A DNA stretch of 64,000 nucleotides from an uncultured bacterium. Lineage in GTDB: Bacteria > DRYD01. The translations under genes and the position numbers were made by a program. The notes below the pieces were generated by a model. That model did not search any database. It saw nothing but the letters and a program-made list of their open reading frames with translations, and was not told the origin of the DNA. This document shows positions 1 to 64,000 of this stretch, piece by piece (position 1 is the first letter of the stretch; each line of letters opens with the position of its first letter). Where the stretch lies: contig CAKZQG010000044.1 of the NCBI GenBank assembly GCA_937139605.1, positions 22,360-86,359 on the forward strand, in the 5' to 3' direction.

Positions 1-243
1 TTCCACTTTTTTCGCCAGCTTCTAAAATATAAGACACATAATTAGGTACTACATTATTTTTCCTTAATGCAACACTTAAAGGTAATTTATTATTAACTAT
101 ATCGTTTTCTATTTTAATAGCAATTTCTTTAAAAACAAAAGAGTTTTTTAAATTGTTTATAATAGTAGTTATAGGCAATCCAGCTTTAATAGAGTCTTTT
201 AAATACTCTAAGAAATTTATTAGTTTTTTTCCTTTTAACATTA
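1..243 (-). CDS. N-terminal fragment (runs off window) of a T2SS/T4P platform-like protein with a T2SSF (GspF/PilC) domain
   Basis: Reverse-strand translation from ATG at 243: MLKGKKLINFLEYLKDSIKAGLPITTIINNL...KLPLSVALRKNNVVPNYVSYILEAGEKSG. This matches the T2SSF domain signature (L..AL...P......I..GE.SG). There is no stop before the window edge. It was not in the ORF track because it is partial. Confidence 0.35.
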
Positions 244-245
244 AT

Positions 246-283
246 AGAAAAAATAGCCCCACTTTTGTTTTAAAAAGTGGAGC
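246..283 (-). terminator. Rho-independent terminator downstream of rplL
   Basis: On the minus strand there is an 11-bp GC-containing stem (GCTCCACTTTT / AAAAGTGGGGC) followed by TATTTTTTCT. It lies about 145 nt after the rplL stop. Confidence 0.5.
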
Positions 284-427
284 CTTTGAAATCTATATTA
301 TAAATACAACCATCAATTATTTCACTTATATAAGTAGAAACTTTATTTTTATGTGTCCCCACATTCCAAAAGCAGTGTTATATTCTTATTACTTTTTAAA
401 CTTAGTATGTTAGAAATAATATAATGT

Positions 428-823
428 TTATTTAATTTCGACTTTAGCGCCAGCTTCTTCTAATTTCTTTTTAATTTGTTCAGCTTCTTCCTTAGTTACT
501 CCTTCTTTTAATGGTTTAGGAACACTTTCTACAAAATCTTTTGCTTCCTTTAGTTGCATATTAGTTAATTCTCTTACAACTTTTAATACATTCAATTTTT
601 TATCAGCTGGGACTTCTTTAACAATAACATCAAAGGAAGTTTTTTCTTCTTTTTCTTCAGCAGCAGCTCCCGGCATTGCCCCCATCATAGCAGGTGCAAA
701 AGCTACCGGTGCACTTGCCTGAACCCCAAACTTATCCTCTATTGATTTTATTAAATCAACCAATTCTAATACAGTCATATTAGAAATAGCTTCTATTATT
801 TGTTCTTTAGTTACAGTACTCAT
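428..823 (-). CDS. rplL: 50S ribosomal protein L7/L12
   Basis: 131 aa. The N-terminus [26 protein letters not shown], an Ala/Glu-rich hinge and the C-terminus [51 protein letters not shown] give an unmistakable L7/L12 pattern. Confidence 0.95.
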
Positions 824-855
824 TTTTTAACCCCCTTTGTTTATATGGTTTTTAA

Positions 856-1461
856 TTATTTACCTTCTTTTTTATCCTTAACTGCATTTAAAGCCCAAAC
901 TAATTTATTTAAAATATTTTTTAACACTACAGCAAAATTAGTTACAGGAGCTTTCATAGTTCCAAGTAATTGAGCTAATAATACCTCCTTAGGAGGTAAA
1001 GTAGCTAAAGTTTTAATTTCATTTGCAGATATAACTTTTCCATTAAGAACTCCAAAAACTACTTCCGGAATATCCTCTTTTATATTTTTTTCTTTTTTAA
1101 AATATTGTATAATTTCATTAAGCTTTTTAGCTAAAGCTATTGGATCACTTTTAGTATAATTAATAATTAATGCTCCTCTCATTTTAGGAGCTAAATCTTT
1201 TAGATTACTTTCTTCTAATGCTATTTTCAATATACTATTCCTAATTACTTTAATATCTCCTCCAACTTCTTCTATATCTAAATTATATTTAACTAAATCA
1301 GTAGCTTTTAAAGAAATATTCTCCTTTTGGTATTTTGTAAAAATAACAATCGAAGAATTATTTATAATATCTTTTGCTTTTTCTAGTAGCTTAGATTTTA
1401 GTGGATTAACTTTAGGAGAATAATTACTTTTTATTTGTCTAGGTTTATCTTTTAACATCAT
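856..1461 (-). CDS. rplJ: 50S ribosomal protein L10
   Basis: 201 aa, immediately upstream of rplL in the conserved rplJ-rplL order. L10-like length and composition. A long AT-rich leader (1462-1678) precedes it. Confidence 0.8.
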   Translation of the reverse strand: MMLKDKPRQIKSNYSPKVNPLKSKLLEKAKDIINNSSIVIFTKYQKENISLKATDLVKYNLDIEEVGGDIKVIRNSILKIALEESNLKDLAPKMRGALIINYTKSDPIALAKKLNEIIQYFKKEKNIKEDIPEVVFGVLNGKVISANEIKTLATLPPKEVLLAQLLGTMKAPVTNFAVVLKNILNKLVWALNAVKDKKEGK

Positions 1462-1678
1462 AAATAAATTTCCCCCTTAGAACAAATACTTCAACTTATA
1501 TTATAAATATTCTATTTTTTTAAGCTTTTCCCTTTTATATAAACCAATTTTATATATTTTTAATTTTTATACCTTATTTTATACTTCTATAAGTTTTAAC
1601 ATTTTTTTAAAATTAAATTTAGTTTTAAAGTTAAATTTATTTAAAAAAACTAAAAAATACAAAACCAGGAGGAAAAAT

Positions 1679-1933
1679 ATGGAAATAAAAAACATAATAG
1701 AAAAAATAGAAATTGACATAAACTATGAAGATGAAAACGAAAATATCCCTATACTAATTGGAATGATAACAGGCGGTTTTATTCCTATGTTATTCTTATT
1801 TATTATATCTAAAAACCTAGATAACCTATTATTATTAACCTTAATAATAATATTAGGTCCTATTTTATGTTTTATAACAAGTATAGCAAGTGGAATATTG
1901 TTTAAAAATCTTTATTTAAAAAATAAAAATTAA
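1679..1933 (+). CDS. small hydrophobic (2-TM) hypothetical protein
   Basis: 84 aa. A strong RBS (AGGAGG) sits 8 nt upstream of the ATG. There are two predicted TM stretches. It is one of the few plus-strand genes. Confidence 0.4.
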   Translation: MEIKNIIEKIEIDINYEDENENIPILIGMITGGFIPMLFLFIISKNLDNLLLLTLIIILGPILCFITSIASGILFKNLYLKNKN

Positions 1934-1965
1934 AATAAAAACTAAATTATTAGTTACTAAATTTT

Positions 1966-3150
1966 ATGATTAATAACATTAAAAATAATATTAATAATAC
2001 TAAGAATTGTAATCAGAACTATAATTTTAAAGATTATTTAATAATAGTATATTCTGCAGGTGATAATGATTTAAAAAATGATTTGTTTAATGATTTAGAT
2101 GAAATAGAAGAAGTTGGATCTAATGAAAATATAGATATAGTAGCCATAGCTGATCAAGGGAAAAATGGAACCCAATGGGAAGGTTGTAGAATCCTTCATT
2201 TACAAAAAGATAATGAAAAAGGTAAAATAAATTCTCCAGTAATTAAAGAATACAAAAAAGTAGATATGGCAGATCCCAAATTCTTGGAAGAATCTTTAAC
2301 AGAAGTAATTGAAAAATTTCCAGCTAAAAATATAATGCTGATAATTAGTGATCACGGAAGTGGCTGGGAAGGAGCAATAGTAGATAATGACAATACAAAC
2401 TTTTTAGATGGTTTCAAAATGAGTTTACCTAAATTAAGTAACGCTCTAAAAAACGTAATAAAAAATACCAACAAAAAAATAGATATTATAACATTTGATG
2501 CGTGCTTAATGGGAAGTAGTGAAGTAATGATAGAACTTAAAGATACTACCAACTACATAGTAGCTTCACAACAATTAGTAGGAGCTGAAGGATTACCTTA
2601 TAAAAAAATATTTACTAACTTCTACCCACAACTAATTAATATAATCTCAAATACCATAACCCAAAAGTGCCATAAAAAAGAAAACATAAATTTAAATGAA
2701 GAAATAGTAAAAAATATAATAAAAAATTCTCAAAACTTTCCCTCAATAAGAACTTTATCAGCAATAAACCTAAACAAAACAGATATTTTTATTAAAAAAA
2801 TAGATAATTTAGCTAATGCTATTTTAAAAACTCCCCAAAACTACCAAACAATAAAAGAAATATCCAAAAAAGTTCAGAAATTTAACCAACAAGGTAATAG
2901 AGATCTTATTCATTTCCTAACCTTACTTATAGAAAACCCAGAAATAGATAACAATATAAAAAAACTCTCAAGCGATTTAAAAGAATTTCTAGAAAAAGAA
3001 TATATAATATCATCTTATCATAATGACGAATTCCCAAATGCTTACGGCTTATCTATAATATTAAATAAATTATTATCTTATAAATATAAAGACTTAGAAA
3101 TAAGTAAATCAACATCTTATGATGAGATGCTTGAAAAAATTTTTGGATAA
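1966..3150 (+). CDS. clostripain-like cysteine peptidase (family C11)
   Basis: 394 aa. Motifs are VYSAGDNDL (C11 YMAGDNNL-like), the catalytic His in ISDHGSGWEG and the catalytic Cys in ITFDACLMGS. Confidence 0.7.
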   Translation: MINNIKNNINNTKNCNQNYNFKDYLIIVYSAGDNDLKNDLFNDLDEIEEVGSNENIDIVAIADQGKNGTQWEGCRILHLQKDNEKGKINSPVIKEYKKVDMADPKFLEESLTEVIEKFPAKNIMLIISDHGSGWEGAIVDNDNTNFLDGFKMSLPKLSNALKNVIKNTNKKIDIITFDACLMGSSEVMIELKDTTNYIVASQQLVGAEGLPYKKIFTNFYPQLINIISNTITQKCHKKENINLNEEIVKNIIKNSQNFPSIRTLSAINLNKTDIFIKKIDNLANAILKTPQNYQTIKEISKKVQKFNQQGNRDLIHFLTLLIENPEIDNNIKKLSSDLKEFLEKEYIISSYHNDEFPNAYGLSIILNKLLSYKYKDLEISKSTSYDEMLEKIFG

Positions 3151-3153
3151 ATA

Positions 3154-4143
3154 CTAAGTTATAAAATTGATCACATCTTTTAAAGATGAATAAGGCAAAT
3201 TAATAACTTTAGAATAAATACTTATAGGAGAATACCTAATGGAATTATAACTAAATATTTTATTGGGGTAAAGGGAAATAATTTTTTTAGTTTTAGAAAA
3301 CGCTGCTAAATGACAAGCTCCCGTATCAAAACCTATAAAAACATCCGCTTTATTACATATTAAAACATACTCAATTAAATCTATATTACTTACAATAATT
3401 ATATCATTACTTTGAATATCTTTAAAATTATCTAAATATTTCAATTCCAAAGGTCCAAAAACTAAGAATATTTTTTTCCCTAATTTAATAATCTTTTTTA
3501 ATAAATCATAGTAATCATCTATACTTATTCCATTTAAAAATGACTTATAAGTAATATGTAAGATAATATAACCATTAGGATATTTAAAGTTTTTAAAATA
3601 GTTAAAATTTTCACTATTTAATTTCTCAATTTTTAATTTGAAATTATTAAAATTTTCAAAATCATACAAACTAAGAATATATTTCCTTAAATTATTAGAT
3701 AAATTTATATCAAACAAATTCTCAATTTTTAATATATAAAAAACTAGATTAAAAAGATTAAAAATCTCATGATCTAATACTGGATTTATTTCTTCAAAAA
3801 AAATTGTGTTAGTAAAAAAATTTAAAACTAAATTAGTTAATAACTTATTTTTATAAATAATACTATATTTTCTTTTAGATTTTATAGTTATGATATCTTT
3901 AAAAAATTTAGCAATTGGCCCTAAAAAAATTGTAATATTAAAATTAGTATAATTTAAAACATCTTTATTAATAAATTCAATATTTTTTAAATCCCCCTCA
4001 AATACACTATTTAAAAAATTACTATATTTTGAATAAAAATATATTTCGATTTTATTAGAATTAGTATCATTTAAATATTTTAAAAAGGGAATACAGAATA
4101 AAGAATCTCCTAAACCATCTTCTTTGTATATCAAAATCCTCAT
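3154..4143 (-). CDS. glycosyltransferase family 9 (LPS heptosyltransferase-like)
   Basis: 329 aa. The N-terminus MRILIYKEDGLGDSLFCIPF matches the RILIIR.GALGD motif. The C-terminal FIGFDTGACHLAAF matches the GNDSGPMHLAAA motif of heptosyltransferases. Confidence 0.65.
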   Translation of the reverse strand: MRILIYKEDGLGDSLFCIPFLKYLNDTNSNKIEIYFYSKYSNFLNSVFEGDLKNIEFINKDVLNYTNFNITIFLGPIAKFFKDIITIKSKRKYSIIYKNKLLTNLVLNFFTNTIFFEEINPVLDHEIFNLFNLVFYILKIENLFDINLSNNLRKYILSLYDFENFNNFKLKIEKLNSENFNYFKNFKYPNGYIILHITYKSFLNGISIDDYYDLLKKIIKLGKKIFLVFGPLELKYLDNFKDIQSNDIIIVSNIDLIEYVLICNKADVFIGFDTGACHLAAFSKTKKIISLYPNKIFSYNSIRYSPISIYSKVINLPYSSLKDVINFIT

Positions 4144-4371
4144 GGTAAGTATCTTTACCTATTAAGTAAGTTTCCTAATGGGAATCTGTATGCCTTAATA
4201 TACCGAAGTTCATTTTGACAAAATTTTAAGCTTTATACGAGTTCTAAACTTTCCTTCAATTGCCGCTTAATTTAGAAAGCCCTATTTTGTAGCAATTCAA
4301 GCCATAAAAAATACGTACTCCTTGATACTGTTTGCTAAAATTCAAAAAATAAAATCTTATATTTCAAAGCT

Positions 4372-5361
4372 TTATTGATTATCATTTAAAATATTTTCTA
4401 ATAAATTATATTTAAAAATATATCCCTTAGTTAGTAAAAATTTAGGTTTAACATTCAAACTAACTAATAAACTAAATGGAATCTCATAATATTCTTTCAT
4501 AAATAGTTTTAAAGGAAATTTTATAAAACTTCTTGGAATCTTAATAACTATACTAAAAGGCAATTTTCTATATTTATTTATTAAAAATTTTAAAAACTCA
4601 GAAAACCTTAAAATATTAGGATTAACCACATTAACCGGTTGCTTTACATTATTTAAATTATTCTCTTTTACATAACTAATTAAGAAATCAATAATTAAAG
4701 GGATTTCTTTAGAATATACCCATGGTAAAAACGGATCATCAAAAGTTAATCCAAAACCTAAGTAAGAATTTAATTTAAATAATTTAACAAACAAAGCTTG
4801 TTTATCTAAAACAATACCTAAGCGTAAATTAAAAACATTAGAATTAATAAGCTCATAAGTAACCCTTTCCCATTCAAAGCAAAGTTTTGACATTAATGAA
4901 GAATTTAGAATATTATTTCTATTAAAGTAATCTTCATCTATTTCATTCTCTATATCCTCTAAATTAGAATAATAACCAATAGCAGAAGCACTAAAATAAA
5001 CATATGGTCTAAAATTTATCTCATTAAATAATCTAACTAAATTCCTATTAAATTCTACTCTACTTTTATAAATTTTTTCATACTTGGATTTATTAATATA
5101 TCCAAAGATATTTTCCCCTACAAAATTAAAGATTAAAAATTCTTTATCTTCAATTGAATTAGTATTAATTATTTTATTTATTAAATCTGTATTTAACTCA
5201 GAATATTTTATAATTTCAATATTGTTAGAATTGTTAAAAATGGGATCTAAATTTGATCTTCTGGTAAATAAAAAAATCTTTTTAAAATAATTTAAGTTAG
5301 CGAAATGATTAAATATATTAGAACCAATTAGCCCTGTAAATCCAAAAAAAAATAGATACAT
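4372..5361 (-). CDS. NAD-dependent epimerase/dehydratase-family protein (YfcH/SDR39U1-like)
   Basis: 329 aa. The N-terminal GFTGLIGSNI is a Rossmann GxTGxxG motif. The length and C-terminal extension fit DUF1731-containing epimerase-family proteins. Confidence 0.4.
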   Translation of the reverse strand: MYLFFFGFTGLIGSNIFNHFANLNYFKKIFLFTRRSNLDPIFNNSNNIEIIKYSELNTDLINKIINTNSIEDKEFLIFNFVGENIFGYINKSKYEKIYKSRVEFNRNLVRLFNEINFRPYVYFSASAIGYYSNLEDIENEIDEDYFNRNNILNSSLMSKLCFEWERVTYELINSNVFNLRLGIVLDKQALFVKLFKLNSYLGFGLTFDDPFLPWVYSKEIPLIIDFLISYVKENNLNNVKQPVNVVNPNILRFSEFLKFLINKYRKLPFSIVIKIPRSFIKFPLKLFMKEYYEIPFSLLVSLNVKPKFLLTKGYIFKYNLLENILNDNQ

Positions 5362-5734
5362 TTTTTTATTATTTACAAAGATTTATTATAAAATATTATA
5401 AAAATACTTTTTTCCCTTTTTAAATATTTAGTAAAAATTATTGAAAACGAATTTATTAATAATAATTTTTTAAATCCCTTATTTTAATTTATTTTATTGT
5501 TTTTTTTAAATAATTTTGCAAACTGCCTGTTTAAAGCATGATGGATTTTTTAAGCATTATTTTTTTAAGCATTCCCTAATGCTGTCATTTATTAGCGTAT
5601 GATTTTAAAGCTTAACCTAGAAGCGTTCTATACTTAGGTTCGTTATTTATCATGACAGATACACTTATATCCCAAAATAATTACATTCTCAAGTCTTTAG
5701 CAAATCTTGTTAGATTTAAATTTTAGAGATGAAT

Positions 5735-6805
5735 TTATTTAATACCTAACCAATCGGCTACTTTGGATGTGATTTTTTCACCTACCATAGATCCTCCAGC
5801 GGCTCCAGCTATAGCGATTGCTGCTCCAGCTACAGCACCTATAGTAGTACCAATACCTGGAACCACAGAACCTGCTAATGCACCTGCAGCTGCTCCTGCT
5901 GCAATACCTCCTATTACACCGCCTGTTGTTTCAATAGCTGCTCTTTTTACTGATTTACCTTCATCAATTTTTTCTTTAAAATCAAGTCCAGCTCCAATAG
6001 TAATGGCAATAGGACCAGCTTTCTTGGCTATAGTAGATGCTACTTTACCTATTCCTTTAGCAGAAGCTTTTGAAATACCTTTTTCAGCTACTTCTTTAGA
6101 TACACTTTTTACAGCATCCTTAGCTTTAGAAGATATAACTCTTGGAGCTCTTTTTAGACTTTTAGCAGAATCTATTATTTTATCATCTAATTTGGATAGA
6201 CTTTTTACAGCATCTTTGGCTTTAGAAGATATAACTCTTGGAGCTCTTTTTAGACTTTTAGCAGAATCTATTATTTTATCATCTAATTTAGATATATCTT
6301 TTTTTGCTTCTTCAATAAATTTTTTTGCTTCAGATTTAATAACCTTAGGAGCTTTATTTTTTAATTCTTTAGCTTTAGATAATATTTTATCATCTATATC
6401 AGATAAGGTATCCTTAATTTTACTTTTAGCAAATTTAAAAGCTCCTTTTGACCCCTTTTCTTCAACATGCTTAGCAATTTTTTCTAATTTTTCTCCTTTT
6501 TTTTCAATAGCTTTTTCTATAGCACTTTCTTTTGCTTCTGAGGTTAGATAACTTCCATATTCATTGCCATTATTGTCATTTTTTTCATTTTCTTTTTTAT
6601 TTATATCTAAGGCTTTCTCAAAATTATTCTTTAATTTTTCTTGAATATTAATTTTTTCAGTATTAGATATTTTTAAGTTATTTTGAGTAGTACTTTCTGT
6701 TTTTTTGACATTATTTGAATTATTACTGCTTGATTTATTGACATATGTTTTATCTTGAGGAGAGATTGGATTATTATTTGTAGAATTATTTCTTATTGTG
6801 TTCAT
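5735..6805 (-). CDS. repeat-containing secreted/membrane protein with a C-terminal glycine-zipper hydrophobic tail
   Basis: 356 aa. It has an N/S/T-rich N-terminus and about four 32-aa tandem repeats (KLDDKIIDSAKSLKRAPRVISSKAKDAVKSLS). The C-terminus is GGVIGGIAAGAAAGALAGSVVPGIGTTIGAVAGAAIAIAGAAGG. The antisense ORF 5763..6551 is an artefact of this Gly/Ala-rich coding. Confidence 0.5.
   Translation of the reverse strand: MNTIRNNSTNNNPISPQDKTYVNKSSSNNSNNVKKTESTTQNNLKISNTEKINIQEKLKNNFEKALDINKKENEKNDNNGNEYGSYLTSEAKESAIEKAIEKKGEKLEKIAKHVEEKGSKGAFKFAKSKIKDTLSDIDDKILSKAKELKNKAPKVIKSEAKKFIEEAKKDISKLDDKIIDSAKSLKRAPRVISSKAKDAVKSLSKLDDKIIDSAKSLKRAPRVISSKAKDAVKSVSKEVAEKGISKASAKGIGKVASTIAKKAGPIAITIGAGLDFKEKIDEGKSVKRAAIETTGGVIGGIAAGAAAGALAGSVVPGIGTTIGAVAGAAIAIAGAAGGSMVGEKITSKVADWLGIK
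6103..6296 (-). repeat. near-perfect 96-bp tandem repeat (2 full copies plus degenerate flanking copies) inside the 5735..6805 CDS
   Basis: acagcatccttagctttagaagatataactcttggagctctttttagacttttagcagaatctattattttatcatctaatttgga recurs 96 bp later with two substitutions. Confidence 0.8.
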
Positions 6806-6930
6806 AAATATAGCCCCCCTTTATTAATATAGTTAACCTAATAATTAAATATTCAAAAATAATTAAAATTAAACTATTTTTAGCATTTTTTTAACAATTT
6901 TTTTACAAAATTATTTGAAAATTATATTTA

Positions 6931-8205
6931 TCATATTAAATCATATAATTTTAAAACCTTTTGATCAAGCTCTTTTTGAATATCATTTAATTCTTGTTTT
7001 GCTAATTCTTCTGTTATTTGATTAGAAAACTTTTTCTTTTGTATATCTACAGCTTTATTAAAGATTTCTTCAAATTCTTTAAGCTGTTTAGGCATTGGAA
7101 TAACAATGGGAAGCTGACGAATATCATTCATTTGTAAATTTACTGACGTATTGATGAAAGTTTTCAAGAAATTAAATAAAAGCCTTGAATTAAGCATAGA
7201 AACTAAATATTTATTTGTGGTTAATTGATGTTTAGAGTATAATGACATTGACGCCACATCATTAACTGTTTTTTCTTTTATCCTGCATTTTATAAACATG
7301 CTTTCTTCGTGAATCGGTGTAGACACATTATTCCAACAAAATCCCTCTCTAAAATATAATTGATATCCTTGCCATCTTGCTTTTGGATCTGTTTGTAAAG
7401 ACTTTACATTTTCTTTACTCCAATCTATATAATATACACTCGGAGCCCACCAACGATTACCTTCTTTATCCCCTTTATCATAAGGTACAAAAGTTTTCCC
7501 CCCTTCTATTCCATTTAGTTTTTCATCTTCTGTTAATTTATCAACATCTGCTATCTCATCTTTACTTACTATCCTGTAAATCCAACCTTGTCCAAATATA
7601 TCTCTACCATAATTTTCCTTTAAACTATCAAATAAAGTCCTTATTTCAATTTCTTTTAAATTTTTCAAATAATCAATTACATCTTGCTTAGTTTTTAAGA
7701 AAGAGAGTTCTTTGGGATTTTTATTTTTAATGAATTCTGCTAATTTTTCAGGACGCTCTTTTTTTACTTTTTCAGCCCATTTAGTTCCTTCTAATACTCC
7801 AATATATTTCCCATTATTTCCTGTTGCTAAACCTTGTCCGCCTTCTGTTATTAAACCTAATAAAGTAATATCCCCAGGTTTTAAAGAATTTCTATATTGT
7901 TCTAAATCCTTTTTATACTTTAAAATATTTTTGCTTGTAGATATTTTATCCCACCACTTTTCTATTAATTCTTTTACTTTTTTACCATATTTATTATAAA
8001 TTTTTAGATTAAAATCAGTGGGTATAAAAAAGACATTATTAACCACATTTTTATAAACTTCATCTTTTACTGAATATACTTTTTTATCTTGTAATCCATT
8101 TTTAGCATCTATAAAAGTAATGTAATAATCTGTAGCTTGAGTTTTCTGAATAATTGCTATACAAGTATCAACCATAGCAGCAGAAAATGGATTAGCAGTA
8201 TCCAC
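6931..8205 (-). CDS. C-terminal 424-aa portion of the same methyltransferase (post-motif-V catalytic remainder plus putative target-recognition region)
   Basis: The listed start is GTG with no RBS. Its frame stays open upstream for 86 nt and overlaps the end of ORF 8292..10520 by about 25 nt. The sequence FISSKTFWTIQTKKNLREHIL...LIQLVDTANPFSAAMVDTCIAI continues the MTase fold. Confidence 0.6.
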   Translation of the reverse strand: MDTANPFSAAMVDTCIAIIQKTQATDYYITFIDAKNGLQDKKVYSVKDEVYKNVVNNVFFIPTDFNLKIYNKYGKKVKELIEKWWDKISTSKNILKYKKDLEQYRNSLKPGDITLLGLITEGGQGLATGNNGKYIGVLEGTKWAEKVKKERPEKLAEFIKNKNPKELSFLKTKQDVIDYLKNLKEIEIRTLFDSLKENYGRDIFGQGWIYRIVSKDEIADVDKLTEDEKLNGIEGGKTFVPYDKGDKEGNRWWAPSVYYIDWSKENVKSLQTDPKARWQGYQLYFREGFCWNNVSTPIHEESMFIKCRIKEKTVNDVASMSLYSKHQLTTNKYLVSMLNSRLLFNFLKTFINTSVNLQMNDIRQLPIVIPMPKQLKEFEEIFNKAVDIQKKKFSNQITEELAKQELNDIQKELDQKVLKLYDLI

Positions 8206-8291
8206 TAATTGGATTAGTCTATATTTAAGTATATGTTCTCTTAAATTTTTTTTGGTTTGGATAGTCCAGAAGGTTTTTGAGGATATAAAAG

Positions 8292-10520
8292 TTAAAATCC
8301 ACCTTCTCTTAAAATTTCAAGTCCTTTAAAATAAAAATGATTGTATAAATCATCAGCAAAATTAAAATTCTTTTCTAAAATTTTTTTATACTTTTCTTTT
8401 ACTCCTTTAGTAGATACATAGGGAGGGTTACCTATAATTATATCAAATCCACTTTTTGATTTAAAAACTTCAGAAAAATATACTTTAAAATCAAAATCAT
8501 TATGTCCTAGTGTAATTTTATAGATTATATTATCAATTTCGATTTTTAAATTTTGTTTTTTTAAGGGTTCTGTTTCATTAAAATATTCGGTTTTTAGTTT
8601 TTCAAGGAGGGCAAAGTAAGCATTTTCTAATAATTCACTTTGTAGCTTAAGTAGAGAGTCGCCACAAATGATTTTATAATCTAAATTCGGAAGTGGTTTT
8701 ATATTTTGAAAATCATTTTCATCTACAATTAAGGAAAGCCAAAATCTTAATTTACATATTTCAACAGCCCCTGGATCAATATCAACTCCATAAAGTGAAT
8801 TCTCTATTACATACCTCTTTAAATCATAAGTACTTAATTTTTTATCAAGATATACCGATAGAATCTGTTTTAGTTTTAGTATTTCGTGAAGCATTCCAAT
8901 AGGAAAAGCACCAGAACCAACAGCAGGATCACAGATTTTTATCTCATCTAAAATTTCATAAATTAAATTAGCATTATTAATTATATCTTCAGGTAGTTTA
9001 TGATTATATCTTTCTGTTTTTTTAATTTCTCCTTTTTCAATTTTTTCTTTTTTTTCAGTTGCTATTTTTTCATGCTCTAAAAATAAATCTCCTAATCTTA
9101 CAAACTTTTCTATATCCTCTTTTTTTACCTTTATGTTTTTTAATTTTTTATTAAGTTCTGTTTCAATGTAGTTTATCAAACTTTCTTGACATATGTAATG
9201 AACGATTTCTCGGGGTGTATAATAAACTCCATATTCTTTATTAAATTTGTTTTCTTCTCCTTTTTTACCTGATTTTAAAATATTTACATATTCATTAAAA
9301 TTATCATCTCTTATAGCATTTAATTTTTCATAGATTTTACCAAGTAATTCAGGATCAAGTGCTACTTCTTTTTCAAGTGGTTCTTCCTCATTTACGGTAA
9401 AATTATATCTATCAAAAATATCAAGGATTCCATCTCCTATATCTCCTTCTTTGGTTTTATTTTTATTTGAAAAAAGTTCATTAGGTAAAAGTAAATCAAT
9501 ATTTATCCAATCAAAATTATTTATTGGATCAAAAAGTCCACCATTTAAAAATGGGATTTTACATTTAAAGTAATCGTAATAATGATCGTTTGATCCTCTG
9601 TCAGTTCTTAAAGCTTCGTAAAACAAAGGTTCAAGAATATCATTATAAAAGTTTTGGTAATCAACATATTCTCTATTAAACAATTTTCTTAAGAAATCTT
9701 TTGGTCCAGTTCCCCAAGGTTTCCCTTTCTCTACTCCAAACCATCCCTTCTTTTGAAGAAAATATAAGAATACAATTTGTCCAAGAATTTTCTTAGCAAA
9801 ATCAATTGTACTTATGCTTTTTTCCTTAAACTCATTTTTCAGTTTTTCATTAATATTTATAATTTTATCAAGTTCAAGTTTTATTTTTATAAATAGATCC
9901 CTATATTTTTCAAAGAATTCCTCTGTAACTATCTCAACATCAAATGCTTTTTCAAGATTAGAAAGATTAGGTTTAAAGTTATCATCTTCAAGTATAGGTA
10001 AGAATCTTGATTGTGCAGTATGACTTTTTTCATTAGGACCAACTAAGAAAGACCATCTTTTAGCAGGAGTAAAATCTTGAATAACTTTAACTTTATCAGA
10101 TATTTTAAATTTATATTCTTTTTTTACAAGAGAAAATCTCCAATCTTGTTCATTATCTGATATAAAAGCTACAAGAGCAGCATCTTTTTCACTTGTAGTA
10201 CCTAATTTCCCTTGAAGGTAATAAGCTATGAAGTTTCTTTGAGTATGTCTAGCTTTATAAAGTGAAACATCTTTTTTTAGTTTAACTATTAGAATATCAA
10301 TTATATTTTTTTCTTTATCTATATATCTACCTAATCTTTCCCAAGAGCTGATGAAATCAAGGAATCTTTCAGTTATCCCCTGTGTCCCTGTTCTTGGAGT
10401 AAGTTCTTTTTCTTTATCATAAGTTTTAAGAAGATTAGATATAAATTTATTAAAGTTATCTTTATTAAATGGGTTTTCAAAGGTTTCAATAATTAATTTT
10501 TTTGCCTGTTCTCTGTTCAT
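8292..10520 (-). CDS. N-terminal 742-aa portion of a large gamma-class N6-adenine DNA methyltransferase (Type IIG / BREX PglX / DISARM DrmMI-like); the reading frame ends inside the catalytic domain
   Basis: Motif X YGVYYTPREIV, motif I ICDPAVGSGAFPIG and motif IV IIGNPPYVSTKG occur in gamma-class order. A roughly 440-aa N-terminal domain precedes them. The ORF stops right after the motif-V-like FYFKGLEILREGGF. Confidence 0.7.
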   Translation of the reverse strand: MNREQAKKLIIETFENPFNKDNFNKFISNLLKTYDKEKELTPRTGTQGITERFLDFISSWERLGRYIDKEKNIIDILIVKLKKDVSLYKARHTQRNFIAYYLQGKLGTTSEKDAALVAFISDNEQDWRFSLVKKEYKFKISDKVKVIQDFTPAKRWSFLVGPNEKSHTAQSRFLPILEDDNFKPNLSNLEKAFDVEIVTEEFFEKYRDLFIKIKLELDKIININEKLKNEFKEKSISTIDFAKKILGQIVFLYFLQKKGWFGVEKGKPWGTGPKDFLRKLFNREYVDYQNFYNDILEPLFYEALRTDRGSNDHYYDYFKCKIPFLNGGLFDPINNFDWINIDLLLPNELFSNKNKTKEGDIGDGILDIFDRYNFTVNEEEPLEKEVALDPELLGKIYEKLNAIRDDNFNEYVNILKSGKKGEENKFNKEYGVYYTPREIVHYICQESLINYIETELNKKLKNIKVKKEDIEKFVRLGDLFLEHEKIATEKKEKIEKGEIKKTERYNHKLPEDIINNANLIYEILDEIKICDPAVGSGAFPIGMLHEILKLKQILSVYLDKKLSTYDLKRYVIENSLYGVDIDPGAVEICKLRFWLSLIVDENDFQNIKPLPNLDYKIICGDSLLKLQSELLENAYFALLEKLKTEYFNETEPLKKQNLKIEIDNIIYKITLGHNDFDFKVYFSEVFKSKSGFDIIIGNPPYVSTKGVKEKYKKILEKNFNFADDLYNHFYFKGLEILREGGF

Positions 10521-10688
10521 AGCTTAGTACCTCACTTATCTTTTTGTTTATTTTAAAAACAATTTAGCCAATAGGTACTTTTTTACAATTTGTATATTTA
10601 CAATTTGTATAAGTATTTTTTAAGCAAGCTAAGTAAATATTTAGCTATTATTGATTTTTTTATTATTTTTTGATTAATTAATTTTTTT

Positions 10689-10780
10689 TGCGTCTTTATT
10701 GCGCCTTTATTGCGCCTTTTGCTTTATTGTGTCCCCTTTGTGTCCCCTTTATGTCTCCTTTGTCCCCTTTGTGTCCCTTT
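10689..10780. repeat. array of 9-11-bp GC-containing direct repeats with roughly 11-bp periodicity
   Basis: gcgtctttatt gcgcctttatt gcgccttttgctttatt gtgtcccctt tgtgtcccctt tatgtctcctt tgtcccctt tgtgtccctttt. These are islands of GCGCC / GTCCCC in an otherwise AT-rich region. The array spans the stop codon of ORF 10749..11066 and lies 170-270 bp upstream of the MTase start. Confidence 0.75.
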
Positions 10781-11066
10781 TAATTATTAAAGTATAATGA
10801 GTACCTTTTCCTGTTTCTCCGATTTGCTCAAGTATTCCTTTCTCAACCAAGTCAGATAGATCTCTTGAAGCGGTTTTTTTAGTTGTCTTATTTAGTTCTT
10901 GATATTCTTTATTAGTTATTTTTCCTTTTTCTTTTACATAAATTACTGATTTTATTTGACGTTCATTTAATCCCATTTTTCTCAAATTTTCCTTTTTATG
11001 GAAATAATTTATACAACTAATCATTTCTTGATATATATAATGATAAAATAACTTCTCTTTTTCCAT
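10749..11066 (-). CDS. small winged-helix DNA-binding protein (the true start is probably at the internal Met, giving about 75-90 aa)
   Basis: LNERQIKSVIYVKEKGKITNKEYQELNKTTKKTASRDLSDLVEKGILEQIGETGKGTHYTLI resembles the C-terminal wHTH of AlbA_2/HATPase_c_4-type regulators (ITN.EY......S..TA.RDL..LV..G.L...G.G..T.Y.L). The 5' 50 nt overlap the upstream helicase gene. The C-terminal KGTKGTKET tail is encoded by the repeat array. Confidence 0.45.
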   Translation of the reverse strand: MEKEKLFYHYIYQEMISCINYFHKKENLRKMGLNERQIKSVIYVKEKGKITNKEYQELNKTTKKTASRDLSDLVEKGILEQIGETGKGTHYTLIIKRDTKGTKET

Positions 11067-14000
11067 CTTTTGATGGATTTACATTTATAGAGTGATCTTT
11101 AACAAAAGAAGGATGAATTTCTTTTTGTAATATAGTTAAGACTTTTAAAGGGTTTTCAATTTCTTTGTTAAGCTTTTTAATTTCTTGATTAACTTTTTGG
11201 ATTGTCTTTTTCGGAATTGATCCTATTTCAAGGCTTTTAATAATTATATTTATATAATCTTCTTGTTCTTCTGTTAACTGCTTACTATTTTTTAGTACAG
11301 CTTTTAAAAGATTTTTAAGTTCTTTTGAGGAATCTTTCCCTTTTTTATTAAAATCTTCAGATAAAATTTCTTCTTCATGAATCGCTTGGAAAAATAATAA
11401 TTTATTTTTTTCAAGAAGTTCATAATATCTTTCTAAAGGTAACTTAGTTTTGGGTTCATTTTTTGAACATTCAAAAATTTTTGCTGTCGTTAAAAAATCA
11501 ATCTCTTTTGTTTCATTATCTGAAGATAAATAAAACTTCATTAATTTTCCTTTCCTAAAAAATGTTATAAGTGAATCAGGATATACTAAAGATTTAAGAT
11601 TTTTATCAAAATTTTTTGAAGCTCTTGCTTTTTTAGGTAATTTCTTTATCTTTTCAAATAAATCTGGATTTTCGTCTCTTATTTTCTCAATAAATTTCAA
11701 ATATTTTAGTTCATTTTCTTCAAAAATTTCATCCTCAAGGAAAATTTCTTGAGATGTCAATTTATTAAATAACTCATGAGAAGAGATAGGTTCTCCTTCA
11801 GTTAAAATTTCAGCATCTCCACCAAGAAGACTTAAAAATGCTTCTACCTTTGAACGTGCTATTTTTAATAACTCTATCTCATTCTCTCCCTGTTCTGTTG
11901 GTAAGAAATTAAAAATATAAATTTTATCAAATTGAGTATCTATACGATTTACTCTTCCTACTCTTTGAATTAACTTTGTGGGATTCCAAGGTATATCATA
12001 GTTTATCACTATATTTGATCTATGTAGATTAACCCCTTCTGAAAGAACTTCTGTTGAAACAAGTATTCTATAATCATCTCTTTTATTTTTAGCTCTAGCA
12101 TCAAAATTATCTATAACTTTATTTCTATCCTGTTCTGATGAATTTCCATCAAAACGAAGAGATAATTCACCAAATTTTTCATTTATACTATTAACTAAAT
12201 ATTCTGCAGTTTCTCTCGATTCTGTAAATATTATGACTTTTTTGTCTTTTAAAATAGGATTATTTTCAAGATTATTAAGTAAAACTTCAAGTTTAGGATC
12301 CCTTTCTATTTGATTCCACATTTCTTGAATTTTTTTAAGAGTATTTAGATCTTTTTCTAGAGCTTCTTTAAAATCCTCTCTAAATTGATTAGTTGGATAT
12401 TCATCAGCTTTTCCTTCTTCTATTAAATTTTGTATTGCTTTATCATCATCACTTTCTAAGAATTCTATTATTTTACTTATATGTTTTTTACTTATAAAAA
12501 CTTTTTTATTTTCTTCATATATTTTTATAAACTTTTCATAAGAATCAATAAATCTTGTTATACTTTTTCTAAATGCATAAAAACTACTTTCAAGACGTTT
12601 AATAAGTAAAACTTTCATAAACCCTGCAAGATTTTTTTGCGCTTGTATTTCATTTTTTATGTTATTGTGATTTATTTCATCTTTAAGGTAAAGTAAAGGG
12701 ATGTAACGAGAATAAGTAAGTTCTTTAGTTAAAGTTTCAATAGTTTTATTAAAAATTTCATTCTCTGTTTGATTAAGCTGATAAAGTAAAGGCTTTGGAG
12801 CTTCTATTTTGGGAAATTTAATATTATTACTTTCTAAATCTTCTTTAAAATAAGTTTCTATATCTTTTCTAGTTCTTCTTACCATTACATATTTTAGAAC
12901 TTTATTTCTTATTTCTTTTGCTATTTCCCTTGTTTCTTTTATGTATTCATCATAGTTATTTGAGCGATCAAGATTTTTTAGCTTTGCCTGTAAAGATAAG
13001 AAAAAATTTTCTAAATTTGGAACCCCTGGTATTGTACTTTTTTTAGCATTTTGAAAAAGTTTAAGTTGCGCAAGAATATCTTTTGGAGAGTTATTATAAG
13101 GAGTAGCAGATACAAGAATAACTCTTCTACCTCTACAAATTTTAGAAAGTTTTTCATAACTTATGGTTAATTCATTCCTAAAACGATGAGCTTCATCAAT
13201 TACAATATTTTTATATTCTCTTTGATTAATAAGATCTTCAGCTTCCTCAAGTTTCCCAGTAGATACATATTCTGCAGAAATATTAAAATCAGAAAAAACG
13301 TTTTTCCAAGAGCCTGGATTATTTTTATTAATTAACGAGGGGGGAGCTATAACCATAGTTCTTCCATCAAGCTGAGATACAAGCATAGCACAAACATAAG
13401 TTTTTCCAAGACCTACAACATCTGAAATAAATACTCCCCCATATTCCTCAATTATCTTTTTAGCATTTAATACAGCTTGCTTCTGATATTTAAGCTCCTT
13501 GAAATTTTCAGGTAAATATTTATTATCTAGCTCATTTAGATAATTTAGCTCATCTTTAAAATACTCATACAAAAATTTTAAATATATCTCATAGGGTGTT
13601 ATATTTTCGTTAATATAAGTTTTTTCATTTATCGTATTTACAAAAGTTTCATTAAGTTCCACTGATTTTTGCCAAAGTTCCTCAAATTTAATTTTAGCAA
13701 ATTCGTAATCACTCCTATTTTTTAGTTCAACATTAAACTCAAGATTATTGTCTAAACCTGATTGAGTTAAATTACTAGATCCTGTAATAACTCTCCCTAT
13801 ATCCCTATCTCCTTCCTTAAACGTTATAATATACAATTTAGCATGTAATTTTTTGGAAGGATAAGCTCTTATTTCAAGCTTACCTGATTTTATCCATTCA
13901 ATAAATTTCTTAACTCCTTTCTCTACACTTTCACTATCTTCTGATTCTTCTAACTCTTCTATTATTTTTTCTTCTAAAAATTGCTTTACTTCATAATTAG

Positions 14001-14280
14001 AGGGATTAAAAAAAGTTGTATTTTCAGATTTTGATTTTGTTATTAACTCATAAATTTTCTCTGAAGCATCAATTCCTACAAGAATCCTTATTTTTTCTAT
14101 ATTTTCTAAAGCTTTGTATATATTATGAAATCCACTTAAATAAAAATATCCTACTATACAATCAAAAAATCTAGCATCGTTTAACAATATATTAAACCTA
14201 TCTTTTAACGTTTTACCTTGTTCATTAGTTATAAATGTTAAATCTAAGGAATTGAATTTTAAGTTTTCCATTTCTTTCAT
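11017..14280 (-). CDS. PLD-family (HKD) nuclease domain fused to an SNF2-family helicase
   Basis: 1087 aa. The HKD motif is KLHAKLYIITF...GSSNLTQSGL (about aa 150-190). The SNF2 N-lobe has GLGKT and the DEAH box VIDEAHRFRN. The helicase C-lobe has VSTEVLSEGVNLHRSNIVINYDIPWNPTKLIQRVGRVNRI. A roughly 270-aa C-terminal extension follows. Confidence 0.75.
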   Translation of the reverse strand: MKEMENLKFNSLDLTFITNEQGKTLKDRFNILLNDARFFDCIVGYFYLSGFHNIYKALENIEKIRILVGIDASEKIYELITKSKSENTTFFNPSNYEVKQFLEEKIIEELEESEDSESVEKGVKKFIEWIKSGKLEIRAYPSKKLHAKLYIITFKEGDRDIGRVITGSSNLTQSGLDNNLEFNVELKNRSDYEFAKIKFEELWQKSVELNETFVNTINEKTYINENITPYEIYLKFLYEYFKDELNYLNELDNKYLPENFKELKYQKQAVLNAKKIIEEYGGVFISDVVGLGKTYVCAMLVSQLDGRTMVIAPPSLINKNNPGSWKNVFSDFNISAEYVSTGKLEEAEDLINQREYKNIVIDEAHRFRNELTISYEKLSKICRGRRVILVSATPYNNSPKDILAQLKLFQNAKKSTIPGVPNLENFFLSLQAKLKNLDRSNNYDEYIKETREIAKEIRNKVLKYVMVRRTRKDIETYFKEDLESNNIKFPKIEAPKPLLYQLNQTENEIFNKTIETLTKELTYSRYIPLLYLKDEINHNNIKNEIQAQKNLAGFMKVLLIKRLESSFYAFRKSITRFIDSYEKFIKIYEENKKVFISKKHISKIIEFLESDDDKAIQNLIEEGKADEYPTNQFREDFKEALEKDLNTLKKIQEMWNQIERDPKLEVLLNNLENNPILKDKKVIIFTESRETAEYLVNSINEKFGELSLRFDGNSSEQDRNKVIDNFDARAKNKRDDYRILVSTEVLSEGVNLHRSNIVINYDIPWNPTKLIQRVGRVNRIDTQFDKIYIFNFLPTEQGENEIELLKIARSKVEAFLSLLGGDAEILTEGEPISSHELFNKLTSQEIFLEDEIFEENELKYLKFIEKIRDENPDLFEKIKKLPKKARASKNFDKNLKSLVYPDSLITFFRKGKLMKFYLSSDNETKEIDFLTTAKIFECSKNEPKTKLPLERYYELLEKNKLLFFQAIHEEEILSEDFNKKGKDSSKELKNLLKAVLKNSKQLTEEQEDYINIIIKSLEIGSIPKKTIQKVNQEIKKLNKEIENPLKVLTILQKEIHPSFVKDHSINVNPSKDGKREVILSLYISRND

Positions 14281-14311
14281 ATTATCTATAATAAAAAATA
14301 TGATCTTTAAT

Positions 14312-17300
14312 TTAATTAATTTCGTTTAGAATATATTTTTTAGTTAAGGTATTAGATTTAAGGAATTCTTGATAAGTATCTTGGAAAATAATATACCCTC
14401 CTTCATCTGCAGCTTTAGGACCTACTTCTATTACATAATCAGCATTCTTTATAACTTCTATATTATGTTCTACTATTACAATAGTTGCTCCCTTATTTAG
14501 CAATTGATAAATAACATTTAGAAATTTTTGGACATCTAAATAATGTAATCCAGTAGTAGGTTCATCTAAGAGATAAATAGATTTATTAACATTCCTTTTA
14601 GATAGTTCATAAGCTAATTTAATTCTTTGACTTTCTCCACCTGATAAAGACGGAGAAATCTGACCTAACTTGATATACCCTAATCCTATGTCATCTAAAA
14701 ATTTTAATTTCTCTTCAACATTTTTAAACCCTTTAAACACATTAATAGCTTCTTTTACAGTTAATTCCAAGACATCATAAATACTATATTTATTATCAAA
14801 TTTAACACTTAATGTTTCTAAATTATATCTCTTACCATCGCAAGATTCACATTTTATATATAAATCAGGTAAAAAATTCATATCTAATTTAATAAAACCT
14901 TCTCCTTTACATTTATCACATCTACCCTCAGGTAAATTATAACTAAATCTACTGGCATTAAACCCTAATCTCTTTGATTGAGGTAAATTAGCAAATATAG
15001 ATCTTATCTCATCAAATACTTTAGTATAAGTAGCAACTGTAGATCTGGGAGTTTTACCTATAGGTTTTTGATCTACATAACTTACTTTACTAATTTTTTG
15101 CTTATCAAACTCTATATCTCCGTAAATTTTTTCATCAAATACACTAATAACCTCTTGATTTAATTCGGAAGCTAATTTGTAATATAAAGCATCTAAAATA
15201 GAAGTTTTACCACTACCTGATACTCCTGTTATAACTGTTAATCTATTTAATGGAATCTTTATAGATATATTTTTTAAATTGTTTAACTTAACATTTTTTA
15301 AATATATATAATCTTCTTGATTGAATTTTTTAATATAGTCCTTTTCAATGTTTTTAACTTTTTCTTTATCAACTAAATATTTTAATATAGGGCTATTTAA
15401 AAATTTTTCATATAAATTTAAAATCTCTTTTTTAAGTAATTCCGGTAAATCTAATATTTTTAATATTTCTTCTAAATTTCCATTGTTGTTATACAAAGAA
15501 TTTAGAAAATCAAAATTAAAAGTATTAAATAGTTCAAAATATTTATTAAGAAAATCGGAAAATAAAAGGTACCCACCATTTTGCCCACCTTCATATCCTA
15601 ACTCTACTAAAAAATCAGCGTTCTTAATTACTTGTTTATCATGTTCTACAATTATAATTGTATTATTTAATTCTTTTAGTTTTAAGATGCTTTTAATAAC
15701 TTTATCTACATTATAAGGGTGTAATCCAATAGTTGGCTCATCTAAGACGTATATAATACCGGATAACTGAGCTCCTAATTGTGAAGCTATTTTAATTCTT
15801 TGTGCCTCTCCTGAAGATAAATTAGAAGCAGTCCTATATAAATCTAAATACCCTAAATCTAATTCAATTATAAAATTTAACCTTTTTACAACCTCATCTA
15901 GTAGATTTTGTACAATTTCTCTTTGTTTTTGAGTTAATTCTAAAGAATTCAGTATATTTTTTATTTGACTAATTGGCTTAGAGGCTAAATCTCCAATACT
16001 ATAATACTTTTCATCATTTGTTTTTAACTTAACACTTAAAGCTATTTTATTTAATCTATAACCATTACATTCTTTACATTTAACTTCGAAAACTAAATTA
16101 GATAAATCAAAATCATAATTGTAATACAATTCATTAACGAATTCTCTAATCCCTTCAAAATTAGAATCTCCATAAATAAGTTTCTCTATTTTTTCTTTAT
16201 CAATATTTTTTAGAGGTTTATTAATATCAATGTCGTTAGCATAGCAAAAGTTCCTAACTTTTTCCCACCAATAATTTAATTTATACCAAGAATATTGGTT
16301 TTTAGGAAAAATTTTAATAGCTCCTTCTTTTATTGATAAATTATAATCTATTATTTTATTTAGATTAAAATCAATAACATTTCCTAAGCCTTTACATTTT
16401 TCGCAAGCTCCTAAAGGGGTATTAAAAGAAAATAATCTCCAACTTATTTCAGGATAACTAAAACCACAATTATAACAACTAAAGCTCCCTGAATATAATA
16501 AATATTTATCATCTACAAAAATCTTAACCAATTTCTGCTTTTCTTTATCTATAGATAGTTTCAAAGTAGTATCCATCGCTAACGATATCGAATTTAATAA
16601 TCTACCTTTATTATTTTCATTTACTATAAGATTATCTACTATGACATCTATATTATGTTTTTCAAATTTATTTAATTCAATTTCATCGTCTATATCAAAT
16701 TTAATATCATTAACAATAACCTTAGTAAAACCCATTTTTTTAATTTTGTTTAAAGTGATTTTATGGTCTCCTTTTTTATATCTAATTACAGGAGCTAAGA
16801 TAGATATTTTTTTATCTTTGTAATTTAGAAGAATTTGTTCTAAAATTTCGCTTGGCTCTAATTTGGATATAACTATATTACAAAATGGGCAAAATGGAAT
16901 CCCAATAGAAGCATATATTAACCTTAAATAATCATAGATTTCAGTTATAGTCCCGACAGTAGAACGAGGATTTAGATTTTTAATCCTTTGATCAATTGAG
17001 ATAGTAGGTCTTAAACCTTCTATTTTATCTACATTAGGCTTTTCTAATTTAGTTAAAAATTGCTTTGCATAATTAGAAATAGCTTCTAAATATCTTCTTT
17101 GACCTTCAGAATATATAACTTCATAAGCTAAACTACTCTTACCACTACCAGAAACTCCACATATAACTGTTATTACATTATGCGGAATTTTTAAATTTAA
17201 TCCTTTTAAATTGTTTTGCTTTACATTTGTTATATCTATATAACTCTGAACTTCTGGATCTTCAAAAAATCTTTCTTTATAAAATGGAATATCACTTTTT

Positions 17301-17326
17301 ACAATAAAACTATTATCTCTACTCAA
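14312..17326 (-). CDS. uvrA: excinuclease ABC subunit A
   Basis: 1004 aa. The N-terminus NNLKGLNLKIPHNVITVICGVSGSGKSSLAYEVIYSEGQRRYLEAISNYAKQFL is the canonical UvrA N-terminus. It carries two ABC ATPase modules (second Walker A GVSGSGKTS) and CxxC zinc fingers. Confidence 0.85.
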   Translation of the reverse strand: MSRDNSFIVKSDIPFYKERFFEDPEVQSYIDITNVKQNNLKGLNLKIPHNVITVICGVSGSGKSSLAYEVIYSEGQRRYLEAISNYAKQFLTKLEKPNVDKIEGLRPTISIDQRIKNLNPRSTVGTITEIYDYLRLIYASIGIPFCPFCNIVISKLEPSEILEQILLNYKDKKISILAPVIRYKKGDHKITLNKIKKMGFTKVIVNDIKFDIDDEIELNKFEKHNIDVIVDNLIVNENNKGRLLNSISLAMDTTLKLSIDKEKQKLVKIFVDDKYLLYSGSFSCYNCGFSYPEISWRLFSFNTPLGACEKCKGLGNVIDFNLNKIIDYNLSIKEGAIKIFPKNQYSWYKLNYWWEKVRNFCYANDIDINKPLKNIDKEKIEKLIYGDSNFEGIREFVNELYYNYDFDLSNLVFEVKCKECNGYRLNKIALSVKLKTNDEKYYSIGDLASKPISQIKNILNSLELTQKQREIVQNLLDEVVKRLNFIIELDLGYLDLYRTASNLSSGEAQRIKIASQLGAQLSGIIYVLDEPTIGLHPYNVDKVIKSILKLKELNNTIIIVEHDKQVIKNADFLVELGYEGGQNGGYLLFSDFLNKYFELFNTFNFDFLNSLYNNNGNLEEILKILDLPELLKKEILNLYEKFLNSPILKYLVDKEKVKNIEKDYIKKFNQEDYIYLKNVKLNNLKNISIKIPLNRLTVITGVSGSGKTSILDALYYKLASELNQEVISVFDEKIYGDIEFDKQKISKVSYVDQKPIGKTPRSTVATYTKVFDEIRSIFANLPQSKRLGFNASRFSYNLPEGRCDKCKGEGFIKLDMNFLPDLYIKCESCDGKRYNLETLSVKFDNKYSIYDVLELTVKEAINVFKGFKNVEEKLKFLDDIGLGYIKLGQISPSLSGGESQRIKLAYELSKRNVNKSIYLLDEPTTGLHYLDVQKFLNVIYQLLNKGATIVIVEHNIEVIKNADYVIEVGPKAADEGGYIIFQDTYQEFLKSNTLTKKYILNEIN

Positions 17327-17409
17327 ATTAGAATTTAGCCTTCCCCCGACAAAACTTTTATAACTTAATGAAATTTTTATGAAAAAATTATTCTTTAATT
17401 AATATAAGC

Positions 17410-18366
17410 TTAAATTAAACTAAGTGTAATAGGGGTAGAACCGTATGTTTCAAGTACTAATTTAGATGGAATATTATTTTCAGGGATCTCAAAAACTAAG
17501 GTCCCAAAATTCATCCCTGATGGTAATAAAACCTGTAATATATAACTACTTAACCCTTCTATATATTCATATTTATAGCCTTTATCATCATATAATACAA
17601 ATTTTCCAGTATAAAGCTGAACTTTATTAGATAAATTTTGCTGAGATACTGTTAAAACTATAAATTTAAATCCTGGTTGAGGAGTATATAACCCCTTTAT
17701 TAATTTAACTTCTTTTAATTCACTAACAGTTATTTTAAATTCCTCATTACTAGCAGAACGAGGAATAAAAACCGTAGGAGGAGTAGAAACAGGCAATTTA
17801 TTTATATTCTTAGAATCACCATTATCATTATTATCTATAAATGGAATCTCATATTTCTTTGTATCTTTTTTATCAGTATTTTTATTATTATCCTTTTTAT
17901 TATTATCAATATCTTTATTTTCAATTTCATTATTTTCAATTTTTAAATTAGCTTTAGAAGTATTACTCTTATAAGTAGGCTTATAAATAGTAATAATTCT
18001 GTTAAGCTGATCCCATTTAATTTGATATCCCAAAGGAACTAAAACATCTCTTAATGCAATTAATAATTTATTTTTATAAACAACCGCTTTAGTATATACC
18101 CTTAAATTAGAAACAATAAGTGCTTTTTCATTAGGATCCCAATAAACCGGACTATCTAATATAGAAGCTAAAACTTGAGTATCCACATAGGAAATATTAT
18201 TAAAAATATATGCTTTATATGAATTATTATCATAAGTTAAATTAGCCTCTACATAAGCAAAAGACTTATAACTTATAAAAAGCAAATTAATCAAAAAAAT
18301 AGCAAATAAAAAAATAATATAAACATATATAAATTTAAGTATATTCTTTTTACGAAATGCGTTCAT
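17410..18366 (-). CDS. hypothetical membrane-anchored protein (N-terminal TM, C-terminal beta-rich domain)
   Basis: 318 aa. It has an N-terminal hydrophobic helix and a K/D/N-rich linker. The C-terminal region resembles DUF4352-like immunoglobulin-fold lipoproteins. No confident family assignment. Confidence 0.3.
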   Translation of the reverse strand: MNAFRKKNILKFIYVYIIFLFAIFLINLLFISYKSFAYVEANLTYDNNSYKAYIFNNISYVDTQVLASILDSPVYWDPNEKALIVSNLRVYTKAVVYKNKLLIALRDVLVPLGYQIKWDQLNRIITIYKPTYKSNTSKANLKIENNEIENKDIDNNKKDNNKNTDKKDTKKYEIPFIDNNDNGDSKNINKLPVSTPPTVFIPRSASNEEFKITVSELKEVKLIKGLYTPQPGFKFIVLTVSQQNLSNKVQLYTGKFVLYDDKGYKYEYIEGLSSYILQVLLPSGMNFGTLVFEIPENNIPSKLVLETYGSTPITLSLI

Positions 18367-18428
18367 AATGAACTGCCTCCCACAAACATATATTCACCAT
18401 TAAAATCTAAAAATACACTCTAAAATTA

Positions 18429-21104
18429 TTATTTAGTTTCAACAAGATCTACTTTTTTAGAAGACAATTTAATAGTAGCTTGAGCAGCAGCTAATCTTGC
18501 AACAGGCACCCTATAAGGAGAACAACTTACATAATCAATACCAATAGAATAAGCAAATTCAATACTCTTAGGATCTCCCCCATGCTCTCCACATATCCCT
18601 GTTTCTATATTTTTAACTTTTTTAGCTTTTTCTAAACAGATCTTCATTAATTGTCCAACTCCCTCAGTATCCAAAGACTGGAAAGGATTAAACTCTAAAA
18701 TTTTATGTTCAAGATAATATGGAATAAATTTAGCTTCAGCATCATCCCGAGAATACCCAAAAGTCATCTGAGTTAAATCGTTAGTACCAAAGGAGAAAAA
18801 CTCAGTATATTGTGCGATTTTATCAGCAATTAAAGCAGCACGCGGTACCTCTATCATTGTACCAAACATATAATCTATATTAACTCCTTCTTCTTGTAAA
18901 ACTCTCTTAGCCACTTCCTCTAATCTTTCTTTTACAAATTTTATTTCATTAACGTGTCCAACTAAAGGTACCATAACTTCTGGAAAAACTTTTATTCCTT
19001 CTTTATGAGCTTTAGCAGCAGCTTTAAATATAGCAGTAACTTGCATCTCATTTATCTCTGGATAAACTATCCCCAACCTACATCCTCTAAATCCTAACAT
19101 TGGATTAGCTTCCCTTAGATTTTGTGATTTAATCAACATTTTTTGATATTTTTCAACTAATGAATTATGCCCCCTTTGCTTTGCATCCTTTATTAATTCA
19201 TTTAATATTTCCTCTTTAGGTAAAAATTCATGTAGCGGTGGATCTAATAACCTAATAATAACAGGATAACCTTTCATTTCTTTAAAAATATTATAAAAAT
19301 CATCTATTTGCATAAGCAATAATTTATCTAAAGCTTTTTTACGTTCTTCATAGGTTTCGGCAATAATCATTTCTTGCATAACAGGTAACCTATCTTCTGC
19401 CATAAACATATGCTCTGTTCTACATAATCCAATACCTTTAGCTCCATAGTAATAAGCTTTAGCAGCATCTTGTGGGGTATCAGCATTAGCTCTTACCCCT
19501 ATCTTTGCCACTTCATCCGCTAACTCTAATAACTCAAAAAATTCTTTACTAGGTTTCGGATCAATTAAAGGAACTTCACCTAAATAAACATTCCCTGTAG
19601 TACCATCTATAGTTATCATATCATATTCCTTAACAATAACATCATTAACTTTAAAAAATTTATTTTCTAAATCTATTTTAATTTCTTCAGCTCCAACAAC
19701 TGCAGGTTTCCCCATCCCCCTTGCTACTACTGCAGCATGACTAGTATTACCCCCTCTACTAGTTAAAACACCCTTTGCTCTAGCTAATCCATGAATATCA
19801 TCAGGATTAGTTTCCGGTCGAACTAATATAACCTTTTGGCCTTCTTCACCCAATTTAGCAGCTAACTTAGAATCAAATATTACTTTCCCAGAGGCAGCTC
19901 CAGGTGAAGCATTTAATCCCTTAGCAATTGGTTTTTCTTTATAACTAGGATCAACTTGAGGATGTAATAATTTTTCTATTTCTTCAGTAGAAACCCTTAA
20001 TAAAGCTTCTTCTTTAGTAATTAATCCTTCTTTATAAAAAGATATAGCAATTTTAACAGAAGCAGCAGGTGTTCTCTTACCATTTCTCGTTTGAAGCATA
20101 TACAATTTTCCGTCTTCTATAGTAAATTCCATATCCTGCATATCTTTATAATGCTTTTCCAATTTTTCAGCAATTTTAAGTAATTGATCATAAATTTCAG
20201 GCCATTGCTTTAACATATTAACAATAGGTTCAGGGGTTCTAATACCTGCAACAACATCCTCACCTTGTGCATTAATTAAATATTCCCCATATAAAATTCT
20301 TTTACCATCAATAAATTCAACTTCACCTGTAGAAGGATTCCTACTAAAAGCAACCCCAGTAGCAGATCTCTCATTTAAATTCCCAAAAACCATAGAAACT
20401 ATATTAACAGCAGTTCCCCAATCTTCAGGAATATTATATAATCTTCTATATTCTTTTGCTCTCTCATTATTCCACGAATTGAAAACAGTCCTTATAGATA
20501 ATTCCAATTGCTTATAAACGTCCTGAGGAAACTCTTTGTTATATTTAGCATACTCTTGTTTATATAATTCTATTATATTTTTTAGATCATTAGAATCAAG
20601 TTCTATATCAAGTTTTTTATTATGTTTTTCTTTATAATGATGTAAAATATCTTCAAAAGTTTTAATTCCCATAACAGTAGAACCAAACATTTGTAATAAT
20701 CTTCTATAAGAATCAAGAGCAAATCTTTCATTAGTTTTTTTAGCTAAAGCTAACAAAGTTTGATCATTTAATCCAACATTAAGAATAGTATCCATCATTC
20801 CAGGCATAGAAGCGGGAGCTCCAGATCTAACTGAAACAAGTAAAGGCATACCCTCAGTATCCCCAAATTTCCTATTCATTCTTCTTTCTAGTTCTTTTAT
20901 AGAATCTTTAACTAAAGGCATTAATTTATTAATAATTTCTTCTGGATTATTTAAATATAATTTACAAACTTCAGTAGTAATAGTAAAACCTGGTGGAACT
21001 GGCAATCCTAAGTTAGTCATTTCAGCTAAATTAGCACCCTTACCTCCTAATAATAATTTCATATCAGCTTTTCCTTCTTCAAAAAAATATATCCATTTAC
21101 TCAT
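18429..21104 (-). CDS. ppdK: pyruvate, phosphate dikinase
   Basis: 891 aa. The N-terminus is MSKWIYFFEEGKADMKLLLGGKGANLAEMTNLGLPVPPGF. The phospho-His region is GGNTSHAAVVARGMGKPAV. The PEP-utilising C-terminus is GICGEHGGDP. Confidence 0.9.
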   Translation of the reverse strand: MSKWIYFFEEGKADMKLLLGGKGANLAEMTNLGLPVPPGFTITTEVCKLYLNNPEEIINKLMPLVKDSIKELERRMNRKFGDTEGMPLLVSVRSGAPASMPGMMDTILNVGLNDQTLLALAKKTNERFALDSYRRLLQMFGSTVMGIKTFEDILHHYKEKHNKKLDIELDSNDLKNIIELYKQEYAKYNKEFPQDVYKQLELSIRTVFNSWNNERAKEYRRLYNIPEDWGTAVNIVSMVFGNLNERSATGVAFSRNPSTGEVEFIDGKRILYGEYLINAQGEDVVAGIRTPEPIVNMLKQWPEIYDQLLKIAEKLEKHYKDMQDMEFTIEDGKLYMLQTRNGKRTPAASVKIAISFYKEGLITKEEALLRVSTEEIEKLLHPQVDPSYKEKPIAKGLNASPGAASGKVIFDSKLAAKLGEEGQKVILVRPETNPDDIHGLARAKGVLTSRGGNTSHAAVVARGMGKPAVVGAEEIKIDLENKFFKVNDVIVKEYDMITIDGTTGNVYLGEVPLIDPKPSKEFFELLELADEVAKIGVRANADTPQDAAKAYYYGAKGIGLCRTEHMFMAEDRLPVMQEMIIAETYEERKKALDKLLLMQIDDFYNIFKEMKGYPVIIRLLDPPLHEFLPKEEILNELIKDAKQRGHNSLVEKYQKMLIKSQNLREANPMLGFRGCRLGIVYPEINEMQVTAIFKAAAKAHKEGIKVFPEVMVPLVGHVNEIKFVKERLEEVAKRVLQEEGVNIDYMFGTMIEVPRAALIADKIAQYTEFFSFGTNDLTQMTFGYSRDDAEAKFIPYYLEHKILEFNPFQSLDTEGVGQLMKICLEKAKKVKNIETGICGEHGGDPKSIEFAYSIGIDYVSCSPYRVPVARLAAAQATIKLSSKKVDLVETK

Positions 21105-21151
21105 AACTTTTTACCCCCTTTTATATAAAACATAAGTTAATTTACATTAAA

Positions 21152-23068
21152 CTAAATACTCCTAACATTAGCTTGAAAACTTGATATATAATCATTAAAA
21201 TCATTCAATATTTTCTCTAATTCTATAATATTATTTTCCATAGTTTCAAGTAACTCCTGTTTTTCAGATTCATCTGTTATATCATTAAATAAACTTATAT
21301 TATTTCTAATATCTGCTAAAACAACTAAAATATTTTCGATTTTAGATAATAATCCAATAATTTCTCCTTCCTTAGGAAGATTTTCTAAATTCTTATAAAT
21401 AGATTCAAAATTAATAAATGAATTATTAATTAAATTGATAAAAGCATATAAAAACTTAGAATAATCTGTGTTATTTAAATAATTTTCTCTGAATTTATCA
21501 AATATTAATTTTAAATTAGATTTAGTTTCAATTGGAGGTTTTATTAATTTAGAATTACATTTAACACAATATTCATTATAATATTCATTTTCAAAACCAC
21601 ATTTAACACATATTATTTTTTTAACAACAAATAATTCCTCAACTTCCTTATAATCTTGTAGAATATTTAGCAATATATTCTTTATTTTATTTTCAAAATA
21701 CAACCATAAATCAACTAATAAATCTTTATTTTCATAATCACTTAGATAATTATTTACTATATTCAAAAACTCATTAAATAAATCAATATTATCAAGTATT
21801 ATTTTATCATAAGGAGTAAGTAAATTATGTTCATTTTTTTGTAAATCAGTAATAACATCATTAAAATAAATATAAAAATTGTAAATAGCTGAAATAGATA
21901 AATCTTCTGAATATACTCTATAAACTATATCATATAGATTTTCAAATACCCCAGCACCTTTTAACTCCTTAGAATCAAATCTAATATGAATCTCATTTTC
22001 TAATTTATTCATAGAATTTAAAATATCATAAAATAAATTAGCCCAATCAGAAGAAATCTCTACCTTATTAGGATAATTATTTACAATTTGTAAATATAAA
22101 CTATTAATAAAATCTTTAATTTTATTTATTTTATTTTTTATATTTTCATATGATTCATTTTTAAGAGCTTGCTTATTAAAAATTCTATTTATATAAACTT
22201 GATACCATTCAAAAGCTTTATCAAAAGAATTCCTTACTTTATACTCATATAAATTTTTAAAAGAATTAATAGAAACATAATTCTCATAAATCCAATAAGA
22301 ATAAAGAATAAATTCGAACCAGACATTAGCAAAAGGAATCCTTGTTAAAGCAATATCCTTTGAAACAATATAATACTCATAATCACTTGCCTTACTATCT
22401 ATTTCCTGAATATATTCATCTATTTCTTTTAATTGCATAATATAATCATTAGCTTTACTTAGAACACTTCTATCCTCTAATGAATCTACAACATCTTTTA
22501 TAAAAGAAATTATTTTTAAAATATTTTCTTGTAAATCTTGGCCCAATAAATCTCCCCTTATCTTTAAAAAAACCTCATAATAATCCTTTAATTCATTTAA
22601 TAATAACTTCATATAACTAGAATAATTTAAATCCATTTTATTAAAAAATGAATCTAAAACAACTAATTCCCAGGATTTTAATTCATTATTAGGAAACAAA
22701 GTAAAAACACTACTTAAATAATTTAAAAAATTAGATAAATTATTTAAAAATTCATTTAAAAAAATTAAAATATCTTCTTTAGATGAAAAATCAGAAATCC
22801 CTAAAACCTTTTCCTTATTTTGAAATATATATTCAAAAATTGATAAAACTTCTTCATTATTTATTTCTTTAAAAAAAATTATTCTAAACAAATCAATATG
22901 TTCCGAAATTTTATTAAAAAATGAATTAAAATTATTTCCAAATTTATCTAATACCTTTAAATAATCAGAATTATCAATGGTAATTAAAAGATAAAGATCA
23001 TTTAAATATATAATTGATTTATTTAAATAGAAGATAGATTCTTCCAGTATGTTTTTCAACATTACCAA
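21152..23068 (-). CDS. hypothetical protein with a C-terminal zinc-ribbon (CxxC...CxxC)
   Basis: 638 aa. It is N/Y/F-rich and low-complexity but has an intact long ORF. It contains VKCGFENEYYNEYCVKCNSKL. No recognisable catalytic motif. Confidence 0.3.
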   Translation of the reverse strand: MVMLKNILEESIFYLNKSIIYLNDLYLLITIDNSDYLKVLDKFGNNFNSFFNKISEHIDLFRIIFFKEINNEEVLSIFEYIFQNKEKVLGISDFSSKEDILIFLNEFLNNLSNFLNYLSSVFTLFPNNELKSWELVVLDSFFNKMDLNYSSYMKLLLNELKDYYEVFLKIRGDLLGQDLQENILKIISFIKDVVDSLEDRSVLSKANDYIMQLKEIDEYIQEIDSKASDYEYYIVSKDIALTRIPFANVWFEFILYSYWIYENYVSINSFKNLYEYKVRNSFDKAFEWYQVYINRIFNKQALKNESYENIKNKINKIKDFINSLYLQIVNNYPNKVEISSDWANLFYDILNSMNKLENEIHIRFDSKELKGAGVFENLYDIVYRVYSEDLSISAIYNFYIYFNDVITDLQKNEHNLLTPYDKIILDNIDLFNEFLNIVNNYLSDYENKDLLVDLWLYFENKIKNILLNILQDYKEVEELFVVKKIICVKCGFENEYYNEYCVKCNSKLIKPPIETKSNLKLIFDKFRENYLNNTDYSKFLYAFINLINNSFINFESIYKNLENLPKEGEIIGLLSKIENILVVLADIRNNISLFNDITDESEKQELLETMENNIIELEKILNDFNDYISSFQANVRSI

Positions 23069-23154
23069 ATACCCCCCCTTTTAAAAAAAAATAAAAATAA
23101 CGTTATCTTCGTTGCTCTACTTAATAAAATATTAAGAACATACATAAAACTAAA

Positions 23155-23415
23155 TTATACCAGCATATCCCTTATTTTCTTAAATATTTCAGGATAGTTT
23201 TTTATAATATAATTCCTTAACTTTCTTCTTTTAGCATATAATTTTAGCAAAGTTCTATAAGACTGATTATCCTTAGGATTCTTTTTATGATATTCTTCTA
23301 ATAAATTTATTCTAGCATTTAATAATAAAAATTGAACTTCTGGAGAACCGGTATCTTTTTCATGCCTTTTTATTAAAGAAATTATTTTTTCTTTTTCTTC
23401 TTTTTTTAATCCCAT
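23155..23415 (-). CDS. rpsO: 30S ribosomal protein S15
   Basis: 86 aa. DTGSPEVQFLLLNARINLLEEYHKKNPKDNQSYRTLLKLYAKRRKLRNYI matches the S15 signature (DTGS.EVQ.ALLT..I..L..H...H.KDHHSRRGLL..V..RRKLL.YL). Confidence 0.85.
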   Translation of the reverse strand: MGLKKEEKEKIISLIKRHEKDTGSPEVQFLLLNARINLLEEYHKKNPKDNQSYRTLLKLYAKRRKLRNYIIKNYPEIFKKIRDMLV

Positions 23416-23443
23416 ATTATTTCTCCCCTTAATTATTTTTTAT

Positions 23444-23740
23444 TTAATTATTTTTTAAAATAGGAGGGATTTTTATATACATTCCTTCATTTTTTGTATT
23501 AGTTTCTAAATAAGTTTTTACATCTATATCAGTTTTAGCTAAATCATTTAAAAACTTAGATTCCCCTAAATGATCATTATAATAAACTTCAACATCTTTT
23601 GTATCTAATTCCTGAAGCATTGAAAAGAAATCAATTATTTTAATAATATCCTTACTTATAATCTCTTTTTCATTATTTTCAAGATAAATATGAGCTAATT
23701 GACATAGGTAATCTATATCTATATTTATAGTGCTTTTCAT
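23444..23740 (-). CDS. gatC: Asp/Glu-tRNA amidotransferase subunit C (start placed at the internal Met)
   Basis: MKSTINIDIDYLCQLAHIYLENNEKEIISKDIIKIIDFFSMLQELDTKDVE matches the GatC pattern (I.H.A.LA.L.L.E.E......L..IL..V..L.E.DT..V). The longer track ORF (to 23788) would overlap the tRNA-Leu gene, so the start at 23740 is preferred. Confidence 0.55.
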   Translation of the reverse strand: MKSTINIDIDYLCQLAHIYLENNEKEIISKDIIKIIDFFSMLQELDTKDVEVYYNDHLGESKFLNDLAKTDIDVKTYLETNTKNEGMYIKIPPILKNN

Positions 23741-23761
23741 ATTAGGATTTATATTTAAGTA

Positions 23762-23847
23762 TGCCGGAGGCCGGACTCGAACCGGCACGGGGCTTTAACC
23801 CCGGGGGATTTTAAGTCCCCTGCGTCTACCTATTCCGCCACTCCGGC
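23762..23847 (-). tRNA. tRNA-Leu (anticodon UAA), long variable arm
   Basis: Minus-strand sequence GCCGGAGTGGCGGAATAGGTAGACGCAGGGGACTTAAAATCCCCCGGGGTTAAAGCCCCGTGCCGGTTCGAGTCCGGCCTCCGGCA. It has a 7-bp acceptor stem, the anticodon loop CTTAAAA, a long extra arm, the T-loop TTCGAGT and discriminator A. CCA is not encoded. Confidence 0.85.
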
Positions 23848-23910
23848 TACTACAATATCCTTATATTATCTTATTCTCTATACATCTTATTTTCCCTCTT
23901 TTAAAATTAA

Positions 23911-25005
23911 TTATTTTTTAAAAAAATTAACAATCCTATGCATCAAAAAATTCCTATCATTTTTAAAAATACTTTCAAAAACCTTGTCCCAGGTTATACT
24001 TTTTGATAAAATATACTCATAAGCATTTTCTCCCATCTTCTTAGCTAAATCTTTATTATAATATAACCTATCAAATGCTTGAGCTAACATTTTTAAATCA
24101 TTTTCTAAAATAAAACCATTATATTCATTCTCAATAAATTCAGTAGGTCCCCCAGAATCAATTAGCGTTATCAATAACTTCTTAGAATAAAAAGCCTCTA
24201 ATGTTATATATCCATAATCCTCATCGTAAGGAGTAAAAACAACTGCCAAAGAATTCGCATATAATCTTAGCTTTTCTTCTTCAGTTAAAAACTTATCTAT
24301 AATCTTAACCTTAGAAGATATTTCATTATCCTTTAAAATAGGTTGTATATGATTTCTAAAATATTTTCCTTCAATATTACCAGAAATAATCAATTTAACA
24401 TTACTTTTAGTATATTTCATAGCTTGAATAGGAATATGTTGCCTTTTAGATCCTGTTATCCTACTTGGAAAATAAATATAATCTCCATAAGATTCACTAT
24501 AATATTGATCATTATTAAACAAAGGAGGATACAAAACCTCAGAATCTATATTATTAAATTTTTTTAACCTATTAGCAACAGTTTTTGAAATAGCAAAAAC
24601 CTTCTTTGCACTCCTTAATGCAATATTATCTATTTCAATTATTTTTTTCCTTAATTCTATATTCTTTTTATCATTTACATTTAATGGATTAAATTTAGTA
24701 TCCCATAAATCATAAAGATATCTTAAATGATGCATAAACCAAACAACCTTATAAGGATGATTTACTACATAACTAAAAGGTCTGGAACATATCAAAATAT
24801 CCCCATAATTAAATTTTAACCTCTTTAAAGCATCTATTTGATCTAAAATTAAATTATGATCATCACTAAAAGGAATTAAAATAGTATCAACTAAAAATTC
24901 CGGATAAAACTCCTTTAATTTCAAACTTAACCAATTAATAAAATTAACATTCCCACCATAAATAAAAGGCACATAAGTGGATAAAATCAAAACTCTCCTA
25001 CTCAT
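23911..25005 (-). CDS. glycosyltransferase family 4 (GT-B, group 1 glycosyl transferase)
   Basis: 364 aa. The C-terminal half has EAFYSKKLLITLIDSGGPTEFIENEYNGFIL (E-x7-E-like GT1 motif). Confidence 0.65.
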   Translation of the reverse strand: MSRRVLILSTYVPFIYGGNVNFINWLSLKLKEFYPEFLVDTILIPFSDDHNLILDQIDALKRLKFNYGDILICSRPFSYVVNHPYKVVWFMHHLRYLYDLWDTKFNPLNVNDKKNIELRKKIIEIDNIALRSAKKVFAISKTVANRLKKFNNIDSEVLYPPLFNNDQYYSESYGDYIYFPSRITGSKRQHIPIQAMKYTKSNVKLIISGNIEGKYFRNHIQPILKDNEISSKVKIIDKFLTEEEKLRLYANSLAVVFTPYDEDYGYITLEAFYSKKLLITLIDSGGPTEFIENEYNGFILENDLKMLAQAFDRLYYNKDLAKKMGENAYEYILSKSITWDKVFESIFKNDRNFLMHRIVNFFKK

Positions 25006-25011
25006 AAAAAA

Positions 25012-25845
25012 TTACTTATAAGAATTTATATTCAACTTCTTAAAAAGAAAATCTAAATCATCATTAAGATTATTAAATTTAGTTATATTTTTATTTATAA
25101 TTAAATCAATATCAACTAAAAATACCCCCTCTTGATTTTCATCTAATTTAAGTAAATACTCAGATTTAGGAGAACATATAACAGATTGACCAATAAATTT
25201 TAATTTTTCATTATTATTTTGTTCAATTCCAATTCTATTAGCAGTTATAGTATAAACTTTATTTTCTAAAGCTCTAATAGGCATAGCTAAAGGGCAATAA
25301 GGTAAAACCAGATTAGCAGGATGTGCTATAATATTAGCACCTTTTAACATCAAATTCCTTGCAACTTCTGGAAAATACCAATCAAAGCAAATCATTACCC
25401 CTAACTTTATTTTATAAATATTATTATCAATATCAATAAAATCTATTTCAAATACCTTTAAATCATCACCAGGTTCAAAAATAAATTTCTCCTTATAAAA
25501 TAAATTAATTTTCCTATACTTACCAACATATCCGTTTTTATAAACAACAACAGCAGAATTATAAAATCTACTATCTTCAACTTCAAGCAATCCACTAATT
25601 ATAATTAAATTATTTTTCTTAGCTATATTAATTAAAAGATTAGTAAAATAACCATTAGGGATTTCTTCTGCTAAATCAGTTAATTCCGATTTATCTAAAA
25701 ATAAATAACCTGTATTCGCTAATTCAGGTAAAACTACTAAAGCATCTCTTATATATAAAAGATAGTTTTCTATAATTTTATAATTATAACTTTTATCTTT
25801 AAACTTAGGATGAAATTGTAAAACCCCTACTTTCATAAAATCCAC
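25012..25845 (-). CDS. carbon-nitrogen hydrolase (nitrilase-superfamily) protein
   Basis: 277 aa. It has VVLPELANTGY (catalytic Glu), the Lys region and MICFDWYFPEVARNLMLKGANIIAHPAN (catalytic Cys). Confidence 0.7.
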   Translation of the reverse strand: MDFMKVGVLQFHPKFKDKSYNYKIIENYLLYIRDALVVLPELANTGYLFLDKSELTDLAEEIPNGYFTNLLINIAKKNNLIIISGLLEVEDSRFYNSAVVVYKNGYVGKYRKINLFYKEKFIFEPGDDLKVFEIDFIDIDNNIYKIKLGVMICFDWYFPEVARNLMLKGANIIAHPANLVLPYCPLAMPIRALENKVYTITANRIGIEQNNNEKLKFIGQSVICSPKSEYLLKLDENQEGVFLVDIDLIINKNITKFNNLNDDLDFLFKKLNINSYK

Positions 25846-25847
25846 CT

Positions 25848-27494
25848 TTAATTATTATAGTTAATTTCTAAAATAAAGAATAATAAAATATATTGCTCAT
25901 TTAGTTTTTCTCCTTTTTCAATTTGGATTTTTATGCTCAAAATATTAGCTAATTCTTTAATAATAAGTAAGCCTAATTTACCTTTAGATAAATAAAGATC
26001 ACTATCATTAAATATAACTTGCTTTATTAAATTATAGCTATCTAAATCAGCTAAATTACCTACTTTTATATACAACTTATCTTTATTAAAATCAATATAT
26101 AAAAATACTTTTTTATCAATAGAATATTTATAAGCATTATCTAATAAATTAGAAAGCAATTGCTTAAAAATTTCTAAATCAATTAAAACATTTTTATTTT
26201 GAAATTCTAAATTATTTTCTAAAATATTAAAAATATCTTCACTGTTAAATTCAATATTTTCTGAATATTCCAAAAAATTAATAAAATCATTAATAAAGTT
26301 AATAAAATCTAATAATTTTACTAGTTGAAAATTAGATATTTTTTTACCTAACTTAATTCTACTATAATCTAAATATCTATAAATCATGTAATTTATTTTA
26401 TCTAATTCTAATAATATAGAATTAATTTTATTTTTAATATCAGGTTGTAAATCCTTAGTAAGTAGAAATTGTAAATTAGCTTTAATAGAAGAGATAGGAG
26501 TTCTTAAATCATGAGATACCATAGCTAATGCCTTATCCTTTAATTCACTTAAACTATAAAAATCAGTTATATCAATAAAAATCCCTATCCTATTTAAATT
26601 ATAATCAAAAACTACCATCTTAAAATAAAATCTATTAAATTTAATTATCTTTTGATTTTCTAGATTTACATCAGCTAAATTTTTAAGAAAAAAACTTTTT
26701 AAATTCTCATCAATAGGCTTATTTAAATAAATAATCTCATCATAATTATTTATAATAATAACAAAAAAAGGAGAATTATTAAATATTTGTTCTAAAATTT
26801 TCTTATTTTGCTCAATTTCGGATATATACTTTATTAAAAATTCTTTCATTAATTTTATCTTAATAAAAATATCTTTTAATTCATCATTAAAATTATAATC
26901 AATGTCATAATTAAACTTTCCTAAGGAAACATTAGAAACAAAATCTTTTATAATATTTATTCGTTTTTCTATTAATTTGAATATAAAAATAGCTAATAAA
27001 TAAGAAAAGGGGAAACTAAATAAAATAATACCTAAAGCCATATAAATTAACTCTTTTCTTATACTTTTAATAAAAGCTAAATTCATTTCAACAGCTAACA
27101 TATACCTATTAACTGGCAAAAAATAAGTCAAAACATAATTATCAAATACAACCCTCTCAATTCCAAATGGATTCTTCTTTAAAAAATCATAATCAACATT
27201 AAAAAAAACAGGATAATATAATAAAACCCTATAATTTTGATCATAAACAATAAAATAAACATACTCCGGTAAATTAGAAAATAAATAAAGCAAATAATTC
27301 CTATCAAAATATCCTAAATCTTTATCTAAATTATTAGTCTTTAAAATATCTAAAATATTATTGGCAATATATTTAATTTCCTTTTTTTTAGATTCAATAA
27401 AATAAAGCTCCCAAAACTTTATAATCACAAAATTATTAAACACTAAAAAAATAATAACCAAAATCACAATATATAATGAAACTATTTTTTTCAT
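25848..27494 (-). CDS. sensor histidine kinase
   Basis: 548 aa. It has an N-terminal TM and an HisKA H-box LAMVSHDLRTPISSIKANLQFL. The C-terminal HATPase-like region includes LLDNAYKYS. Confidence 0.65.
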   Translation of the reverse strand: MKKIVSLYIVILVIIFLVFNNFVIIKFWELYFIESKKKEIKYIANNILDILKTNNLDKDLGYFDRNYLLYLFSNLPEYVYFIVYDQNYRVLLYYPVFFNVDYDFLKKNPFGIERVVFDNYVLTYFLPVNRYMLAVEMNLAFIKSIRKELIYMALGIILFSFPFSYLLAIFIFKLIEKRINIIKDFVSNVSLGKFNYDIDYNFNDELKDIFIKIKLMKEFLIKYISEIEQNKKILEQIFNNSPFFVIIINNYDEIIYLNKPIDENLKSFFLKNLADVNLENQKIIKFNRFYFKMVVFDYNLNRIGIFIDITDFYSLSELKDKALAMVSHDLRTPISSIKANLQFLLTKDLQPDIKNKINSILLELDKINYMIYRYLDYSRIKLGKKISNFQLVKLLDFINFINDFINFLEYSENIEFNSEDIFNILENNLEFQNKNVLIDLEIFKQLLSNLLDNAYKYSIDKKVFLYIDFNKDKLYIKVGNLADLDSYNLIKQVIFNDSDLYLSKGKLGLLIIKELANILSIKIQIEKGEKLNEQYILLFFILEINYNN

Positions 27495-27508
27495 ATTAAA
27501 TTATTCAA

Positions 27509-28006
27509 TTACCTTATTAAATAAAGTAACTTGAATACCATATACTCTTTATTATTTATATCTTTATAACTAATAAAATCCTCTTTTAAATTATTTTTCA
27601 ATTTCAACTGACTTCCTATAGGAACAATTTCTTTATTAATTTTTAAATCAGACACTTCAAGATATAAATAAGAAACGAATAAAAAAGAATAGTGATAACT
27701 ATAAATCAAAATCTGGCTTCCCCAAGAGCTCAATATAAAATAAGAATGTAAGTTCTTAGGTAAATAATCCCTATAAGGATCACTAAAAAGCTCTAATAAA
27801 CTAATAGGCAGCCTATTTTTATCTAAATAATACCTATAACACGCTAACATAATATATCTTTTATTAGAAATAAAAACAGCTACTTTAGCATCCTCTTCAA
27901 GCTTTATATAATAATAATAAGCCAACAAAAATAATATTAACACAATTAAAAAAGAAACTATTACCTCTAAAACACTATACCCCTTATAAAAAATATTATT
28001 CTTCAT
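27509..28006 (-). CDS. prepilin-type N-terminal cleavage/methylation domain protein (pseudopilin-like)
   Basis: 165 aa. The N-terminus MKNNIFYKGYSVLEVIVSFLIVLILFL fits the class III signal pattern G|(F/Y)xxxE followed by a hydrophobic helix. Confidence 0.4.
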   Translation of the reverse strand: MKNNIFYKGYSVLEVIVSFLIVLILFLLAYYYYIKLEEDAKVAVFISNKRYIMLACYRYYLDKNRLPISLLELFSDPYRDYLPKNLHSYFILSSWGSQILIYSYHYSFLFVSYLYLEVSDLKINKEIVPIGSQLKLKNNLKEDFISYKDINNKEYMVFKLLYLIR

Positions 28007-28009
28007 TAA

Positions 28010-28300
28010 TTAATATATTTCAAAGGAAAAGTAACCTAAATTTTCAAAATCAGTATTAGTAATTTCCTTATCTTGAAGTATATCGATTTTAGTGACTTTG
28101 GCTAAAGATGGCCCAACACTTATCTCTTTTATTAGATAATCAATATTTTCTTCATCACCAATTAATAAAGCTTCTACTGTAGAATCAGGTAAATTCTTTG
28201 CGTATCCAAAAACTTTAAAACTATCTGCCTTCTTTTTTATAAAATATCTCATCCCTACACCCTGAACTTTTCCATATATTTTTAACTTAACATGCCTCAT
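28010..28300 (-). CDS. acyP: acylphosphatase
   Basis: 96 aa. KIYGKVQGVGMRYFIKKKADSFKVFGYAKNLPDSTVE matches the acylphosphatase signatures V.G.VQGV.FR and G...N..DG.V. Confidence 0.75.
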   Translation of the reverse strand: MRHVKLKIYGKVQGVGMRYFIKKKADSFKVFGYAKNLPDSTVEALLIGDEENIDYLIKEISVGPSLAKVTKIDILQDKEITNTDFENLGYFSFEIY

Positions 28301-28366
28301 AACTACTCACTAAATTCACAAGCTTATTATATTTTTCATAAGCAAAGTTAGTTTTTCTTATGTTTA

Positions 28367-29734
28367 TTAAAGTCCAAAAAATATTAATATCTTATTAGCA
28401 AGAAATACTACCGTAAAAGCAATAAACAAAGGTAAAAAAGTAGAAATTAGTGTCCATTTAATAGAATTTGTTTCCTTATAGATAGTCAAAATAGTAGTAG
28501 AGCAAGGATTATGTAAAATAGAAAACAAAATAACTAAAATAGCAGTCTTAATATTCCAACCATTATTAATTAAAATATCATATATACTTTTAATATTATC
28601 TACTTCAGTAAAAGTTAATTGAGAAGTATAAAGCATAATTAAGGAAGGGATAACCAACTCATTAGCAGGTAAAGAAATAATATAAGTTAAAATAATAACT
28701 CCATCCAATCCAAAAAATCTACCAAATGGTTCAAAAAAATTAATAAGATAAGGAGTAATATTAAAGTAATTAATAATCCAAACAATAGCTCCAACAGGAG
28801 CAGCCATATAAATTGCTCGCATTAAAACAAATATAGTCCTATCTATTATGGACAATTTTAATATATTTAATAAATTTGGTTTCCTTAAAGGAGGTAATTC
28901 TAAAACATAAAAACTTAATACATCCTTAAGAATAGTTTTAGATAATCCAAAAGAAAGGAGCATAGTAAAAATAAATCCAATAAAAACGGCAAAAACTAAA
29001 GTAATAGCAGTAATAAAAGATCCTAAAAAAGGATTAGATTTATAAAAAATAGGAGCAATAAATAGAGTAGATAATAAAATTAGAAGCGGCCATCTCCCAT
29101 TACACGGCATCAAATTATTCGTAATAATTGCAATCAATCTCTCTTTTGGAGATTTAATTATTCTTGTAGAAATAACACCAGCAGCATTACATCCAAACCC
29201 CATTGCCATAGTTAAAGCCTGATTCCCAGTAGACCCAACTAATTTAAATAATTTATCTAAATTATAAGCAATCCTAGGTAATAGCCCTAAATCTTCTAAA
29301 AAAGTAAAAAGCGGGAAAAATATCGCCATAGGAGGTAGCATAACACTTACAACTGCACTAAGACCTCTATAAACCCCATCTACCAAAAAACTGATAAAAA
29401 CTTCCGGAAACCTTAAAAACTTTAAAACAGATTTTAAAACACTTTCTATATAACCAAGCAATATCCCTAAAAACTCACTAATATAATTAGCTCCAATTAT
29501 AGTTATCCATAAAACAAGAGTTAATAATAAAACAATAGTAATAATTCCTCCAACCTTAGAAGTTAAAAAACGATCTAAAATATCTTCTAACTTATTCCAT
29601 TTACTTTCTTTATATACTACAACATCTTTTACAATTTCATCTATATTATAATATATATTTTCTATTATTTTATCGTTTAAAGAATTGTTATATTCTATTC
29701 TTTTATTATCTATTTTTTGAAAAAACTCTTCCAT
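28367..29734 (-). CDS. FeoB-type membrane domain / nucleoside-recognition (Gate) domain protein lacking a G-domain
   Basis: 455 aa. It is polytopic and contains GFGCNAAGVISTRIIKSPKERLIAIITNNLMPCNGRWPLL, which resembles the FeoB C-terminal membrane core (GFGCNVPA...R....R......PCSARLPV). Confidence 0.5.
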   Translation of the reverse strand: MEEFFQKIDNKRIEYNNSLNDKIIENIYYNIDEIVKDVVVYKESKWNKLEDILDRFLTSKVGGIITIVLLLTLVLWITIIGANYISEFLGILLGYIESVLKSVLKFLRFPEVFISFLVDGVYRGLSAVVSVMLPPMAIFFPLFTFLEDLGLLPRIAYNLDKLFKLVGSTGNQALTMAMGFGCNAAGVISTRIIKSPKERLIAIITNNLMPCNGRWPLLILLSTLFIAPIFYKSNPFLGSFITAITLVFAVFIGFIFTMLLSFGLSKTILKDVLSFYVLELPPLRKPNLLNILKLSIIDRTIFVLMRAIYMAAPVGAIVWIINYFNITPYLINFFEPFGRFFGLDGVIILTYIISLPANELVIPSLIMLYTSQLTFTEVDNIKSIYDILINNGWNIKTAILVILFSILHNPCSTTILTIYKETNSIKWTLISTFLPLFIAFTVVFLANKILIFFGL

Positions 29735-30072
29735 AATTAACCACCCCTATTAAGTAGGGATTTCCCAATATTATTGTCTTTTGGAATCTAGATGGCTTTT
29801 CTATTTAGCATAAACTCATTTTATTAAAATTTTTAGCTTTATATAAGTTTTAAACTTTGCCATCCCTAATGCTTATAAATCCAGCACCCCCTATTATGTC
29901 AAGATTCATTTCCATATAATATACTTTTTTGTGATGTTTGTTAAAATTTTAAATTTAATAAATTATTTTCTAATAATTTATTCTATAATTGGATTCTTTT
30001 CCCCTTTAATCAAAAGTAATAAAAAATAAAAAATTAAAGTAATAATAATCGGTAAAAAATTAAGGTAAAAAA

Positions 30073-31026
30073 TTAAGGTAAAGAATAATCGGCTACTTTA
30101 TTATTATTTAGATATACACTAACTTTGGCATCTCCGATATAAAAAAGCTTTAAATTAGAAAAAGTCTGACCTACATAATAACTATCAAAAACCAACCTTT
30201 TTCCTAAAAAATCCTCTAAATAAACTTTTACATTACTAATATCTTTACTATACTTAAACTTTAAAACTAGATTTATAATTTTAATATCCGGGATTTGAGA
30301 GTAATTTAGATTAGCTTCAACTATAACGGTGTCATTATATATATAAGAAGTAGTAATCTTTCTATCCTCAATTACATCATTATTTTTAAATTGAATGAAT
30401 AAACTATCAGCTTTATCCAAATTTTTCCATAATTCTGGTAAATAATCATTAGAATTATTTATTAATTCTTGAGGATTAAGTTCTTTAGAAACAAGGAAAG
30501 ATATCTTCTTATCTTTATCTAAGGTTGTATCAGGTTGAGGAGATTGCATTAAAATTGTTCCATCTTTAAAACTCATTGAAGGATAATATAAATAATTATA
30601 AATCAAATTAAGCTTATTAAATTTCAAATTAGGATTAAGATTAATTTCATTAATATTATATCCAACAAGATCAGGTAATAAAAGTTGCTTATCATAAGAA
30701 ACCCCTTTACTAATAACTACTTTAATAATTCTACCTTTTTTTACTTTAATACCAGCAGGTGGTTCCTGATTTAATATCATATTTTTAGGTTTATCAGAAA
30801 ACGAAGTAGAAACAACTTCAATATCTAAACCAATCAACTTCAAATTATTTTTCGCATCATAAATGTCATAGCCAATAACATTAGGAACAACTACATCACC
30901 CTCACTAGGCCCATAAAATAACTTATAAACAAAATATCCCCCAACCATTAAAAATAATAAAAAAATAATACCTATTAATACATTAACAATATTTACTTGT
31001 CCCCTTTTTAATAGATAACTACCCAT
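30073..31026 (-). CDS. PASTA-domain membrane protein (start taken at the internal Met to avoid overlapping infC)
   Basis: It has an N-terminal TM and then VVVPNVIGYDIYDAKNNLKLIGLDIEVVSTSFSDKPKNMILNQEPPAGIKVKKGRIIKVVIS, a PASTA-repeat pattern (VP.v.G....A...L...Gl...v.......g.V..Q.P.aG..v..g..v.l). Confidence 0.55.
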   Translation of the reverse strand: MGSYLLKRGQVNIVNVLIGIIFLLFLMVGGYFVYKLFYGPSEGDVVVPNVIGYDIYDAKNNLKLIGLDIEVVSTSFSDKPKNMILNQEPPAGIKVKKGRIIKVVISKGVSYDKQLLLPDLVGYNINEINLNPNLKFNKLNLIYNYLYYPSMSFKDGTILMQSPQPDTTLDKDKKISFLVSKELNPQELINNSNDYLPELWKNLDKADSLFIQFKNNDVIEDRKITTSYIYNDTVIVEANLNYSQIPDIKIINLVLKFKYSKDISNVKVYLEDFLGKRLVFDSYYVGQTFSNLKLFYIGDAKVSVYLNNNKVADYSLP

Positions 31027-31057
31027 ATAAGTATAACTAAAAAATATTAACTTAATA

Positions 31058-31567
31058 TTAATTTTCAGTTTTTTTAGGAGAAACAATAACGTATATGTTC
31101 CTATCTTCAATAGTAATATCTTTTTCTATCTTGATATCACCTAATTGACCTATAATTTCTTGTAATATAGGTTTAAATTTATCAGGTGTAAATCTACTTT
31201 TGCCTAATAATTGTAATACAATTTTAACTTTATCACCTTCTTGTAAAATTCTTTTAATCATTTGAACTTTAATACTAATTCCACTTTTATCTATTTTATT
31301 TTTAATAATAACTTCTTTGAGTTCTTGTTTTTTTTGATTTTTTTTAGCGCTTTTTTCTTTTTTTATAAGTTCATATTTAAATTTGCCATAATCAACGATT
31401 TTACAAACAGGGGGATTAGCATCAGGAGCTACTTCTACTAAATCTAAATTCTTAGAATCCGCTAATTTTAAAGCATCCTTTATATTCATTACCCCCAAAT
31501 TAACATTATTTTCATCTATAACTCTAACTTCTTTAGCTCGTATTTGATCATTTATTCTATACTTAAT
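31058..31567 (-). CDS. infC: translation initiation factor IF-3, with a non-AUG (AUU/AUA) initiation codon
   Basis: The ORF-track protein MGVMNIKDALKLADSKNLDLVEVAPDANPPVCKIVDYGKFKYE matches IF-3. The in-frame upstream sequence ATA ATT AAG ...INDQIRAKEVRVIDENNVNLG gives the conserved IF-3 N-terminus. It is preceded by GGAGGTG. The AUU start is the established autoregulatory feature of infC. Confidence 0.8.
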   Translation of the reverse strand: MKYRINDQIRAKEVRVIDENNVNLGVMNIKDALKLADSKNLDLVEVAPDANPPVCKIVDYGKFKYELIKKEKSAKKNQKKQELKEVIIKNKIDKSGISIKVQMIKRILQEGDKVKIVLQLLGKSRFTPDKFKPILQEIIGQLGDIKIEKDITIEDRNIYVIVSPKKTEN

Positions 31568-31605
31568 TATACCCCTTCACCTCCATTATTTTTTATTATT
31601 TTTTA

Positions 31606-32805
31606 TTAGCTTTCTAGTATAAAATCTATTTTATTAAAACTATTTAAACTAGTTAAATAACTATAAACAGGAATTGAATTATTAAAAGCCTGTTCCTCAA
31701 GAGTTAATGTATTATCAATTAAATAAATTTCCTTTAGATTTTTATTTTTAATTAAAATTTCAGTTATATCCATAGACATAGGCCCAATTGAATAAGTTAT
31801 ATAATCTTGTACATCATCATAAACATGAAATAGAAGTTTTTTAGAAAAAGGTAAGACAGAATAACCGGTATAAACTAAAGCGACCAATCCATTATCTTGC
31901 ATAACTCCATTAACATCTTTATTTAAATAGCCAACATTTTCATTTTTAAAAACCTCCTTAACTCCGATAAAAGGTAATTTAATTTTAATAGAATTCTGAA
32001 TCCCTAAATCATTTTTCAATTTCAATAACTCATAATTAGGAGCTATCCCATAAAATAATATACCAATCCTTATAAAATTACTTAATCCTATAATATTAAA
32101 AAAATCTCTTAAATTAATTTTATCCAAAGTATTAAAATTATTTATATTATAAAAATATTGAATAAATCTAAGAACTCCTGCACTATTTAAAATATGAATA
32201 TCTATATCTTTAATTTTAAAATTATCTAAGAAATATTTAAAATTAGCTAATTGAAAATAGATATCATATATATCATCACTTCTTAAGTGTGTATAAACTC
32301 CTTTTATATTAAAAAACTGAAAATTTAAGATCTCATTTATTTTATTAATTTCATTAAATTTTATACCTGTTCTATTCATTCCAGTATCTATTTCTAATTC
32401 AACATCTAAAACAACTTTCTCTTTTAATAAAATTTCCTTTAAAAATAAAAAATATTCATAACTAAAAACAGAAAAATTAATAATACTTTTATAATTAAAA
32501 GCCTGAGAAATTAAATATTCATCAAACTCAGGAAAAAGCAATAATACTTTAAAATTATTATTTAATTTCTTTTGATATAGCTTATATTCAAAAAATTCTC
32601 TTAAATTATTTAAAGCAATTTTATTAACTAAATCCTTAATAATCTCAAAAATTATTTCAAACTGCAACCCATAGGCATTAGATTTTAATACCAATATTAA
32701 ATCCTTTTTAGTTAATTCCCTTATTATCTTTATGTTATTTTTAATAATATAGGGATTGAGTATTACAGTTGGATAAGAGATATTCTTTGTTCTACTAATT
32801 CGCAT
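31606..32805 (-). CDS. alr: alanine racemase (divergent)
   Basis: 399 aa. VLKSNAYGLQ matches the PLP-Lys motif VVKANAYGHG. EIDTGMNRTG matches KLDTGMHRLG. HLRSDD, ILNSAGVL and the C-terminal GPMSMD (RVSMDM) also fit. Confidence 0.65.
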   Translation of the reverse strand: MRISRTKNISYPTVILNPYIIKNNIKIIRELTKKDLILVLKSNAYGLQFEIIFEIIKDLVNKIALNNLREFFEYKLYQKKLNNNFKVLLLFPEFDEYLISQAFNYKSIINFSVFSYEYFLFLKEILLKEKVVLDVELEIDTGMNRTGIKFNEINKINEILNFQFFNIKGVYTHLRSDDIYDIYFQLANFKYFLDNFKIKDIDIHILNSAGVLRFIQYFYNINNFNTLDKINLRDFFNIIGLSNFIRIGILFYGIAPNYELLKLKNDLGIQNSIKIKLPFIGVKEVFKNENVGYLNKDVNGVMQDNGLVALVYTGYSVLPFSKKLLFHVYDDVQDYITYSIGPMSMDITEILIKNKNLKEIYLIDNTLTLEEQAFNNSIPVYSYLTSLNSFNKIDFILES

Positions 32806-33350
32806 ATTATATGTTCTATTAGGATATGAGCTTCTTGGATACGTTGAGTATTATCATGTTTAACAATAATAGGAATATCAACTAAATCTTTTAAAATCCC
32901 TCCATCTTTTCCTAACAAAGCAATAGAAATTATTCCTAAATTCTTAGATTTTTTAACGGCATTAATTAAATTAATGGAATTCCCAGAAGTAGAAATAACT
33001 AAAAATACATCACCAGGATTCGCTAACGCTTGTAATTGTTTTTCAAAAACAAATTCAAATCCGAAATCATTAGAAACAGCTGTTAAAATAGAGCTATCAG
33101 TAGTTAGAGCAATAGCAGGGATTGGGTTCCTATCTTTTATATTTAATCTTCCAATTAGCTCAGCTGCAATATGCTGACTATCAGCAGCAGAGCCCCCATT
33201 CCCAGCTATCAATAATTTTTTCCCCAATTTTATAGAACTCACTATAACATTAACAGCTTTCAATATATTACTTATTAACTCATCATCATCTAACAAATTA
33301 TTTTTTAAATTTATGGATTCCTTTATTATCTCCTTTATTTCCTTAATCAT
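32763..33350 (-). CDS. gmhA: phosphoheptose (sedoheptulose-7-phosphate) isomerase, SIS domain
   Basis: 195 aa. KKLLIAGNGGSAADSQHIAAELIGR, PAIALTTDSSILTAVSNDFGFEFVF, ISTSGNSINLI, LLGKDGG and RIQEAHILIEHI all parallel GmhA. Confidence 0.75.
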   Translation of the reverse strand: MIKEIKEIIKESINLKNNLLDDDELISNILKAVNVIVSSIKLGKKLLIAGNGGSAADSQHIAAELIGRLNIKDRNPIPAIALTTDSSILTAVSNDFGFEFVFEKQLQALANPGDVFLVISTSGNSINLINAVKKSKNLGIISIALLGKDGGILKDLVDIPIIVKHDNTQRIQEAHILIEHIICELVEQRISLIQL

Positions 33351-33368
33351 AATTTAATTAATGATAAA

Positions 33369-35003
33369 TTAATAATTAACTTTATGTTGAACTTTAGAAA
33401 TAATTATTTCTTCAACAGGGTTATAATAATAAGAATTTTTAATAAAAACTCCTTCTAAACCTTTCCCTTTGTCTTTAGGTCTTTTAGTATCAGCAAAAAC
33501 TCCTTCTTCAATAGCTTCAAATAATCCTTTATTATAAACATATTCTAATAGTTCATATGCTTTCTTAAGTAAATAATCTGCACGTTTCTCAATAATCCCT
33601 TTATTTCTAATTATAAATTCAAATCCCAAATCTTTAGCTGCATTAAAAATATACTTTGTTGATTTTATACTTAAATATCTATCTTGAAGTAATGGGGTAT
33701 GGATAGCTTCAGTTAATATTCCTACCAAGTGTATATGTTGCCCCGTAGCAACAGAAACTAAATTAAACATGTTATCAATAACATGCGTATGAAAAATATT
33801 ACCAGTAACCCATCTAGTTGGTGGCATATACTTTAATGGGCACTTAGGGAAAAGATGTCTAATTAATAAAGCTTGTGAAAATTCAAATAAAAAAGAATTA
33901 GTTATCTCTGGTCTTATTTCGTAAGCATGTCCCAAACCTATTAAATAATCAGGTAAATAACATTTCTTTGCAAAAGCATAATTAATAAAATGAGAAGTAA
34001 TAACAGTATATCCTTTTTCAAAAGCATCAGCAGTAGTTAAATAATTATCTTCCCCCGTATTTATTATTATATCACTTAAATTTATGATTAACCTTGAGAA
34101 ATACTGATCAATGAATGTCCTAATAGGGTTAATATCTCTAAAAAGAATTCCATACATACTATCATTAAGCAACATATCTAAGCGTTCAATAGCGGCAATA
34201 GCAGCAATCTCAGGCATACATAAGCCAGATGAATAATTAACTAACATTAAATATCTATCAGTCATATGATTATCTAAGGTTTGTCTCATTAATTTGAAAT
34301 TAGCTTGGGTAGCAAAAGTTCCGCCATAACCTTCAGTGGTATAACCTTCAGGAACGTAATCTATAAGGCTTTGAGCAGAAGATCTAATAACAGCTATACA
34401 ATCAGCTCCTTGTTTAACCGCAGAGATAGCTTGAATAGCATCTTCAAAGATATTCCCTGTAGCAACTATAACATAAATCCATGGAAGTTTAGGATAATTA
34501 TACTTATCAATTAATTCTTCCCTTTTTTTTCTTTGATTTTCCATTAATTCTATTCCATTTAAAGCTATACTTTTTGAAATCTCTTTATATTTTTCTATAT
34601 TATTAAAAAATTCATCTTTATTTATTTCAATAGGTTTATCTGTAAAATATAATTCATCTAAGAATTCTTTGATTTTATTTAAATCGGAATTGAATTTAGA
34701 GTAAAAATAGGCATAAAAATAAGAGGCACCATATTCTATTAAATTAGCTTGTTTTAGTTTATCTACAAATATATTAACATAAGGTACTCCTTCTTTATTA
34801 GCTCCATTTAGTCCCATTATTCTCAAAATAGCTCTCTCTATACTAACAGTAGATCTCTTTTTTATAACCTCAAATACATCATCAACTATTAAATTAGCTA
34901 ACTTAATTGATTCCTTTAATAAAGATTTATCAAAATCTAAAGAAGGATACTTATTTTCCTTTATTATTTTAATTAATTTATTTTCCTTACTAACCTTAGG
35001 CAT
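33369..35003 (-). CDS. lysine 5,6-aminomutase alpha-subunit-like (KamD family, TIM-barrel) protein
   Basis: 544 aa. The long conserved blocks YVIVATGNIFEDAIQAISAVKQGADCIAVIRSSAQSLIDYVPEGYTTEGYGGTFATQANFKLMR, CMPEIAAIAAIERLDMLLND and INTGEDNYLTTADAFE are characteristic of Lys-AminoMut_A proteins. No B12-binding beta subunit is adjacent. Confidence 0.5.
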   Translation of the reverse strand: MPKVSKENKLIKIIKENKYPSLDFDKSLLKESIKLANLIVDDVFEVIKKRSTVSIERAILRIMGLNGANKEGVPYVNIFVDKLKQANLIEYGASYFYAYFYSKFNSDLNKIKEFLDELYFTDKPIEINKDEFFNNIEKYKEISKSIALNGIELMENQRKKREELIDKYNYPKLPWIYVIVATGNIFEDAIQAISAVKQGADCIAVIRSSAQSLIDYVPEGYTTEGYGGTFATQANFKLMRQTLDNHMTDRYLMLVNYSSGLCMPEIAAIAAIERLDMLLNDSMYGILFRDINPIRTFIDQYFSRLIINLSDIIINTGEDNYLTTADAFEKGYTVITSHFINYAFAKKCYLPDYLIGLGHAYEIRPEITNSFLFEFSQALLIRHLFPKCPLKYMPPTRWVTGNIFHTHVIDNMFNLVSVATGQHIHLVGILTEAIHTPLLQDRYLSIKSTKYIFNAAKDLGFEFIIRNKGIIEKRADYLLKKAYELLEYVYNKGLFEAIEEGVFADTKRPKDKGKGLEGVFIKNSYYYNPVEEIIISKVQHKVNY

Positions 35004-35013
35004 AATGAATAGA

Positions 35014-38000
35014 TTAGTTTTGATATAACTGTTTTTTTAAAGAGTTTCCCATTTCATCTTTAATAATTAAATAAAGATTATAGTCTTTATTTTTATATTC
35101 TAAATTATCAGGGATTACTCCTTTAAAAATCCATATATTCCCATTTTTATCAATCAATTTCAAAGGTATTTCAAAAGAATCACTCGGAGCTTCAATAACT
35201 AAAGAAACACCGACTAAAGCCTTAGATTCAACTTTAATATTAATAACTCCATTTTTAATATCAAATGAAATAATCTTAAATTCATCATAATCTATATATA
35301 AATTGAATTTAAATTCTTGAATAAAATAATTATCGACATTAGATAACTTATCATCAATAGTTATTTTAAATTCATAATATCCGCTTTTGTTAATAAAATT
35401 CTTTAAATTAGCTAAATCTAAGGTAGTACTTTCAAAAGAAGGATTATTAAAATCACAAGCATTAGCTTTAACTAATTTTGAATCAACTAATTGCCAATTA
35501 TTATCTTTAATATTTTTAACAAATAATTTAATATTTAAAACATCTCCATCAAAATCCAAATAAGAAACTTTTAAAGAATTATTAACAGATAGTTTTTTAA
35601 ATTCATCATTAACGATAATAAAAGGTTTTCTATTATTTTTACCTACTAACCCCTTAATAGAATAAACTTCACTATCTTTATATAATATAAGTTTATACTG
35701 AAAATACCTATAAGATTTTTTAAAATCATAATCTTTAAAGTTATTAATCCAATTAGTCCAGGTATTATCAACAATAGGAGAATTCCCAAATCTAACTTGT
35801 AAATCTACTTTTCCTTTATAATCTAGAACTATATCGTTTAAGTACTTATCGGAAGAAACATCAAAAACCTTAGAAATATAGATTCCATAAGAATCTGAGA
35901 AATTATAAAAATTAAAAACAGTTTTACTGTTATCAATAAATCCTAAATATACATTATCTTTAAAAACGACGGTTTTAATGGGATAAGAAAACAACTCAAA
36001 ATTAAATATTTTTTCCCAATTTAGATTAAGAGTATTTTGGTAATTAGCAGTAGCTATACCAAATAAGTTATTTTTATTAATCCTATAAACCTTAGTATCA
36101 TTAGACTTAATTATTAAATATAAATAATTTTTAAATTGAAATATATCAGAGATTTCAGTATTAGTATCAGTAGAAAAACCATCATATAAAACGGGATTAT
36201 CGAATAAATTTTTATCAAAAACAAAAAGATATCCTCTTGAACCAGTACCTACTAATAAATTATTATCAACTACACATAAAGCAGTAATATTCTCTTGAAA
36301 AGTATTAAAAGTTTTTAAAGAATAATTATTTAAATTCAATTTTATTAATATTCCTCCATAACTACCAGCATATAATGAATCATCATCTACAGCTAAATTA
36401 GAAATCCCTAAATAAGGGAACTCAAAAACTTTTAATAATTTAAAGTCATTTAAATTACAAATAATTATCTTAGCAGGGAAGCTAACAGTAGAAAAAATTA
36501 GATTATCTTTATAAATAACTATATCAGAAATAGCATAATTAAAATTAAACCTTAATTCAATATTCCCATTATCTATATTTATCTTTAAAATATTTCCAAC
36601 ATAATCAACTGCTAATAAATAATTCTGATAAACAATAGCATTAGAAAAAATATAATCAAAAATATATTCCTTAACTAAATTGAAATTCCTATCATAAATA
36701 CCAACACAAGTTTTAGAATTATATAAATAACTTAAAGAAATAAAATTATCCCTATAAACCAAAACTTTAGAAAAATTCTTATTAATAATAAAATTATTAA
36801 AACTTTTATCATATTTTAAATTAGAGAAGTAATTAAGAGAAACTCCATTTTGATACCCTTCTACTAAATCAGAATAATTAGATAAATCAATAACATTATC
36901 AATATTAACCGATTCTTTCTTAGTTTGTTTAGTCTTAACATTTTTTTGTTCTTGAGAATCATTATCTTGCTCCTTATTATATAATATATCCTCTATTTGC
37001 TTAAGAATATCTTGATTAGAATCTTTAAAATCAATAGTATTATTTAAATTATTAGTATTATAAAAATTATTAAAATTAACAACATAATCTAAAACAGAAG
37101 AATAGTATGGATAATAAGAGTTAGAAGTTTCTTTAGAGGTAGAGTTATCGGATTTCTTTTTGTCAGCTTTAGAGATGTTTCCATTTACATCAAAACTAAA
37201 GAAATCCATACCTAATAATATTTTATTTATATCTTTCCTAAAAACCACAGGATAATATGACAAATATATAAAAGGTAATCTAAAATTAAAATACATTTTG
37301 AGGATTTCTTTATAAGTTAAGGGAATAAACTTTTCATTATCAGTTAATGCGCCCCATAAATTAGTAGCAATAACACAAACAATAGTCTTAGGATTAGAAT
37401 TAATAAAAACATTAGCATAGCTAAGGAATTCTGTAAAATCCTTAGGAGGAAGAATAGTTATCCCTAACTTATCAAATATATCATATAAATAATACCCCCC
37501 ACCTAACCCTAAATAAATAGTCCCATTAGTTTCTTCTGAAGGTAAAACAACCTCTATTTTATCTCTACCTTCTACAGATGTTAAAGGATTAAAATAATTC
37601 AAATTAAATTCTACTTGATTATCCTTAAAATTACTAATATATATATTATTGATTATTCCGATATTCAAAGGAGATATATTTAAATTAGCACTTATATATT
37701 TTATTTTATTATTTTTACTAGGGATAGAATTAATAAAGCTTAAATACTTAATTAAATTAGCTAAAATCATATTATAATTTCCATTTATAGAAGGTAAGTA
37801 TATATTTTGCTCCTTATTATTTTCAAAATAAACCTTAAAATTAAGTTCAAAAGGTAAATTCTGATTATCTTGTATATACTTAGAAGAAGCTATATATAGA
37901 GTTAATACAGATAAAAATGGTAAATACTTTGAATTATCGATAACTTTACAGTTATAATTTTTTAGAGATTTTCCGTTAAAAGAGATAGAAATATTTAAAG

Positions 38001-38940
38001 GTATCATATCAGGTTTTTCGTTTAATTTTCCTAAAACTCCAAAAGGTCCGTCAAATATTAAACTACCTATTAATTTAGAATCATCAGGAATATAAGATAA
38101 CTTAAAAGATTCATTATATCTATTTATAACAGTAATAACTTTGGATTTATAAACAGGAGCTTTAAGATTACCAACTGAAAGCATAGGATGCCCAAAAGCT
38201 AAAAATACTCCATCTTTATCTAATTTAGTTAATGTTCCTGTACCATATATTTTAATATCCCCATCAACTAACGCTACGCTTATACTATCCCCTTCCTTTA
38301 ATAAACTACTATTATCAACTTCATAAATTTCCTTTGATTTATTATATAAACTATATGAATCTTCTAAAACAAAATAATTCTTAATTACCGTATCCTTAAT
38401 ACTACTTATATTATTCAAAATACTATTGTCAATATTATTGTTATTAAGTTGTTTTAAAATTTCTTTATTAAATTTTTCAAAATAAGGGATATTATAAGAA
38501 AACATATATTTTAATTTAGTATTATTTAGATCTAAATTAAAGTAAGGATAATTTCTAAGTTGGTTCATATATTCAATAGGCATAACAAAAGCAATAGGTT
38601 CCTTTTGAAAATCATAACCAGCAAATAAAGCTCCAATTAATTTATTATCCTTAAAAACGGGGCTTCCACTCATCCCCGCCGCAACATCTACTTTTACATT
38701 TTTCAATCTTATTATATAAACTTTAAAATCAACTGTATCCTGTATCTTTATAGGATAAGGTTTAATAAATTCTACTTCTATTTCCTGAACCCCATTCCCA
38801 ATATCCGTTAATAAATAATCCTTACAAAAACTTAAATTAATACCTACCAAAAAATAAATAAATACAATTGCTATTATCTTTAATATACTTTTTATCTTAA
38901 AGATATTTTTACCAAAATTTAATGTTATTATTAATTTCAT
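35014..38940 (-). CDS. giant secreted protein: N-terminal SpoIVB-like (S55) serine-peptidase domain plus beta-propeller/Ig-like repeats
   Basis: 1308 aa. It has an N-terminal signal/TM and VDVAAGMSGSPVFKDNKLIGALFAGY (S55 GMSGSP(I/V) motif) with a downstream LAFGHPMLSVGNL. The central region has repeated beta-strand-rich modules (SLYAGSYGGILIKLNL...). Confidence 0.45.
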   Translation of the reverse strand: MKLIITLNFGKNIFKIKSILKIIAIVFIYFLVGINLSFCKDYLLTDIGNGVQEIEVEFIKPYPIKIQDTVDFKVYIIRLKNVKVDVAAGMSGSPVFKDNKLIGALFAGYDFQKEPIAFVMPIEYMNQLRNYPYFNLDLNNTKLKYMFSYNIPYFEKFNKEILKQLNNNNIDNSILNNISSIKDTVIKNYFVLEDSYSLYNKSKEIYEVDNSSLLKEGDSISVALVDGDIKIYGTGTLTKLDKDGVFLAFGHPMLSVGNLKAPVYKSKVITVINRYNESFKLSYIPDDSKLIGSLIFDGPFGVLGKLNEKPDMIPLNISISFNGKSLKNYNCKVIDNSKYLPFLSVLTLYIASSKYIQDNQNLPFELNFKVYFENNKEQNIYLPSINGNYNMILANLIKYLSFINSIPSKNNKIKYISANLNISPLNIGIINNIYISNFKDNQVEFNLNYFNPLTSVEGRDKIEVVLPSEETNGTIYLGLGGGYYLYDIFDKLGITILPPKDFTEFLSYANVFINSNPKTIVCVIATNLWGALTDNEKFIPLTYKEILKMYFNFRLPFIYLSYYPVVFRKDINKILLGMDFFSFDVNGNISKADKKKSDNSTSKETSNSYYPYYSSVLDYVVNFNNFYNTNNLNNTIDFKDSNQDILKQIEDILYNKEQDNDSQEQKNVKTKQTKKESVNIDNVIDLSNYSDLVEGYQNGVSLNYFSNLKYDKSFNNFIINKNFSKVLVYRDNFISLSYLYNSKTCVGIYDRNFNLVKEYIFDYIFSNAIVYQNYLLAVDYVGNILKINIDNGNIELRFNFNYAISDIVIYKDNLIFSTVSFPAKIIICNLNDFKLLKVFEFPYLGISNLAVDDDSLYAGSYGGILIKLNLNNYSLKTFNTFQENITALCVVDNNLLVGTGSRGYLFVFDKNLFDNPVLYDGFSTDTNTEISDIFQFKNYLYLIIKSNDTKVYRINKNNLFGIATANYQNTLNLNWEKIFNFELFSYPIKTVVFKDNVYLGFIDNSKTVFNFYNFSDSYGIYISKVFDVSSDKYLNDIVLDYKGKVDLQVRFGNSPIVDNTWTNWINNFKDYDFKKSYRYFQYKLILYKDSEVYSIKGLVGKNNRKPFIIVNDEFKKLSVNNSLKVSYLDFDGDVLNIKLFVKNIKDNNWQLVDSKLVKANACDFNNPSFESTTLDLANLKNFINKSGYYEFKITIDDKLSNVDNYFIQEFKFNLYIDYDEFKIISFDIKNGVINIKVESKALVGVSLVIEAPSDSFEIPLKLIDKNGNIWIFKGVIPDNLEYKNKDYNLYLIIKDEMGNSLKKQLYQN

Positions 38941-38942
38941 TA

Positions 38943-39869
38943 TTATTTAACTCCTTTCATAATATTATATTGCTCAAAAGTTTCTTGATAAGTTTTCTTA
39001 GCAATTTCTTTCAAAATCTTAAATACTTCTATATAGTTATTTTTCTTAGTATTAAATAAATTGAAGTCAAAAATTAAAGGAGAAATAGAAATATATCCAT
39101 TAAAAACTGCTTCAATATCAGTTATAAAAATATTATTATCTTTATCATAGTTTTCTAAATAATTTTGGATTTTATTAATAACAGAATCATCAAAATTAGC
39201 AGGATGTAATTTCCAGTAAATCCAAAAATACCTATTTTCTTTGGGATCTAATCTAGGTTCCAATTCAGCTTTATGACGATAAAAATCATGGATAGTAATT
39301 ATTGGGAAACTATCTTTTTTTAATTTTTCAAAAGCAGGAAAATTTATATTTAAAAAAACTTTATCAAATAAATTATCATCCATTACATCCTTATAATATT
39401 TTACAAATTTATAAATAAATAAACTAGAATAAGAGTAATCAGGATCATTATATTGAAATAAACTAACAGAAATAGATTTAATATTATTAACAAAGGCTTC
39501 AATAGCAGCAGATACTGTTCCAGATATACTTAAATCGTACCCTAAATTAGGTCCCCTATTTATCCCAGAAACAACTAAATCTACATCTGGTAATAAATAC
39601 TTACTGCCGATAATAACGCAATCTGCAGGAGAACCCGTAGCTTCATAGATATCTAATTTCCCATCAGAATAGAGATTTTTTATTTTAACAGGGATTTTAT
39701 ACGTAATGGAATGGCCACTAACACTTCGCTCCTCATTAGGCGCTATAACTACTAATTTATTTACAAAATCATCCGAATCCTCACTAAAAACCTTATACAA
39801 TGAAATAATCCCATCCGAATTAACCCCATCATCATTAGTAAAAATTAAATTTAATTTTCTATTATTCAA
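38943..39869 (-). CDS. surE: 5'/3'-nucleotidase SurE-family protein (with C-terminal extension)
   Basis: LNLIFTNDDGVNSDGIISLYKVF...VVIAPNEERSVSGHSITY matches the SurE N-terminus (ILLTNDDG..A.GI..L...L....V.V.AP...QSG.G.SIT). Confidence 0.7.
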   Translation of the reverse strand: MNNRKLNLIFTNDDGVNSDGIISLYKVFSEDSDDFVNKLVVIAPNEERSVSGHSITYKIPVKIKNLYSDGKLDIYEATGSPADCVIIGSKYLLPDVDLVVSGINRGPNLGYDLSISGTVSAAIEAFVNNIKSISVSLFQYNDPDYSYSSLFIYKFVKYYKDVMDDNLFDKVFLNINFPAFEKLKKDSFPIITIHDFYRHKAELEPRLDPKENRYFWIYWKLHPANFDDSVINKIQNYLENYDKDNNIFITDIEAVFNGYISISPLIFDFNLFNTKKNNYIEVFKILKEIAKKTYQETFEQYNIMKGVK

Positions 39870-39908
39870 AATAAACCCCCTTCCTTTCTATCTTTATTTA
39901 AGATCACT

Positions 39909-41198
39909 TTATTCTTTTTTTATAATATCTTTAACTTTATTAACAATTTCAAGGTTTCTACTATCAAGAAGTTTCATTAATGTATTAATTACAATTTTAT
40001 AATTTGCTTTCTGGATTATATTAAGCATCTTTAAAATAATGTTATCATCATAAAGAAATAATTCTTTTGTAAAAGCTTCTAATTTATTATCGTTTAAAAC
40101 TATATCAAATTCATCAATAAAATCAAGGATTACATTTTTCAATCTATTATTTTCGGTTTTTGTAAAATCTTGAAGAATTTTACCTAAAAGACTATCCAAA
40201 ATTTCACTATCTTCTTCTTTTTTATTTAACAAATTTCCTTTAAAAATTTCTTTATTATTTACAAAATTAGCCAAAAAATAATACTTTAAAGCATAATTAT
40301 TAGATAAATTAGTATAAATATCATTAGTTATTTTTAGTAAATTTAGTTTTAAAAAGTATTTTTCATCTTCAAGTTTATCAGCTACATAATTTTCTAAATT
40401 CTTATTAATACCAATAATATTTTTAATAATATTCAAAGAAAAGCAAAGATTTAAAAGGATCAAATTTATTATATTAATTTTATTTTCGTCATCTATATTA
40501 CTAATAAATGAATTAATAAAATTCAAAGCTTTGTAAATAAAATGATTGAGATATTCAAACACAAAAATAGCATTAAATTTTTCTTTGTTTTTATCAATAT
40601 ATTTAATTATATCTAAAAAAGCTTCAAAGAAATTAATAAAAAAATGCTCCCATTTAGGATAATTAGTCTCATAATAACTCTTTAAAAACTCAAAAGCTTT
40701 ATCAATATATTTTGAATTATTTCTATAATTTAATGCTAAATATAAAACTACTTCAAATACTTTAATATTAACTAAAAACGGTTTATCTTTATTTAAAAGA
40801 TTTAAAATTTCATCTATATATCCTATATACCCATATTTTTTGATAAACTCTAAATACTCTTTTAAACATTCTATATCATTTTCAGATTTTAAATAATTCA
40901 TAATATCAACTATAAGATCTTTGTAATCCATTAAATATGCTATTTTAACTACATATAATCTTATTAAAGAAACATTCGTATAAATCTGATTATAAACTAC
41001 TTTAGAAATAGAAGAAAATTGGATTCTAAATTTATTAAATAGTTTTTCATCTTTTTTAATATATAATATAGTTTTATAAATATTTATTAATGTATCCAAA
41101 ACAACTGAATCTTTATTAGAAGATATATTTTTATACCAATTATTAATAACTTCTTTTAGATATAAATCATTTTGTAGTTTAGATAAATCTATTTCCAC
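39909..41198 (-). CDS. hypothetical alpha-helical repeat protein
   Basis: 429 aa. It is helical and low-complexity (HEAT/TPR-like feel) with no catalytic motif. The ORF is intact in the gene-dense minus-strand run. Confidence 0.3.
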   Translation of the reverse strand: MEIDLSKLQNDLYLKEVINNWYKNISSNKDSVVLDTLINIYKTILYIKKDEKLFNKFRIQFSSISKVVYNQIYTNVSLIRLYVVKIAYLMDYKDLIVDIMNYLKSENDIECLKEYLEFIKKYGYIGYIDEILNLLNKDKPFLVNIKVFEVVLYLALNYRNNSKYIDKAFEFLKSYYETNYPKWEHFFINFFEAFLDIIKYIDKNKEKFNAIFVFEYLNHFIYKALNFINSFISNIDDENKINIINLILLNLCFSLNIIKNIIGINKNLENYVADKLEDEKYFLKLNLLKITNDIYTNLSNNYALKYYFLANFVNNKEIFKGNLLNKKEEDSEILDSLLGKILQDFTKTENNRLKNVILDFIDEFDIVLNDNKLEAFTKELFLYDDNIILKMLNIIQKANYKIVINTLMKLLDSRNLEIVNKVKDIIKKE

Positions 41199-41212
41199 AG
41201 TTTTTATCTATC

Positions 41213-41303
41213 AGGAGGGAAGGGGATTTGAACCCCTGAGGTAGTGTCAAAACTACCTAGTGGTTTTCGAGACCACCGCCTTCGACCACTCGGCCATCCC
41301 TCC
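41213..41303 (-). tRNA. tRNA-Ser (anticodon CGA), long variable arm
   Basis: Minus strand: GGAGGGATGGCCGAGTGGTCGAAGGCGGTGGTCTCGAAAACCACTAGGTAGTTTTGACACTACCTCAGGGGTTCAAATCCCCTTCCCTCCT. The anticodon loop is CTCGAAA, there is a long extra arm, and the T-loop is TTCAAAT. Confidence 0.8.
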
Positions 41304-41324
41304 ACATCTAATATCTCATAAAAA

Positions 41325-42941
41325 TTAGAAATCTATTTTTTCAGAGACACTTTTAGGATTAAGGAAAAACAATAAATAATCTGGGCCACCAGCTTTTGAG
41401 TTAGTTCCACTAAACTTAAATCCCCCAAATGGATGAACCCCGACAATAGCACCCGTACATTTCCTGTTTATATACAAATTCCCACAATAAAACTCATTCT
41501 TAGCTTTATTAATATTAAACCTATTTTGACTAAAAACCGCACCAGTTAAACCATATTCTACACTATTAGCTATACTAATAGCCTCATCAAAATCAGAATA
41601 TTTCATAACCGCTAAAACAGGACCAAAAATCTCTTCTTGCGCAATAACATCATTAACTTTTACATCTTCAAATACAGTAGGCTCAATATAATACCCTGAA
41701 TACTTATAGTCATATCTTTTTCCCCCAAAAACTAACTTATTCTGTTTTTTACCAATTTCTATATAATTCATTATTTTATTCAGTGCTTGTTCATTTATAA
41801 CCGGTCCTAAGAATTTATTTTCCTTAGGTAACCCTATTTCTATTTTTGACACATTTTCTAATAGCTTATTCATAAATTTATCGTAAATATTTTTATGAAG
41901 GAGCAAACGAGATAAAGCCGAGCATTTTTGTCCTTGGAATCCGAAAGCACTAGCTATAACAGAATTAACTGCATAGTTCATAAAATCTTCATCATAAATT
42001 TCATCAACAATAATAGCATTTTTCCCACCCATTTCTGCTATAACTCTTTTTAAATGTGATCTTCCTGGATAATTTGCAGCATTTTTATGAATAAGCAAAC
42101 CAACTTCTTTAGAACCTGTAAAAGCTATCATATGAATATCAGGATGTTTTACTAAATAATCTCCAACAATTTCGCCAGTACCTGGAAGATAATTAATAAC
42201 GCCTTCAGGAACTCCAGCTTCTATTAGTAATTCATATAACAGATAGCTCATCATAGGAGCATCTTCAGCAGGCTTAAGTATAACAGTATTACCAGTTATT
42301 AAAGCAGCAACAGTCATACCTAAGGGTATAGCGAGTGGGAAATTCCATGGAGGAATAACAACTACAACCCCTAAAGGCAAATAATAATAATAATTAACTT
42401 CCCCAGGAAATGGTAATAATTTTTTAGGATTTTCATGAATATCTATCATTAAATTAGAGTAGTATTCAAGGTAATCGATAGCTTCAGCGACATCAGCATC
42501 AGCTTCTGTCCAATTCTTACCAACTTCTAAAACCATCCAAGCAATAAACTCAAATCTCCTTTTTCTCAAAATATTAGCAGCTAATCTAAATATATTAACT
42601 CTATCATATACGTTAAGCTTAGCCCAAGTTTTAAATTTTTCATTAGCATATTTTACAGCTTTATCAGCTAACTCAATAGTAGCATCTTGAAATATTCCTA
42701 TTACTTGATTAGTATCTCCAGGATTTATAGATAGTATCTTTTTATCAACATAATATTCTTTATCAATAAAGATAGGGTACTCTTTATTTAAATTAGATTC
42801 AACAAATTCAAAAGCTTTTTTGATTTTCTCAATGTTTATAGGATTTTTAAAATCTAAAAAAGGTTCAGTAGCGTATTCCCAACTACTATGAATAATGGGA
42901 TCATTTAAGTGATTTAATTTAGTAAAATTTGTAGTTTTCAT
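41325..42941 (-). CDS. rocA: L-glutamate gamma-semialdehyde (1-pyrroline-5-carboxylate) dehydrogenase, ALDH superfamily
   Basis: 538 aa. NWTEADADVAEAIDYLEYYS is typical of RocA/PruA. It also has EMGGKNAIIV and the catalytic Cys in GFQGQKCSALSRLL. Confidence 0.75.
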   Translation of the reverse strand: MKTTNFTKLNHLNDPIIHSSWEYATEPFLDFKNPINIEKIKKAFEFVESNLNKEYPIFIDKEYYVDKKILSINPGDTNQVIGIFQDATIELADKAVKYANEKFKTWAKLNVYDRVNIFRLAANILRKRRFEFIAWMVLEVGKNWTEADADVAEAIDYLEYYSNLMIDIHENPKKLLPFPGEVNYYYYLPLGVVVVIPPWNFPLAIPLGMTVAALITGNTVILKPAEDAPMMSYLLYELLIEAGVPEGVINYLPGTGEIVGDYLVKHPDIHMIAFTGSKEVGLLIHKNAANYPGRSHLKRVIAEMGGKNAIIVDEIYDEDFMNYAVNSVIASAFGFQGQKCSALSRLLLHKNIYDKFMNKLLENVSKIEIGLPKENKFLGPVINEQALNKIMNYIEIGKKQNKLVFGGKRYDYKYSGYYIEPTVFEDVKVNDVIAQEEIFGPVLAVMKYSDFDEAISIANSVEYGLTGAVFSQNRFNINKAKNEFYCGNLYINRKCTGAIVGVHPFGGFKFSGTNSKAGGPDYLLFFLNPKSVSEKIDF

Positions 42942-43058
42942 AATAATATCCCCCCTTTTTATAAATAATCTTTTAAATTAAAAATACTAAAATGCTTCTA
43001 ATTTAGATTTTCTATAATAAAAACATAATACCTACTTGGAGATTATTTTTTTAAGATA

Positions 43059-44117
43059 TTATTTTTTTAAGAAAACATTTTCAACGGAGAAGCCATGCTT
43101 ATCAGCTAATTCTTTAATTTTAATAATTTTATTACTATCAATATTTCTACCGATACTATAGTTTTCTTTAATATTTTCAGCAGTAAGGATAATAGTTTCA
43201 GCCATACAAGCTAAAACATTATTCTTAGGATACCCTATTATATCTTCAAAAGATATATTATTAAATAATTTTCTAAATGTAGGGATAGAAGGTAATCTAA
43301 TAATTCCGCCTTCAATAACAATAACATCTTTTCGTTTTTCAATAACTTCCTTAGATACATTATGAGGCATAGAAATATCACATACTATAGAATTATATTT
43401 TAAGTCATTAACATTAATTAATTCATTAGGACTAGAGGTAGCAACGATAACTACATCACTAACTTTAGTAGCTTCAGAGATATTATTTGTAATTAAAATA
43501 TTTTCTTTATTAAAATAAGGGTCATTTATAGTGATTTCATTTTTTAAAGCATTTAATCGGCTTTTATTTCTTGCAACTAAATATATCTTTTTATAATCTC
43601 TATATATTAAATTAGAGATAGCTTTACCAATAGCACCAGTAGCGCCAATAACAGATACAACTAAATCTTTTTTATTTAAATTCATTTGATTTAAATTATA
43701 ATCGACTACTTCTAAAGAGGAAGCTACAGTATAAGAAGCCCCAGAGGTAAAATATAATCTTTCTTTAAAGAGATTAACTAAAGTTAATCCAGCACGCCCT
43801 ACAATAGAAGTAAAAGCCCCCAAACCTAATATTTTAGTACCTAATTTTATAGCTAAATTACTAGCTTTTATTAATTTACTAACTGCCAATTTTTCGTCTT
43901 CTATAAACTGCTTGGCTAATAAAGGGATAACTATGAACATTCCAAAAACTGTATCATTAGTTTTAGTTTTTAATTCAATTTCAGCAGCAACAAAAGGATC
44001 TATCCATTTCAAAATTCCTTCAATAAAATCAGGTCTTTTATTAACAAGCTCAGGCATAACCCTATATAAGTCATTATAATTTAAAGGATGAATAAAAAAC
44101 CCAAAAGGTCCTTTCAT
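43059..44117 (-). CDS. NAD(P)-binding oxidoreductase of the shikimate/quinate-dehydrogenase-like (AroE-like) family, function unknown
   Basis: 352 aa. The N-terminus is MKGPFGFFIHPLNYNDL. The Rossmann motif is VIGATGAIGKAISNLI. The overall layout of an N-terminal substrate domain plus a C-terminal NAD(P) domain fits this family. Confidence 0.35.
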   Translation of the reverse strand: MKGPFGFFIHPLNYNDLYRVMPELVNKRPDFIEGILKWIDPFVAAEIELKTKTNDTVFGMFIVIPLLAKQFIEDEKLAVSKLIKASNLAIKLGTKILGLGAFTSIVGRAGLTLVNLFKERLYFTSGASYTVASSLEVVDYNLNQMNLNKKDLVVSVIGATGAIGKAISNLIYRDYKKIYLVARNKSRLNALKNEITINDPYFNKENILITNNISEATKVSDVVIVATSSPNELINVNDLKYNSIVCDISMPHNVSKEVIEKRKDVIVIEGGIIRLPSIPTFRKLFNNISFEDIIGYPKNNVLACMAETIILTAENIKENYSIGRNIDSNKIIKIKELADKHGFSVENVFLKK

Positions 44118-44118
44118 T

Positions 44119-44898
44119 TTACCTTAATAATAAACCCCTTTCACTACCCAAATTTATAAAATCTAAAACTATATTCAAAATTAACAATTCATCTATTTTA
44201 TTATTTTCAATGAGTTCATTTTTAAGGATTTGTAATTCTTCTTTTATTCTACTTATAGTAAATCCTTTTGTATAGATCAACTGATATATTTTTTTAGCGA
44301 TGTTTATTTGATTAAAATTGAATCCATTTCTTTTCATTCCTTCTTTATTAATTCCAACGACTTTAGCAGGGTTCCCGTCAACCATCATAAACGGTGGGAC
44401 ATCTTTAACAACTTTAGCCATCCCCCCAACAATAGTGTATTTTCCTATTTTAACTTTCTGATGGATTCCAGCCATTCCACCTAAAATGACATAATCATCA
44501 ATAAAAGAATATCCAGCCATTGCAGCATATGAAGAAATAACCGTATTACTTCCTACATAACAATTATGTGCAATATGAGAATATGCCATAATATAATTAT
44601 TATCTTTTATAATAGTTTTATTATTTAAACCTGTAGCTCTGTGAATAGTAGTAAATTCTCTAATAATATTATTTTTACCTATAAAAACAAAAGATTGCTC
44701 ATTTTTAAAACTTTTATCTTGTGGAGGAGTTCCAATAACAACAAATGGATATATAATCGTTCCTTCATCTATAATTGTATTACATTCAATAAAAACATTA
44801 TCCATTATTTTGACATTCTTAGAAATTTTACAATTAGGTCCAATATAAACATTTTTTCCAATATAATCGCTTAATACAACAGAACTACTATCAATATT
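44119..44898 (-). CDS. lpxA: acyl-ACP--UDP-N-acetylglucosamine O-acyltransferase
   Basis: It shows hexapeptide-repeat left-handed beta-helix sequence. IAHNCYVGSNTVISSYAAMAGYSFIDDYVILGGMAGIHQKVKIGKYTIVGGMAKVVKDVPPFMMVDGNPAKVVGINKEGMKRNGF is the conserved LpxA C-terminal region. The start is taken at MNIDSS. Confidence 0.8.
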   Translation of the reverse strand, partial: NIDSSSVVLSDYIGKNVYIGPNCKISKNVKIMDNVFIECNTIIDEGTIIYPFVVIGTPPQDKSFKNEQSFVFIGKNNIIREFTTIHRATGLNNKTIIKDNNYIMAYSHIAHNCYVGSNTVISSYAAMAGYSFIDDYVILGGMAGIHQKVKIGKYTIVGGMAKVVKDVPPFMMVDGNPAKVVGINKEGMKRNGFNFNQINIAKKIYQLIYTKGFTISRIKEELQILKNELIENNKIDELLILNIVLDFINLGSERGLLLR

Positions 44899-44915
44899 CA
44901 TAGAAACAAAATAAT

Positions 44916-45899
44916 TCAAGAAACTTTTATTTTATCAACAATATTAAATTGTTCGTATATTCTTTTTAACATTTGAAAACTAACTTTTAAAGCGTTAATT
45001 CCATCATCAACAGTAACAAGCGGTTTTCTATTTTCATTAATAGAATTAATAAACTCTGTTAGTTCTAATCTCAAAGGTTCATATCTAATAACGTTAGGGA
45101 TTTCCACTTTCATTTCAAAGCTTTCATAATTAGCATCTTTATAAATATTAAGTGGCACATAATGAACTTCTACATACTGAGAAATATAATCTGCATAAAT
45201 AGAGTTATCTGATTGTATTATTCTAATTTTTCTTTCTTTAACGGGATGGCATCTACTACTAGTTAGAACAACAATAGTATCATTTTCAAAAGTGATACTA
45301 GCGTTAGCAATATCTTCATTTAAAGTAAAATCATATACACTATTTCCTAACGCATTTATTTCCCTAATTTCTTTACCTTTAAGTAGATAATTTACAACGA
45401 TATCTATATCATGAATCATAAGATCTAAAACTACACCGGTAGAGGGTTTTCTATTAGGTAGAGGTCCCATTCTTCTTATTTCCATAAATATAGGTTTTTT
45501 TATATAATTAATAATTTGTTTTAAAACGGGGTTAAATCTTTCAGTATGTCCTACCATGAAAATTATCCCTTTTTTATAAGCTAATTCTTTTAATTCTTCT
45601 GCATGTTCTAAGTTATCAGTGATAGGTTTTTCAATTAATATGTGTTTCCCATATTCTAATACAGTTTTAGCTACCTCATAGTGTTTATCAGTAGGTACTG
45701 CAATAGAAACAGCATCTACTGATTTTATTAATTCTTTAACTTCTTTATAATAATTAGTACCTAAGTTTTCAGCTACCATTTTAGCTTTAGATTCGTCTAA
45801 ATCATAAACCCCAACTAACTTACAGATCTTATTTTGTGAATAAATCCTAGCATGATGAAATCCCATATATCCAACGCCTATTACCCCAATTTTGAGCAT
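44916..45899 (-). CDS. Gfo/Idh/MocA-family NAD-dependent oxidoreductase
   Basis: 327 aa. The N-terminal Rossmann motif is MLKIGVIGVGYMGFHHARIY. EKP is conserved in ILIEKPIT. It sits between lpxA and fabZ. Confidence 0.7.
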   Translation of the reverse strand: MLKIGVIGVGYMGFHHARIYSQNKICKLVGVYDLDESKAKMVAENLGTNYYKEVKELIKSVDAVSIAVPTDKHYEVAKTVLEYGKHILIEKPITDNLEHAEELKELAYKKGIIFMVGHTERFNPVLKQIINYIKKPIFMEIRRMGPLPNRKPSTGVVLDLMIHDIDIVVNYLLKGKEIREINALGNSVYDFTLNEDIANASITFENDTIVVLTSSRCHPVKERKIRIIQSDNSIYADYISQYVEVHYVPLNIYKDANYESFEMKVEIPNVIRYEPLRLELTEFINSINENRKPLVTVDDGINALKVSFQMLKRIYEQFNIVDKIKVS

Positions 45900-45933
45900 A
45901 AAAAACCCCTTCTTTAGCTATTTTTTTATTATA

Positions 45934-46368
45934 TTATTTTTTAGGAGTGATTGCAAAAGTAAGGCTACCATAAGCTACTAAATTATTTTCTATATAAACT
46001 TCTCCCTTAGCAGTAGGAAATATAACTTCCCCTAATTTTTTTATTTTCTCTTTTTTAACTTTTATAATTAAATCATCTCCAGGCTTTACAGATTTCTTAA
46101 ATTTAAATTCATTAACAGCAGTTAAAACTGGTAGATATTGATCTTTAGGTTCAAAGTTATGTAAAAAAAGGATACCTGCCGCTTGTGCCATTGCTTCTAT
46201 TATTATAACGCCAGGTAATACAGGGTTATCTGGAAAATGCCCAACAAAAAACCATTCGTTTATACTTACACTTTTCTTTACAATTATCTCATCATCTTTT
46301 AAATCCAAAACTTTATCTACAAATAAAAACGGATATCTATGAGGTAACGATTTTAATATTATATCCAT
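45934..46368 (-). CDS. fabZ: 3-hydroxyacyl-ACP dehydratase
   Basis: 144 aa. LPHRYPFLFVDKVLDL and GHFPDNPVLPGVIIIEAMAQAAGIL are the FabZ signature blocks. Confidence 0.85.
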   Translation of the reverse strand: MDIILKSLPHRYPFLFVDKVLDLKDDEIIVKKSVSINEWFFVGHFPDNPVLPGVIIIEAMAQAAGILFLHNFEPKDQYLPVLTAVNEFKFKKSVKPGDDLIIKVKKEKIKKLGEVIFPTAKGEVYIENNLVAYGSLTFAITPKK

Positions 46369-46438
46369 TACCTCATAATTCTATATTAAAACAAACTTTC
46401 CTTTTAAAATTGTTTCAGAAAATTTTTAAATAAAAAAT

Positions 46439-47314
46439 TTAAATCATTTGAGGAATCCATATAGTTTTTATTTCTACAAAATTCATTAAAAATTCTAATT
46501 TAAATAAATCATCGTTATAAAAATCGGTTTCATTTATTTCTTTAATAAATGTTCTTTTAACATTAAAAGATGCACCTTCCTGAATAATTTCTTTTAATTT
46601 ACTATTTTTTTCATTTGATTCATTATAAACAAAACAAATATGATTAACATCCATATGATTGGCTAAAACAGGAACCAATTCTTGATAAAACCCAGATAGT
46701 ATATTAATAACTCCAGGTAATACATCAGATGCTATTATAATTTCAGAAAAAGATAATATACTTAAAGGGTTATTTTCAACTAAAACTACTACAACATTCC
46801 CAAGCATAATAATTGGGATAGTTAAAGAAATAAAAGCTAAAAGAGAGGGTTTATCTGGCAAAACTACTCCTACTATTCCTACAGGTTCTGGAGTAGAATA
46901 ATTAACAAATTTATTATTAACATTATTAATAGTTCCTATTAAATGGTGAAACTTGTCAGCAAAACCAGCAAAATATATTAACCTATCTATACTAAGTTCC
47001 ACTTCTTTTTTAGGGTCATTAGCTCCAGTCAAGCTTAGTTCATAGATAAATTCTTGTTTTCTATTTTCAAGTTCTTCAGCAATTCTATAGATTATTTGTC
47101 CTTTGTTATAACCAGTTTTTGATGCCCAGGTATTAAAAATAGCTCTTGAATATCTTACAGCGTCTCTTAAATCTTTTTTAGAGCTTCTAACTACATTAGC
47201 TAAAAATTTCCCATCCTTATCTAAAACCTTATAAGTCCTATTACTTTCACTTCTAATTAAGTTATTGTTTACTAATATTTTATATGTTTTTTTTACATTT
47301 AATCTTTGTTGCAT
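46439..47314 (-). CDS. truncated aldehyde-dehydrogenase-like protein (N-terminal/NAD-binding half only)
   Basis: 291 aa. The ALDH-like EPVGIVGVVLPDKPSLLAFISLTIPIIMLGNVVVVL matches EP.GVV..I.PWNFP...........A.GN..V.K. The protein ends before the catalytic Cys region. Confidence 0.4.
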   Translation of the reverse strand: MQQRLNVKKTYKILVNNNLIRSESNRTYKVLDKDGKFLANVVRSSKKDLRDAVRYSRAIFNTWASKTGYNKGQIIYRIAEELENRKQEFIYELSLTGANDPKKEVELSIDRLIYFAGFADKFHHLIGTINNVNNKFVNYSTPEPVGIVGVVLPDKPSLLAFISLTIPIIMLGNVVVVLVENNPLSILSFSEIIIASDVLPGVINILSGFYQELVPVLANHMDVNHICFVYNESNEKNSKLKEIIQEGASFNVKRTFIKEINETDFYNDDLFKLEFLMNFVEIKTIWIPQMI

Positions 47315-47478
47315 TAATACCTATTATTAACAAAAGTGTATAAGAATATACACCTTTGGCAGACCTATTTGTATTCCGCCATGTTATATCAGGTTAGCCC
47401 TATAGTCTGCAGGCGGTATTAGGCTAACCTTGTACCAAAACAATAGCCTATCTACATACAAAAACTACCTTAACAACT

Positions 47479-47530
47479 CTTTAAAAAGTATCCTATCTTT
47501 AAAAAGTATCCTATCTTTAAAAAGTATCTT
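47479..47530. repeat. 18-bp tandem direct repeat (about 2.7 copies) in a long intergenic region
   Basis: ctttaaaaagtatcctat ctttaaaaagtatcctat ctttaaaaagtatcttaaat. Confidence 0.8.
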
Positions 47531-48090
47531 AAATATTCTTTTTCATTTAAATAGTTGCTTTCATTTGGGGGTTTTTAGTTTGCTATCTATGTTTTGTATC
47601 TTTAGCTTATTAACTTAATACCAATGTTGATGTTGTTTTTAACATTGTTTTTATTTCTTTTTTCTTTTTTAATATTCTTCGTGTTTTTTTCGCAGAAACT
47701 CAAGATATTAAGTGATAGTTTTTTTAACTGTTTTAATCTCCTAATAATTTATAATATAAACTAAAAAACACCTATACTATTTTTATTATTAAACTAAAAA
47801 ATAAATATCCTTTTTTAGTAAAAAATAAATCTTTTTTATAATTATATTTAGATTGGGATTTTATTATTACTCAAACTGATTTACCATTACTAGATTAATA
47901 TAGGGATTTTTGAGTTAGCAAACAAAGTATCAGCTTCATAATGCAAATGCCTGATATTTTTCAAAATGTTTAAACTCTTATAGTAAAAGCATTTTTTGCC
48001 ATTTTTTTATTTTATATTGCAAAGAATAAAAATAAAAAATAGTTTTATAAAAAGGGAAAAATGGATAAAAGTAGAATATAAATAATAAAG

Positions 48091-48163
48091 GGGCCCCTAG
48101 CTCAAGTGGCAGAGCATGCGGCTCATAACCGCAGGGTTCTAGGTTCGAGTCCTGGGGGGCCCA
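48091..48163 (+). tRNA. tRNA-Met (anticodon CAT; elongator or tRNA-Ile2 type)
   Basis: GGGCCCC TA GCTC AAGTGGCA GAGC A TGCGG CTCATAA CCGCA GGGTT CTAGG TTCGAGT CCTGG GGGGCCC A folds as a 73-nt cloverleaf. It lacks the GGG/CCC initiator-type anticodon stem. CCA is not encoded. Confidence 0.85.
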
Positions 48164-48271
48164 TTAAATTCTTATGTTTAGGTCCCAGGCCTAGGGGGGG
48201 AGCCATTAAATTCGTATGTTTAGGTTCCATGCCTAGGGAAGTCATTAAATTCGTATGTTTATGTATCAACG
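48151..48271 (+). repeat. three degenerate tandem copies (about 40 bp each) of the tRNA-Met 3' end plus its downstream flank
   Basis: The copies are cctggggggcccattaaattcttatgtttaggtcccagg, cctagggggggagccattaaattcgtatgtttaggttccatg and cctagggaagtcattaaattcgtatgtttatgtatc. The first copy is the true tRNA 3' end. Confidence 0.7.
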
Positions 48272-48773
48272 TATTTCCTTTAAACTATGTTTCTTGTTAA
48301 TTTTATTAATAACTAAAGGTCTATCTAATGATTTTTCAATAAATTTAACAACAGAAATAACTTTTAACTTAGATACCAAAAATTCAACATTTGAACAAGG
48401 AATTAATTTAAACTATAAAACATATACACTCTCTATTATATACCAAAAATTCAATAATCAAAATAGCGAAATAATAAAAGGAGTACTATCAAAAGAATTA
48501 GCAACTAACACTAATGTCTTTATAAATAAAATATATATCTTAAATCAAAATGTGTTAGGCATTGCTTTTGAAAAAGAACTAAAAACAGAAAGCAGCTTGT
48601 ATTTAGAATTTCTAACTATTAAAAATCTAAATTATTTCAATTTTTATTATTACCATAGTTGTAATGATAATTTTTATTTGAAATTAGGTTTTGATAACAT
48701 AAACCTTAAAAAAAATACAATTCAAAAAATTATTGGATTTTATCATGGAATTTTAAATTCAATAGAATTTTAG
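48255..48773 (+). CDS. hypothetical protein with a hydrophobic N-terminus (possible secreted/lipoprotein)
   Basis: 172 aa. The N-terminus KLCFLLILLITKGLS is signal-peptide-like. The rest is N/Y-rich with no recognisable motif. The 5' end overlaps the tRNA-associated repeats, so the real start may be internal. Confidence 0.3.
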   Translation: MFMYQRISFKLCFLLILLITKGLSNDFSINLTTEITFNLDTKNSTFEQGINLNYKTYTLSIIYQKFNNQNSEIIKGVLSKELATNTNVFINKIYILNQNVLGIAFEKELKTESSLYLEFLTIKNLNYFNFYYYHSCNDNFYLKLGFDNINLKKNTIQKIIGFYHGILNSIEF

Positions 48774-48779
48774 AAATTT

Positions 48780-48858
48780 AAAATAGAATTTTAGAAATTT
48801 AAATGGAAAAATAATTAAATAAAAAAACAAATGGAAAAATAATTAAATAAAAAAACAA
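48780..48858 (+). repeat. tandem duplications in the 5' leader of the ABC ATPase gene
   Basis: aaatggaaaaataattaaataaaaaaacaa occurs twice in tandem and ends in the start codon context. aatagaattttagaaatttaaa also occurs twice just upstream. Confidence 0.7.
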
Positions 48859-49644
48859 ATGGAAAAAATAATAGAAATACAAAACCTTTATTTTAAGTAT
48901 GAAGAAGAGTTAGTATTGGAAGATATTAACTTAGAAATATTTGAAAGGGAGTTTGTAAGTATAATAGGACCAAATGGAGCAGGTAAAACCACCTTAATAA
49001 AAATCTTATTAAATCTATTACCTTTTAAGGATGGAAGTATCAAAATATTTAATAAAGATATTACAAAGGATAAAAGCTATTTAGAATATATAGGATATCT
49101 ACCTCAATTTTCAACAATAGACAAAAATTTCCCAATAACAGTAAAAGAAGCAATTTTAATATCAAGGTATAAAAGAAAGGGATTACTAAGTTTATTTAAT
49201 GTTAGTTATACAGAAGAAGACAAAAAAGAAGTAGAAGAAATAATAGAATTATTAAATTTAAAAGATAAAGAAGATAAGAGAATAAGTGAGCTTTCAGGAG
49301 GGCAATTACAAAAGTTATTATTAGCAAGAGCATTAGCTAAGAATATAAAAATCCTAATTTTAGATGAACCTACAAATTTCATAGATCCTAAATCCAAAAC
49401 AGAACTAATTGATATAATTTTAAAAATAAAAAATACGCTTAATATCACGGTAATAATGGTTAGCCACGATTTAAACGTAGTTTATAAATTAACAGATAAG
49501 TTAGTTTGTATAAATAAAAAAGCATTCGTAAGTAAATTAGATAATAAAAATCTAAAAATGAAAGATAAAATTTATGAGAACCTAAAAGCTATATACAGCC
49601 AAAACTTTGAATACATAGAACACTTAAACTGTATTTTAGATTAA
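48859..49644 (+). CDS. ABC transporter ATP-binding protein (metal-type ZnuC/MntB-like), with no cognate permease or binding protein adjacent
   Basis: 261 aa. Walker A GPNGAGKTT, the signature LSGGQLQKLLLARAL and Walker B ILILDEP are present. Confidence 0.75.
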   Translation: MEKIIEIQNLYFKYEEELVLEDINLEIFEREFVSIIGPNGAGKTTLIKILLNLLPFKDGSIKIFNKDITKDKSYLEYIGYLPQFSTIDKNFPITVKEAILISRYKRKGLLSLFNVSYTEEDKKEVEEIIELLNLKDKEDKRISELSGGQLQKLLLARALAKNIKILILDEPTNFIDPKSKTELIDIILKIKNTLNITVIMVSHDLNVVYKLTDKLVCINKKAFVSKLDNKNLKMKDKIYENLKAIYSQNFEYIEHLNCILD

Positions 49645-49735
49645 TAAATAAAAACTTATAAATATAGAATAATAAAATATTTGTTAAAGTTGAAACAGAA
49701 CTCCAACACTTAATAAGGATAGTACTTAAACTTAA

Positions 49736-50764
49736 CTAAACATTTATTAATTTAATAATATTAAATTCTTCATTTATCATAATTTCAATGAGTTTATCGA
49801 ATTTAGTTGTAGGTTCCCAGTTAAGGATTTTTTTAGCTTTAGTATAATCTCCTTTTAAGATAGGGACTTCAGAAGGTCGATAAAATTCCAAAGAACTTTC
49901 AACAAGCAATTTCCCCTGTGAATATGCTCTTATTTTGTCATTATCTTCTTCCCATTTTAAAGGCATTCCTAAATATTCAAAGGTTTTATCAATAAACTCT
50001 TTAACAGTATGTGTTTCATTAGTAGCTAAAACATAATCATCAGGTTTATCATGATTTAACATAAGATACATACCATAGACATACTCTGGAGCATATCCCC
50101 AATCCCGCTTAGCATAAATATTACCTATTAATAGTTTTTCAGCTAAATTATACTTAATTTTAACAGCAGTATTAACTATTTTCTTAGTAACAAACTCTAA
50201 ACCTCTTAATGGAGATTCGTGATTAAAAAGAATCCCGCAACAATTAAACATATTATAAGCTAATCTATAATTAACAGTAATATAATGAGCAAATACTTTA
50301 GAAACAGCATAAGGGCTAACTGGGTTAAAGGGGGTATTTTCATTTTGAGGGACTTCTTTAGCTATTCCAAACATTTCACTTGTAGAAGCTTGATAAAACT
50401 TAGTATCAGGTTTATACAACTTAAGAGCTTCTAATAATCTTAGAACTCCTAAGGCATTTACTTCAGAGGTTAATAATGGTTGATTAAAAGAAACCTGGAC
50501 AAAACTTTGAGCAGCAAGATTATAAACCTCATCTGGCTTTATCTCCTTTATAACATCTATAATATTACTATATTCCAATAAATCCATATAAACTAACTTA
50601 ATTTTATCTTTAATTTTAAGATATTCTAATCTCCAATAAGAAGAATCGGAGCTTCTTCTGTCAGCTCCATAAACCTGATAACCTAAATCTAATAAAAGCT
50701 TAGCTAAATAAGCACCATCTTGCCCCCTTATGCCAGTTATCAAAGCTTTCTTCATATAATTCAA
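49736..50764 (-). CDS. gmd: GDP-mannose 4,6-dehydratase
   Basis: 342 aa. KKALITGIRGQDGAYLAKLLLDLGYQVYGADRRSS parallels the Gmd N-terminus ([33 protein letters not shown]). Ser/Tyr/Lys SDR catalytic residues are in place. Confidence 0.85.
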   Translation of the reverse strand: MNYMKKALITGIRGQDGAYLAKLLLDLGYQVYGADRRSSDSSYWRLEYLKIKDKIKLVYMDLLEYSNIIDVIKEIKPDEVYNLAAQSFVQVSFNQPLLTSEVNALGVLRLLEALKLYKPDTKFYQASTSEMFGIAKEVPQNENTPFNPVSPYAVSKVFAHYITVNYRLAYNMFNCCGILFNHESPLRGLEFVTKKIVNTAVKIKYNLAEKLLIGNIYAKRDWGYAPEYVYGMYLMLNHDKPDDYVLATNETHTVKEFIDKTFEYLGMPLKWEEDNDKIRAYSQGKLLVESSLEFYRPSEVPILKGDYTKAKKILNWEPTTKFDKLIEIMINEEFNIIKLINV

Positions 50765-50792
50765 TCCTCCTATTATTTGCTTAAAATATTAT

Positions 50793-52214
50793 TTACTTAA
50801 AATTAAAAATAATACCGTAAATTTCGTTTAAATTAATTAATCCGTAAGGCAATTTAATAACATATTTTGAATTCTTAGGATTATCAAAAAATATGCCACT
50901 ATTAAAATTATTGAGATATCTTTCTATTTTAGATATATCTTTATTAAGGAATTCAGTGATATTAATAATAACGCCGGCGTTATTAGTATTTCCGTCTTTA
51001 GCATCAGTAGCTAAGCCCAAAAATAGTAAATCCACTTTTTCTAATATACTATTATTGCTATTAAAATAATAATAAAGTTCTTTTAGTAAGGATAAAGCAA
51101 GGTGCTGGATCCTACCACCATAGCCTTCTTTTAAAATTTTTAAAAAAGTTTCACCACCAAATAAATAAACCTTTATTCCACTTTTTATCTCCCCTTTTAA
51201 ATATTCATTCAATTTAGTAAATATAAAAGATTTAAAAGTATTACAAAGGCTATATAAATCAAGATTAATATGACTACAAACAATTTTAATATCAAAATTA
51301 GAAATCCCAAGACTTAATTTATAAAAATCTTTTAATTTATTCAATTGATTAAACAATAAATAAAGAGCTTCAAAATTATCTAAAATTATGATATTAGATA
51401 AATTCTTATTAAGGTATTCTGTTTTAGTTTCCATAATCTTTTGGATTTCCTTATTTTTATGAATAATATTTAAAAACATTTTAGCATCAACAAGAATTTT
51501 TAGATATTCAGATAACTCAGAAACTAATTGATTAATTTGTTCATAAGACAGTTTTTTATAATAAGTAGTTAAACCTGAGCCTATGATATCTATGCTATTA
51601 AAAGGCACATCAGAAATAATAAGACTAATGATTTTAGATTTATTAAAATATTGTAATAGTTTTCCGCCTTTGATATTAGATAAAAAAGTCCTATAAGTAT
51701 TAAGTTGATAAATATTTAAGTCAAGGTTTAAAAGGATTTTATAAATCTCAGATAGAGTAGGATAAGGGATAACAGAATCTTCTATCATTGCACTACATCC
51801 ACCAGAAATCAAAAATAAAAACAAACTATCTTGGCTATCGTTTTGTAAAATCAAATCAATAACTTTTTTAGCAGCTATAAAAGAATTCTCACTTACCAAA
51901 GGATGCGTAGAAGGTAGTAATTCTATTTTTTGATTATTATTTAAAAAATTATCTTCTAAATCATTTTTTAAATTAATATCGTATATAATATAAGCTTTAT
52001 TATAATTTATTTTATACTTTTGAAAGCTATCAATTAAGGCTTTAAACATAATTAATGAAACTTTTCCAACAGATATTATAAAAATATTTTTATAATTTTT
52101 AATAATATCGATATTAGAATAAACAGCGTTATCAATAGAACTATAAAGAATTGATTTTAGTTCATCTTTAAAATTAGTTTCTATTATATTTTTAAAAAAA
52201 TCAACTAAATTCAT
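50793..52214 (-). CDS. glycerate kinase-like protein (MOFRL / DUF4147 family)
   Basis: 473 aa. LISGGCSAMIE matches LSGGGSAL and TFLSNIKGGKL matches RKHLS.IKGG.L. Both are characteristic of MOFRL glycerate-2-kinases. It is a divergent, AT-biased sequence. Confidence 0.4.
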   Translation of the reverse strand: MNLVDFFKNIIETNFKDELKSILYSSIDNAVYSNIDIIKNYKNIFIISVGKVSLIMFKALIDSFQKYKINYNKAYIIYDINLKNDLEDNFLNNNQKIELLPSTHPLVSENSFIAAKKVIDLILQNDSQDSLFLFLISGGCSAMIEDSVIPYPTLSEIYKILLNLDLNIYQLNTYRTFLSNIKGGKLLQYFNKSKIISLIISDVPFNSIDIIGSGLTTYYKKLSYEQINQLVSELSEYLKILVDAKMFLNIIHKNKEIQKIMETKTEYLNKNLSNIIILDNFEALYLLFNQLNKLKDFYKLSLGISNFDIKIVCSHINLDLYSLCNTFKSFIFTKLNEYLKGEIKSGIKVYLFGGETFLKILKEGYGGRIQHLALSLLKELYYYFNSNNSILEKVDLLFLGLATDAKDGNTNNAGVIINITEFLNKDISKIERYLNNFNSGIFFDNPKNSKYVIKLPYGLINLNEIYGIIFNFK

Positions 52215-52254
52215 AATTTTGTATAACTTATAGTAAAATCAAGAGAACAAAAAA

Positions 52255-53634
52255 CTAAGCTAACATAGTATTTGGGTTATCTGTGTTTTTGTTATTTAAA
52301 GACATAGCATATTTAACAGCATTATAAGCATCAACTACACCTGCCCCTTGACTATACTTATCATATAACTCATTATTAGCAGGATCTTTAATTTTATTAG
52401 CTGTTTTAGTAATAATTTCTTTGACTAATTTAGGGGTAGCATTAGGTAAGACTTGATAAATTAAAGCGGCAACGCCAGAAACAATAGCAGTTGCTCCACT
52501 TGTTCCAGATAAATTAATATAATACTTCCCTTGCCAACTATCATTATTATTATCATCATTATTATTATCAATATTTTTATCATTAATTTTGTATATTTTA
52601 TTCAATTCAGGATTTATTATATTTTTTTCATTATGAATCATATAATTAACTGATATTTGATTGCTATTAGTATTTAGTTTTTGATTTTTATAAGGATCAA
52701 AAACGGAACCAGGGACTCTAGCACCAGGTAGCATTTTAGCTGGAGCAACCACATCAGGTTTATCCAACAAATCAAAAGGAGTTGGCCCCTTAGAAGAAGC
52801 ATCATAAATAGTATCATCAGATTTATCACAGGTATTCTTAGTATCAATTCCACCAACCGTTATAACATCAGGTGCTATCCCAGGACTATCAATAGTTTCA
52901 TTAGCATAGTCATTACCAGCAGCAGCTACAACAGTATAATCTTGTGCTAAATCATTAGCTAATTTTGCTATCGTATCATTTAAATATCCTGTTTTAGGAT
53001 CAACACCTATAGATAAATTCACGACCTTAACATTATATTTTTTCCCATTTTCTTTTAACCATTCCAAAGCTTTAATTATCTCAGAAACAGAGGTTATTCT
53101 AAGGATAACAAATTTAACCCCAGGAGCAACCCCTTGGTTATACCCATTAGAAATTTTCCCACTGCCACCAATTAGTGAAGCTACGTGAGTCCCATGCCCC
53201 AATATGTCTTTAGGATTATTTTCATCAGATTCTCCTGAAAAATCTTTATAAAACAATATTCTGCTTTTATCTAAATCAGGATGATTGTAAATTATTCCGC
53301 TATCCACTACTGCAACAACTACATCCTTCCCATCAATCCCTAAATCTCTTACTTTATCTAAATTAATAGCAACCAAATTAGGATTTAGTTTTAAACAGCT
53401 ATTATTATCACATTTATTTACTTCATTACAAACATCCGCAGTAGCCCCTATATTAATTAGCTTAGCAATTAAATTTAAATTAGCATTATTAAAATTATCA
53501 GGATAATGGAAATCTTTTAAAATATTTGGTACAGATTCTATACCATATTTTTCTAAATTCTTTAGTAAATTAATTCTATTAACCCAAAAATCTCTATTAT
53601 TATAAAGCTTATCAAAATCTGTTTTATCTATCAT
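52255..53634 (-). CDS. subtilisin-like serine peptidase (family S8)
   Basis: 459 aa. The Asp box is VAVVDSGIIYNHPDL, the His box is GHGTHVASLIGG and the Ser box is GTSGATAIVSGVAALI. Confidence 0.75.
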   Translation of the reverse strand: MIDKTDFDKLYNNRDFWVNRINLLKNLEKYGIESVPNILKDFHYPDNFNNANLNLIAKLINIGATADVCNEVNKCDNNSCLKLNPNLVAINLDKVRDLGIDGKDVVVAVVDSGIIYNHPDLDKSRILFYKDFSGESDENNPKDILGHGTHVASLIGGSGKISNGYNQGVAPGVKFVILRITSVSEIIKALEWLKENGKKYNVKVVNLSIGVDPKTGYLNDTIAKLANDLAQDYTVVAAAGNDYANETIDSPGIAPDVITVGGIDTKNTCDKSDDTIYDASSKGPTPFDLLDKPDVVAPAKMLPGARVPGSVFDPYKNQKLNTNSNQISVNYMIHNEKNIINPELNKIYKINDKNIDNNNDDNNNDSWQGKYYINLSGTSGATAIVSGVAALIYQVLPNATPKLVKEIITKTANKIKDPANNELYDKYSQGAGVVDAYNAVKYAMSLNNKNTDNPNTMLA

Positions 53635-53735
53635 ATATTATATGATTTAAAAAAAAATAGAAACATTTTAAAAAAAAAGTAAAAAAAATGTTAACTTTTT
53701 AAATAATAATTAAAAATAAAAAAATAAAATACAAA

Positions 53736-55163
53736 TTAACCAGGTTTAGTTAATTTTAAAGGATCTAATATTTTATCAGCTTCTTCTAAAGATAATATAT
53801 TATGTAAAACTACATACTCTTTTATAGATAATTTATTTTTTAAAGCTTCTTTAACTATTTCATATGCTTTATCATAACCAACAATTTTAGCTAAGGGAGT
53901 AACAATAGATGGGTTATAATTAACTATACTATTAATTTTTTCAAAATTTATTTTAAGACCATCTATCAGTTTTTCTTTTATTAATTTTAGTAAATTAGAT
54001 AAAATAGAGATAGATTCAGTTAAAGAGAATGCGACTAATGGGAAAGTAGTAGATAATTCAAAATTAGAATATTGATTAGAAAAAGTTAGAGCATAACTTA
54101 ATCCGATTATATAAGAGCAAGCCATACCTGTAGCTTCGGGGATAACAGGATTAACTTTACCTGGCATAATAGATGATCCTGGTTGAAGCTCAGGTAAAAA
54201 TAGCTCTCCAAAACCCCCGACAGGCCCACTCCCCATAAATCTTATATCATTTGTTATCTTTATTAAAGACAATGCTAAAATTTTTAAGATATCCATTACT
54301 TCTATAAATGTATCAATAGATGCTTGGGATTCAAAATGATTAGATGTTTCTTTGAATTTAGGGTATATTTCAAATGGGATAAACTTAGCCATAAATTCAT
54401 TAATTCTATTAATTACTTTAGAAGGGAAATCTATATGAGTATTAATTCCTGTGCCAACAGCGGTTCCTCCAATAGGTAATTCAGCTAATCGATTAAAAAA
54501 CCCTTTAATTCTATCTATAGCTAATTCCAATTGGCGTCTATATCCGGAAAATTCCTGGGCAAAAGTAATAGGAGTAGCATCCATTAAATGGGTTCTACCT
54601 ATCTTAACAACATCCTTAAATTCCTCTTCCTTATTTTTTATAGAATTTATTAAATAATTGATATCGTTAATTAAAGATACTAACATTTTATAAGCAGCTA
54701 TTCTAATAGCAGTAGGAATAACATCATTAGATGACTGTCCTTTATTAACGTCATCATTAGGGTGAACAAATTTAGAACCCATTTCTTTATTTAACATAAC
54801 AGAAGCTAAATTAGAGATAACTTCATTAACATTCATATTAGTGGAAGTCCCTGAGCCTGTTTGAAAAATATCTAAAATAAAATTGTCTTGGTATTTTTCA
54901 AAATTATTTAAAATCTCATCAACAGCATTAACAATAGCATTAGATTTATTAGAATCTAATAAATTAAGTTCATTATTAGCAATAGCTGCAGATTTTTTTA
55001 TAATTAATAAAGCTTTAATAACTTCTGGATGGAATTTATAATTACTTATTTTGAAATTATTAATAGCTCTTTGAGTTTGTGGTCCCCATAGTTTATCTTT
55101 AGGGATCATTACTTCACCCATTGGATCTTTTTCTATTCTATAATTTTGAGTATCTAAGGACAT
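53736..55163 (-). CDS. class II fumarate hydratase / aspartate ammonia-lyase family enzyme (FumC-like)
   Basis: 475 aa. KLWGPQTQRAINNF matches the FumC LWGAQTQRS..NF. The superfamily signature GSSIMPGKVNP is present. Confidence 0.7.
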   Translation of the reverse strand: MSLDTQNYRIEKDPMGEVMIPKDKLWGPQTQRAINNFKISNYKFHPEVIKALLIIKKSAAIANNELNLLDSNKSNAIVNAVDEILNNFEKYQDNFILDIFQTGSGTSTNMNVNEVISNLASVMLNKEMGSKFVHPNDDVNKGQSSNDVIPTAIRIAAYKMLVSLINDINYLINSIKNKEEEFKDVVKIGRTHLMDATPITFAQEFSGYRRQLELAIDRIKGFFNRLAELPIGGTAVGTGINTHIDFPSKVINRINEFMAKFIPFEIYPKFKETSNHFESQASIDTFIEVMDILKILALSLIKITNDIRFMGSGPVGGFGELFLPELQPGSSIMPGKVNPVIPEATGMACSYIIGLSYALTFSNQYSNFELSTTFPLVAFSLTESISILSNLLKLIKEKLIDGLKINFEKINSIVNYNPSIVTPLAKIVGYDKAYEIVKEALKNKLSIKEYVVLHNILSLEEADKILDPLKLTKPG

Positions 55164-55201
55164 AAAACACCTCCTTAATAAACTTATTAATTCTAATAAT
55201 T

Positions 55202-56059
55202 TTATCTAGAATAAATAGAAGAAGATATAATAAATTCCTTAATAGCCTGAGCGGCTAAAACAGCAGTATTATATTTAGGGTAATCTAAAAAAGGATTAAC
55301 TTCAACTACATCAAATGCAATAACCATATATTCACTTAAGATCCTAAGGATATTTATGAAATCGTTAAAATGAGCGCCATCATAAACTGGATTAGAAACA
55401 GCCGGTGCTATAGATGGATCAAAGAAATCTATATCCAATGAAAGATAAATATATTTACTATTTAAATTCTTTAATGCTTCTTTTAAATAATTTATATTAG
55501 CTAAATCTATGTTAATTACATTAGAAAAGAAGAATCCTTTTTCAAAATCATCTAAAGTTCTAACTCCTATTGAAATAATATTATTAGTATGTTCAGATAT
55601 TCTTCTAAGGACATTCGCGTGAGAATAAATCTGATTTAAGTATTTATCGTGGCAATCTGCATGAGCATCTAAATGAATATAAGCAACATCTTTAAATATA
55701 TCTTTTATTGCTAAGAAAGTAGCAATAGTAACACTATGGTCTCCTCCTAAAAAAATATACCTCTTTTTAATATCGATCAAAACGTTTTTTAAATTTTTAT
55801 AAATATTATGAACAGTTTTATCATTATTTTCGTCAAGTTTAATAAAAATATCACCTAAATCAAATAAATTTATTTCTTCTAAAGATTTTGAAAAATAGAA
55901 ACTAAAGGTCTCAATTAATTCCGAATAATTTCTAATATAATATGGAGCTTTAAAAGAACCTAATCTACTATTAATATATCCCTCATAAGGAATACCTATT
56001 ATTAAATAATTTGATTGTTCTAGATTACTATAGTTTCTTAAAAATGGGAATATATGCAT
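55202..56059 (-). CDS. arginase-family ureohydrolase (agmatinase/formiminoglutamase-like)
   Basis: 285 aa. The metal-binding blocks GGDHSVT, DAHADCHD and SLDIDFFDPSIAPAVSNPV are present. Confidence 0.65.
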   Translation of the reverse strand: MHIFPFLRNYSNLEQSNYLIIGIPYEGYINSRLGSFKAPYYIRNYSELIETFSFYFSKSLEEINLFDLGDIFIKLDENNDKTVHNIYKNLKNVLIDIKKRYIFLGGDHSVTIATFLAIKDIFKDVAYIHLDAHADCHDKYLNQIYSHANVLRRISEHTNNIISIGVRTLDDFEKGFFFSNVINIDLANINYLKEALKNLNSKYIYLSLDIDFFDPSIAPAVSNPVYDGAHFNDFINILRILSEYMVIAFDVVEVNPFLDYPKYNTAVLAAQAIKEFIISSSIYSR

Positions 56060-56062
56060 AGT

Positions 56063-57265
56063 TTATTTTATTATAAGAAGTTTTTTATTAGAAATGTCTT
56101 TTAATATATCTTCATTTAGTTCTTTGTTATTGTTAATATATTCTTGAATATTAACTTCTTTAAGGTACTGCTCTAAATTATTAAATAGTTGTTGATTTTC
56201 TAATACTTTAAAAGCTAAGAATTTAGAGATAGTTATTAGTGAAGGAGAAAGCAGATATCTATCGGCGATAAAAAACGCTTTCCAAGCATATTTTAAAGCT
56301 AATTTATAATTATCTGGATATAAACTCATATATTTTATAATGTAATCTTTATATAAGCTCAAAAACAAAGCATTATAATTAAATAGATTATCTAATTCTA
56401 AATAAACTTGTTCAACATGTTTTTTTATTTCTATTAATCTTTTTTCAGCATTAGATTTTTTAGTTCTCTTTTTAATAATATTTTTAGAATCCAAGTAATT
56501 TTTTAAGTATTTCGAATGATTCTTTTCTATTTTTTTTAAAAAATCTAAATTTTTTATAACAAATTGATAATAATTTTCTTTAACTTCTTGTAGATCTATA
56601 TAATTTATAAAAGATTGAACTATATCTAAAAAAGCGGATAATATTTCTTTTATTTTATCCAAGTTATAATTTTGATATATAGAAATAGTAGTCATTAAAA
56701 TAAGAGATTCTATTAAAATAGAAATTAATTCTTTTATATTTGATTCTTGTTCTTCGGTTATTTCCTTAACCAAGTAATCTAAGATATTAAGAGAAACATC
56801 AAATTTTCTTCTATAAAACGCTAATTTAGCTATAATTAAATAAATCCTTAAAGTATAAATATAAAGTTCTGTTTTATTTTCTTTATTATTATTATTACGT
56901 TTTAGGTAAATAGATAAATAATTAAAAGCTCTAACTGCAAAAGCCTGCGCTTTATTATATTTTTTCAATTCTAGGTAAATTTTTGATATCATATAACATA
57001 ACTGAGATCTTGTAAATAAGTCATCTACATTTTTAAAAATTCTCTTAAAAACCCATCTTATTTCATTATTCAAATTCCATTTTACATAATTATTAACTTC
57101 CAAAACAAAATTCAAATATAATGGCACATAATTATACAAATAATTTTGTTCTATTATTTTTTTTATCAATTTTAAATATAAAGTAACTACTTCAGCAGTA
57201 GTAGGTAAAAACAGTATCAATTTTTCTAAATTTATTATAATTGACAAAAATTCGTTTCTTAGCAT
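56063..57265 (-). CDS. hypothetical helical-repeat protein
   Basis: 400 aa. It is helical and TPR-like with low complexity and no motif recognised. Confidence 0.3.
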   Translation of the reverse strand: MLRNEFLSIIINLEKLILFLPTTAEVVTLYLKLIKKIIEQNYLYNYVPLYLNFVLEVNNYVKWNLNNEIRWVFKRIFKNVDDLFTRSQLCYMISKIYLELKKYNKAQAFAVRAFNYLSIYLKRNNNNKENKTELYIYTLRIYLIIAKLAFYRRKFDVSLNILDYLVKEITEEQESNIKELISILIESLILMTTISIYQNYNLDKIKEILSAFLDIVQSFINYIDLQEVKENYYQFVIKNLDFLKKIEKNHSKYLKNYLDSKNIIKKRTKKSNAEKRLIEIKKHVEQVYLELDNLFNYNALFLSLYKDYIIKYMSLYPDNYKLALKYAWKAFFIADRYLLSPSLITISKFLAFKVLENQQLFNNLEQYLKEVNIQEYINNNKELNEDILKDISNKKLLIIK

Positions 57266-57271
57266 ATATTA

Positions 57272-58888
57272 TTAATTTTTTAAAATAACTTGCTTAAATT
57301 CATTTACATTTATATTAAAGAATTTATAAGGATGAGAATTAATATTATTAAAATAATTGGGATTATATTGATTATTTTTAATGGTATTTAAAATAGAGAT
57401 TAAATTAGAGATATGTTGTTTAAAGCGATAATGCCCATAAGGGGAAACTTGGCCAGTAAATACGATAAACGGCCAATCACTACATTGCGCTTGTAAAATC
57501 TCATATAAAGCACAACTTAATAACTCGTTGTTATTACTATCATTTTTTATTAAATCAATCAATTCTTGGGAATTAATATTAATATGACGATACATATAAT
57601 CTACACTACCATTAAGCCAGTATTCATAATATCCTTTCCAACCCCAACTACTACTATTAGGTTCTATTATGTCTAAATTAAAATTACTTTCTTTTAGCAT
57701 ACTTAAATACTTAGACGGAGTAGATAAAGAAACTAAATAATTGGGATTTTCGTTAATAAGTTTAATAATATTTTTAATAAAGTAAGGTCCTTCATACCAC
57801 CAATGTCCAAATAACTCAGTATCATACATAGCAGTAATAGCTAAAGGTACATTTAATTTTAACTTATCTTGCCAATATTCGCATTGTCTTTCTCTGTTAA
57901 ATATAAAATTACTTGCATGTTCTAATGACTTTTTCAAAGCTAAATCAGGATCATATACTTCTTTTTTAGATAACTCTACATCAGCCCCAGTTATCCTGTA
58001 ATACTTATACCCTGTATCAACTCTAGTACCACTTTCATGGATATAGTTTTTAATATAATCAAAATCCAAGTCAAAACCGATATCTCTATAGAATTCTCTA
58101 TAAAAGAAATCACCGGGATAACCTTCTTTAGCCGACCAAACCTGTTTAGAAGACTCCCTATCTCTTCCAAAAACAACCAACCCCCCCTTAGTTAAATAAG
58201 GAATAAAAGTCCCATATTTAACCTTACTTCTGCTAAAAAGTATCCCATGATATTCTAAAAAAGTGTATTCTATTTTATATTTAACTAGAAGTTTATCAAG
58301 TTCTTGATAGTAAGCGCATTCAGGGAGCCACATCCCTTTAGGCTCAAACCCAAAATATCTTATAAAATTATCTACTGCCTTATAAATCTGATATTCTAAT
58401 AACTTTATATTAGATTCTTCAAACATATAAAAAGGAGAAATACAATGAGTTAAATTACTTGTAATAATTTCAATTTTATTTTGATAAGCTAAATCTTTAA
58501 ATCCTTTTAAGATATCTCCATTTAGTTCGTTAAATCTATTAAAAACTTTTAAGTAATTATCATAAATAAATTTAGCAGGTTTGTAAAAAATAGAGTGTTT
58601 AGTTCTTTCTAATTCTTTTTCTCCTAATTCTATTGTTTTCTTTAAATCTTTATATATTCTTTCTTTGAAAAAGTCGTTAGTAAGCATAGCTAATAAAGTT
58701 CCAGAGAAACTAAAAGTAATAGATATATTAAAATCTTTTGATTCTTCTAAAGCTAATAATAAAGGGATATAACTATTTTTAACAGCTTCAAACAGCCATC
58801 TCTCTTCTAAAGATTCATTATATTCCGGATGGTATATAAAAGGCAAATGAGAATGTAAAACAAATAAAATTATTCCTTTTTTATACAT
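57272..58888 (-). CDS. glycoside hydrolase family 57 protein (GH57 1,4-alpha-glucan branching enzyme-like)
   Basis: 538 aa. The N-terminal ILFVLHSHLPFIYHPE is the hallmark HxHLPF(V/I) motif of GH57 branching enzymes. Conserved Glu/Asp regions are further downstream. Confidence 0.7.
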   Translation of the reverse strand: MYKKGIILFVLHSHLPFIYHPEYNESLEERWLFEAVKNSYIPLLLALEESKDFNISITFSFSGTLLAMLTNDFFKERIYKDLKKTIELGEKELERTKHSIFYKPAKFIYDNYLKVFNRFNELNGDILKGFKDLAYQNKIEIITSNLTHCISPFYMFEESNIKLLEYQIYKAVDNFIRYFGFEPKGMWLPECAYYQELDKLLVKYKIEYTFLEYHGILFSRSKVKYGTFIPYLTKGGLVVFGRDRESSKQVWSAKEGYPGDFFYREFYRDIGFDLDFDYIKNYIHESGTRVDTGYKYYRITGADVELSKKEVYDPDLALKKSLEHASNFIFNRERQCEYWQDKLKLNVPLAITAMYDTELFGHWWYEGPYFIKNIIKLINENPNYLVSLSTPSKYLSMLKESNFNLDIIEPNSSSWGWKGYYEYWLNGSVDYMYRHININSQELIDLIKNDSNNNELLSCALYEILQAQCSDWPFIVFTGQVSPYGHYRFKQHISNLISILNTIKNNQYNPNYFNNINSHPYKFFNINVNEFKQVILKN

Positions 58889-59105
58889 CTATTATAACCC
58901 CCCTTGATTAAATAATTTTTAAAAACACTAATATAATTTTATAAAAATTAATTTAATAACAACTTTTAATCCAAAGTAAATTATCCTAAATAAATCTATA
59001 ATTTTTTCAAAAAAAATAGTAATAAAATCTACAAAATTTCTTTTTTTAGCTTCTAATAAAGATTTTTCCAAAAATTCCTTAAACTCCTCCATAATTTAAA
59101 TACAT

Positions 59106-60386
59106 TTATTTAATATATAAAACTTTCAAAGGGAGTTTCTTTAATTTATAATAATTCATAGGTAAAATATCAAAATTAAATAAACTTTCTTTAGAATTAG
59201 GATCTAATAAATAAAACGATAATAAACTAAATGGAATAATAATACTATTATTTAATTCATTATAAATTGAATTCTTAGCTAATATTTGGTTTTTATATAT
59301 TTCAAAATCAACATAAATTAATCCCTTAAGTCCAGCTTTATCTAAATCTATATTAACCTCTTTTATATTATATTCTACTAAATTATATTTATCTAAATTC
59401 TCTATCCTTTCAAAATAATAATACCTAATTTTATTTAAATTTAAATATTTTTTCAAGATATCAATATTATCATAATTTTTATCAAATAAATAATACATTT
59501 TAAAGTTATATTCAATTTCAGACATAGCAATTTTATATTCCCTTAATATTTTTAAGTAATTTTTTAAATTAGAAAAAAAATAATAATAAACTTTATAAGT
59601 AATATCTTTTTTATTTTGTTTATTAACAGTCTCAAATAAGACGGTAGGGATTTTTCGGATTATTCCATAATTCCTTAAAATAGAAACATAATCATATCCC
59701 CCAATATTTTCATTTATATAATATTTTGAGATATTTATATTATAATTTTGATATAATTGATTAAAGATAAGATTTTGATTATCCTTAATTTTATTTTCAA
59801 TTTCAAATATCTTTTTTAATTTATTAGTATCATAAATTATGTCATAAGTTTTTAAAAATTTTAATAAGAATTTAGAATAAAATCCGTTAGAATACATAAA
59901 ATCTATATTATTTCTATAAGAAGCTTCATGTAAATCCAAAATAAGATCAATATCATAATCATTTAACAAACTTAATATTAACTTAGAGCTATTAGAAAAT
60001 AAAGAGATATAAGTTCTATTAGGATCAATTTTTTCTAAGGAATACCTAGTTTTATTTTCTAACCTATACTTACTAGGTTTTAATACAATAACATAATTAG
60101 CATATGAAAATTCCTTATTAAAATAACCATTATATAAAAATTGATTAATAATATCAGAAGGTAATCCTTCATCTCCATGGACACTACAATTTATTAAAAC
60201 AGTATATTCACTTTTATTATCAACATAATAAACTAAACTATCTTCATCATTTTTTATCAATAATATATCAGCATAACTACATTCAAATAAAAAAATAATT
60301 ATAAAAAAAATCACTTCAAAGAAAATAAAAGCTTTATAAATTAGTTTAAATCTATTAAAAAATAAAAAAAATAAAAAATTAATCAT
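59106..60386 (-). CDS. hypothetical membrane-anchored protein, possibly AstE/AspA (succinylglutamate desuccinylase/aspartoacylase)-like zinc hydrolase
   Basis: 426 aa. It has an N-terminal TM. NCSVHGDEGLP resembles the G.HGNE zinc-binding motif of the AstE_AspA / M14-like fold. This is a weak call. Confidence 0.25.
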   Translation of the reverse strand: MINFLFFLFFNRFKLIYKAFIFFEVIFFIIIFLFECSYADILLIKNDEDSLVYYVDNKSEYTVLINCSVHGDEGLPSDIINQFLYNGYFNKEFSYANYVIVLKPSKYRLENKTRYSLEKIDPNRTYISLFSNSSKLILSLLNDYDIDLILDLHEASYRNNIDFMYSNGFYSKFLLKFLKTYDIIYDTNKLKKIFEIENKIKDNQNLIFNQLYQNYNINISKYYINENIGGYDYVSILRNYGIIRKIPTVLFETVNKQNKKDITYKVYYYFFSNLKNYLKILREYKIAMSEIEYNFKMYYLFDKNYDNIDILKKYLNLNKIRYYYFERIENLDKYNLVEYNIKEVNIDLDKAGLKGLIYVDFEIYKNQILAKNSIYNELNNSIIIPFSLLSFYLLDPNSKESLFNFDILPMNYYKLKKLPLKVLYIK

Positions 60387-60400
60387 TACTTTAAAATAAG

Positions 60401-62344
60401 TTATAAATTCTTAAGTAGATCAAATAAAGTATCCAAATTAGCAGTAATTTTTTCTTGGGAATGCTTTAATCTAATATTAACAGTATTAGTTTCTTGTTCT
60501 TTTTGGCCAATAATAATCATAACAGGAATTTTTAGCTTTTCATATTGCCTTATCTTATAATTTAAACTATTAGCTTTTAAATCAATTTCTACCCTAAAAC
60601 CTTTGGATTTAATAATATCATAAACTTTTAAAGAGTACTCATTAAATTTATCGGATATAGGAAGTATAACTATTTGTAAAGGAGCTAACCAAAATGGGAA
60701 TTCTCCATTATAATGCTCAATAAGGATCCCAAAGAATCTTTCAAAAGATCCTAAAAGAGCTCTATGAATCATAACGGGATAATGCCTAGAATTATCAGAA
60801 CCTATATAATGGATATTAAATTTCATAGGTAAATTAAAGTCAAGTTGTATAGTAGAGCATTGCCACTTTCTATCTAAAGAATCTTTTATTTCAATATCTA
60901 TTTTAGGGCCATAAAAAGCTCCTTCTTTCTCATTAATTTTATAATCAATATTAGATTTATTTAAAGCATTTTTAAGTGCGCTTTCTGCTTGATCCCATAA
61001 TGAAATATCTCCAACAAATTCATCCGGCCTAGTACTTAAATAAACTTCATAATCATTAAACCCAAATCTACTTAAAACCTTTTTAGTTAAATCAATTAAA
61101 TTAATAATTTCCTCTTCAATCTGATCAACAGTACAAAATATATGAGCATCATCTTGAGTAAATCCTCTAACTCTTAATAACCCATGTAAAACTCCAGATT
61201 TCTCATATCTATAAACTGTACCATACTCAGCAATCCTTAAAGGTAAATCCTTATAACTTCTTGTTTTTGTTTCAAATATTTTTATATGAAATGGGCAATT
61301 CATAGGTTTTAAAACAAATTCTTGATTTTCTTCAACCTTCATAATAGGGAACATATATTTATGATAAACTTGTAAATGTCCACTTATCTCCCATAACTTA
61401 GAATTAGCTATATGAGGAGTTCTAACAAACAAGTAGTTATTTTGTTCTAGTAGTTCTCTTAGATATTGTTCAATAATATATCTAATTTTTTCTCCTTTAG
61501 GAAGCCATAAAATTAATCCACTACCTATGTCTTCATTAATTTCAAATAATTCTAAAGCAGGTCCTAAGATTCTATGATCTCTTTTTTTAGCTTCTTCTCT
61601 TTTTTTAATGAACTCTTCTAATTCTTGTTTGCTAAAGAAAGCGGTTCCATAGATTCTAGTTAACATTTTATTTTTTTCATCACCTTTCCAATAAGCACCA
61701 CTTAAATTTAACAACTTAAAATTCTTTAAATAAGAGGTATTTAAAACATGTGGACCTCTACATAAATCAACAAACTCCCCTTGCCTATAAATAGAAACTA
61801 CTTCTTCATTTATATCCTCTTTTAATAATTCAACTTTATAGGATTCATTTAAATTAGTAAATAACTCAATTGCTTCATTTTTAGATAATTCTTGTCTTAT
61901 AATTGGTAGTTTTTCATTAACTATTTTTCTCATTTCTTGTTCAATTTTTTCTAAATCTTTTTCACTAATAGATTGATTAAAATCTATATCATAATAAAAG
62001 CCGATATCAATAGGAGGTCCGATAGTTATTTTAGCATCTTTATATAGTCTTTTAACAGCTTGTGCTAATAAGTGAGCAGTACTATGTCTTAAAACCTCTA
62101 ACGCTTCATTATCTCCTTCTAATTTCAATTCAATTTTATCTATATTATTATCAATAACATAAGTTAAATCAACTAATTTAGAGTTTCCATCTTTGAAATA
62201 TACTTTAGCAACTATTACCTTATTAACATCAACATCAATTTTATTGCTATTTTTTAATTCTTTTATAATTTCAACAATAGGTTTATTATAAAATTCAGAT
62301 GAATTTGGGATTAATTTAGTATCAATTAACATAAATTTTTCCAC
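60401..62344 (-). CDS. thrS: threonyl-tRNA synthetase
   Basis: 647 aa. It has an N-terminal TGS domain, an editing-domain HSTAHLLAQAVKRLY (the ThrRS HxxxH/CxxxH region), class II core motifs and a C-terminal anticodon-binding domain. Confidence 0.9.
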   Translation of the reverse strand: MEKFMLIDTKLIPNSSEFYNKPIVEIIKELKNSNKIDVDVNKVIVAKVYFKDGNSKLVDLTYVIDNNIDKIELKLEGDNEALEVLRHSTAHLLAQAVKRLYKDAKITIGPPIDIGFYYDIDFNQSISEKDLEKIEQEMRKIVNEKLPIIRQELSKNEAIELFTNLNESYKVELLKEDINEEVVSIYRQGEFVDLCRGPHVLNTSYLKNFKLLNLSGAYWKGDEKNKMLTRIYGTAFFSKQELEEFIKKREEAKKRDHRILGPALELFEINEDIGSGLILWLPKGEKIRYIIEQYLRELLEQNNYLFVRTPHIANSKLWEISGHLQVYHKYMFPIMKVEENQEFVLKPMNCPFHIKIFETKTRSYKDLPLRIAEYGTVYRYEKSGVLHGLLRVRGFTQDDAHIFCTVDQIEEEIINLIDLTKKVLSRFGFNDYEVYLSTRPDEFVGDISLWDQAESALKNALNKSNIDYKINEKEGAFYGPKIDIEIKDSLDRKWQCSTIQLDFNLPMKFNIHYIGSDNSRHYPVMIHRALLGSFERFFGILIEHYNGEFPFWLAPLQIVILPISDKFNEYSLKVYDIIKSKGFRVEIDLKANSLNYKIRQYEKLKIPVMIIIGQKEQETNTVNIRLKHSQEKITANLDTLFDLLKNL

Positions 62345-62402
62345 CCCATAAAAATATTTTTTTAGATAATTTTAACCAAACTCAATTAAATTGAAATAAA
62401 AA

Positions 62403-62876
62403 TTAATCTTGAATAACTTTTATTTCATATTGAATATCGACAGCTTTTTTGAGCATATTACTAACAGAGCAGTATTTTTCATAAGATAATTTAACAGCTT
62501 TTTCCAAGTTTTCGTATTTAAGATCTTTACCTTTAAATTGATAAATTAATTTAATAGAAGTAAAAACCTTAGGGTGTTCTTGAGCTCTAATTCCTTCAAA
62601 AAATACCCTAAAATCGGTAACATTTTCTCTCATTTTTTTTATAATAGAGATGACATCCATAGCAGTACATCCGATTAATGCAATAGATAATAGTTCCATA
62701 GGGGAGTTAGCACTTTCAAATCCCCCAACATCTTTTTTACTATCTAAAACAATCGCATGATTACTATTAGAAACTGCTACAAATCTTAATCCCTCTTGAT
62801 ATATAATCTCACTTTTAATGATATTTTTATTATCCATATTTTCATTATCTTTAGTATTGTTAGTTTTTTGATTCAT
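62403..62876 (-). CDS. OsmC/Ohr-family peroxiredoxin-like protein
   Basis: 157 aa. ELLSIALIGCTAMDVISIIKKM and the C-terminal KAVKLSYEKYCSVSNML carry the two conserved OsmC cysteines. Confidence 0.65.
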   Translation of the reverse strand: MNQKTNNTKDNENMDNKNIIKSEIIYQEGLRFVAVSNSNHAIVLDSKKDVGGFESANSPMELLSIALIGCTAMDVISIIKKMRENVTDFRVFFEGIRAQEHPKVFTSIKLIYQFKGKDLKYENLEKAVKLSYEKYCSVSNMLKKAVDIQYEIKVIQD

Positions 62877-62902
62877 AATATAACCTCCAATTCAATTTTT
62901 TA

Positions 62903-64000
62903 TTATTTTTTATTATTTTTAATAATATTTTGGATATCTTTAATTTTAGTAAGAGCTTTAGCCTTAGAAGTAATATCAAGATATTTATCATAAGCTAATT
63001 GAAAATTTTTTAGAGCTTCATCTAAATTATCTAAAGCTAAAAGAATTTCTCCTTTGAAATAATAATAATCAGGATTATCATCTAATTTTATAGCCAAATT
63101 AATATAGTTAAGTGCATTAATAAAATCTTTCTTATTATAATAAATATAAGAGATTTTGTATAATGCTTCTTTTTTAGTTGGGATAATATTAACTAGCTTT
63201 AGATAATAATAAATAGCGTTATCAAAATCTTGATTTTTATAATAATAATCAGCTAATTGTTCATAAAAATATGGATCAATATTATCAAATTTACTTATCA
63301 AATCTTTTATAATCTCTATTTTTTTATCTTCATCAGATTCAAGATTAATTAAAAGATAATAAACCTCTTTATTATTTTTATTTTTAATATTATTAATAAA
63401 TTCAAGTGCTTTAGATTTATAAAAATCATTAAACGTCATAATATATAAATTATAATATAAATCAGCTAATAAAAATAAGATTTCATCATTTTTTAAAATA
63501 TTATTTCTAAAATCATTAGAATCTTTTAAACTATTAAAAGATAAATCATAGATTTCTTTCTCAATAATTTGATTTATTTGATTAAAATTATCGAGATTAT
63601 AGTTATTTTGATAAAAAATAAAAGAATCTTTTAATAAAGTTATTTTCTTTTTCAATATAGAGTAATAATTAGTATCAAATTTAATAGAATCTTTAAGATA
63701 GTTAAAATAATTAGGGATATTACCATTAAGGTATTCAATATTACTTAATTTTAAAAATGTATTAGAAATCATTTTTTTTGATGTATCACTAATAGAACCA
63801 ATATCAGGATTATATAAATTATTGATTAAGGTTAAATAGGACTTTTTAGAACTTTCAAGATCATTTAAGATAAAAAATGCATCCCCCAAACTTTGTATAA
63901 AAAAAGGATTATACTTAGAGATATTAGTCAAAAAATTTTGTTTAAGAAAATCAATAGCTTGATTCTCTTTATTTAAATAAATAGCAATTTTAACATAATC
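62903..64000 (-). CDS. TPR-repeat protein (5' end runs off the window; the listed M is a TTG inside an open frame)
   Basis: It has multiple 34-aa TPR-like units (A..Y..LG.....Y.KA...Y..AL). The frame is open through 63932-64000 (…DYVKIAIYLNKENQAIDFLKQNF). Confidence 0.5.
   Translation of the reverse strand, partial: DYVKIAIYLNKENQAIDFLKQNFLTNISKYNPFFIQSLGDAFFILNDLESSKKSYLTLINNLYNPDIGSISDTSKKMISNTFLKLSNIEYLNGNIPNYFNYLKDSIKFDTNYYSILKKKITLLKDSFIFYQNNYNLDNFNQINQIIEKEIYDLSFNSLKDSNDFRNNILKNDEILFLLADLYYNLYIMTFNDFYKSKALEFINNIKNKNNKEVYYLLINLESDEDKKIEIIKDLISKFDNIDPYFYEQLADYYYKNQDFDNAIYYYLKLVNIIPTKKEALYKISYIYYNKKDFINALNYINLAIKLDDNPDYYYFKGEILLALDNLDEALKNFQLAYDKYLDITSKAKALTKIKDIQNIIKNNKK

Follow-up and report, generated by a model that had tools for sequence, protein, structure and literature searches.

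A probable decayed member of a widespread family of ATP-dependent, restriction-modification-like two-gene operons in an uncultured bacterium

The window, that is, the whole stretch of 64,000 nucleotides that was analysed, carries on its minus strand a large intact gene encoding a phospholipase D (PLD) nuclease fused to an SNF2 helicase, a short open reading frame (ORF), a tract of tandem repeats, and a methyltransferase gene in two fragments (Table 1). An earlier note on this DNA had reported these four elements, and all of them were found where it had placed them.

Table 1. Coordinates of the features of the locus, numbered from the first position of the window.
Feature	Position	Strand	Basis
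PLD-SNF2 gene, intact, 1,087 aa, predicted restriction/motor subunit	11017..14280	-	ORF and Pfam
Single-HKD PLD nuclease domain, aa 52-203; H146, K148, GSSN 167-170	13672..14127	-	Pfam PLDc_2
SNF2-type SF2 ATPase core, aa 261-785; GLGKT, DEAH, SATP, QRVGRVNR	11926..13500	-	Pfam and invariant motifs
Conserved C-terminal region of PLD-SNF2, aa 786-1087	11020..11925	-	Invariant residues
105-aa ORF, 3' remnant (wHTH tail) at 10749-10999	10749..11066	-	blastn with L007, L090 and L091; alignment
Junction of the 1.1-kb deletion, short direct repeat (microhomology)	10990..10999	.	Overlap of two blastn segments; alignment
11-bp-period tandem repeats	10684..10781	-	TRF; motif counts versus shuffles
Perfect 15-bp direct repeat, TATACAAATTGTAAA twice	10582..10611	-	TRF, 100% match
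Methylase pseudogene, 5' fragment, 742 aa	8292..10520	-	Pfam Eco57I 574-741; PADLOC
1-bp deletion, GGG to GG, shifting the methylase frame	8299..8300	-	Alignment with L007
Methylase pseudogene, 3' fragment, 453 codons (424/453 aa), other frame	6931..8292 (or 8205)	-	Weak Pfam

The fusion of an HKD-type PLD domain and an SNF2 helicase in the 1,087-aa protein, proposed in the earlier note, is borne out by Pfam domains and invariant motifs. PLDc_2 matches aa 52-203 (E 5.8e-11), ResIII aa 261-395, SNF2-rel_dom aa 344-511 (2.9e-9), and Helicase_C aa 666-780 (7e-24). The PLD residues H146, K148, and S168-S169-N170 are invariant in a comparison of 29 homologues, as are the ATPase motifs GxGKT (290-294), DEAH (362-365), and QRxGRxxR (772-779). 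The C-terminal region, aa 786-1087, gave no match in a Pfam search and is poorly modelled by AlphaFold (pLDDT 64); many of its residues are invariant among homologues.

The 5' fragment of the methylase gene encodes, in order, an N-terminal alpha/beta domain, a helical domain, and the gamma-class catalytic motifs up to NPPY; the remaining catalytic domain and the target-recognition region lie on the 3' fragment. The unbroken protein would measure about 1,195 aa. Its identification as a gamma-class N6-adenine methyltransferase holds, and it is of the Eco57I/PglX-like type, with 95 bits to Pfam Eco57I and 864 bits to the PADLOC model REase_MTase_IIG (PDLC03596). The 742-aa fragment is 96% identical to the intact proteins P0121 and P0122, and aa 1-470 are modelled by AlphaFold with a pLDDT of 81.6. 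The 3' fragment matches TaqI_C (weakly, at 7105-7308), LPD14 (weakly), and the C-terminal part of the NCBIfam BREX_1 PglX model (63 bits). The single frameshift suspected earlier is a 1-bp deletion: the intact orthologue in L007 reads GGTGGGATTTTAAC and the window reads GGTGGATTTTAAC, one G being lost at about 8299-8300, shortly after the NPPY motif. The 3' fragment is 83-90% identical to sister strains. In the recognition region dS reaches 0.17-0.21 versus about 0.06 over the remaining operon, which fits the expectation for exchangeable specificity modules.

The small winged-HTH (wHTH) protein described between the two genes exists as a 105-aa ORF with weak matches to HTH_DeoR (21.6 bits) and SoFic_C, but it is the deletion remnant of an optional accessory gene and not a component of the system. 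Positions 10749-10999 preserve the final ~83 codons of an SLFN_AlbA_2/HATPase_c_4 gene, which encodes 446 aa and is unbroken in L007 and L091. The first ~363 codons are gone from the window through a deletion of ~1.1 kb bounded by short direct repeats matching A(A/T)A(A/C)AGAGGA, and the start ATG of the ORF falls by chance within the end of the PLD-SNF2 gene. The reported array of 11-bp-period repeats is likewise present and reads as a small tandem repeat of variable copy number. It is composed of AAAGGGGACAC (about 4-5 times) followed by AATAAAGGCGC (about 3 times), spans the last codons of the Schlafen-type remnant and the intergenic region, and measures 100-112 bp among the window, L007, L090, and L091, its copy number varying with the strain. 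With at most one mismatch, AAAGGGGACAC is matched six times in the window, where chance would give 0.32, and four of the six matches lie in the tract. The 15-bp direct repeat, located 60-90 bp upstream of the methylase start and kept in the L007 alignment, is possibly an operator or promoter element.

Sister genomes carry the same uvrA-linked site in various states. The module is intact in L007 and in L090, where a Type II restriction-modification (R-M) system has been inserted. The methylase gene has a nonsense mutation in L091 (GAA to TAA) and is split (416+745) in L092 and L093; the PLD-SNF2 gene is fragmented in L094, and the entire module is deleted in L004, with 33 codons left. The earlier note had taken the locus for a defence islet inserted between unusual non-coding repeats, a view that finds no support in the even GC content (~25% throughout), in the dS values of the module genes (0.05-0.075), which equal that of uvrA, or in the location of the 96-bp repeat at 6095-6303 within an ORF. 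As read from these comparisons, the locus is a long-resident module decaying in this lineage, not a recent insertion.

The window copy could nonetheless be functional if the frameshift came from misassembly or served as a programmed or phase-variable switch, and if the small ORF encoded a genuine regulator. The frameshift falls within a short G run, the Schlafen-type remnant keeps its wHTH, and the 742-aa product is on record at NCBI, JGI, Logan, and ENA from two contigs and is therefore at least reproducible. However, a GGG to GG tract is too short for classical phase variation, the remnant has lost its original start region, and sister strains are inactivated by unrelated lesions (nonsense codon, another split, fragmentation, full deletion). 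This reading is considered distinctly unlikely, and the system in the window is most likely non-functional, judging by its gene structure; a point on the other side is that the methylase fragments might still assemble.

Among related loci, the methylase gene comes next on the same strand in all of the 58 whose sequence continues for 1.5 kb or more downstream. The earlier note had also envisaged that the two genes might never be co-localised in other genomes; the opposite was found, and its fallback proposal of a distinct helicase-plus-methylase restriction module agrees with these 58 loci. In 52 of 69 loci no more than 40 bp separate the two genes, and their products co-diverge (Spearman 0.69, 57 loci). 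The methylase ranges from about 1,000 to 1,270 aa in the family; its N-terminal domain is specific to the family, and its C-terminal target-recognition region is variable. No third conserved gene was detected, since each Pfam family is limited to at most 5 of the 112 flanking proteins of related loci; genes sometimes inserted between the pair (Schlafen-AlbA_2, NYN, HepT, YhcG, DUF3800, and others) are variable accessories. PLD-SNF2 and the methylase thus form a strict two-gene operon, and the constant adjacency, near-zero spacing, and co-divergence argue for a single machine.

These observations weigh against two independent defences that travel together, namely, a single-chain Type IIG methylase with an N-terminal nuclease and an autonomous PLD-SNF2 protein like SauUSI or Hna. 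For this proposal speak the filing of the methylase by PADLOC under REase_MTase_IIG (864-898 bits) and its alpha/beta N-terminal domain, which has conserved E15, E61, D75, D113, D126, and K133 and faint matches to restriction-endonuclease folds. Strains whose methylase is broken moreover retain a complete PLD-SNF2 gene that evolves under purifying selection (dN/dS 0.21-0.30 against sister strains), which could alternatively point to a separate role for PLD-SNF2; its C-terminal 300 aa could be a DNA reader, making the protein autonomous. On the other hand, the N-terminal domain of the methylase lacks (D/E)xK, the Eco57I-like spacing leading to E61-x13-D75-I-L77 with an invariant L77, and neither sequence profiles nor Foldseek found a nuclease in it. 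PglX-type “Type IIG” entries have also been re-filed by REBASE as plain methyltransferases (PMC12707154), which counts against independent defences. On balance, the proposal appears unlikely.

The earlier note had described the locus as minimal DISARM-like, that is, a reduced DISARM class 1 system (DrmA, DrmB, DrmC, DrmD, and DrmMI) with DrmD and DrmC fused, DrmMI kept, and DrmA/DrmB lost. The SNF2 helicase, PLD nuclease, and large adenine methylase are indeed a domain vocabulary common to both; PADLOC DrmD models match the helicase half at 126 bits and DrmMI models the methylase at 87 bits, with a faint DrmC_I match on the PLD domain. However, the module has PLD and SNF2 on one chain, and the DUF1998 pair that defines DISARM is missing from the window, where DrmA/DrmB had rightly been called absent, and from the 112 flanking genes of related loci. 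NCBIfam DISARM models all score well under their cut-offs (DrmD 146 versus 610, DrmC 21 versus 133, another 60 versus 950), and the best PADLOC matches lie elsewhere, with an HKD+Snf2 model (C3a139, 162 bits) and the Type IIG model (864 bits). Across phyla the two genes persist as a stable, self-contained operon rather than as a sporadic reduction, and a reduced DISARM system is regarded as very improbable.

Also very unlikely is a reduced version of a BREX-related or MANTIS (Gao_RL/Hma) system with its DUF499 ATPase encoded elsewhere. MANTIS (BREX-related Type 2; MtsA-D) shares the effector logic, in which an SF2/SNF2 ATPase carries an HKD/PLD nuclease at its N terminus and is joined by a separate N6-adenine methylase whose recognition domain steers both modification and restriction (bioRxiv 10.64898/2026.09.23.753747). 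In favour of such a relationship, the top NCBIfam match is phospholipD_antiphage (156 bits), and BREX/BR systems commonly have Schlafen-HATPase-wHTH genes as accessories (PMC12839542). Yet 156 bits compares with a cut-off of 1100, the sequence similarity to MANTIS being limited to the helicase C-terminal half, and HmaA matches are confined to aa 531-802. MANTIS requires the DUF499 AAA+ ATPase MtsA and the small DUF3780/3870 protein MtsB, neither of which is linked to the module, and DUF499, DUF3780, BrxC, and PglZ adjoin none of the related loci. The methylase also belongs to another family, being of the large Eco57I/COG1002 type with a fused recognition domain, whereas BR systems have the COG1743 type (PMC7641849). 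Since no conserved DrmA/DrmB, DUF499/BrxC, or PglZ is found nearby, the module is not assigned to DISARM, BREX, or MANTIS.

Other systems resemble the two-gene operon in part. Type III (EcoP15I) and Type ISP (LlaGI/LlaBIII) enzymes also combine a site-finding methylase/recognition block with an SF2 ATPase/nuclease block, which uses ATP for long-range communication. The order of nuclease-motor and then methylase-recognition domain is that of Type ISP, on two chains instead of one. Their nuclease is of the PD-(D/E)xK kind, whereas that of the module is predicted to be PLD/HKD with an SNF2-type motor; Type III Mod is beta-class, and the module methylase gamma-class. Unlike Type IIG/IIL enzymes and BREX PglX (Eco57I, MmeI, PglX/BrxX), the methylase has no recognisable N-terminal PD-(D/E)xK motif, is always paired with PLD-SNF2, and lacks BREX partners. 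SauUSI (Type IV) and the Dnd-linked PbeA also join an N-terminal PLD nuclease to an SF2 ATPase on a single chain; however, SauUSI has its own SRA reader, targets modified DNA, and lacks a methylase, and PbeA is partnered by a CxC ABC ATPase together with a DndE-like protein. Aravind and colleagues drew attention to HKD-SWI2/SNF2 fusions in R-M settings (PMC3417536). In Prevotella intermedia 17F, the Pin17FIII locus (m6A GGYGAB) is reported to have methylase genes annotated as Type IIG in REBASE and, upstream, a SNF2/RAD54-family helicase which the authors suggest may participate (PMC5608340); that locus, a possible relative of the module, has two methylase genes.

Taken together, the window probably holds the degraded form of an ATP-dependent, R-M-like operon of two genes, a widespread and uncharacterised system. 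By analogy, the intact system most likely works in the manner of Type III, Type ISP, and MANTIS. The recognition region of the methylase would read a short, probably asymmetric, site, and the same enzyme would methylate the host DNA. On unmodified incoming DNA, the methylase would recruit or activate a PLD-SNF2 dimer whose two HKD halves make one active site, and ATP-driven translocation would lead to DNA cleavage. Such an effector is MtsD of MANTIS, a PLD-SF2 protein that forms dimers sharing a single active site and is guided by the recognition domain of the methylase (bioRxiv 10.64898/2026.09.23.753747). Loss of the methylase would not be lethal, because restriction would need it for targeting. 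No published experiment on any member of the family was found, so that methylation, restriction, and methylase-dependent cleavage are all what we infer. The copy in the window is broken; the PLD-SNF2/methylase family to which it belongs is abundant, strongly conserved, and unstudied.

The locus appears, from its sequence, to belong to an abundant two-gene family, a variant of ATP-dependent restriction-modification (R-M), and to be pseudogenised. Its core consists of a protein joining an HKD nuclease to an SNF2 ATPase (PLD-SNF2) and of a large Eco57I/PglX-like gamma-class adenine methyltransferase, here called the methylase. The earlier note was essentially correct in what it observed, as the fusion protein, the small ORF, the repeats and the split methylase all lie where it had placed them. 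In Pfam searches, PLDc_2 occupies aa 52-203 of PLD-SNF2 (E 5.8e-11), ResIII, DEAD and SNF2-rel_dom cover aa 261-511, and Helicase_C covers aa 666-780 (E 7e-24) of the same chain; the ResIII match is weak and overlapping (27.8 bits). Aligned with PLD-SNF2, 28 homologues drawn from many phyla show no variation in the HKD pair H146 and K148, GSSN 167-170, the Walker A motif GLGKT 290-294, DEAH 362-365, SATP 391-394, or QRVGRVNR 772-779, and the PLD(HKD)-SNF2 fusion read from the DNA is thereby confirmed. The AlphaFold model of the C-terminal 288 aa (pLDDT 64, pTM 0.39) was too poor for a fold search, and no solved structure close to either protein was found.

Coordinates of the features in the window and in related loci (L007, L090, and L092, sister-strain contigs with the same uvrA-linked site; L008, Desulfurella acetivorans; L011, L017, L035, and L043, other related loci)
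Sequence	Position	Strand	Feature	Remarks
Window	14312-17326		uvrA	Upstream of the four minus-strand ORFs; NCBIfam UvrA 993 bits
Window	11017-14280	-	PLD-SNF2 ORF	1,087 aa
Window	10749-11066	-	Small ORF	105 aa; 50-nt overlap with PLD-SNF2 gene
Window	10684-10781		Tandem repeats	11-bp period
Window	10582-10611		Perfect 15-bp direct repeat	TATACAAATTGTAAA, two copies
Window	8292-10520	-	Methylase 5' ORF	742 aa
Window	6931-8205	-	Methylase 3' ORF	Own frame open upstream to 8292
Window	5735-6805	-	356-aa ORF	No Pfam or NCBIfam match
Window	6095-6303		96-bp (32-aa) tandem repeat	2.2 copies, 93% match; within 356-aa ORF
L007	13292-14390		Segment absent from the window	blastn
L043	11889-12374		Gene between PLD-SNF2 and methylase	
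L011	12431-12787		Gene between PLD-SNF2 and methylase	
L017	4391-5437		Gene between PLD-SNF2 and methylase	
L035	13209-13940		Gene between PLD-SNF2 and methylase	
L090	6263-7833	Opposite to operon	Type II-like pair	287-aa N6_N4_Mtase and unannotated 236-aa gene
L092	5263-6833	Opposite to operon	Type II-like pair	287-aa N6_N4_Mtase and unannotated 236-aa gene
L008	5121-7720		HinfI-type R-M pair, then ThsB-like TIR and SLATT/DUF4231 proteins	

The two core genes travel together. PLD-SNF2 and the methylase each gave more than 7,900 matches at an E-value of 1e-10 or lower. The thousands of relatives of each protein exceed 60% identity between unrelated phyla, and the conserved parts include the last 300 aa of PLD-SNF2 and the first 470 aa of the methylase. 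Both proteins have relatives in Thermodesulfovibrio, Petrotoga, Aminicenantes, Bacteroidota, Desulfurella, Aquificae, and some archaea. Such conservation is unusually high for defence genes; it would imply frequent horizontal transfer and strong structural constraint, the latter possibly exerted by a large interaction surface. Eighty metagenomic loci were retrieved by the PLD-SNF2 profile and then searched with the methylase. In 58 of the loci the DNA extends 1.5 kb or more beyond the downstream end of PLD-SNF2, and in every one of these a homologous methylase comes next in the same orientation; this establishes in other genomes the co-localisation proposed from this one. The gap between the genes is at most 40 bp in 52 of 69 cases, and how far one protein has diverged from its window copy correlates with how far the other has (Spearman 0.69, n=57). 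A third conserved gene was not found: the most frequent Pfam families, resolvases and generic ATPases, are present in at most 5 of 112 immediate flanking proteins. The plasmid search gave distant relatives only (at most 37% identity), so the subfamily is not evidently plasmid-borne.

The 742-aa fragment of the methylase matches Eco57I at 95 bits (Pfam cut-off 25.3) and MmeI_Mtase at 29.6 bits, and over its whole length it matches the PADLOC model PDLC03596 REase_MTase_IIG at 864 bits (898 for the intact orthologue). The 3' fragment retains weak TaqI_C and PglX C-terminal similarity. A gamma-class N6-adenine methylase and a recognition domain are thus encoded as one large chain, as in Type IIG enzymes, frameshifted in the window. 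The frameshift described in the earlier note is real and is due to the loss of one G at about window 8299-8300, directly after the NPPY motif, where the alignment reads GGTGGGATTTTAAC (G-G-I-L-T) in the sister-strain contig L007 and GGTGGATTTTAAC in the window; the exact 742-aa fragment is present in records from several sources. Programmed frameshifting was considered and rejected, given that no slippery heptamer is found at the break and that orthologues are intact or broken at other positions.

Type IIG enzymes such as Eco57I, MmeI, and BpuSI carry a PD-(D/E)xK endonuclease domain in the same chain as the methylase. In the AlphaFold model of methylase aa 1-470 (pLDDT 81.6), a helical domain comes after an alpha/beta domain of about aa 1-160, and searches of the N-terminal region with Foldseek, Pfam, and PDB profiles gave no match. 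Acidic residues are conserved there (E15, E61, D75, D113, and D126), and an invariant leucine (D75-I-L77) stands where an Eco57I-like PD...ExK motif would put lysine. On this evidence a nuclease intrinsic to the methylase is unsupported, though one may exist.

The earlier note had called the locus a minimal DISARM-like module, a label that has to be withdrawn. DrmA/DrmB (DUF1998) domains are absent from the window neighbours and from the gene tables of L007, L008, L090, and the sister-strain contig L091, and DUF1998 is not among the 25 most frequent families in the 112 flanking proteins of related loci. The NCBIfam scores lie far under the cut-offs (DrmD 145.8 bits against 610, DrmD_b 60 against 950, DrmC_I 20.9 against 133), and the methylase reaches 87-96 bits with PADLOC DrmMI against 864-898 with the Type IIG model. 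BrxC/DUF499, PglZ, and DUF3780 were not found in the window or in the flanking genes of related loci; the NCBIfam PglX models give 24-63 bits against cut-offs of 400-900, and phospholipD_antiphage gives 156 against 1100. The methylase family of BREX, BREX-related, MANTIS, and Hma systems also differs from that of the module. Judging from these profiles, the module belongs neither to DISARM nor to BREX, BREX-related, MANTIS, or Hma systems. Type III enzymes have a beta-class Mod, whereas the module has a gamma-class methylase of the Eco57I type, and their Res subunit is an SF2 helicase with a C-terminal PD-(D/E)xK nuclease, whereas PLD-SNF2 has an SNF2-type ATPase and an N-terminal PLD domain. 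With Type III and Type ISP enzymes the module has its logic in common but not its folds.

By domain calls and adjacency counts, the locus encodes an HKD domain and a SWI2/SNF2 ATPase in one protein, next to a DNA methylase gene. Iyer, Aravind, and colleagues pointed out such HKD-SWI2/SNF2 fusions in R-M systems long ago on computational grounds (PMC3417536), and the authors of a methylome study in Prevotella commented that an SNF2 helicase lies upstream of methylase genes classed as "Type IIG" (PMC5608340). No paper naming, characterising, or testing the two-gene system was found in the literature searched.

The other elements of the locus are explained by comparison with L007, a JGI contig whose PLD-SNF2 is 97% identical to that of the window and which has the same uvrA/ppdK surroundings. 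Its gene order is PLD-SNF2 (1,087 aa), a 446-aa SLFN_AlbA_2 and HATPase_c_4 protein (the Schlafen-type gene), and an intact 1,192-aa methylase. One L007 segment is missing from the window, and the flanking blastn alignments overlap at window 10990-10999, on a short direct repeat. The small ORF, which had been described as a winged-HTH protein, does exist, but in view of this gap and overlap it is the last ~83 codons of the Schlafen-type gene; its ATG is a chance codon near the 3' end inside PLD-SNF2. The 11-bp repeats are likewise present as described, but they form a tract that varies in copy number among sister strains (length 100-112 bp) and runs from the 3' end of the Schlafen-type gene into the intergenic region. 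When up to one mismatch is allowed, the window has six copies of AAAGGGGACAC where chance predicts 0.32, and four of the six are inside the tract. The comparison of the window with sister strains gave no evidence that the repeats are a functional part of the module. A CRISPR-like or regulatory-RNA reading was rejected on account of the short (~100-bp), spacer-free tract with two unit types, lying partly in remnant coding sequence and varying in copy number among strains. The 15-bp direct repeat just upstream of the methylase start is kept in L007 and might serve as the operator of some regulator or belong to a promoter. A scan for sigma-70 promoters and terminators gave counts no higher than the shuffled expectation and is uninformative in such AT-rich DNA.

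A single extra gene lies between PLD-SNF2 and the methylase in 15 loci: AlbA_2/HATPase_c_4 (two), NYN (three), HepT/HEPN (two), DUF3800 (two), YhcG/DUF1016, Bro-N, and ATPase_2 (one each), and three without family assignment. NYN RNases, HepT/HEPN RNases, and a YhcG PD-(D/E)xK nuclease are thus included, and the set of abortive-infection or toxin-like passengers as a whole resembles that within Type I R-M operons. An AlbA_2 gene lies downstream of the methylase in Desulfurella acetivorans and ahead of the SNF2 gene in a distant Parabacteroides plasmid relative. Because the identity and position of the inserts vary among loci, the Schlafen-type gene is an optional passenger. Genes of this kind are reported to be widespread companions of BREX and BREX-related loci (PMC12839542). 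Two of the sister strains have a Type II-like pair between the Schlafen-type remnant and the methylase, so that the gap between the operon's genes is a hot spot at which other defence genes insert. In Desulfurella acetivorans, the HinfI-type pair lies ~2.3-4.9 kb upstream of the module, with IMS polymerase and Peptidase_S24 genes between, and the region looks like a typical defence island.

The window and its sister strains (~25% G+C, genomes of ~1.86-1.88 Mb) present several states of decay at the same uvrA-linked site. All three genes are intact in L007. L090 retains both core genes undamaged, has a shortened Schlafen-type gene, and carries two inserted genes, one for a Type II methylase and one of 236 aa. 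The methylase is stopped in L091 by a GAA to TAA change at codon 498 and is in 416+745 pieces in the sister-strain contigs L092 and L093, where the Schlafen-type gene is nearly gone; the window has the methylase frameshift and the Schlafen-type deletion. PLD-SNF2 is reduced to fragments of 330+35+130 aa in L094. In L004 (JAPYWL010000008.1, a sister-strain MAG filed as 'Deltaproteobacteria bacterium isolate RSWP7', a label that may be unreliable) the module is deleted, and the first 33 codons of PLD-SNF2 are joined to sequence just past the methylase stop. Beside the module, the orthologue of the 356-aa ORF is longer in L090 (381 aa) than in L007 and L091 (354-356 aa); differing numbers of repeat copies may account for this, and the protein is possibly a surface or structural one.

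The earlier note had taken the module for an inserted defence islet. The dS of PLD-SNF2 and of the N-terminal part of the methylase (0.05-0.075) equals that of uvrA (~0.06-0.07), and G+C is ~25% throughout the window; both observations speak against an islet. Since its dS equals that of uvrA, the module is an old resident of the lineage rather than a recent insertion, with recent lesions. The dN/dS values are 0.2-0.3 for PLD-SNF2 and 0.12-0.18 for the N-terminal part of the methylase. At the recognition-region end of the methylase (window 6931-8292), dS is 0.17-0.21 against L007, L090, and L091, threefold higher, and this excess suggests that strains exchange specificity modules, as alleles, by recombination. 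The window copy itself is best read as pseudogenised by ordinary genomic decay, without functional significance of its own. The decay series suggests that loss of the methylase first is tolerated. Three independent methylase lesions beside an intact PLD-SNF2 fit a nuclease that is unable to act without the methylase; the same pattern would also be expected if PLD-SNF2 had an independent role. The sister genomes offer a natural series of decay states, and the prediction of dependency drawn from it can be checked.

By analogy with known enzymes, the methylase would find a short site via its variable C-terminal region and methylate adenine. On unmodified DNA it would instead recruit or activate PLD-SNF2, whose SNF2 ATPase would supply translocation or long-range communication ahead of cleavage. 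As PLD-SNF2 has a single HKD motif per chain, it would have to dimerise to build one active site, as do Nuc, BfiI, SauUSI, and MANTIS MtsD. The proposed logic would be that of Type III enzymes, Type ISP enzymes, and MANTIS. In MANTIS, a swap of the methylase recognition domain alters the specificity of both modification and restriction (bioRxiv 10.64898/2026.09.23.753747).

The pair might form a distinct, unnamed class of minimal two-component ATP-dependent R-M, in effect a Type ISP enzyme split in two that uses a PLD nuclease and is driven by an SNF2 motor, a reading to which somewhat less than even credence is given. The pair occurs in thousands of genomes from many bacterial phyla and from some archaea, and RNases of the abortive-infection type are often encoded between its two genes. 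Methylase-only annotation tools label the one gene "Type IIG R-M", and NCBI labels its partner "helicase-related protein". In consequence the pair is systematically filed wrongly or only by half, and a DISARM-like label would increase the confusion. Very abundant and tightly conserved, the two-gene family merits experimental attention. It would provide the simplest available model for a PglX/MtsC-like methylase passing unmodified sites to a PLD-helicase effector. Indeed, the pair is the smallest architecture uniting a PglX/Eco57I-like methylase with a PLD-SF2 effector, and the coupling problem of BREX, DISARM, and MANTIS could therefore become directly testable with two proteins.

Follow-up and report, generated by a model that had tools for sequence, protein, structure and literature searches.

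In the 64-kb window analyzed here (the whole stretch of DNA under study), two ORFs on the reverse strand, 8292..10520 and 6931..8316, are by their domain content the halves of one Eco57I/PglX-type N6-adenine methyltransferase (MTase) of about 1,196 aa. The reading that we favor, at a probability of roughly 75%, is a recent, genuine inactivating frameshift in the PglX/Eco57I-type MTase of a strain-variable two-gene defense module. Since sister strains carry an intact gene, this would be the ordinary decay of a defense gene rather than a switch or a split enzyme.

The interrupted methyltransferase gene and its sister alleles

The two ORFs and the sites relevant to the reading frame are as follows.

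8292..10520, minus strand: 5′ MTase fragment (ORF1) with a 742-aa product, matching PADLOC profile PDLC03596 over residues 1–741 (864 bits)
6931..8316, minus strand: 3′ MTase fragment (ORF2) in the −1 frame, 461 open codons; no break over the same part in the orthologues P0001 and P0002
8299..8300, minus strand: lesion site, GG on the coding strand vs. GGG in three intact alleles
8246..8253, minus strand: A8 run on the coding strand, in frame within the 3′ fragment, after the ORF1 stop

ORF1 encodes the N-terminal domain and a helical region, followed by motif I for AdoMet (DPAVGSGAF), motif IV (NPPY), and the helix of motif V. Its product ends in ...LREGGF*, encoded by ...GGT GGA TTT TAA, the last three codons being those reported in the first-pass annotation. 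ORF2 encodes the remaining Rossmann core (ILTFISSKTFW..., motifs VI–VIII) and the C-terminal target-recognition region (TRD). The first start codon of ORF2 is a GTG at 8205, preceded by AAATATAGACTAATCCAATTA with no Shine-Dalgarno sequence, which agrees with the initial description of a GTG lacking a ribosome-binding site; GTGAGGT lies 9 nt ahead of the start of the MTase itself. Given this lack of a start signal, the 3′ part is probably not translated. The overlap between the two frames, measured from stop to stop, is 25 nt, as had been estimated, and the ORF2 frame stays open for 111 nt upstream of the GTG, back to 8316, rather than for the 86 nt given at first.

Addition of one base within the overlap yields a single stop-free ORF of 1,196 aa, close to the earlier estimate of about 1,195 aa. 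In the repaired MTase, the Pfam domain Eco57I (PF07669) extends over residues 574–775 in one stretch across junction residue 742, covering profile positions 1–165 of 171 at 118.4 bits (gathering score, 25.3), and the PDLC03596 match grows from residues 1–741 (864 bits) to residues 1–860 (899 bits). At the sequence level, this joining of the ORF1 and ORF2 halves is far beyond chance. The domains thus run unbroken over the junction after repair, confirming the proposal of a single-nucleotide frameshift within the MTase catalytic domain. Both signatures of the Eco57I family, motif I DPAVGSGAF and GNPPYV, are present in ORF1 and invariant in an alignment of 30 homologues. An active member would have an open frame through motifs IV–VIII and the TRD; here a stop follows residue 742, and the remainder is in the −1 frame. 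Judged from its sequence, the window MTase copy is a pseudogene of the Eco57I (PF07669) family, one of the options that had been raised for it.

Three sister alleles, situated at syntenic loci and having intact ORFs of 1,192, 1,195, and 1,198 aa with 91–93% amino-acid identity to the repaired protein, contain GGG at the junction: they read GGTGGGATT where the window reads GGTGGATT, and the alignment sets GGTGGGATTTTAAC in the intact alleles (loci L001/L009, L002, and L008) against GGTGGATTTTAAC in the window. The lost base is one G of the G3 run (plus-strand C, 8299–8300), and the ancestral junction peptide is ...LREGGILTFISS... and not ...GGFLTFISS.... An additional T in the T4 run, as initially suggested, also gives an open frame but does not reflect the change that took place. 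The A8/T8 homopolymer pointed out at 8246–8253 exists but is irrelevant to the frame: it comes after the ORF1 stop, is in frame, and plays no part in the frameshift. It is A8 in the intact L002 allele and AAAAAGAA in the intact L001 allele.

All of the best 120 homologues listed have one ORF over the junction, most of them of about 1,150–1,250 aa, and the junction is flanked by residues that do not vary among 30 aligned sequences (G741, I746, T750, K757, N759, and R761). The AlphaFold model for the orthologue P0001 (pLDDT 81) places the junction inside the catalytic-core strand 737–748. The TRD is hypervariable between strains. The lesion is the only disruption in the otherwise open 3.6-kb MTase reading frame and hence looks recent. 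Singleton substitutions of the window lineage (30 non-synonymous, 21 synonymous), compared with those of the intact lineages (59 and 80, respectively; Fisher p = 0.05), give a marginal signal of relaxed constraint in the window lineage, confounded by recombination in the variable TRD.

In the mechanism that we propose, one G would have been lost from GGG at codons 741–742 of the approximately 1,196-aa gamma-class N6-adenine MTase, and translation would terminate two codons past the lesion. The 742-aa product would keep the AdoMet pocket and NPPY and lose the motif VI strand, what remains of the Rossmann core beyond it, and the entire target-recognition region; for that reason it should neither fold nor recognize DNA.

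The partner gene and the strain-variable segment

The MTase gene belongs to a segment with the following features.

11017..14280, minus strand: intact 1,087-aa fusion of an HKD (PLD-type) nuclease and an SNF2 helicase
10749..10976, minus strand: 75-aa winged-HTH ORF, the C-terminal remnant of a 446-aa gene
5407..14310, no strand: strain-variable segment containing the helicase, the winged-HTH remnant, both MTase halves, and a 356-aa ORF

The helicase-nuclease was originally described as an intact partner of the MTase, and its catalytic motifs are indeed all present (HAK...GSSN, GLGKT, DEAH, QRVGRVNR). Its Pfam domains are PLDc_2 (residues 52–203), SNF2-rel_dom, and Helicase_C, and it is 96.7% identical to its orthologues. 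The pairing of HKD-SNF2 and N6-MTase is kept in five related loci (L001, L002, L005, L007, and L008). In L001 and L002, the 446-aa gene, with SLFN_AlbA_2 and HATPase_c_4 domains, lies between the helicase and the MTase; in the window, a deletion of about 1.08 kb, located at an AGGA microhomology near 10990, has removed this middle gene down to the remnant. Further decay and turnover of the module are seen elsewhere: L003 has a fragmented helicase, only a remnant of it is left in L004, and in L011 the whole module of about 8.9 kb is absent, with about 0.8 kb in place of the segment.

The strain-variable segment adjoins the housekeeping gene uvrA (14312..17326); the neighbors of the locus are uvrA, genes for a Cu_amine_oxidN1 protein and PPDK, and unannotated ORFs. 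The 1,004-aa ATPase encoded at 14312..17326 was considered as a system component on account of mad3/mad8 matches and rejected, as it is UvrA (TIGR00630, 970 bits vs. a cut-off of 730). A promoter/terminator scan, with 23 sites vs. 28 expected, was uninformative. The host is an uncultured hot-spring bacterium, a distant relative of Candidatus Calescibacterium.

The module would comprise the HKD-nuclease/SNF2-helicase and the large MTase in a restriction-modification-like arrangement that leaves room for accessory genes between the two. Target selection in Type I, Type III, and BREX-like systems goes through the MTase/TRD subunit, and by analogy the helicase-nuclease may need such a subunit for target selection. 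If the nuclease depends on the MTase in this manner, loss of the MTase would switch the module off and not cause self-restriction, which would explain the persistence of the split allele.

Relation to known systems

Over its full length, the intact orthologue is structurally closest to PglX/BrxX (PDB 9EWZ, 8C45, 8Q56; Foldseek E = 5e-18, TM 0.46, some 1,170 columns aligned). Both have about 1,200 aa and run from an N-terminal domain through a helical region and a gamma-class N6A MTase containing NPPY to a C-terminal specificity region, whereas the identity is only 13–14% and the partner here is an HKD-SNF2 helicase. Profile searches found none of the BREX partners PglZ, BrxC, and BrxA/B/L at the locus, which is not classified as BREX. 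By sequence, the closest solved structure is CamA of Clostridioides difficile (PDB 7LNI, E = 1e-12), which is colinear from NPPY through the junction (DIIIGNPPY...LEILREGGILTFISS vs. DYIVGNPPY...IDILKQGGIGSVITP). However, CamA is an orphan MTase of 577 aa that lacks the 500-aa extension at the N-terminus and has no nuclease partner.

Likeness to Type IIG/IIL enzymes (of the Eco57I/MmeI/Cj0031 kind) is seen in the match of the repaired MTase to PADLOC REase_MTase_IIG PDLC03596 (899 bits, E = 1e-270) and to the Pfam domains Eco57I and MmeI_Mtase; a PD-(D/E)XK nuclease domain was not recognized in the MTase N-terminus. In Campylobacter jejuni, a G9 tract splits the 1,243-aa Type IIG gene cj0031 into cj0031/cj0032, and the Cj0031 TRD is reported to be hypervariable between strains (PMC4889913). 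The window gene is likewise seen as two ORFs, but its split stems from a G3-to-G2 deletion and not from a hypermutable G9 tract. Cj0031-like genes adjoining a PLD+SNF helicase CDS have been noted earlier (PMC9881135).

An N-terminal HKD endoDNase-Swi2/Snf2 helicase combined with an N6-MTase is known from Type-2 BREX-related (BR)/Hma systems (Rakesh & Krishnan 2026, PMC12839542; Payne et al. 2021, PMC8565338), for which a restriction-modification-like logic has been proposed, with the MTase labeling the cell's own DNA and the HKD-helicase acting as the restriction component (PMC12839542). The window locus has the same HKD nuclease and Swi2/Snf2 helicase adjoining an N6-MTase. The definition of Type-2 BR also includes a DUF499 AAA+ ATPase and a stand-alone DUF3780 (PMC12839542); according to Pfam, no ORF of the window locus, L001, L002, L005, or L007 contains DUF499 or DUF3780, and membership in Type-2 BR was rejected for this reason. 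Hma, which in PADLOC consists of the HmaA helicase, the HmaB MTase (described as m5C), and the HmaC ATPase, was rejected as well, because the window MTase is N6A-type (NPPY), HmaC is lacking, and the HmaA match reaches only 90 bits. Class 1 DISARM (DrmD SNF2 helicase, DrmMI N6A MTase, DrmC PLD) shares domain types with the locus, but its profiles for DrmD (125 bits) and DrmMI (101 bits) are matched only weakly, the NCBIfam DISARM comparison (146 vs. a cut-off of 610) is far below threshold, and the core DrmA/DrmB (DUF1998) is absent from the locus, which is not assigned to this class.

Competing explanations and implications

One rival explanation would be a sequencing or assembly error, the genome truly having GGG and the gene being intact. 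A one-base homopolymer miscount is a classic artifact, and the rest of the MTase gene is intact around this single lesion. Against this, the same G2 allele occurs in the independent JGI contig Ga0116210_1000145, with 100.000% identity over 20,957 bp (21 kb), and NCBI, Logan, ENA, and JGI assemblies have the identical 424-aa product of ORF2 on contigs differing in length (541 kb and 1.07 Mb), although the public assemblies sharing the split allele may partly stem from the same samples. Moreover, G3 is a very short run, and none of the many intragenic A7–A8 runs in this AT-rich window, 11 of them in the MTase gene alone, was miscounted. The window (coding density 91%) contains no other pair of abutting out-of-frame ORFs resembling a split gene. 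Because the allele is found in several public assemblies and no other gene of the window is broken, an assembly error is unlikely. Exact-product look-ups in the gene-position index gave no record for the 742-aa ORF1 product, the helicase, UvrA, the 356-aa ORF, and the 424-aa ORF2 product, partly owing to differing translation of GTG/TTG starts; the 318-aa and 329-aa neighbor products are on record there. It is very unlikely that the MTase is a reversible ON/OFF switch operated by repeat-length slippage. High-frequency slippage needs a tract of roughly 7 or more units, and the tract here has only 2–3 G; the frame changes at GG (GGG in intact alleles), with no hypermutable repeat there, and the A8 run, situated after the stop, is unable to rescue the frame. 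While G2 and G3 alleles are both found in related strains, the two haplotypes differ by many further substitutions (7–11% at the protein level) and hence represent diverged lineages and not switching variants. The enzyme architecture and the split position (about 62% into the gene, against about 69% in cj0031; PMC4889913) are similar to those of the phase-variable gene. The earlier suggestion of slippage or homopolymer-length variation is not supported, the indel lying in the G2/G3 run with no slippery site or long tract that restores the frame.

A full-length enzyme might also be made by programmed −1 ribosomal frameshifting or transcriptional slippage, for which the 25-nt frame overlap and the T-rich region speak. 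The shift needed is −1, but there is no zero-frame X XXY YYZ heptamer from 8316 to 8292; a +1 slip on TTT_TAA leads into the third frame, with a stop after about 22 codons; and no recoding signal is conserved, since the protein is read from a single frame in close orthologues. Such recoding is extremely improbable. The first-pass annotation had set a split two-subunit enzyme beforehand as the counter-case to a frameshift; the orthologous loci were compared and are contiguous, which contradicts that case. The two-ORF layout occurs in none of the best 120 homologues listed and in none of four sister loci, being confined to identical copies of the window allele; in addition, ORF2 has no start codon or ribosome-binding site near the junction, and the break falls within a beta-strand of the Rossmann core. 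In favor of fragments or partner retaining a function, with HKD-SNF2 defending alone or the 742-aa product serving as a scaffold, the helicase is intact with all motifs present, and in Halomonas a nuclease-SNF2 protein belonging to the Hma/BR family provides defense on its own (PMC11232893). Taken together, a truly split enzyme or still-functional parts appear quite unlikely. We also give little credence to the G2 allele being a selected OFF state, in which HKD-SNF2 would still act, without methylation-based targeting or with another partner. If so, a restriction-modification-like module would have been converted to a stand-alone nuclease-helicase defense in the window lineage, and the locus would be a natural experiment in which an uncharacterized two-gene system tolerates methyltransferase loss.

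As an inactivating frameshift, the split MTase would be an ordinary event that leaves current understanding unchallenged. For annotation, the two ORFs should be treated as one frameshifted PglX/Eco57I-type methyltransferase pseudogene and not as two genes, and in counts of defense repertoires the module should be scored inactive. For a poorly studied two-gene module of HKD-SNF2 and PglX-like MTase, the locus offers a natural allelic series from one hot-spring population, comprising the intact state, deletion of the middle gene, the MTase frameshift, and absence of the module. This series suggests that the module tolerates loss of the methyltransferase, which would argue that the nuclease relies on the MTase for targeting.

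Reading frames of the methyltransferase gene

The large PglX/Eco57I-type methyltransferase (MTase) gene of the module adjoining uvrA is read in two pieces, ORF1 (5') and ORF2 (3').

Features of the module region (window coordinates)
6931..8205, minus strand: ORF2, GTG start, frame open back to 8316
8292..10520, minus strand: ORF1, 742 aa, last codons GGT GGA TTT TAA
10749..10976, minus strand: wHTH remnant, 75 aa, C-terminal part of the 446-aa SLFN_AlbA_2 + HATPase_c_4 gene of related loci L001/L002
11017..14280, directly upstream of the MTase gene: HKD-SNF2 helicase-nuclease, 1,087 aa, intact

The window has a G+C content of 21–31%, and long ORFs cover 91% of it. ORF1 terminates with GGA TTT TAA, as the first-pass annotation had read, and the GTG of ORF2 indeed lacks a ribosome-binding site, the preceding AAATATAGACTAATCCAATTA containing no Shine-Dalgarno sequence. 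At the MTase's own start (ATG at 10520), GTGAGGT is found 9 nt upstream. The frames overlap by 25 nt, as estimated earlier, but the frame upstream of ORF2 is not limited to the 86 nt then given, since it reaches back to 8316. One base inserted in the overlap yields a single ORF of 1,196 aa without a stop, in line with the ~1,195 aa expected.

Pfam Eco57I (PF07669) gives a single unbroken match to this repaired protein (118 bits), from residue 574 to 775 and so over junction residue 742. PDLC03596, a Type IIG profile of PADLOC, covers residues 1–741 of ORF1 alone (864 bits) and residues 1–860 of the repaired protein (899 bits). CamA (7LNI), the nearest solved structure by sequence, aligns colinearly from GNPPY through LEILREGGILTFISSKTFW; both the Pfam and CamA alignments are unbroken at the junction, where continuity of the motifs had been in question. 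Among the homologues listed, the best 120 (mostly ~1,150–1,250 aa long) cross the junction in a single ORF, and many span 100% of the repaired query; the nearest, P0001 and P0002, are 93 and 91% identical to it. Near the junction, G741, I746, T750, K757, N759, and R761 are invariant in a 30-sequence alignment. In the AlphaFold model of P0001 (pLDDT 81, pTM 0.79) the junction lies within catalytic-core beta-strand 737–748; together with the alignments, this places the split inside a folded domain (motif V helix/motif VI strand) and not at a domain boundary. The repaired ORF, the profiles, and the contiguous orthologues thus agree on the original proposal of a single catalytic-domain MTase gene interrupted by a one-nucleotide frameshift.

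Over its C-terminal ~200 aa (6931–7530), the MTase shows 49–88% amino acid identity between strains, compared with 95–100% elsewhere. Such variability is expected of a diversifying specificity domain, and suggests that the enzyme of each strain recognizes its own target sequence. Residues 1–240 (9801–10520) are conserved, and their model, a mixed alpha/beta fold, is confident (pLDDT 88); they have no significant PDB match, no Pfam family, and no recognizable nuclease domain.

Origin of the frameshift

The lesion was mapped against the syntenic loci L001/L009 (JGI Ga0079997), L002 (Ga0599197), and L008 (Ga0079995), which share about 91–98% DNA identity with the window and carry intact MTase genes of 1,192, 1,195, and 1,198 aa. 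The junction reads GAAGGTGGGATTTTAAC in intact alleles (GAAAGTGGG... in L002) and GAAGGTGGATTTTAAC in the window. GGG in the sister alleles versus GG in the window shows that a G3 run (plus-strand 8299–8300) has been shortened by one G, the ancestral junction peptide being, by this comparison, ...REGGILTFISS. The extra T in the T4 run suggested at first does restore the frame, but the sister alleles reveal G loss as the actual event, and the peptide GFLTFISS derived from that repair must be replaced. The A8 run at 8246–8253, also noted earlier, is present but uninvolved: it is in frame, lies 3' of the ORF1 stop, and reads A8 in intact L002 and AAAAAGAA in intact L001.

A genuine, recent inactivating deletion is the best reading, and of the options initially listed the pseudogene is the one favored by a one-G deletion beside intact sister genes. 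The deletion is the sole lesion found in the MTase gene; lineage-specific substitutions number 30 non-synonymous and 21 synonymous in the window versus 59 and 80 in intact lineages, a marginal shift toward non-synonymous changes (p = 0.05). A wrongly called G2 would be conceivable insofar as the evidence comes from assemblies, not reads, and some G2-carrying assemblies may share data. Such an error is nevertheless unlikely, given the G2 allele in several assemblies and no other split gene. A 74.7-kb contig (L010, JGI sample 3300010288) matches window positions 7410..28366 at 100.000%, GG included, and its gene calls are likewise 742 aa + 424 aa. The exact 424-aa ORF2 product is present in NCBI, Logan, and ENA (541-kb contig) and also in JGI (1.07-Mb contig), these two records differing solely by M vs. 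V at the GTG start. No second abutting ORF pair in the window resembles a split gene, and the eleven A7–A8 runs inside the MTase gene are accompanied by no further split.

Phase variation has a precedent in the same enzyme class, the G9 tract of cj0031/cj0032 in C. jejuni (PMC4889913). However, the G2/G3 run is much too short for slipped-strand switching, and the two alleles are carried on diverged haplotypes; hence the locus is not a switch, and the earlier suggestion of homopolymer variation falls as well. Nor is a full-length MTase made by recoding: a -1 shift would be required, while a zero-frame X XXY YYZ heptamer is absent between 8316 and 8292, and a +1 slip on TTT_TAA leads into the third frame and an early stop. 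A natural two-subunit enzyme, for which orthologous loci were to be compared, is contradicted by the missing start signal of ORF2 and by the orthologues, which are contiguous and show the two-ORF layout in none of the best 120 homologues listed and none of the four sister loci.

Partner genes and proposed working of the module

The helicase-nuclease combines an N-terminal PLD/HKD nuclease with an SNF2 helicase, and its top PADLOC match is 'HKD+Snf2' (C3a139; 162 bits). All four motifs (HAK...GSSN, GLGKT, DEAH, QRVGRVNR) are present in the 1,087-aa ORF, which bears out the earlier description of an intact partner. The 1,004-aa ATPase beyond it was rejected as a module component, being a genuine UvrA. 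Between the partners, a 1.08-kb deletion near 10990, flanked by two A(A/G)AGGA microhomologies, shortened the AlbA_2 gene in the window and in L008, and the gene's original RBS now precedes an internal Met in the window. L008 has lost a further 140 bp and pairs this deletion with an intact MTase.

The interval from the wHTH remnant to the MTase promoter region contains two arrays of tandem 11-bp repeats (GGCGCAATAAA x3 and AAAGGGGACAC x5, coding strand; 10684–10719 and 10727–10781). Their copy number varies among L001, L002, and L008, and the middle gene takes its KGDKGD-like tail from the second array. Some 60–90 nt 5' of the MTase start, a 15-bp sequence is perfectly repeated in direct orientation (TATACAAATTGTAAA x2, 10582–10611); this repeat is kept in L001 and L002 and could serve as an operator or as part of a promoter. 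Farther away, a 455-aa FeoB-like membrane protein (28367–29734, minus strand) matches FeoB positions 194–594 only; it lacks the N-terminal G domain, for which there is no upstream ORF.

The most similar full-length fold to the MTase is PglX/BrxX of BREX (Foldseek E = 5e-18, about 1,170 columns), but the BREX partner genes are absent here. PADLOC classes the MTase as Type IIG, strict membership being unproven for an N-terminus without a recognizable nuclease domain. The HKD-SNF2 + N6-MTase pair resembles Type-2 BREX-related (BR) systems, whereas their hallmarks, the DUF499 ATPase and DUF3780, are lacking. Membership in Hma and DISARM was rejected. Cj0031-like genes beside a PLD+SNF helicase CDS have been mentioned in passing (PMC9881135); the two-gene module is little studied, yet already sighted.

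The domain content of the module and the integrity of each part are established from sequence. By the logic of Type I/III and BREX systems, and of the restriction-modification-like proposal for HKD-helicase BR systems (PMC12839542), the MTase/TRD subunit would mark self DNA and supply sequence recognition, and the HKD-SNF2 protein would translocate along unmarked DNA and cut it. If the nuclease needs the MTase for targeting, the frameshift would silence the entire module without self-restriction, which fits the persistence of the G2 allele in several assemblies. Alternatively, the helicase-nuclease may still be active alone, as an Hma-family nuclease-SNF2 protein defends on its own (PMC11232893).

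The module across strains and relatives

The window's ThrS shares 100% identity with 'MAG: bacterium' proteins and ~70% with Candidatus Calescibacterium. JGI metagenomes are the source of the related contigs, and more distant MTase relatives are found mostly in thermophile and hot-spring MAGs. The helicase-MTase pairing also occurs in two MAGs, one of Brachyspira (L005) and one of Thermodesulfovibrionales (L007). In a WOR-3 MAG (L003, 6761–10008) the helicase lies in four ORFs and the adjoining MTase start is intact, and an Omnitrophota MAG (L004, 9213–9440) retains only a 76-aa helicase remnant; to judge from these sequences, decay there runs opposite to that in the window, the helicase and not the MTase being degraded. 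L006 has the MTase without the helicase.

The MTase homologues of L004 (10001–14209; 1,402 aa) and L006 (10001–14050; at least 1,350 aa, cut off by the locus end) have an in-frame ~250-aa insertion near query residue 560, in the motif I to NPPY interval. Another database homologue, P0060 (1,455 aa), has a Y1_Tnp Pfam match.

The helicase/MTase gap encodes a SLFN_AlbA_2 + HATPase_c_4 protein of 446 and 408 aa in L001 and L002, respectively, with an embedded N6_N4 MTase and a 236-aa ORF additionally in L002 (8263–9833). The gap of L007 (8026–9967) holds an N6_N4 MTase and an MjaI-like REase. Such small Type II restriction-modification pairs exemplify defense genes nested in a defense module. In L011 (Logan SRR24490442), the segment matching window positions 5407–14310, i.e., the module plus a 356-aa ORF, is missing, and ~0.8 kb (7909–8732 of L011) with a 211-aa ORF stands in for it. 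By these comparisons, the module is a strain-variable island immediately downstream of uvrA. The frameshift is ordinary pseudogenization within this defense island, and the population contains intact alleles, alleles with the middle gene deleted, alleles with a frameshifted MTase, and strains without the module, a series typical of defense-island flux.

Follow-up and report, generated by a model that had tools for sequence, protein, structure and literature searches.

Tandem 11-bp repeat arrays at the 3' ends of prokaryotic Schlafen-GHKL-wHTH genes are probable binding sites of the encoded winged helix

We analyzed a 64,000-nucleotide stretch of bacterial DNA (hereafter, the window) that contains an array of 11-bp direct repeats between a small winged helix-turn-helix (wHTH) open reading frame and a methyltransferase gene. 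Comparison of this locus with its relatives indicates that the array is probably a cognate tandem binding-site array for the C-terminal wHTH domain of prokaryotic Schlafen-GHKL-wHTH genes. Similar arrays follow most of the genes of this family that we sampled, and the sequence of the repeat core changes together with the residues of the wHTH recognition helix.

Results

Structure of the array

Along the minus strand, the genes and elements of the window locus follow one another in the order uvrA, HKD-SNF2 helicase, 105-aa wHTH ORF, array, AT-rich spacer and methyltransferase. The features of the locus, in window coordinates, are:

11017..14280, minus strand: HKD (PLD)-SNF2 helicase, the upstream gene of the defence island
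10749..11066, minus strand: 105-aa wHTH ORF, remnant of a Schlafen(AlbA_2)-GHKL-wHTH gene
10985..10997, minus strand: junction of a ~1.1-kb deletion, AAAAAGGA joined to AAATTTGAG (gene strand; from the comparison with strain L180)
10688-10780, gene strand minus: whole array, with five GGGGACA-type units, one degenerate unit and three G(G/A)CGCA units, period ~11 bp
10730..10780, minus strand: proximal array of five direct units, core GGGGACA (variants GGGACA and GGAGACA) plus A-rich spacer, period 9-11 bp
10778-10772, 10767-10761, 10758-10752, 10747-10741 and 10736-10730, minus strand: proximal cores (A)GGGACA, GGGGACA, GGAGACA, GGGGACA and GGGGACA, respectively
10718..10729, minus strand: degenerate unit or linker C-AATAAAGCAAA between the two arrays, kept in strain L180
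10688..10717, minus strand: distal array of three units, AAAGGCGCAAT, AAAGGCGCAAT and AAAGACGCAAA
10716-10711, 10705-10700 and 10694-10689, minus strand: distal cores GGCGCA, GGCGCA and GACGCA, respectively
10582..10611, no strand assigned: perfect 15-bp direct repeat in two copies, TTTACAATTTGTATA, each copy with a TACAA-N-TTGTA palindrome
8292..10520, minus strand: N-terminal part of a Type IIG-like (Eco57I/MmeI-type) methyltransferase (PDLC03596, 864 bits)

Tandem Repeats Finder recovered the proximal array as 5.2 copies of TTGTGTCCCCT at 10727-10781 (score 75) and the distal array as 3.3 copies of TTTATTGCGCC at 10684-10719 (score 58). Among the matches listed, these are the two best period-11 arrays of the 64-kb window. 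No further cluster of the GGGGACA-type or GGCGCA-type motif occurs anywhere in the window, and the observed motif match counts were reached by none of 100 shuffles. The original prediction had described about eight units at 10689-10780, and both the sequence and Tandem Repeats Finder bear this out, with five proximal and three distal units. It had also correctly placed the last wHTH codons inside the repeats: the TAA stop codon of the ORF (10751-10749) falls within the array, and about half of the array is untranslated. The tail encoded by the array, given as KGTKGTKET, actually reads KRDTKGTKET. The surrounding region had been put at under 20% GC, which fits the array flanks in part (15-22% in 80-nt windows), but neither the array itself (~38-40%) nor the whole window (19-31% in 2-kb bins). 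The array does lie upstream of the methyltransferase start codon (ATG at 10520), at a measured distance of 168-260 bp instead of the predicted 170-270 bp.

The RNA of the array has no predicted structure (MFE -7.3 kcal/mol over 131 nt, z = -1.9). An Rfam scan of the whole window at gathering thresholds returned three tRNAs only, and a permissive scan of 10400-11100 returned chance matches only. There is no terminator in or near the array; the sole terminator-like site of 10300-11200 is located at 11062-11077 on the plus strand, in the overlap of the helicase gene and the ORF. A known RNA family, a structured RNA or a terminator is thus ruled out by the Rfam scans, the folding and the terminator scan. 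The TTTACAATTTGTATA repeat, located 62-91 bp upstream of the methyltransferase ATG and kept in strains L180 and L090, is separate from the array and, as an operator or promoter element of the methyltransferase, the more plausible of the two. The methyltransferase gene itself is broken by a 1-nt frameshift near 8290, and continues as an ORF at 6931-8205.

The wHTH ORF of the window is a deletion remnant

The homologues of the 105-aa ORF are the C-terminal ends of proteins composed of AlbA_2 (Schlafen, PF04326), HATPase_c_4 (GHKL, PF13749) and wHTH domains. Homology to this family is limited to positions 10788-10994 (approximately residues 25-93 of the ORF), which correspond to residues 379-447 of the full-length protein. 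The first ~25 amino acids of the ORF derive from former intergenic DNA and from the 3' end of the helicase gene in another frame, and the array encodes its tail. The ORF had been taken for a stand-alone controller gene; it is instead what is left, at the C-terminal end, of a Schlafen-GHKL-wHTH gene whose full-length form is present in a sister strain. In this strain, L180 (UvrA 98% identical), the Schlafen-GHKL-wHTH gene is intact (446 aa) and has the same helicase and methyltransferase on either side; as in the window, the array, the spacer and the 15-bp repeats come after it. The nearest named relatives of the window UvrA, found in Endomicrobia, WOR-3, Elusimicrobiales and Helicobacter, are ~40-43% identical to it.

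Aligning positions 10980-11014 of the window with positions 15290-15350 and 16440-16470 of L180, we found the deletion junction, which reads AAAAAGGA/AAATTT on the gene strand and displays the microhomology AGGA(A). The deletion of ~1.1 kb took out the Schlafen and GHKL domains and joined the wHTH codons to the helicase gene's 3' end, which is read out of frame. Since the Schlafen and ATPase domains were lost in this way, the array and the wHTH ORF of the window are a relic of a decaying defence island at a hot spot. The ORF is the only match to the Schlafen-GHKL-wHTH family in the 64-kb window. It has no obvious ribosome-binding site and its N-terminus is spurious, so that possibly no wHTH protein is produced from the window. 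The AlphaFold model of the ORF displays helices at residues 35-47, 52-59 and 63-75, a wing at residues 79-93 and a disordered tail, with a domain pLDDT of ~90. By structural comparison, the predicted fold is a DNA-binding winged helix of the MarR/ArsR/Fic-C type, and its structural neighbours include the centromere binder AspA of pNOB8.

The decay has gone further in other strains. In L090-L095, a second deletion took most of the wHTH codons and all GGGGACA units, leaving one and a half distal units, and a 2.5-kb insertion separates the leftover array from the methyltransferase gene. This loss of the array is not accompanied by visible compensation, which counts against a cognate array. At the same site, L181 has no island and L182 has a different restriction system. 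The strain comparison of copy number that had been proposed along with the original prediction reveals that unit number is not invariant: it differs by whole 11-bp units, with 5+3 units in the window and 7+2 in L180.

Arrays accompany Schlafen-GHKL-wHTH genes in Bacteria and Archaea

We sampled 80 family loci from genomes and 80 from metagenomes, which yielded 130 non-redundant loci from many bacterial phyla and several archaeal lineages. Homologues in unrelated organisms were found to end in K/G-rich tails (KGDTKGT..., KGDKGDIKGSQRGQKG...). These tails are the three-frame reading of a GGGGACAnAAA repeat, and the DNA of the homologues shows the same kind of array. At 118 of the 130 non-redundant loci Tandem Repeats Finder places the start of an array no more than 60 nt from the end of the wHTH, with a period of 11 in 109 cases and of 9 in the remaining 9; in 111 of the 118, the distance is 0-30 nt. 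A stricter filter detects an array at 109 of 130 family loci vs 5 of 401 other gene ends in the same DNA, and at least two of the five positive control ends are family arrays that slipped past the filter. Depending on the criterion, no array is detectable at 12-21 of the 130 loci, which counts against the cognate-array reading.

The repeat unit consists of a 7-bp GC-rich core, mostly ending in CA, and an A-rich spacer of ~4 bp, and is mostly present in 3-5 direct copies (4.14 +/- 0.87 in 66 full-length genes). Of 70 full-length genes, 66 have a well-preserved proximal array, and an array is retained in 26 of 32 truncated ones. Copy number is the same in 23 of 35 pairs of near-identical genes; the other pairs differ, and differences of +/-1 unit are seen. 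The stop codon precedes the array at 15 loci, falls inside it at 61 and follows it at 42, with all three frames in use, and on average 40% of array bases are located 3' of the stop codon. Because the position of the stop codon and the frame vary, the encoded tail is disordered, and there is no RNA structure or Rfam match, the array acts at the level of DNA. A low-complexity tail driven by coding is ruled out on similar grounds, including a period that is not a multiple of three. The arrays are also not G-quadruplexes in general: runs of G occur only in GGGG-type cores, and are missing from cores such as GACGCCA, TTGCACA and GGGCTAA.

The genes downstream of the family arrays vary, and include hsdS, a PglZ-like gene, helicases and Type IIG methyltransferases. 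The array therefore goes with the wHTH gene, whichever gene comes next. No units were found upstream of family genes or elsewhere within +/-4 kb of them, which rules out an autoregulatory operator in the promoter of the gene itself. The family array is the sole array of such kind on pRMAR01, a complete 125-kb Rhodothermus marinus plasmid. The search for dispersed copies suggested with the original prediction was therefore negative in the window, in the family flanks and on pRMAR01, and a dispersed repeat is ruled out. Among 2.9 million viral contigs, we detected four matches to two-unit patterns of the two commonest cores, none of them beside a wHTH and none part of a longer array; this rules out a phage target.

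Arrays of several core types stand in series at 30 of 122 loci, or about a quarter, the window included. The second or further arrays at this quarter of loci have no cognate protein in view, which counts against the cognate-array reading; either proteins act on them in trans or old arrays linger. Direct repeats of 80-110 bp flank the locus in 2 of 50 cases, and a cassette with target-site duplication is ruled out by this low count.

The repeat core changes with the recognition helix

The core vocabulary of the family is small. The commonest core is GACGCCA, and the others include GGGGACA, GGGCTCA, TTGCACA, GGGGTCA, AGGGGCA and GGGGCCA. Each core type is paired with its own set of residues where the third helix begins: in alignment column 28, Lys is found with GGG and Glu, Asp or Asn with GAC, while Lys-Pro goes with GGGCTCA and Arg-Asn with TTGCACA. 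When information on the core is normalized to each column's own entropy (per bit), columns 33, 28, 29 and 27 rank highest. They correspond to R68, K63, K64 and T62 of the window ORF, that is, to positions 6, 1, 2 and -1 of the recognition helix (residues 63-75), which are the usual base-contacting positions. The GGGGACA core of the window is found at 16 other loci, where the helix region reads (T/I)(K/I)(K/R)T.SRD. The core type of the distal array is associated elsewhere (L065, L088 and L168) with a helix region KER..T(M/I)(D/E)L, and no protein with such a helix region is encoded in the window.

The core follows the helix, not the Schlafen-ATPase part of the protein. Among pairs of proteins at least 75% identical outside the helix, the core is shared in 79% if columns 28-29 agree and in 20% if they differ. 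Across 68 full-length genes, core distance correlates with distance in the four helix columns at r=0.50, vs r=0.06 for the 352 columns of the Schlafen and GHKL domains. For 300 random sets of four wHTH columns outside the helix columns, the mean correlation is 0.095 and the maximum 0.345; many of these columns are physically nearer the array than the helix columns are. The strength of the helix correlation relative to that of the Schlafen and GHKL columns and of the random sets suggests that simple linkage or shared descent does not explain the association between helix and core. The part of the original prediction that assigned the array to a DNA-binding regulator is therefore probably right as far as helically phased sites of the adjacent winged-helix protein are concerned, the evidence being indirect and family-wide; its other part, an operator of the methyltransferase, is not supported.

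For the present analysis, we defined the class "3'-terminal cognate array of Schlafen-GHKL-wHTH genes" and compared the window with it. On the gene strand, 13 nt separate the first unit of the window from the preceding conserved G..G..Y end of the wHTH, where the class allows ~30 nt. The window array has a period of 11 and 5.2 copies of the unit AAAGGGGACAC (class: 11 bp, rarely 9, with 3-5 direct copies), the residues T62-K63-K64...R68 pair with GGGGACA as expected of a core that matches its helix, and the adjacent gene derives from a Schlafen(AlbA_2)-GHKL(HATPase_c_4)-wHTH gene.

Alternative explanations

The original prediction favoured a controller and operator arrangement for the defence module, in which the small wHTH protein controls the downstream methyltransferase through the array in the manner of a restriction-modification C protein. 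The position of the array between the wHTH ORF and the methyltransferase ATG agrees with this, wHTH-only remnants with arrays are common, as the truncated genes testify, and in many other loci the 70-110 nt up to the next defence gene consist entirely of array, so that protein bound there could stop read-through or shut off an internal promoter. We nevertheless consider such an operator unlikely. The array accompanies the wHTH gene whatever gene is downstream, and in L090-L095 it is mostly deleted and removed from the methyltransferase by the insertion. From the array through the spacer to the start of the methyltransferase, the promoter scan returned nothing promoter-like, the 15-bp repeat lies nearer the ATG, and the methyltransferase of the window is frameshifted. 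The class of C proteins and C-boxes does not fit either: the ORF is a deletion remnant with a MarR/ArsR/Fic-C-like winged helix and not an Xre-type C protein, and the repeats are direct and located at the gene's 3' end, with none upstream, unlike palindromic C-boxes in a promoter. An element of the operon transcript, intercistronic or in the 3'-UTR, that is bound or cut by the Schlafen RNase or couples translation to the next gene, is very unlikely. Such a role would agree with the location of the arrays, which are always on the sense strand, purine-rich and often abut the next start codon, with the resemblance of some cores to Shine-Dalgarno sequences (AAAGGGG, AAGGAG), and with the RNase activity of Schlafen domains (PMC13056530). 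However, the cores TTGCACA, GACGCCA and GGGCTAA are unlike Shine-Dalgarno sequences, neither a predicted structure nor an Rfam match was found, the period is that of the DNA helix, and apparently inverted arrays exist at some loci. The covariation, moreover, involves the base-reading positions of a DNA-binding helix and not the Schlafen domain.

The remaining alternatives concern the instability of the arrays. They could be scars or recombination joints of serial wHTH-cassette replacement that have no present function, as would agree with the series of several core types, with the L090 deletion that took the gene and left distal units, with the two loci flanked by 80-110-bp direct repeats and with the lack of linkage between array type and N-terminal phylogeny. 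Good preservation of the proximal array in full-length genes and a narrow copy number of ~4 speak against this, flanking repeats are limited to 2 of 50 loci, and a core matched to the helix across phyla is not expected of non-functional repeats; we regard scars as highly improbable. A slippage-prone, length-variable array that acts as a switch by phase variation, also raised in the original prediction, is hardly credible. Copy number does differ, L180 having two more proximal units and one fewer distal unit than the window and some near-identical genes elsewhere differing by a single unit, yet it is equal in most near-identical pairs, and the gain or loss of units changes only the disordered tail or untranslated DNA. 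The 11-bp units are also longer than the 1-7 bp typical of contingency loci, and the array is located outside of a promoter spacer and of the ORF body. This leaves the cognate binding-site array as the best explanation of the repeats.

Discussion

If the arrays are indeed cognate sites, a single core would be read by each wHTH, whose recognition helix would enter the major groove with positions 1, 2 and 6 and whose wing would be placed over the A-rich spacer. By analogy with PhoB/OmpR boxes, adjacent wHTH domains may be arranged head to tail, one per helical turn. This would anchor the protein to the DNA immediately after its own gene, ahead of the next defence gene. The presence of approximately four units would match an oligomer, and the GHKL domain drives the formation of tetramers in a Schlafen-Argonaute relative (bioRxiv 10.64898/2026.05.29.728809). 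In this model the oligomeric state is borrowed from that different Schlafen-GHKL protein (bioRxiv 10.64898/2026.05.29.728809), and the head-to-tail binding from PhoB.

As to what docking would achieve, our preferred guess is that the array serves as a chromosomal scaffold or tether for an oligomeric tRNase; failing that, we would guess at a roadblock by which read-through to the restriction gene downstream is adjusted. A tentative and rather doubtful reading is that the arrays are docking scaffolds for Schlafen-GHKL-wHTH tRNases, the commonest class of prokaryotic Schlafens, that approximately four wHTH domains of one oligomer sit on approximately four phased units, and that the loss of DNA contact during infection would set off an abortive-infection response. 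On such a scaffold, docking would hold the nuclease in a defined state, either off or poised. The triggers could be the breakdown of host DNA, DNA-mimic anti-restriction proteins, or altered transcription of an invaded restriction or BREX operon. The pairs of helix and core would make up a simple re-programmable code that keeps paralogues from mutual interference.

The gene family is known as pSlfn HisKinase-HTH, or as the 'Schlatpase' supradomain with a C-terminal HTH, and has been described as a tRNase effector that forms ATP-driven tetramers in an Argonaute fusion and as a proposed 'backup suicidal effector' (PMC13056530; bioRxiv 10.64898/2026.05.29.728809; PMC12839542). HisKinase fusions comprise 34% and HisKinase-HTH fusions 19% of prokaryotic Schlafens, and Schlafen-ATPase-HTH proteins are reported as their most frequent architectures (PMC13056530). 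Over 90% of the C-terminal tails of 'Schlatpases' contain an HTH (bioRxiv 10.64898/2026.05.29.728809), and Schlatpase/HTH proteins are found inside restriction or BREX loci in at least 1017 taxa (PMC12839542). The remnant in the window belongs to this same family, whose members are found in Type I restriction-modification, BREX and Type IIG loci, as here. A term search of the text of PMC13056530, bioRxiv 10.64898/2026.05.29.728809 and PMC12839542 found no mention of repeat arrays or of a ligand of the HTH, and in the open-access literature we found descriptions of the gene family and none of the arrays. The 3'-end arrays of Schlafen-ATPase-wHTH genes are thus apparently a widespread, unreported feature of a family that is itself known.

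A cis array that tracks the recognition helix provides a concrete candidate DNA ligand for each protein, together with an apparent residue-to-base code (Lys-GGG, Glu/Asp/Asn-GAC). This gives a handle on how these tRNases are silenced or triggered, and makes their sensing domain experimentally approachable. Annotation is affected as well: the array and gene decay give rise, as by-products, to the K/G-rich "tails" of these proteins and to many small ORFs labelled "ATP-binding" or "RecG-like". For the window alone the result is modest, as the repeats are relics in a decaying defence island and probably do not regulate the methyltransferase.

Several known systems resemble these arrays in part. 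The pho box comprises a 7-bp conserved core and a 4-bp A/T-rich spacer in 11-bp direct repeats, on which winged-helix domains are arranged head to tail. PhoB/OmpR boxes share with our arrays the 11-bp period, the 7+4 anatomy, the direct orientation and a reader of winged-helix fold whose wing suits the minor groove of A/T-rich DNA. However, pho boxes are located in the promoters of target genes, usually in 2-4 units, and are read by a response regulator, whereas the arrays described here are located at the 3' end of the very gene that encodes their reader, a Schlafen-ATPase tail domain. Iterons of 17-22 bp are found beside the Rep gene, and the 11-bp repeats of R1 parC are bound by ParR, a ribbon-helix-helix protein. 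These are likewise direct repeats linked in cis to the gene of their binder, with specificities that differ between relatives. In contrast, our arrays have no Rep, Par ATPase or origin context, and reside within restriction or BREX operons on chromosomes. The window itself does not fit a plasmid iteron or a partition centromere, with 11-bp units, the neighbours uvrA, helicase and methyltransferase, and a chromosome-sized contig of up to 1.88 Mb. In ToxIN type III toxin-antitoxin systems, structured ToxI units of ~36 nt are located upstream of the RNase toxin gene, with a terminator in between. The likeness here is that of tandem repeats beside the gene of an abortive-infection RNase, but the units of our arrays are 11 bp long, unstructured, downstream of the gene and covary with a DNA-reading helix; the window array, which has no terminator in or near it, is thus not a type III antitoxin RNA.

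A Type I restriction-modification defence island has three 9-bp direct repeats in its promoter, to which the RptR repressor binds (PMC12255303). This system shares with ours the combination of a small DNA-binding protein with short direct repeats and the tie to Type I restriction-modification islands. It differs in its sites, which have palindromic TAGCTA cores that overlap the -10 box upstream of the first gene, rptR, and in its protein, which is neither a winged helix nor an effector fusion (PMC12255303). The anatomy of the Schlafen-GHKL-wHTH arrays thus resembles that of pho boxes, iterons, parC and the RptR repeats, and they are unlike all of these in their position at the 3' end of the binder's own gene, in the fusion partner of the binding domain and in their breadth across Bacteria and Archaea.

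Decoupling of the wHTH-plus-array module from the rest of the gene

Among 68 full-length family loci, neither the wHTH specificity class (the recognition-helix residues that track the core sequence of the array) nor the array itself correlates with the phylogeny of the protein's Schlafen+GHKL portion (helix versus N-terminus, r=0.01; array versus N-terminus, r=0.06). This lack of correlation implies that the 3' wHTH-plus-array module is often exchanged or co-evolves rapidly.

Truncated family genes occur at 32 of the 102 loci with enough upstream sequence to be counted, and 26 of the 32 retain the array. The family proteins P0002, P0008 and P0009 (loci L002 and L006) are independent internal-deletion derivatives in which the very N-terminal end (ESQNIEFKESWRDE) survives together with the C-terminal wHTH and the array; their genes are located between hsdM and hsdS. 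At two loci, L079 and L034, the Schlafen-wHTH gene is bracketed by direct repeats of 80-110 bp that duplicate the beginning of the gene downstream:

L079, 2674-2824 and 4405-4499: flanking direct repeats, 88% identical

Such repeats look like an insertion signature, yet they were found at only 2 of 50 loci.

At 30 of the 122 family loci (noted in L017 at 3870-4300, L023, L029, L035, L053, L056, L085 and L137), different 11-bp arrays follow one another in the gap behind the gene; there are two to four or more kinds per gap, and at least five in L017. Some serial arrays are in apparently inverted orientation (TTGGCGATTAG). A conserved spacer, GGTAATGAAAGTAATGATTAGGAAACTG, is common to different phyla and even to Bacteria and Archaea.

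The uvrA site in the window and sister strains

The site downstream of uvrA was compared between the window and the sister-strain loci L180, L181, L182 and L090.

About 6900-14300: defence-island hot spot
8292-10520 and 6931-8205, minus strand: ORFs of a split Type IIG-like methyltransferase gene, with a 1-nt frameshift at 8280-8300

The site is a hot spot for defence islands. It is occupied in the window and in L180 by an HKD-SNF2 helicase, the Schlafen gene and the Type IIG methyltransferase, and in L182 by an N6_N4 methyltransferase (1012 aa) and a Res-like helicase. L090 has an additional inserted module with an N6_N4 methyltransferase (287 aa), and L181 is empty.

The methyltransferase of the window reads ...REGGF and a stop in one frame, while GG-ILTFISSKTFW... 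goes on in another. In L180 the break is at a different site (497+666 aa), and the L090 gene is called as 1191 aa. These differences suggest either that the gene was inactivated independently in different strains or that there are sequencing errors.

Other repeats in the window

6095-6303: 96-bp tandem repeat (2.2 copies, 93% matches) within a 356-aa ORF, 5735-6805
48091-48261: tRNA-Met and, after it, two degenerate copies of the tRNA 3' end, with a 39-bp period

The product of the 356-aa ORF is of low complexity and Lys/Ala/Ser-rich, with a Gly/Ala-rich C-terminus. The degenerate tRNA-Met copies look like relic attachment sites of serial integrations. The GC skew of the window reverses sign within the 48-50 kb bin, where the tRNA and its copies sit.

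The spacer between the array and the methyltransferase

10582-10611: perfect 15-bp direct repeat, two copies (TTTACAATTTGTATA), 62-91 bp upstream of the methyltransferase ATG

Each copy contains the palindrome TACAA-N-TTGTA. Both copies are kept in L180 and in L090, where a 2.5-kb insertion separates them from the methyltransferase. The repeat may be an operator for a regulator.

Between the array and this repeat, the AT-rich spacer contains TAGCTA and TAGCTT (10630-10665, minus strand). RptR, which represses Type I restriction islands, has TAGCTA as its minimal site (PMC12255303). Since there is no rptR-like gene near the spacer, the match to the RptR site is probably a chance occurrence in AT-rich DNA.
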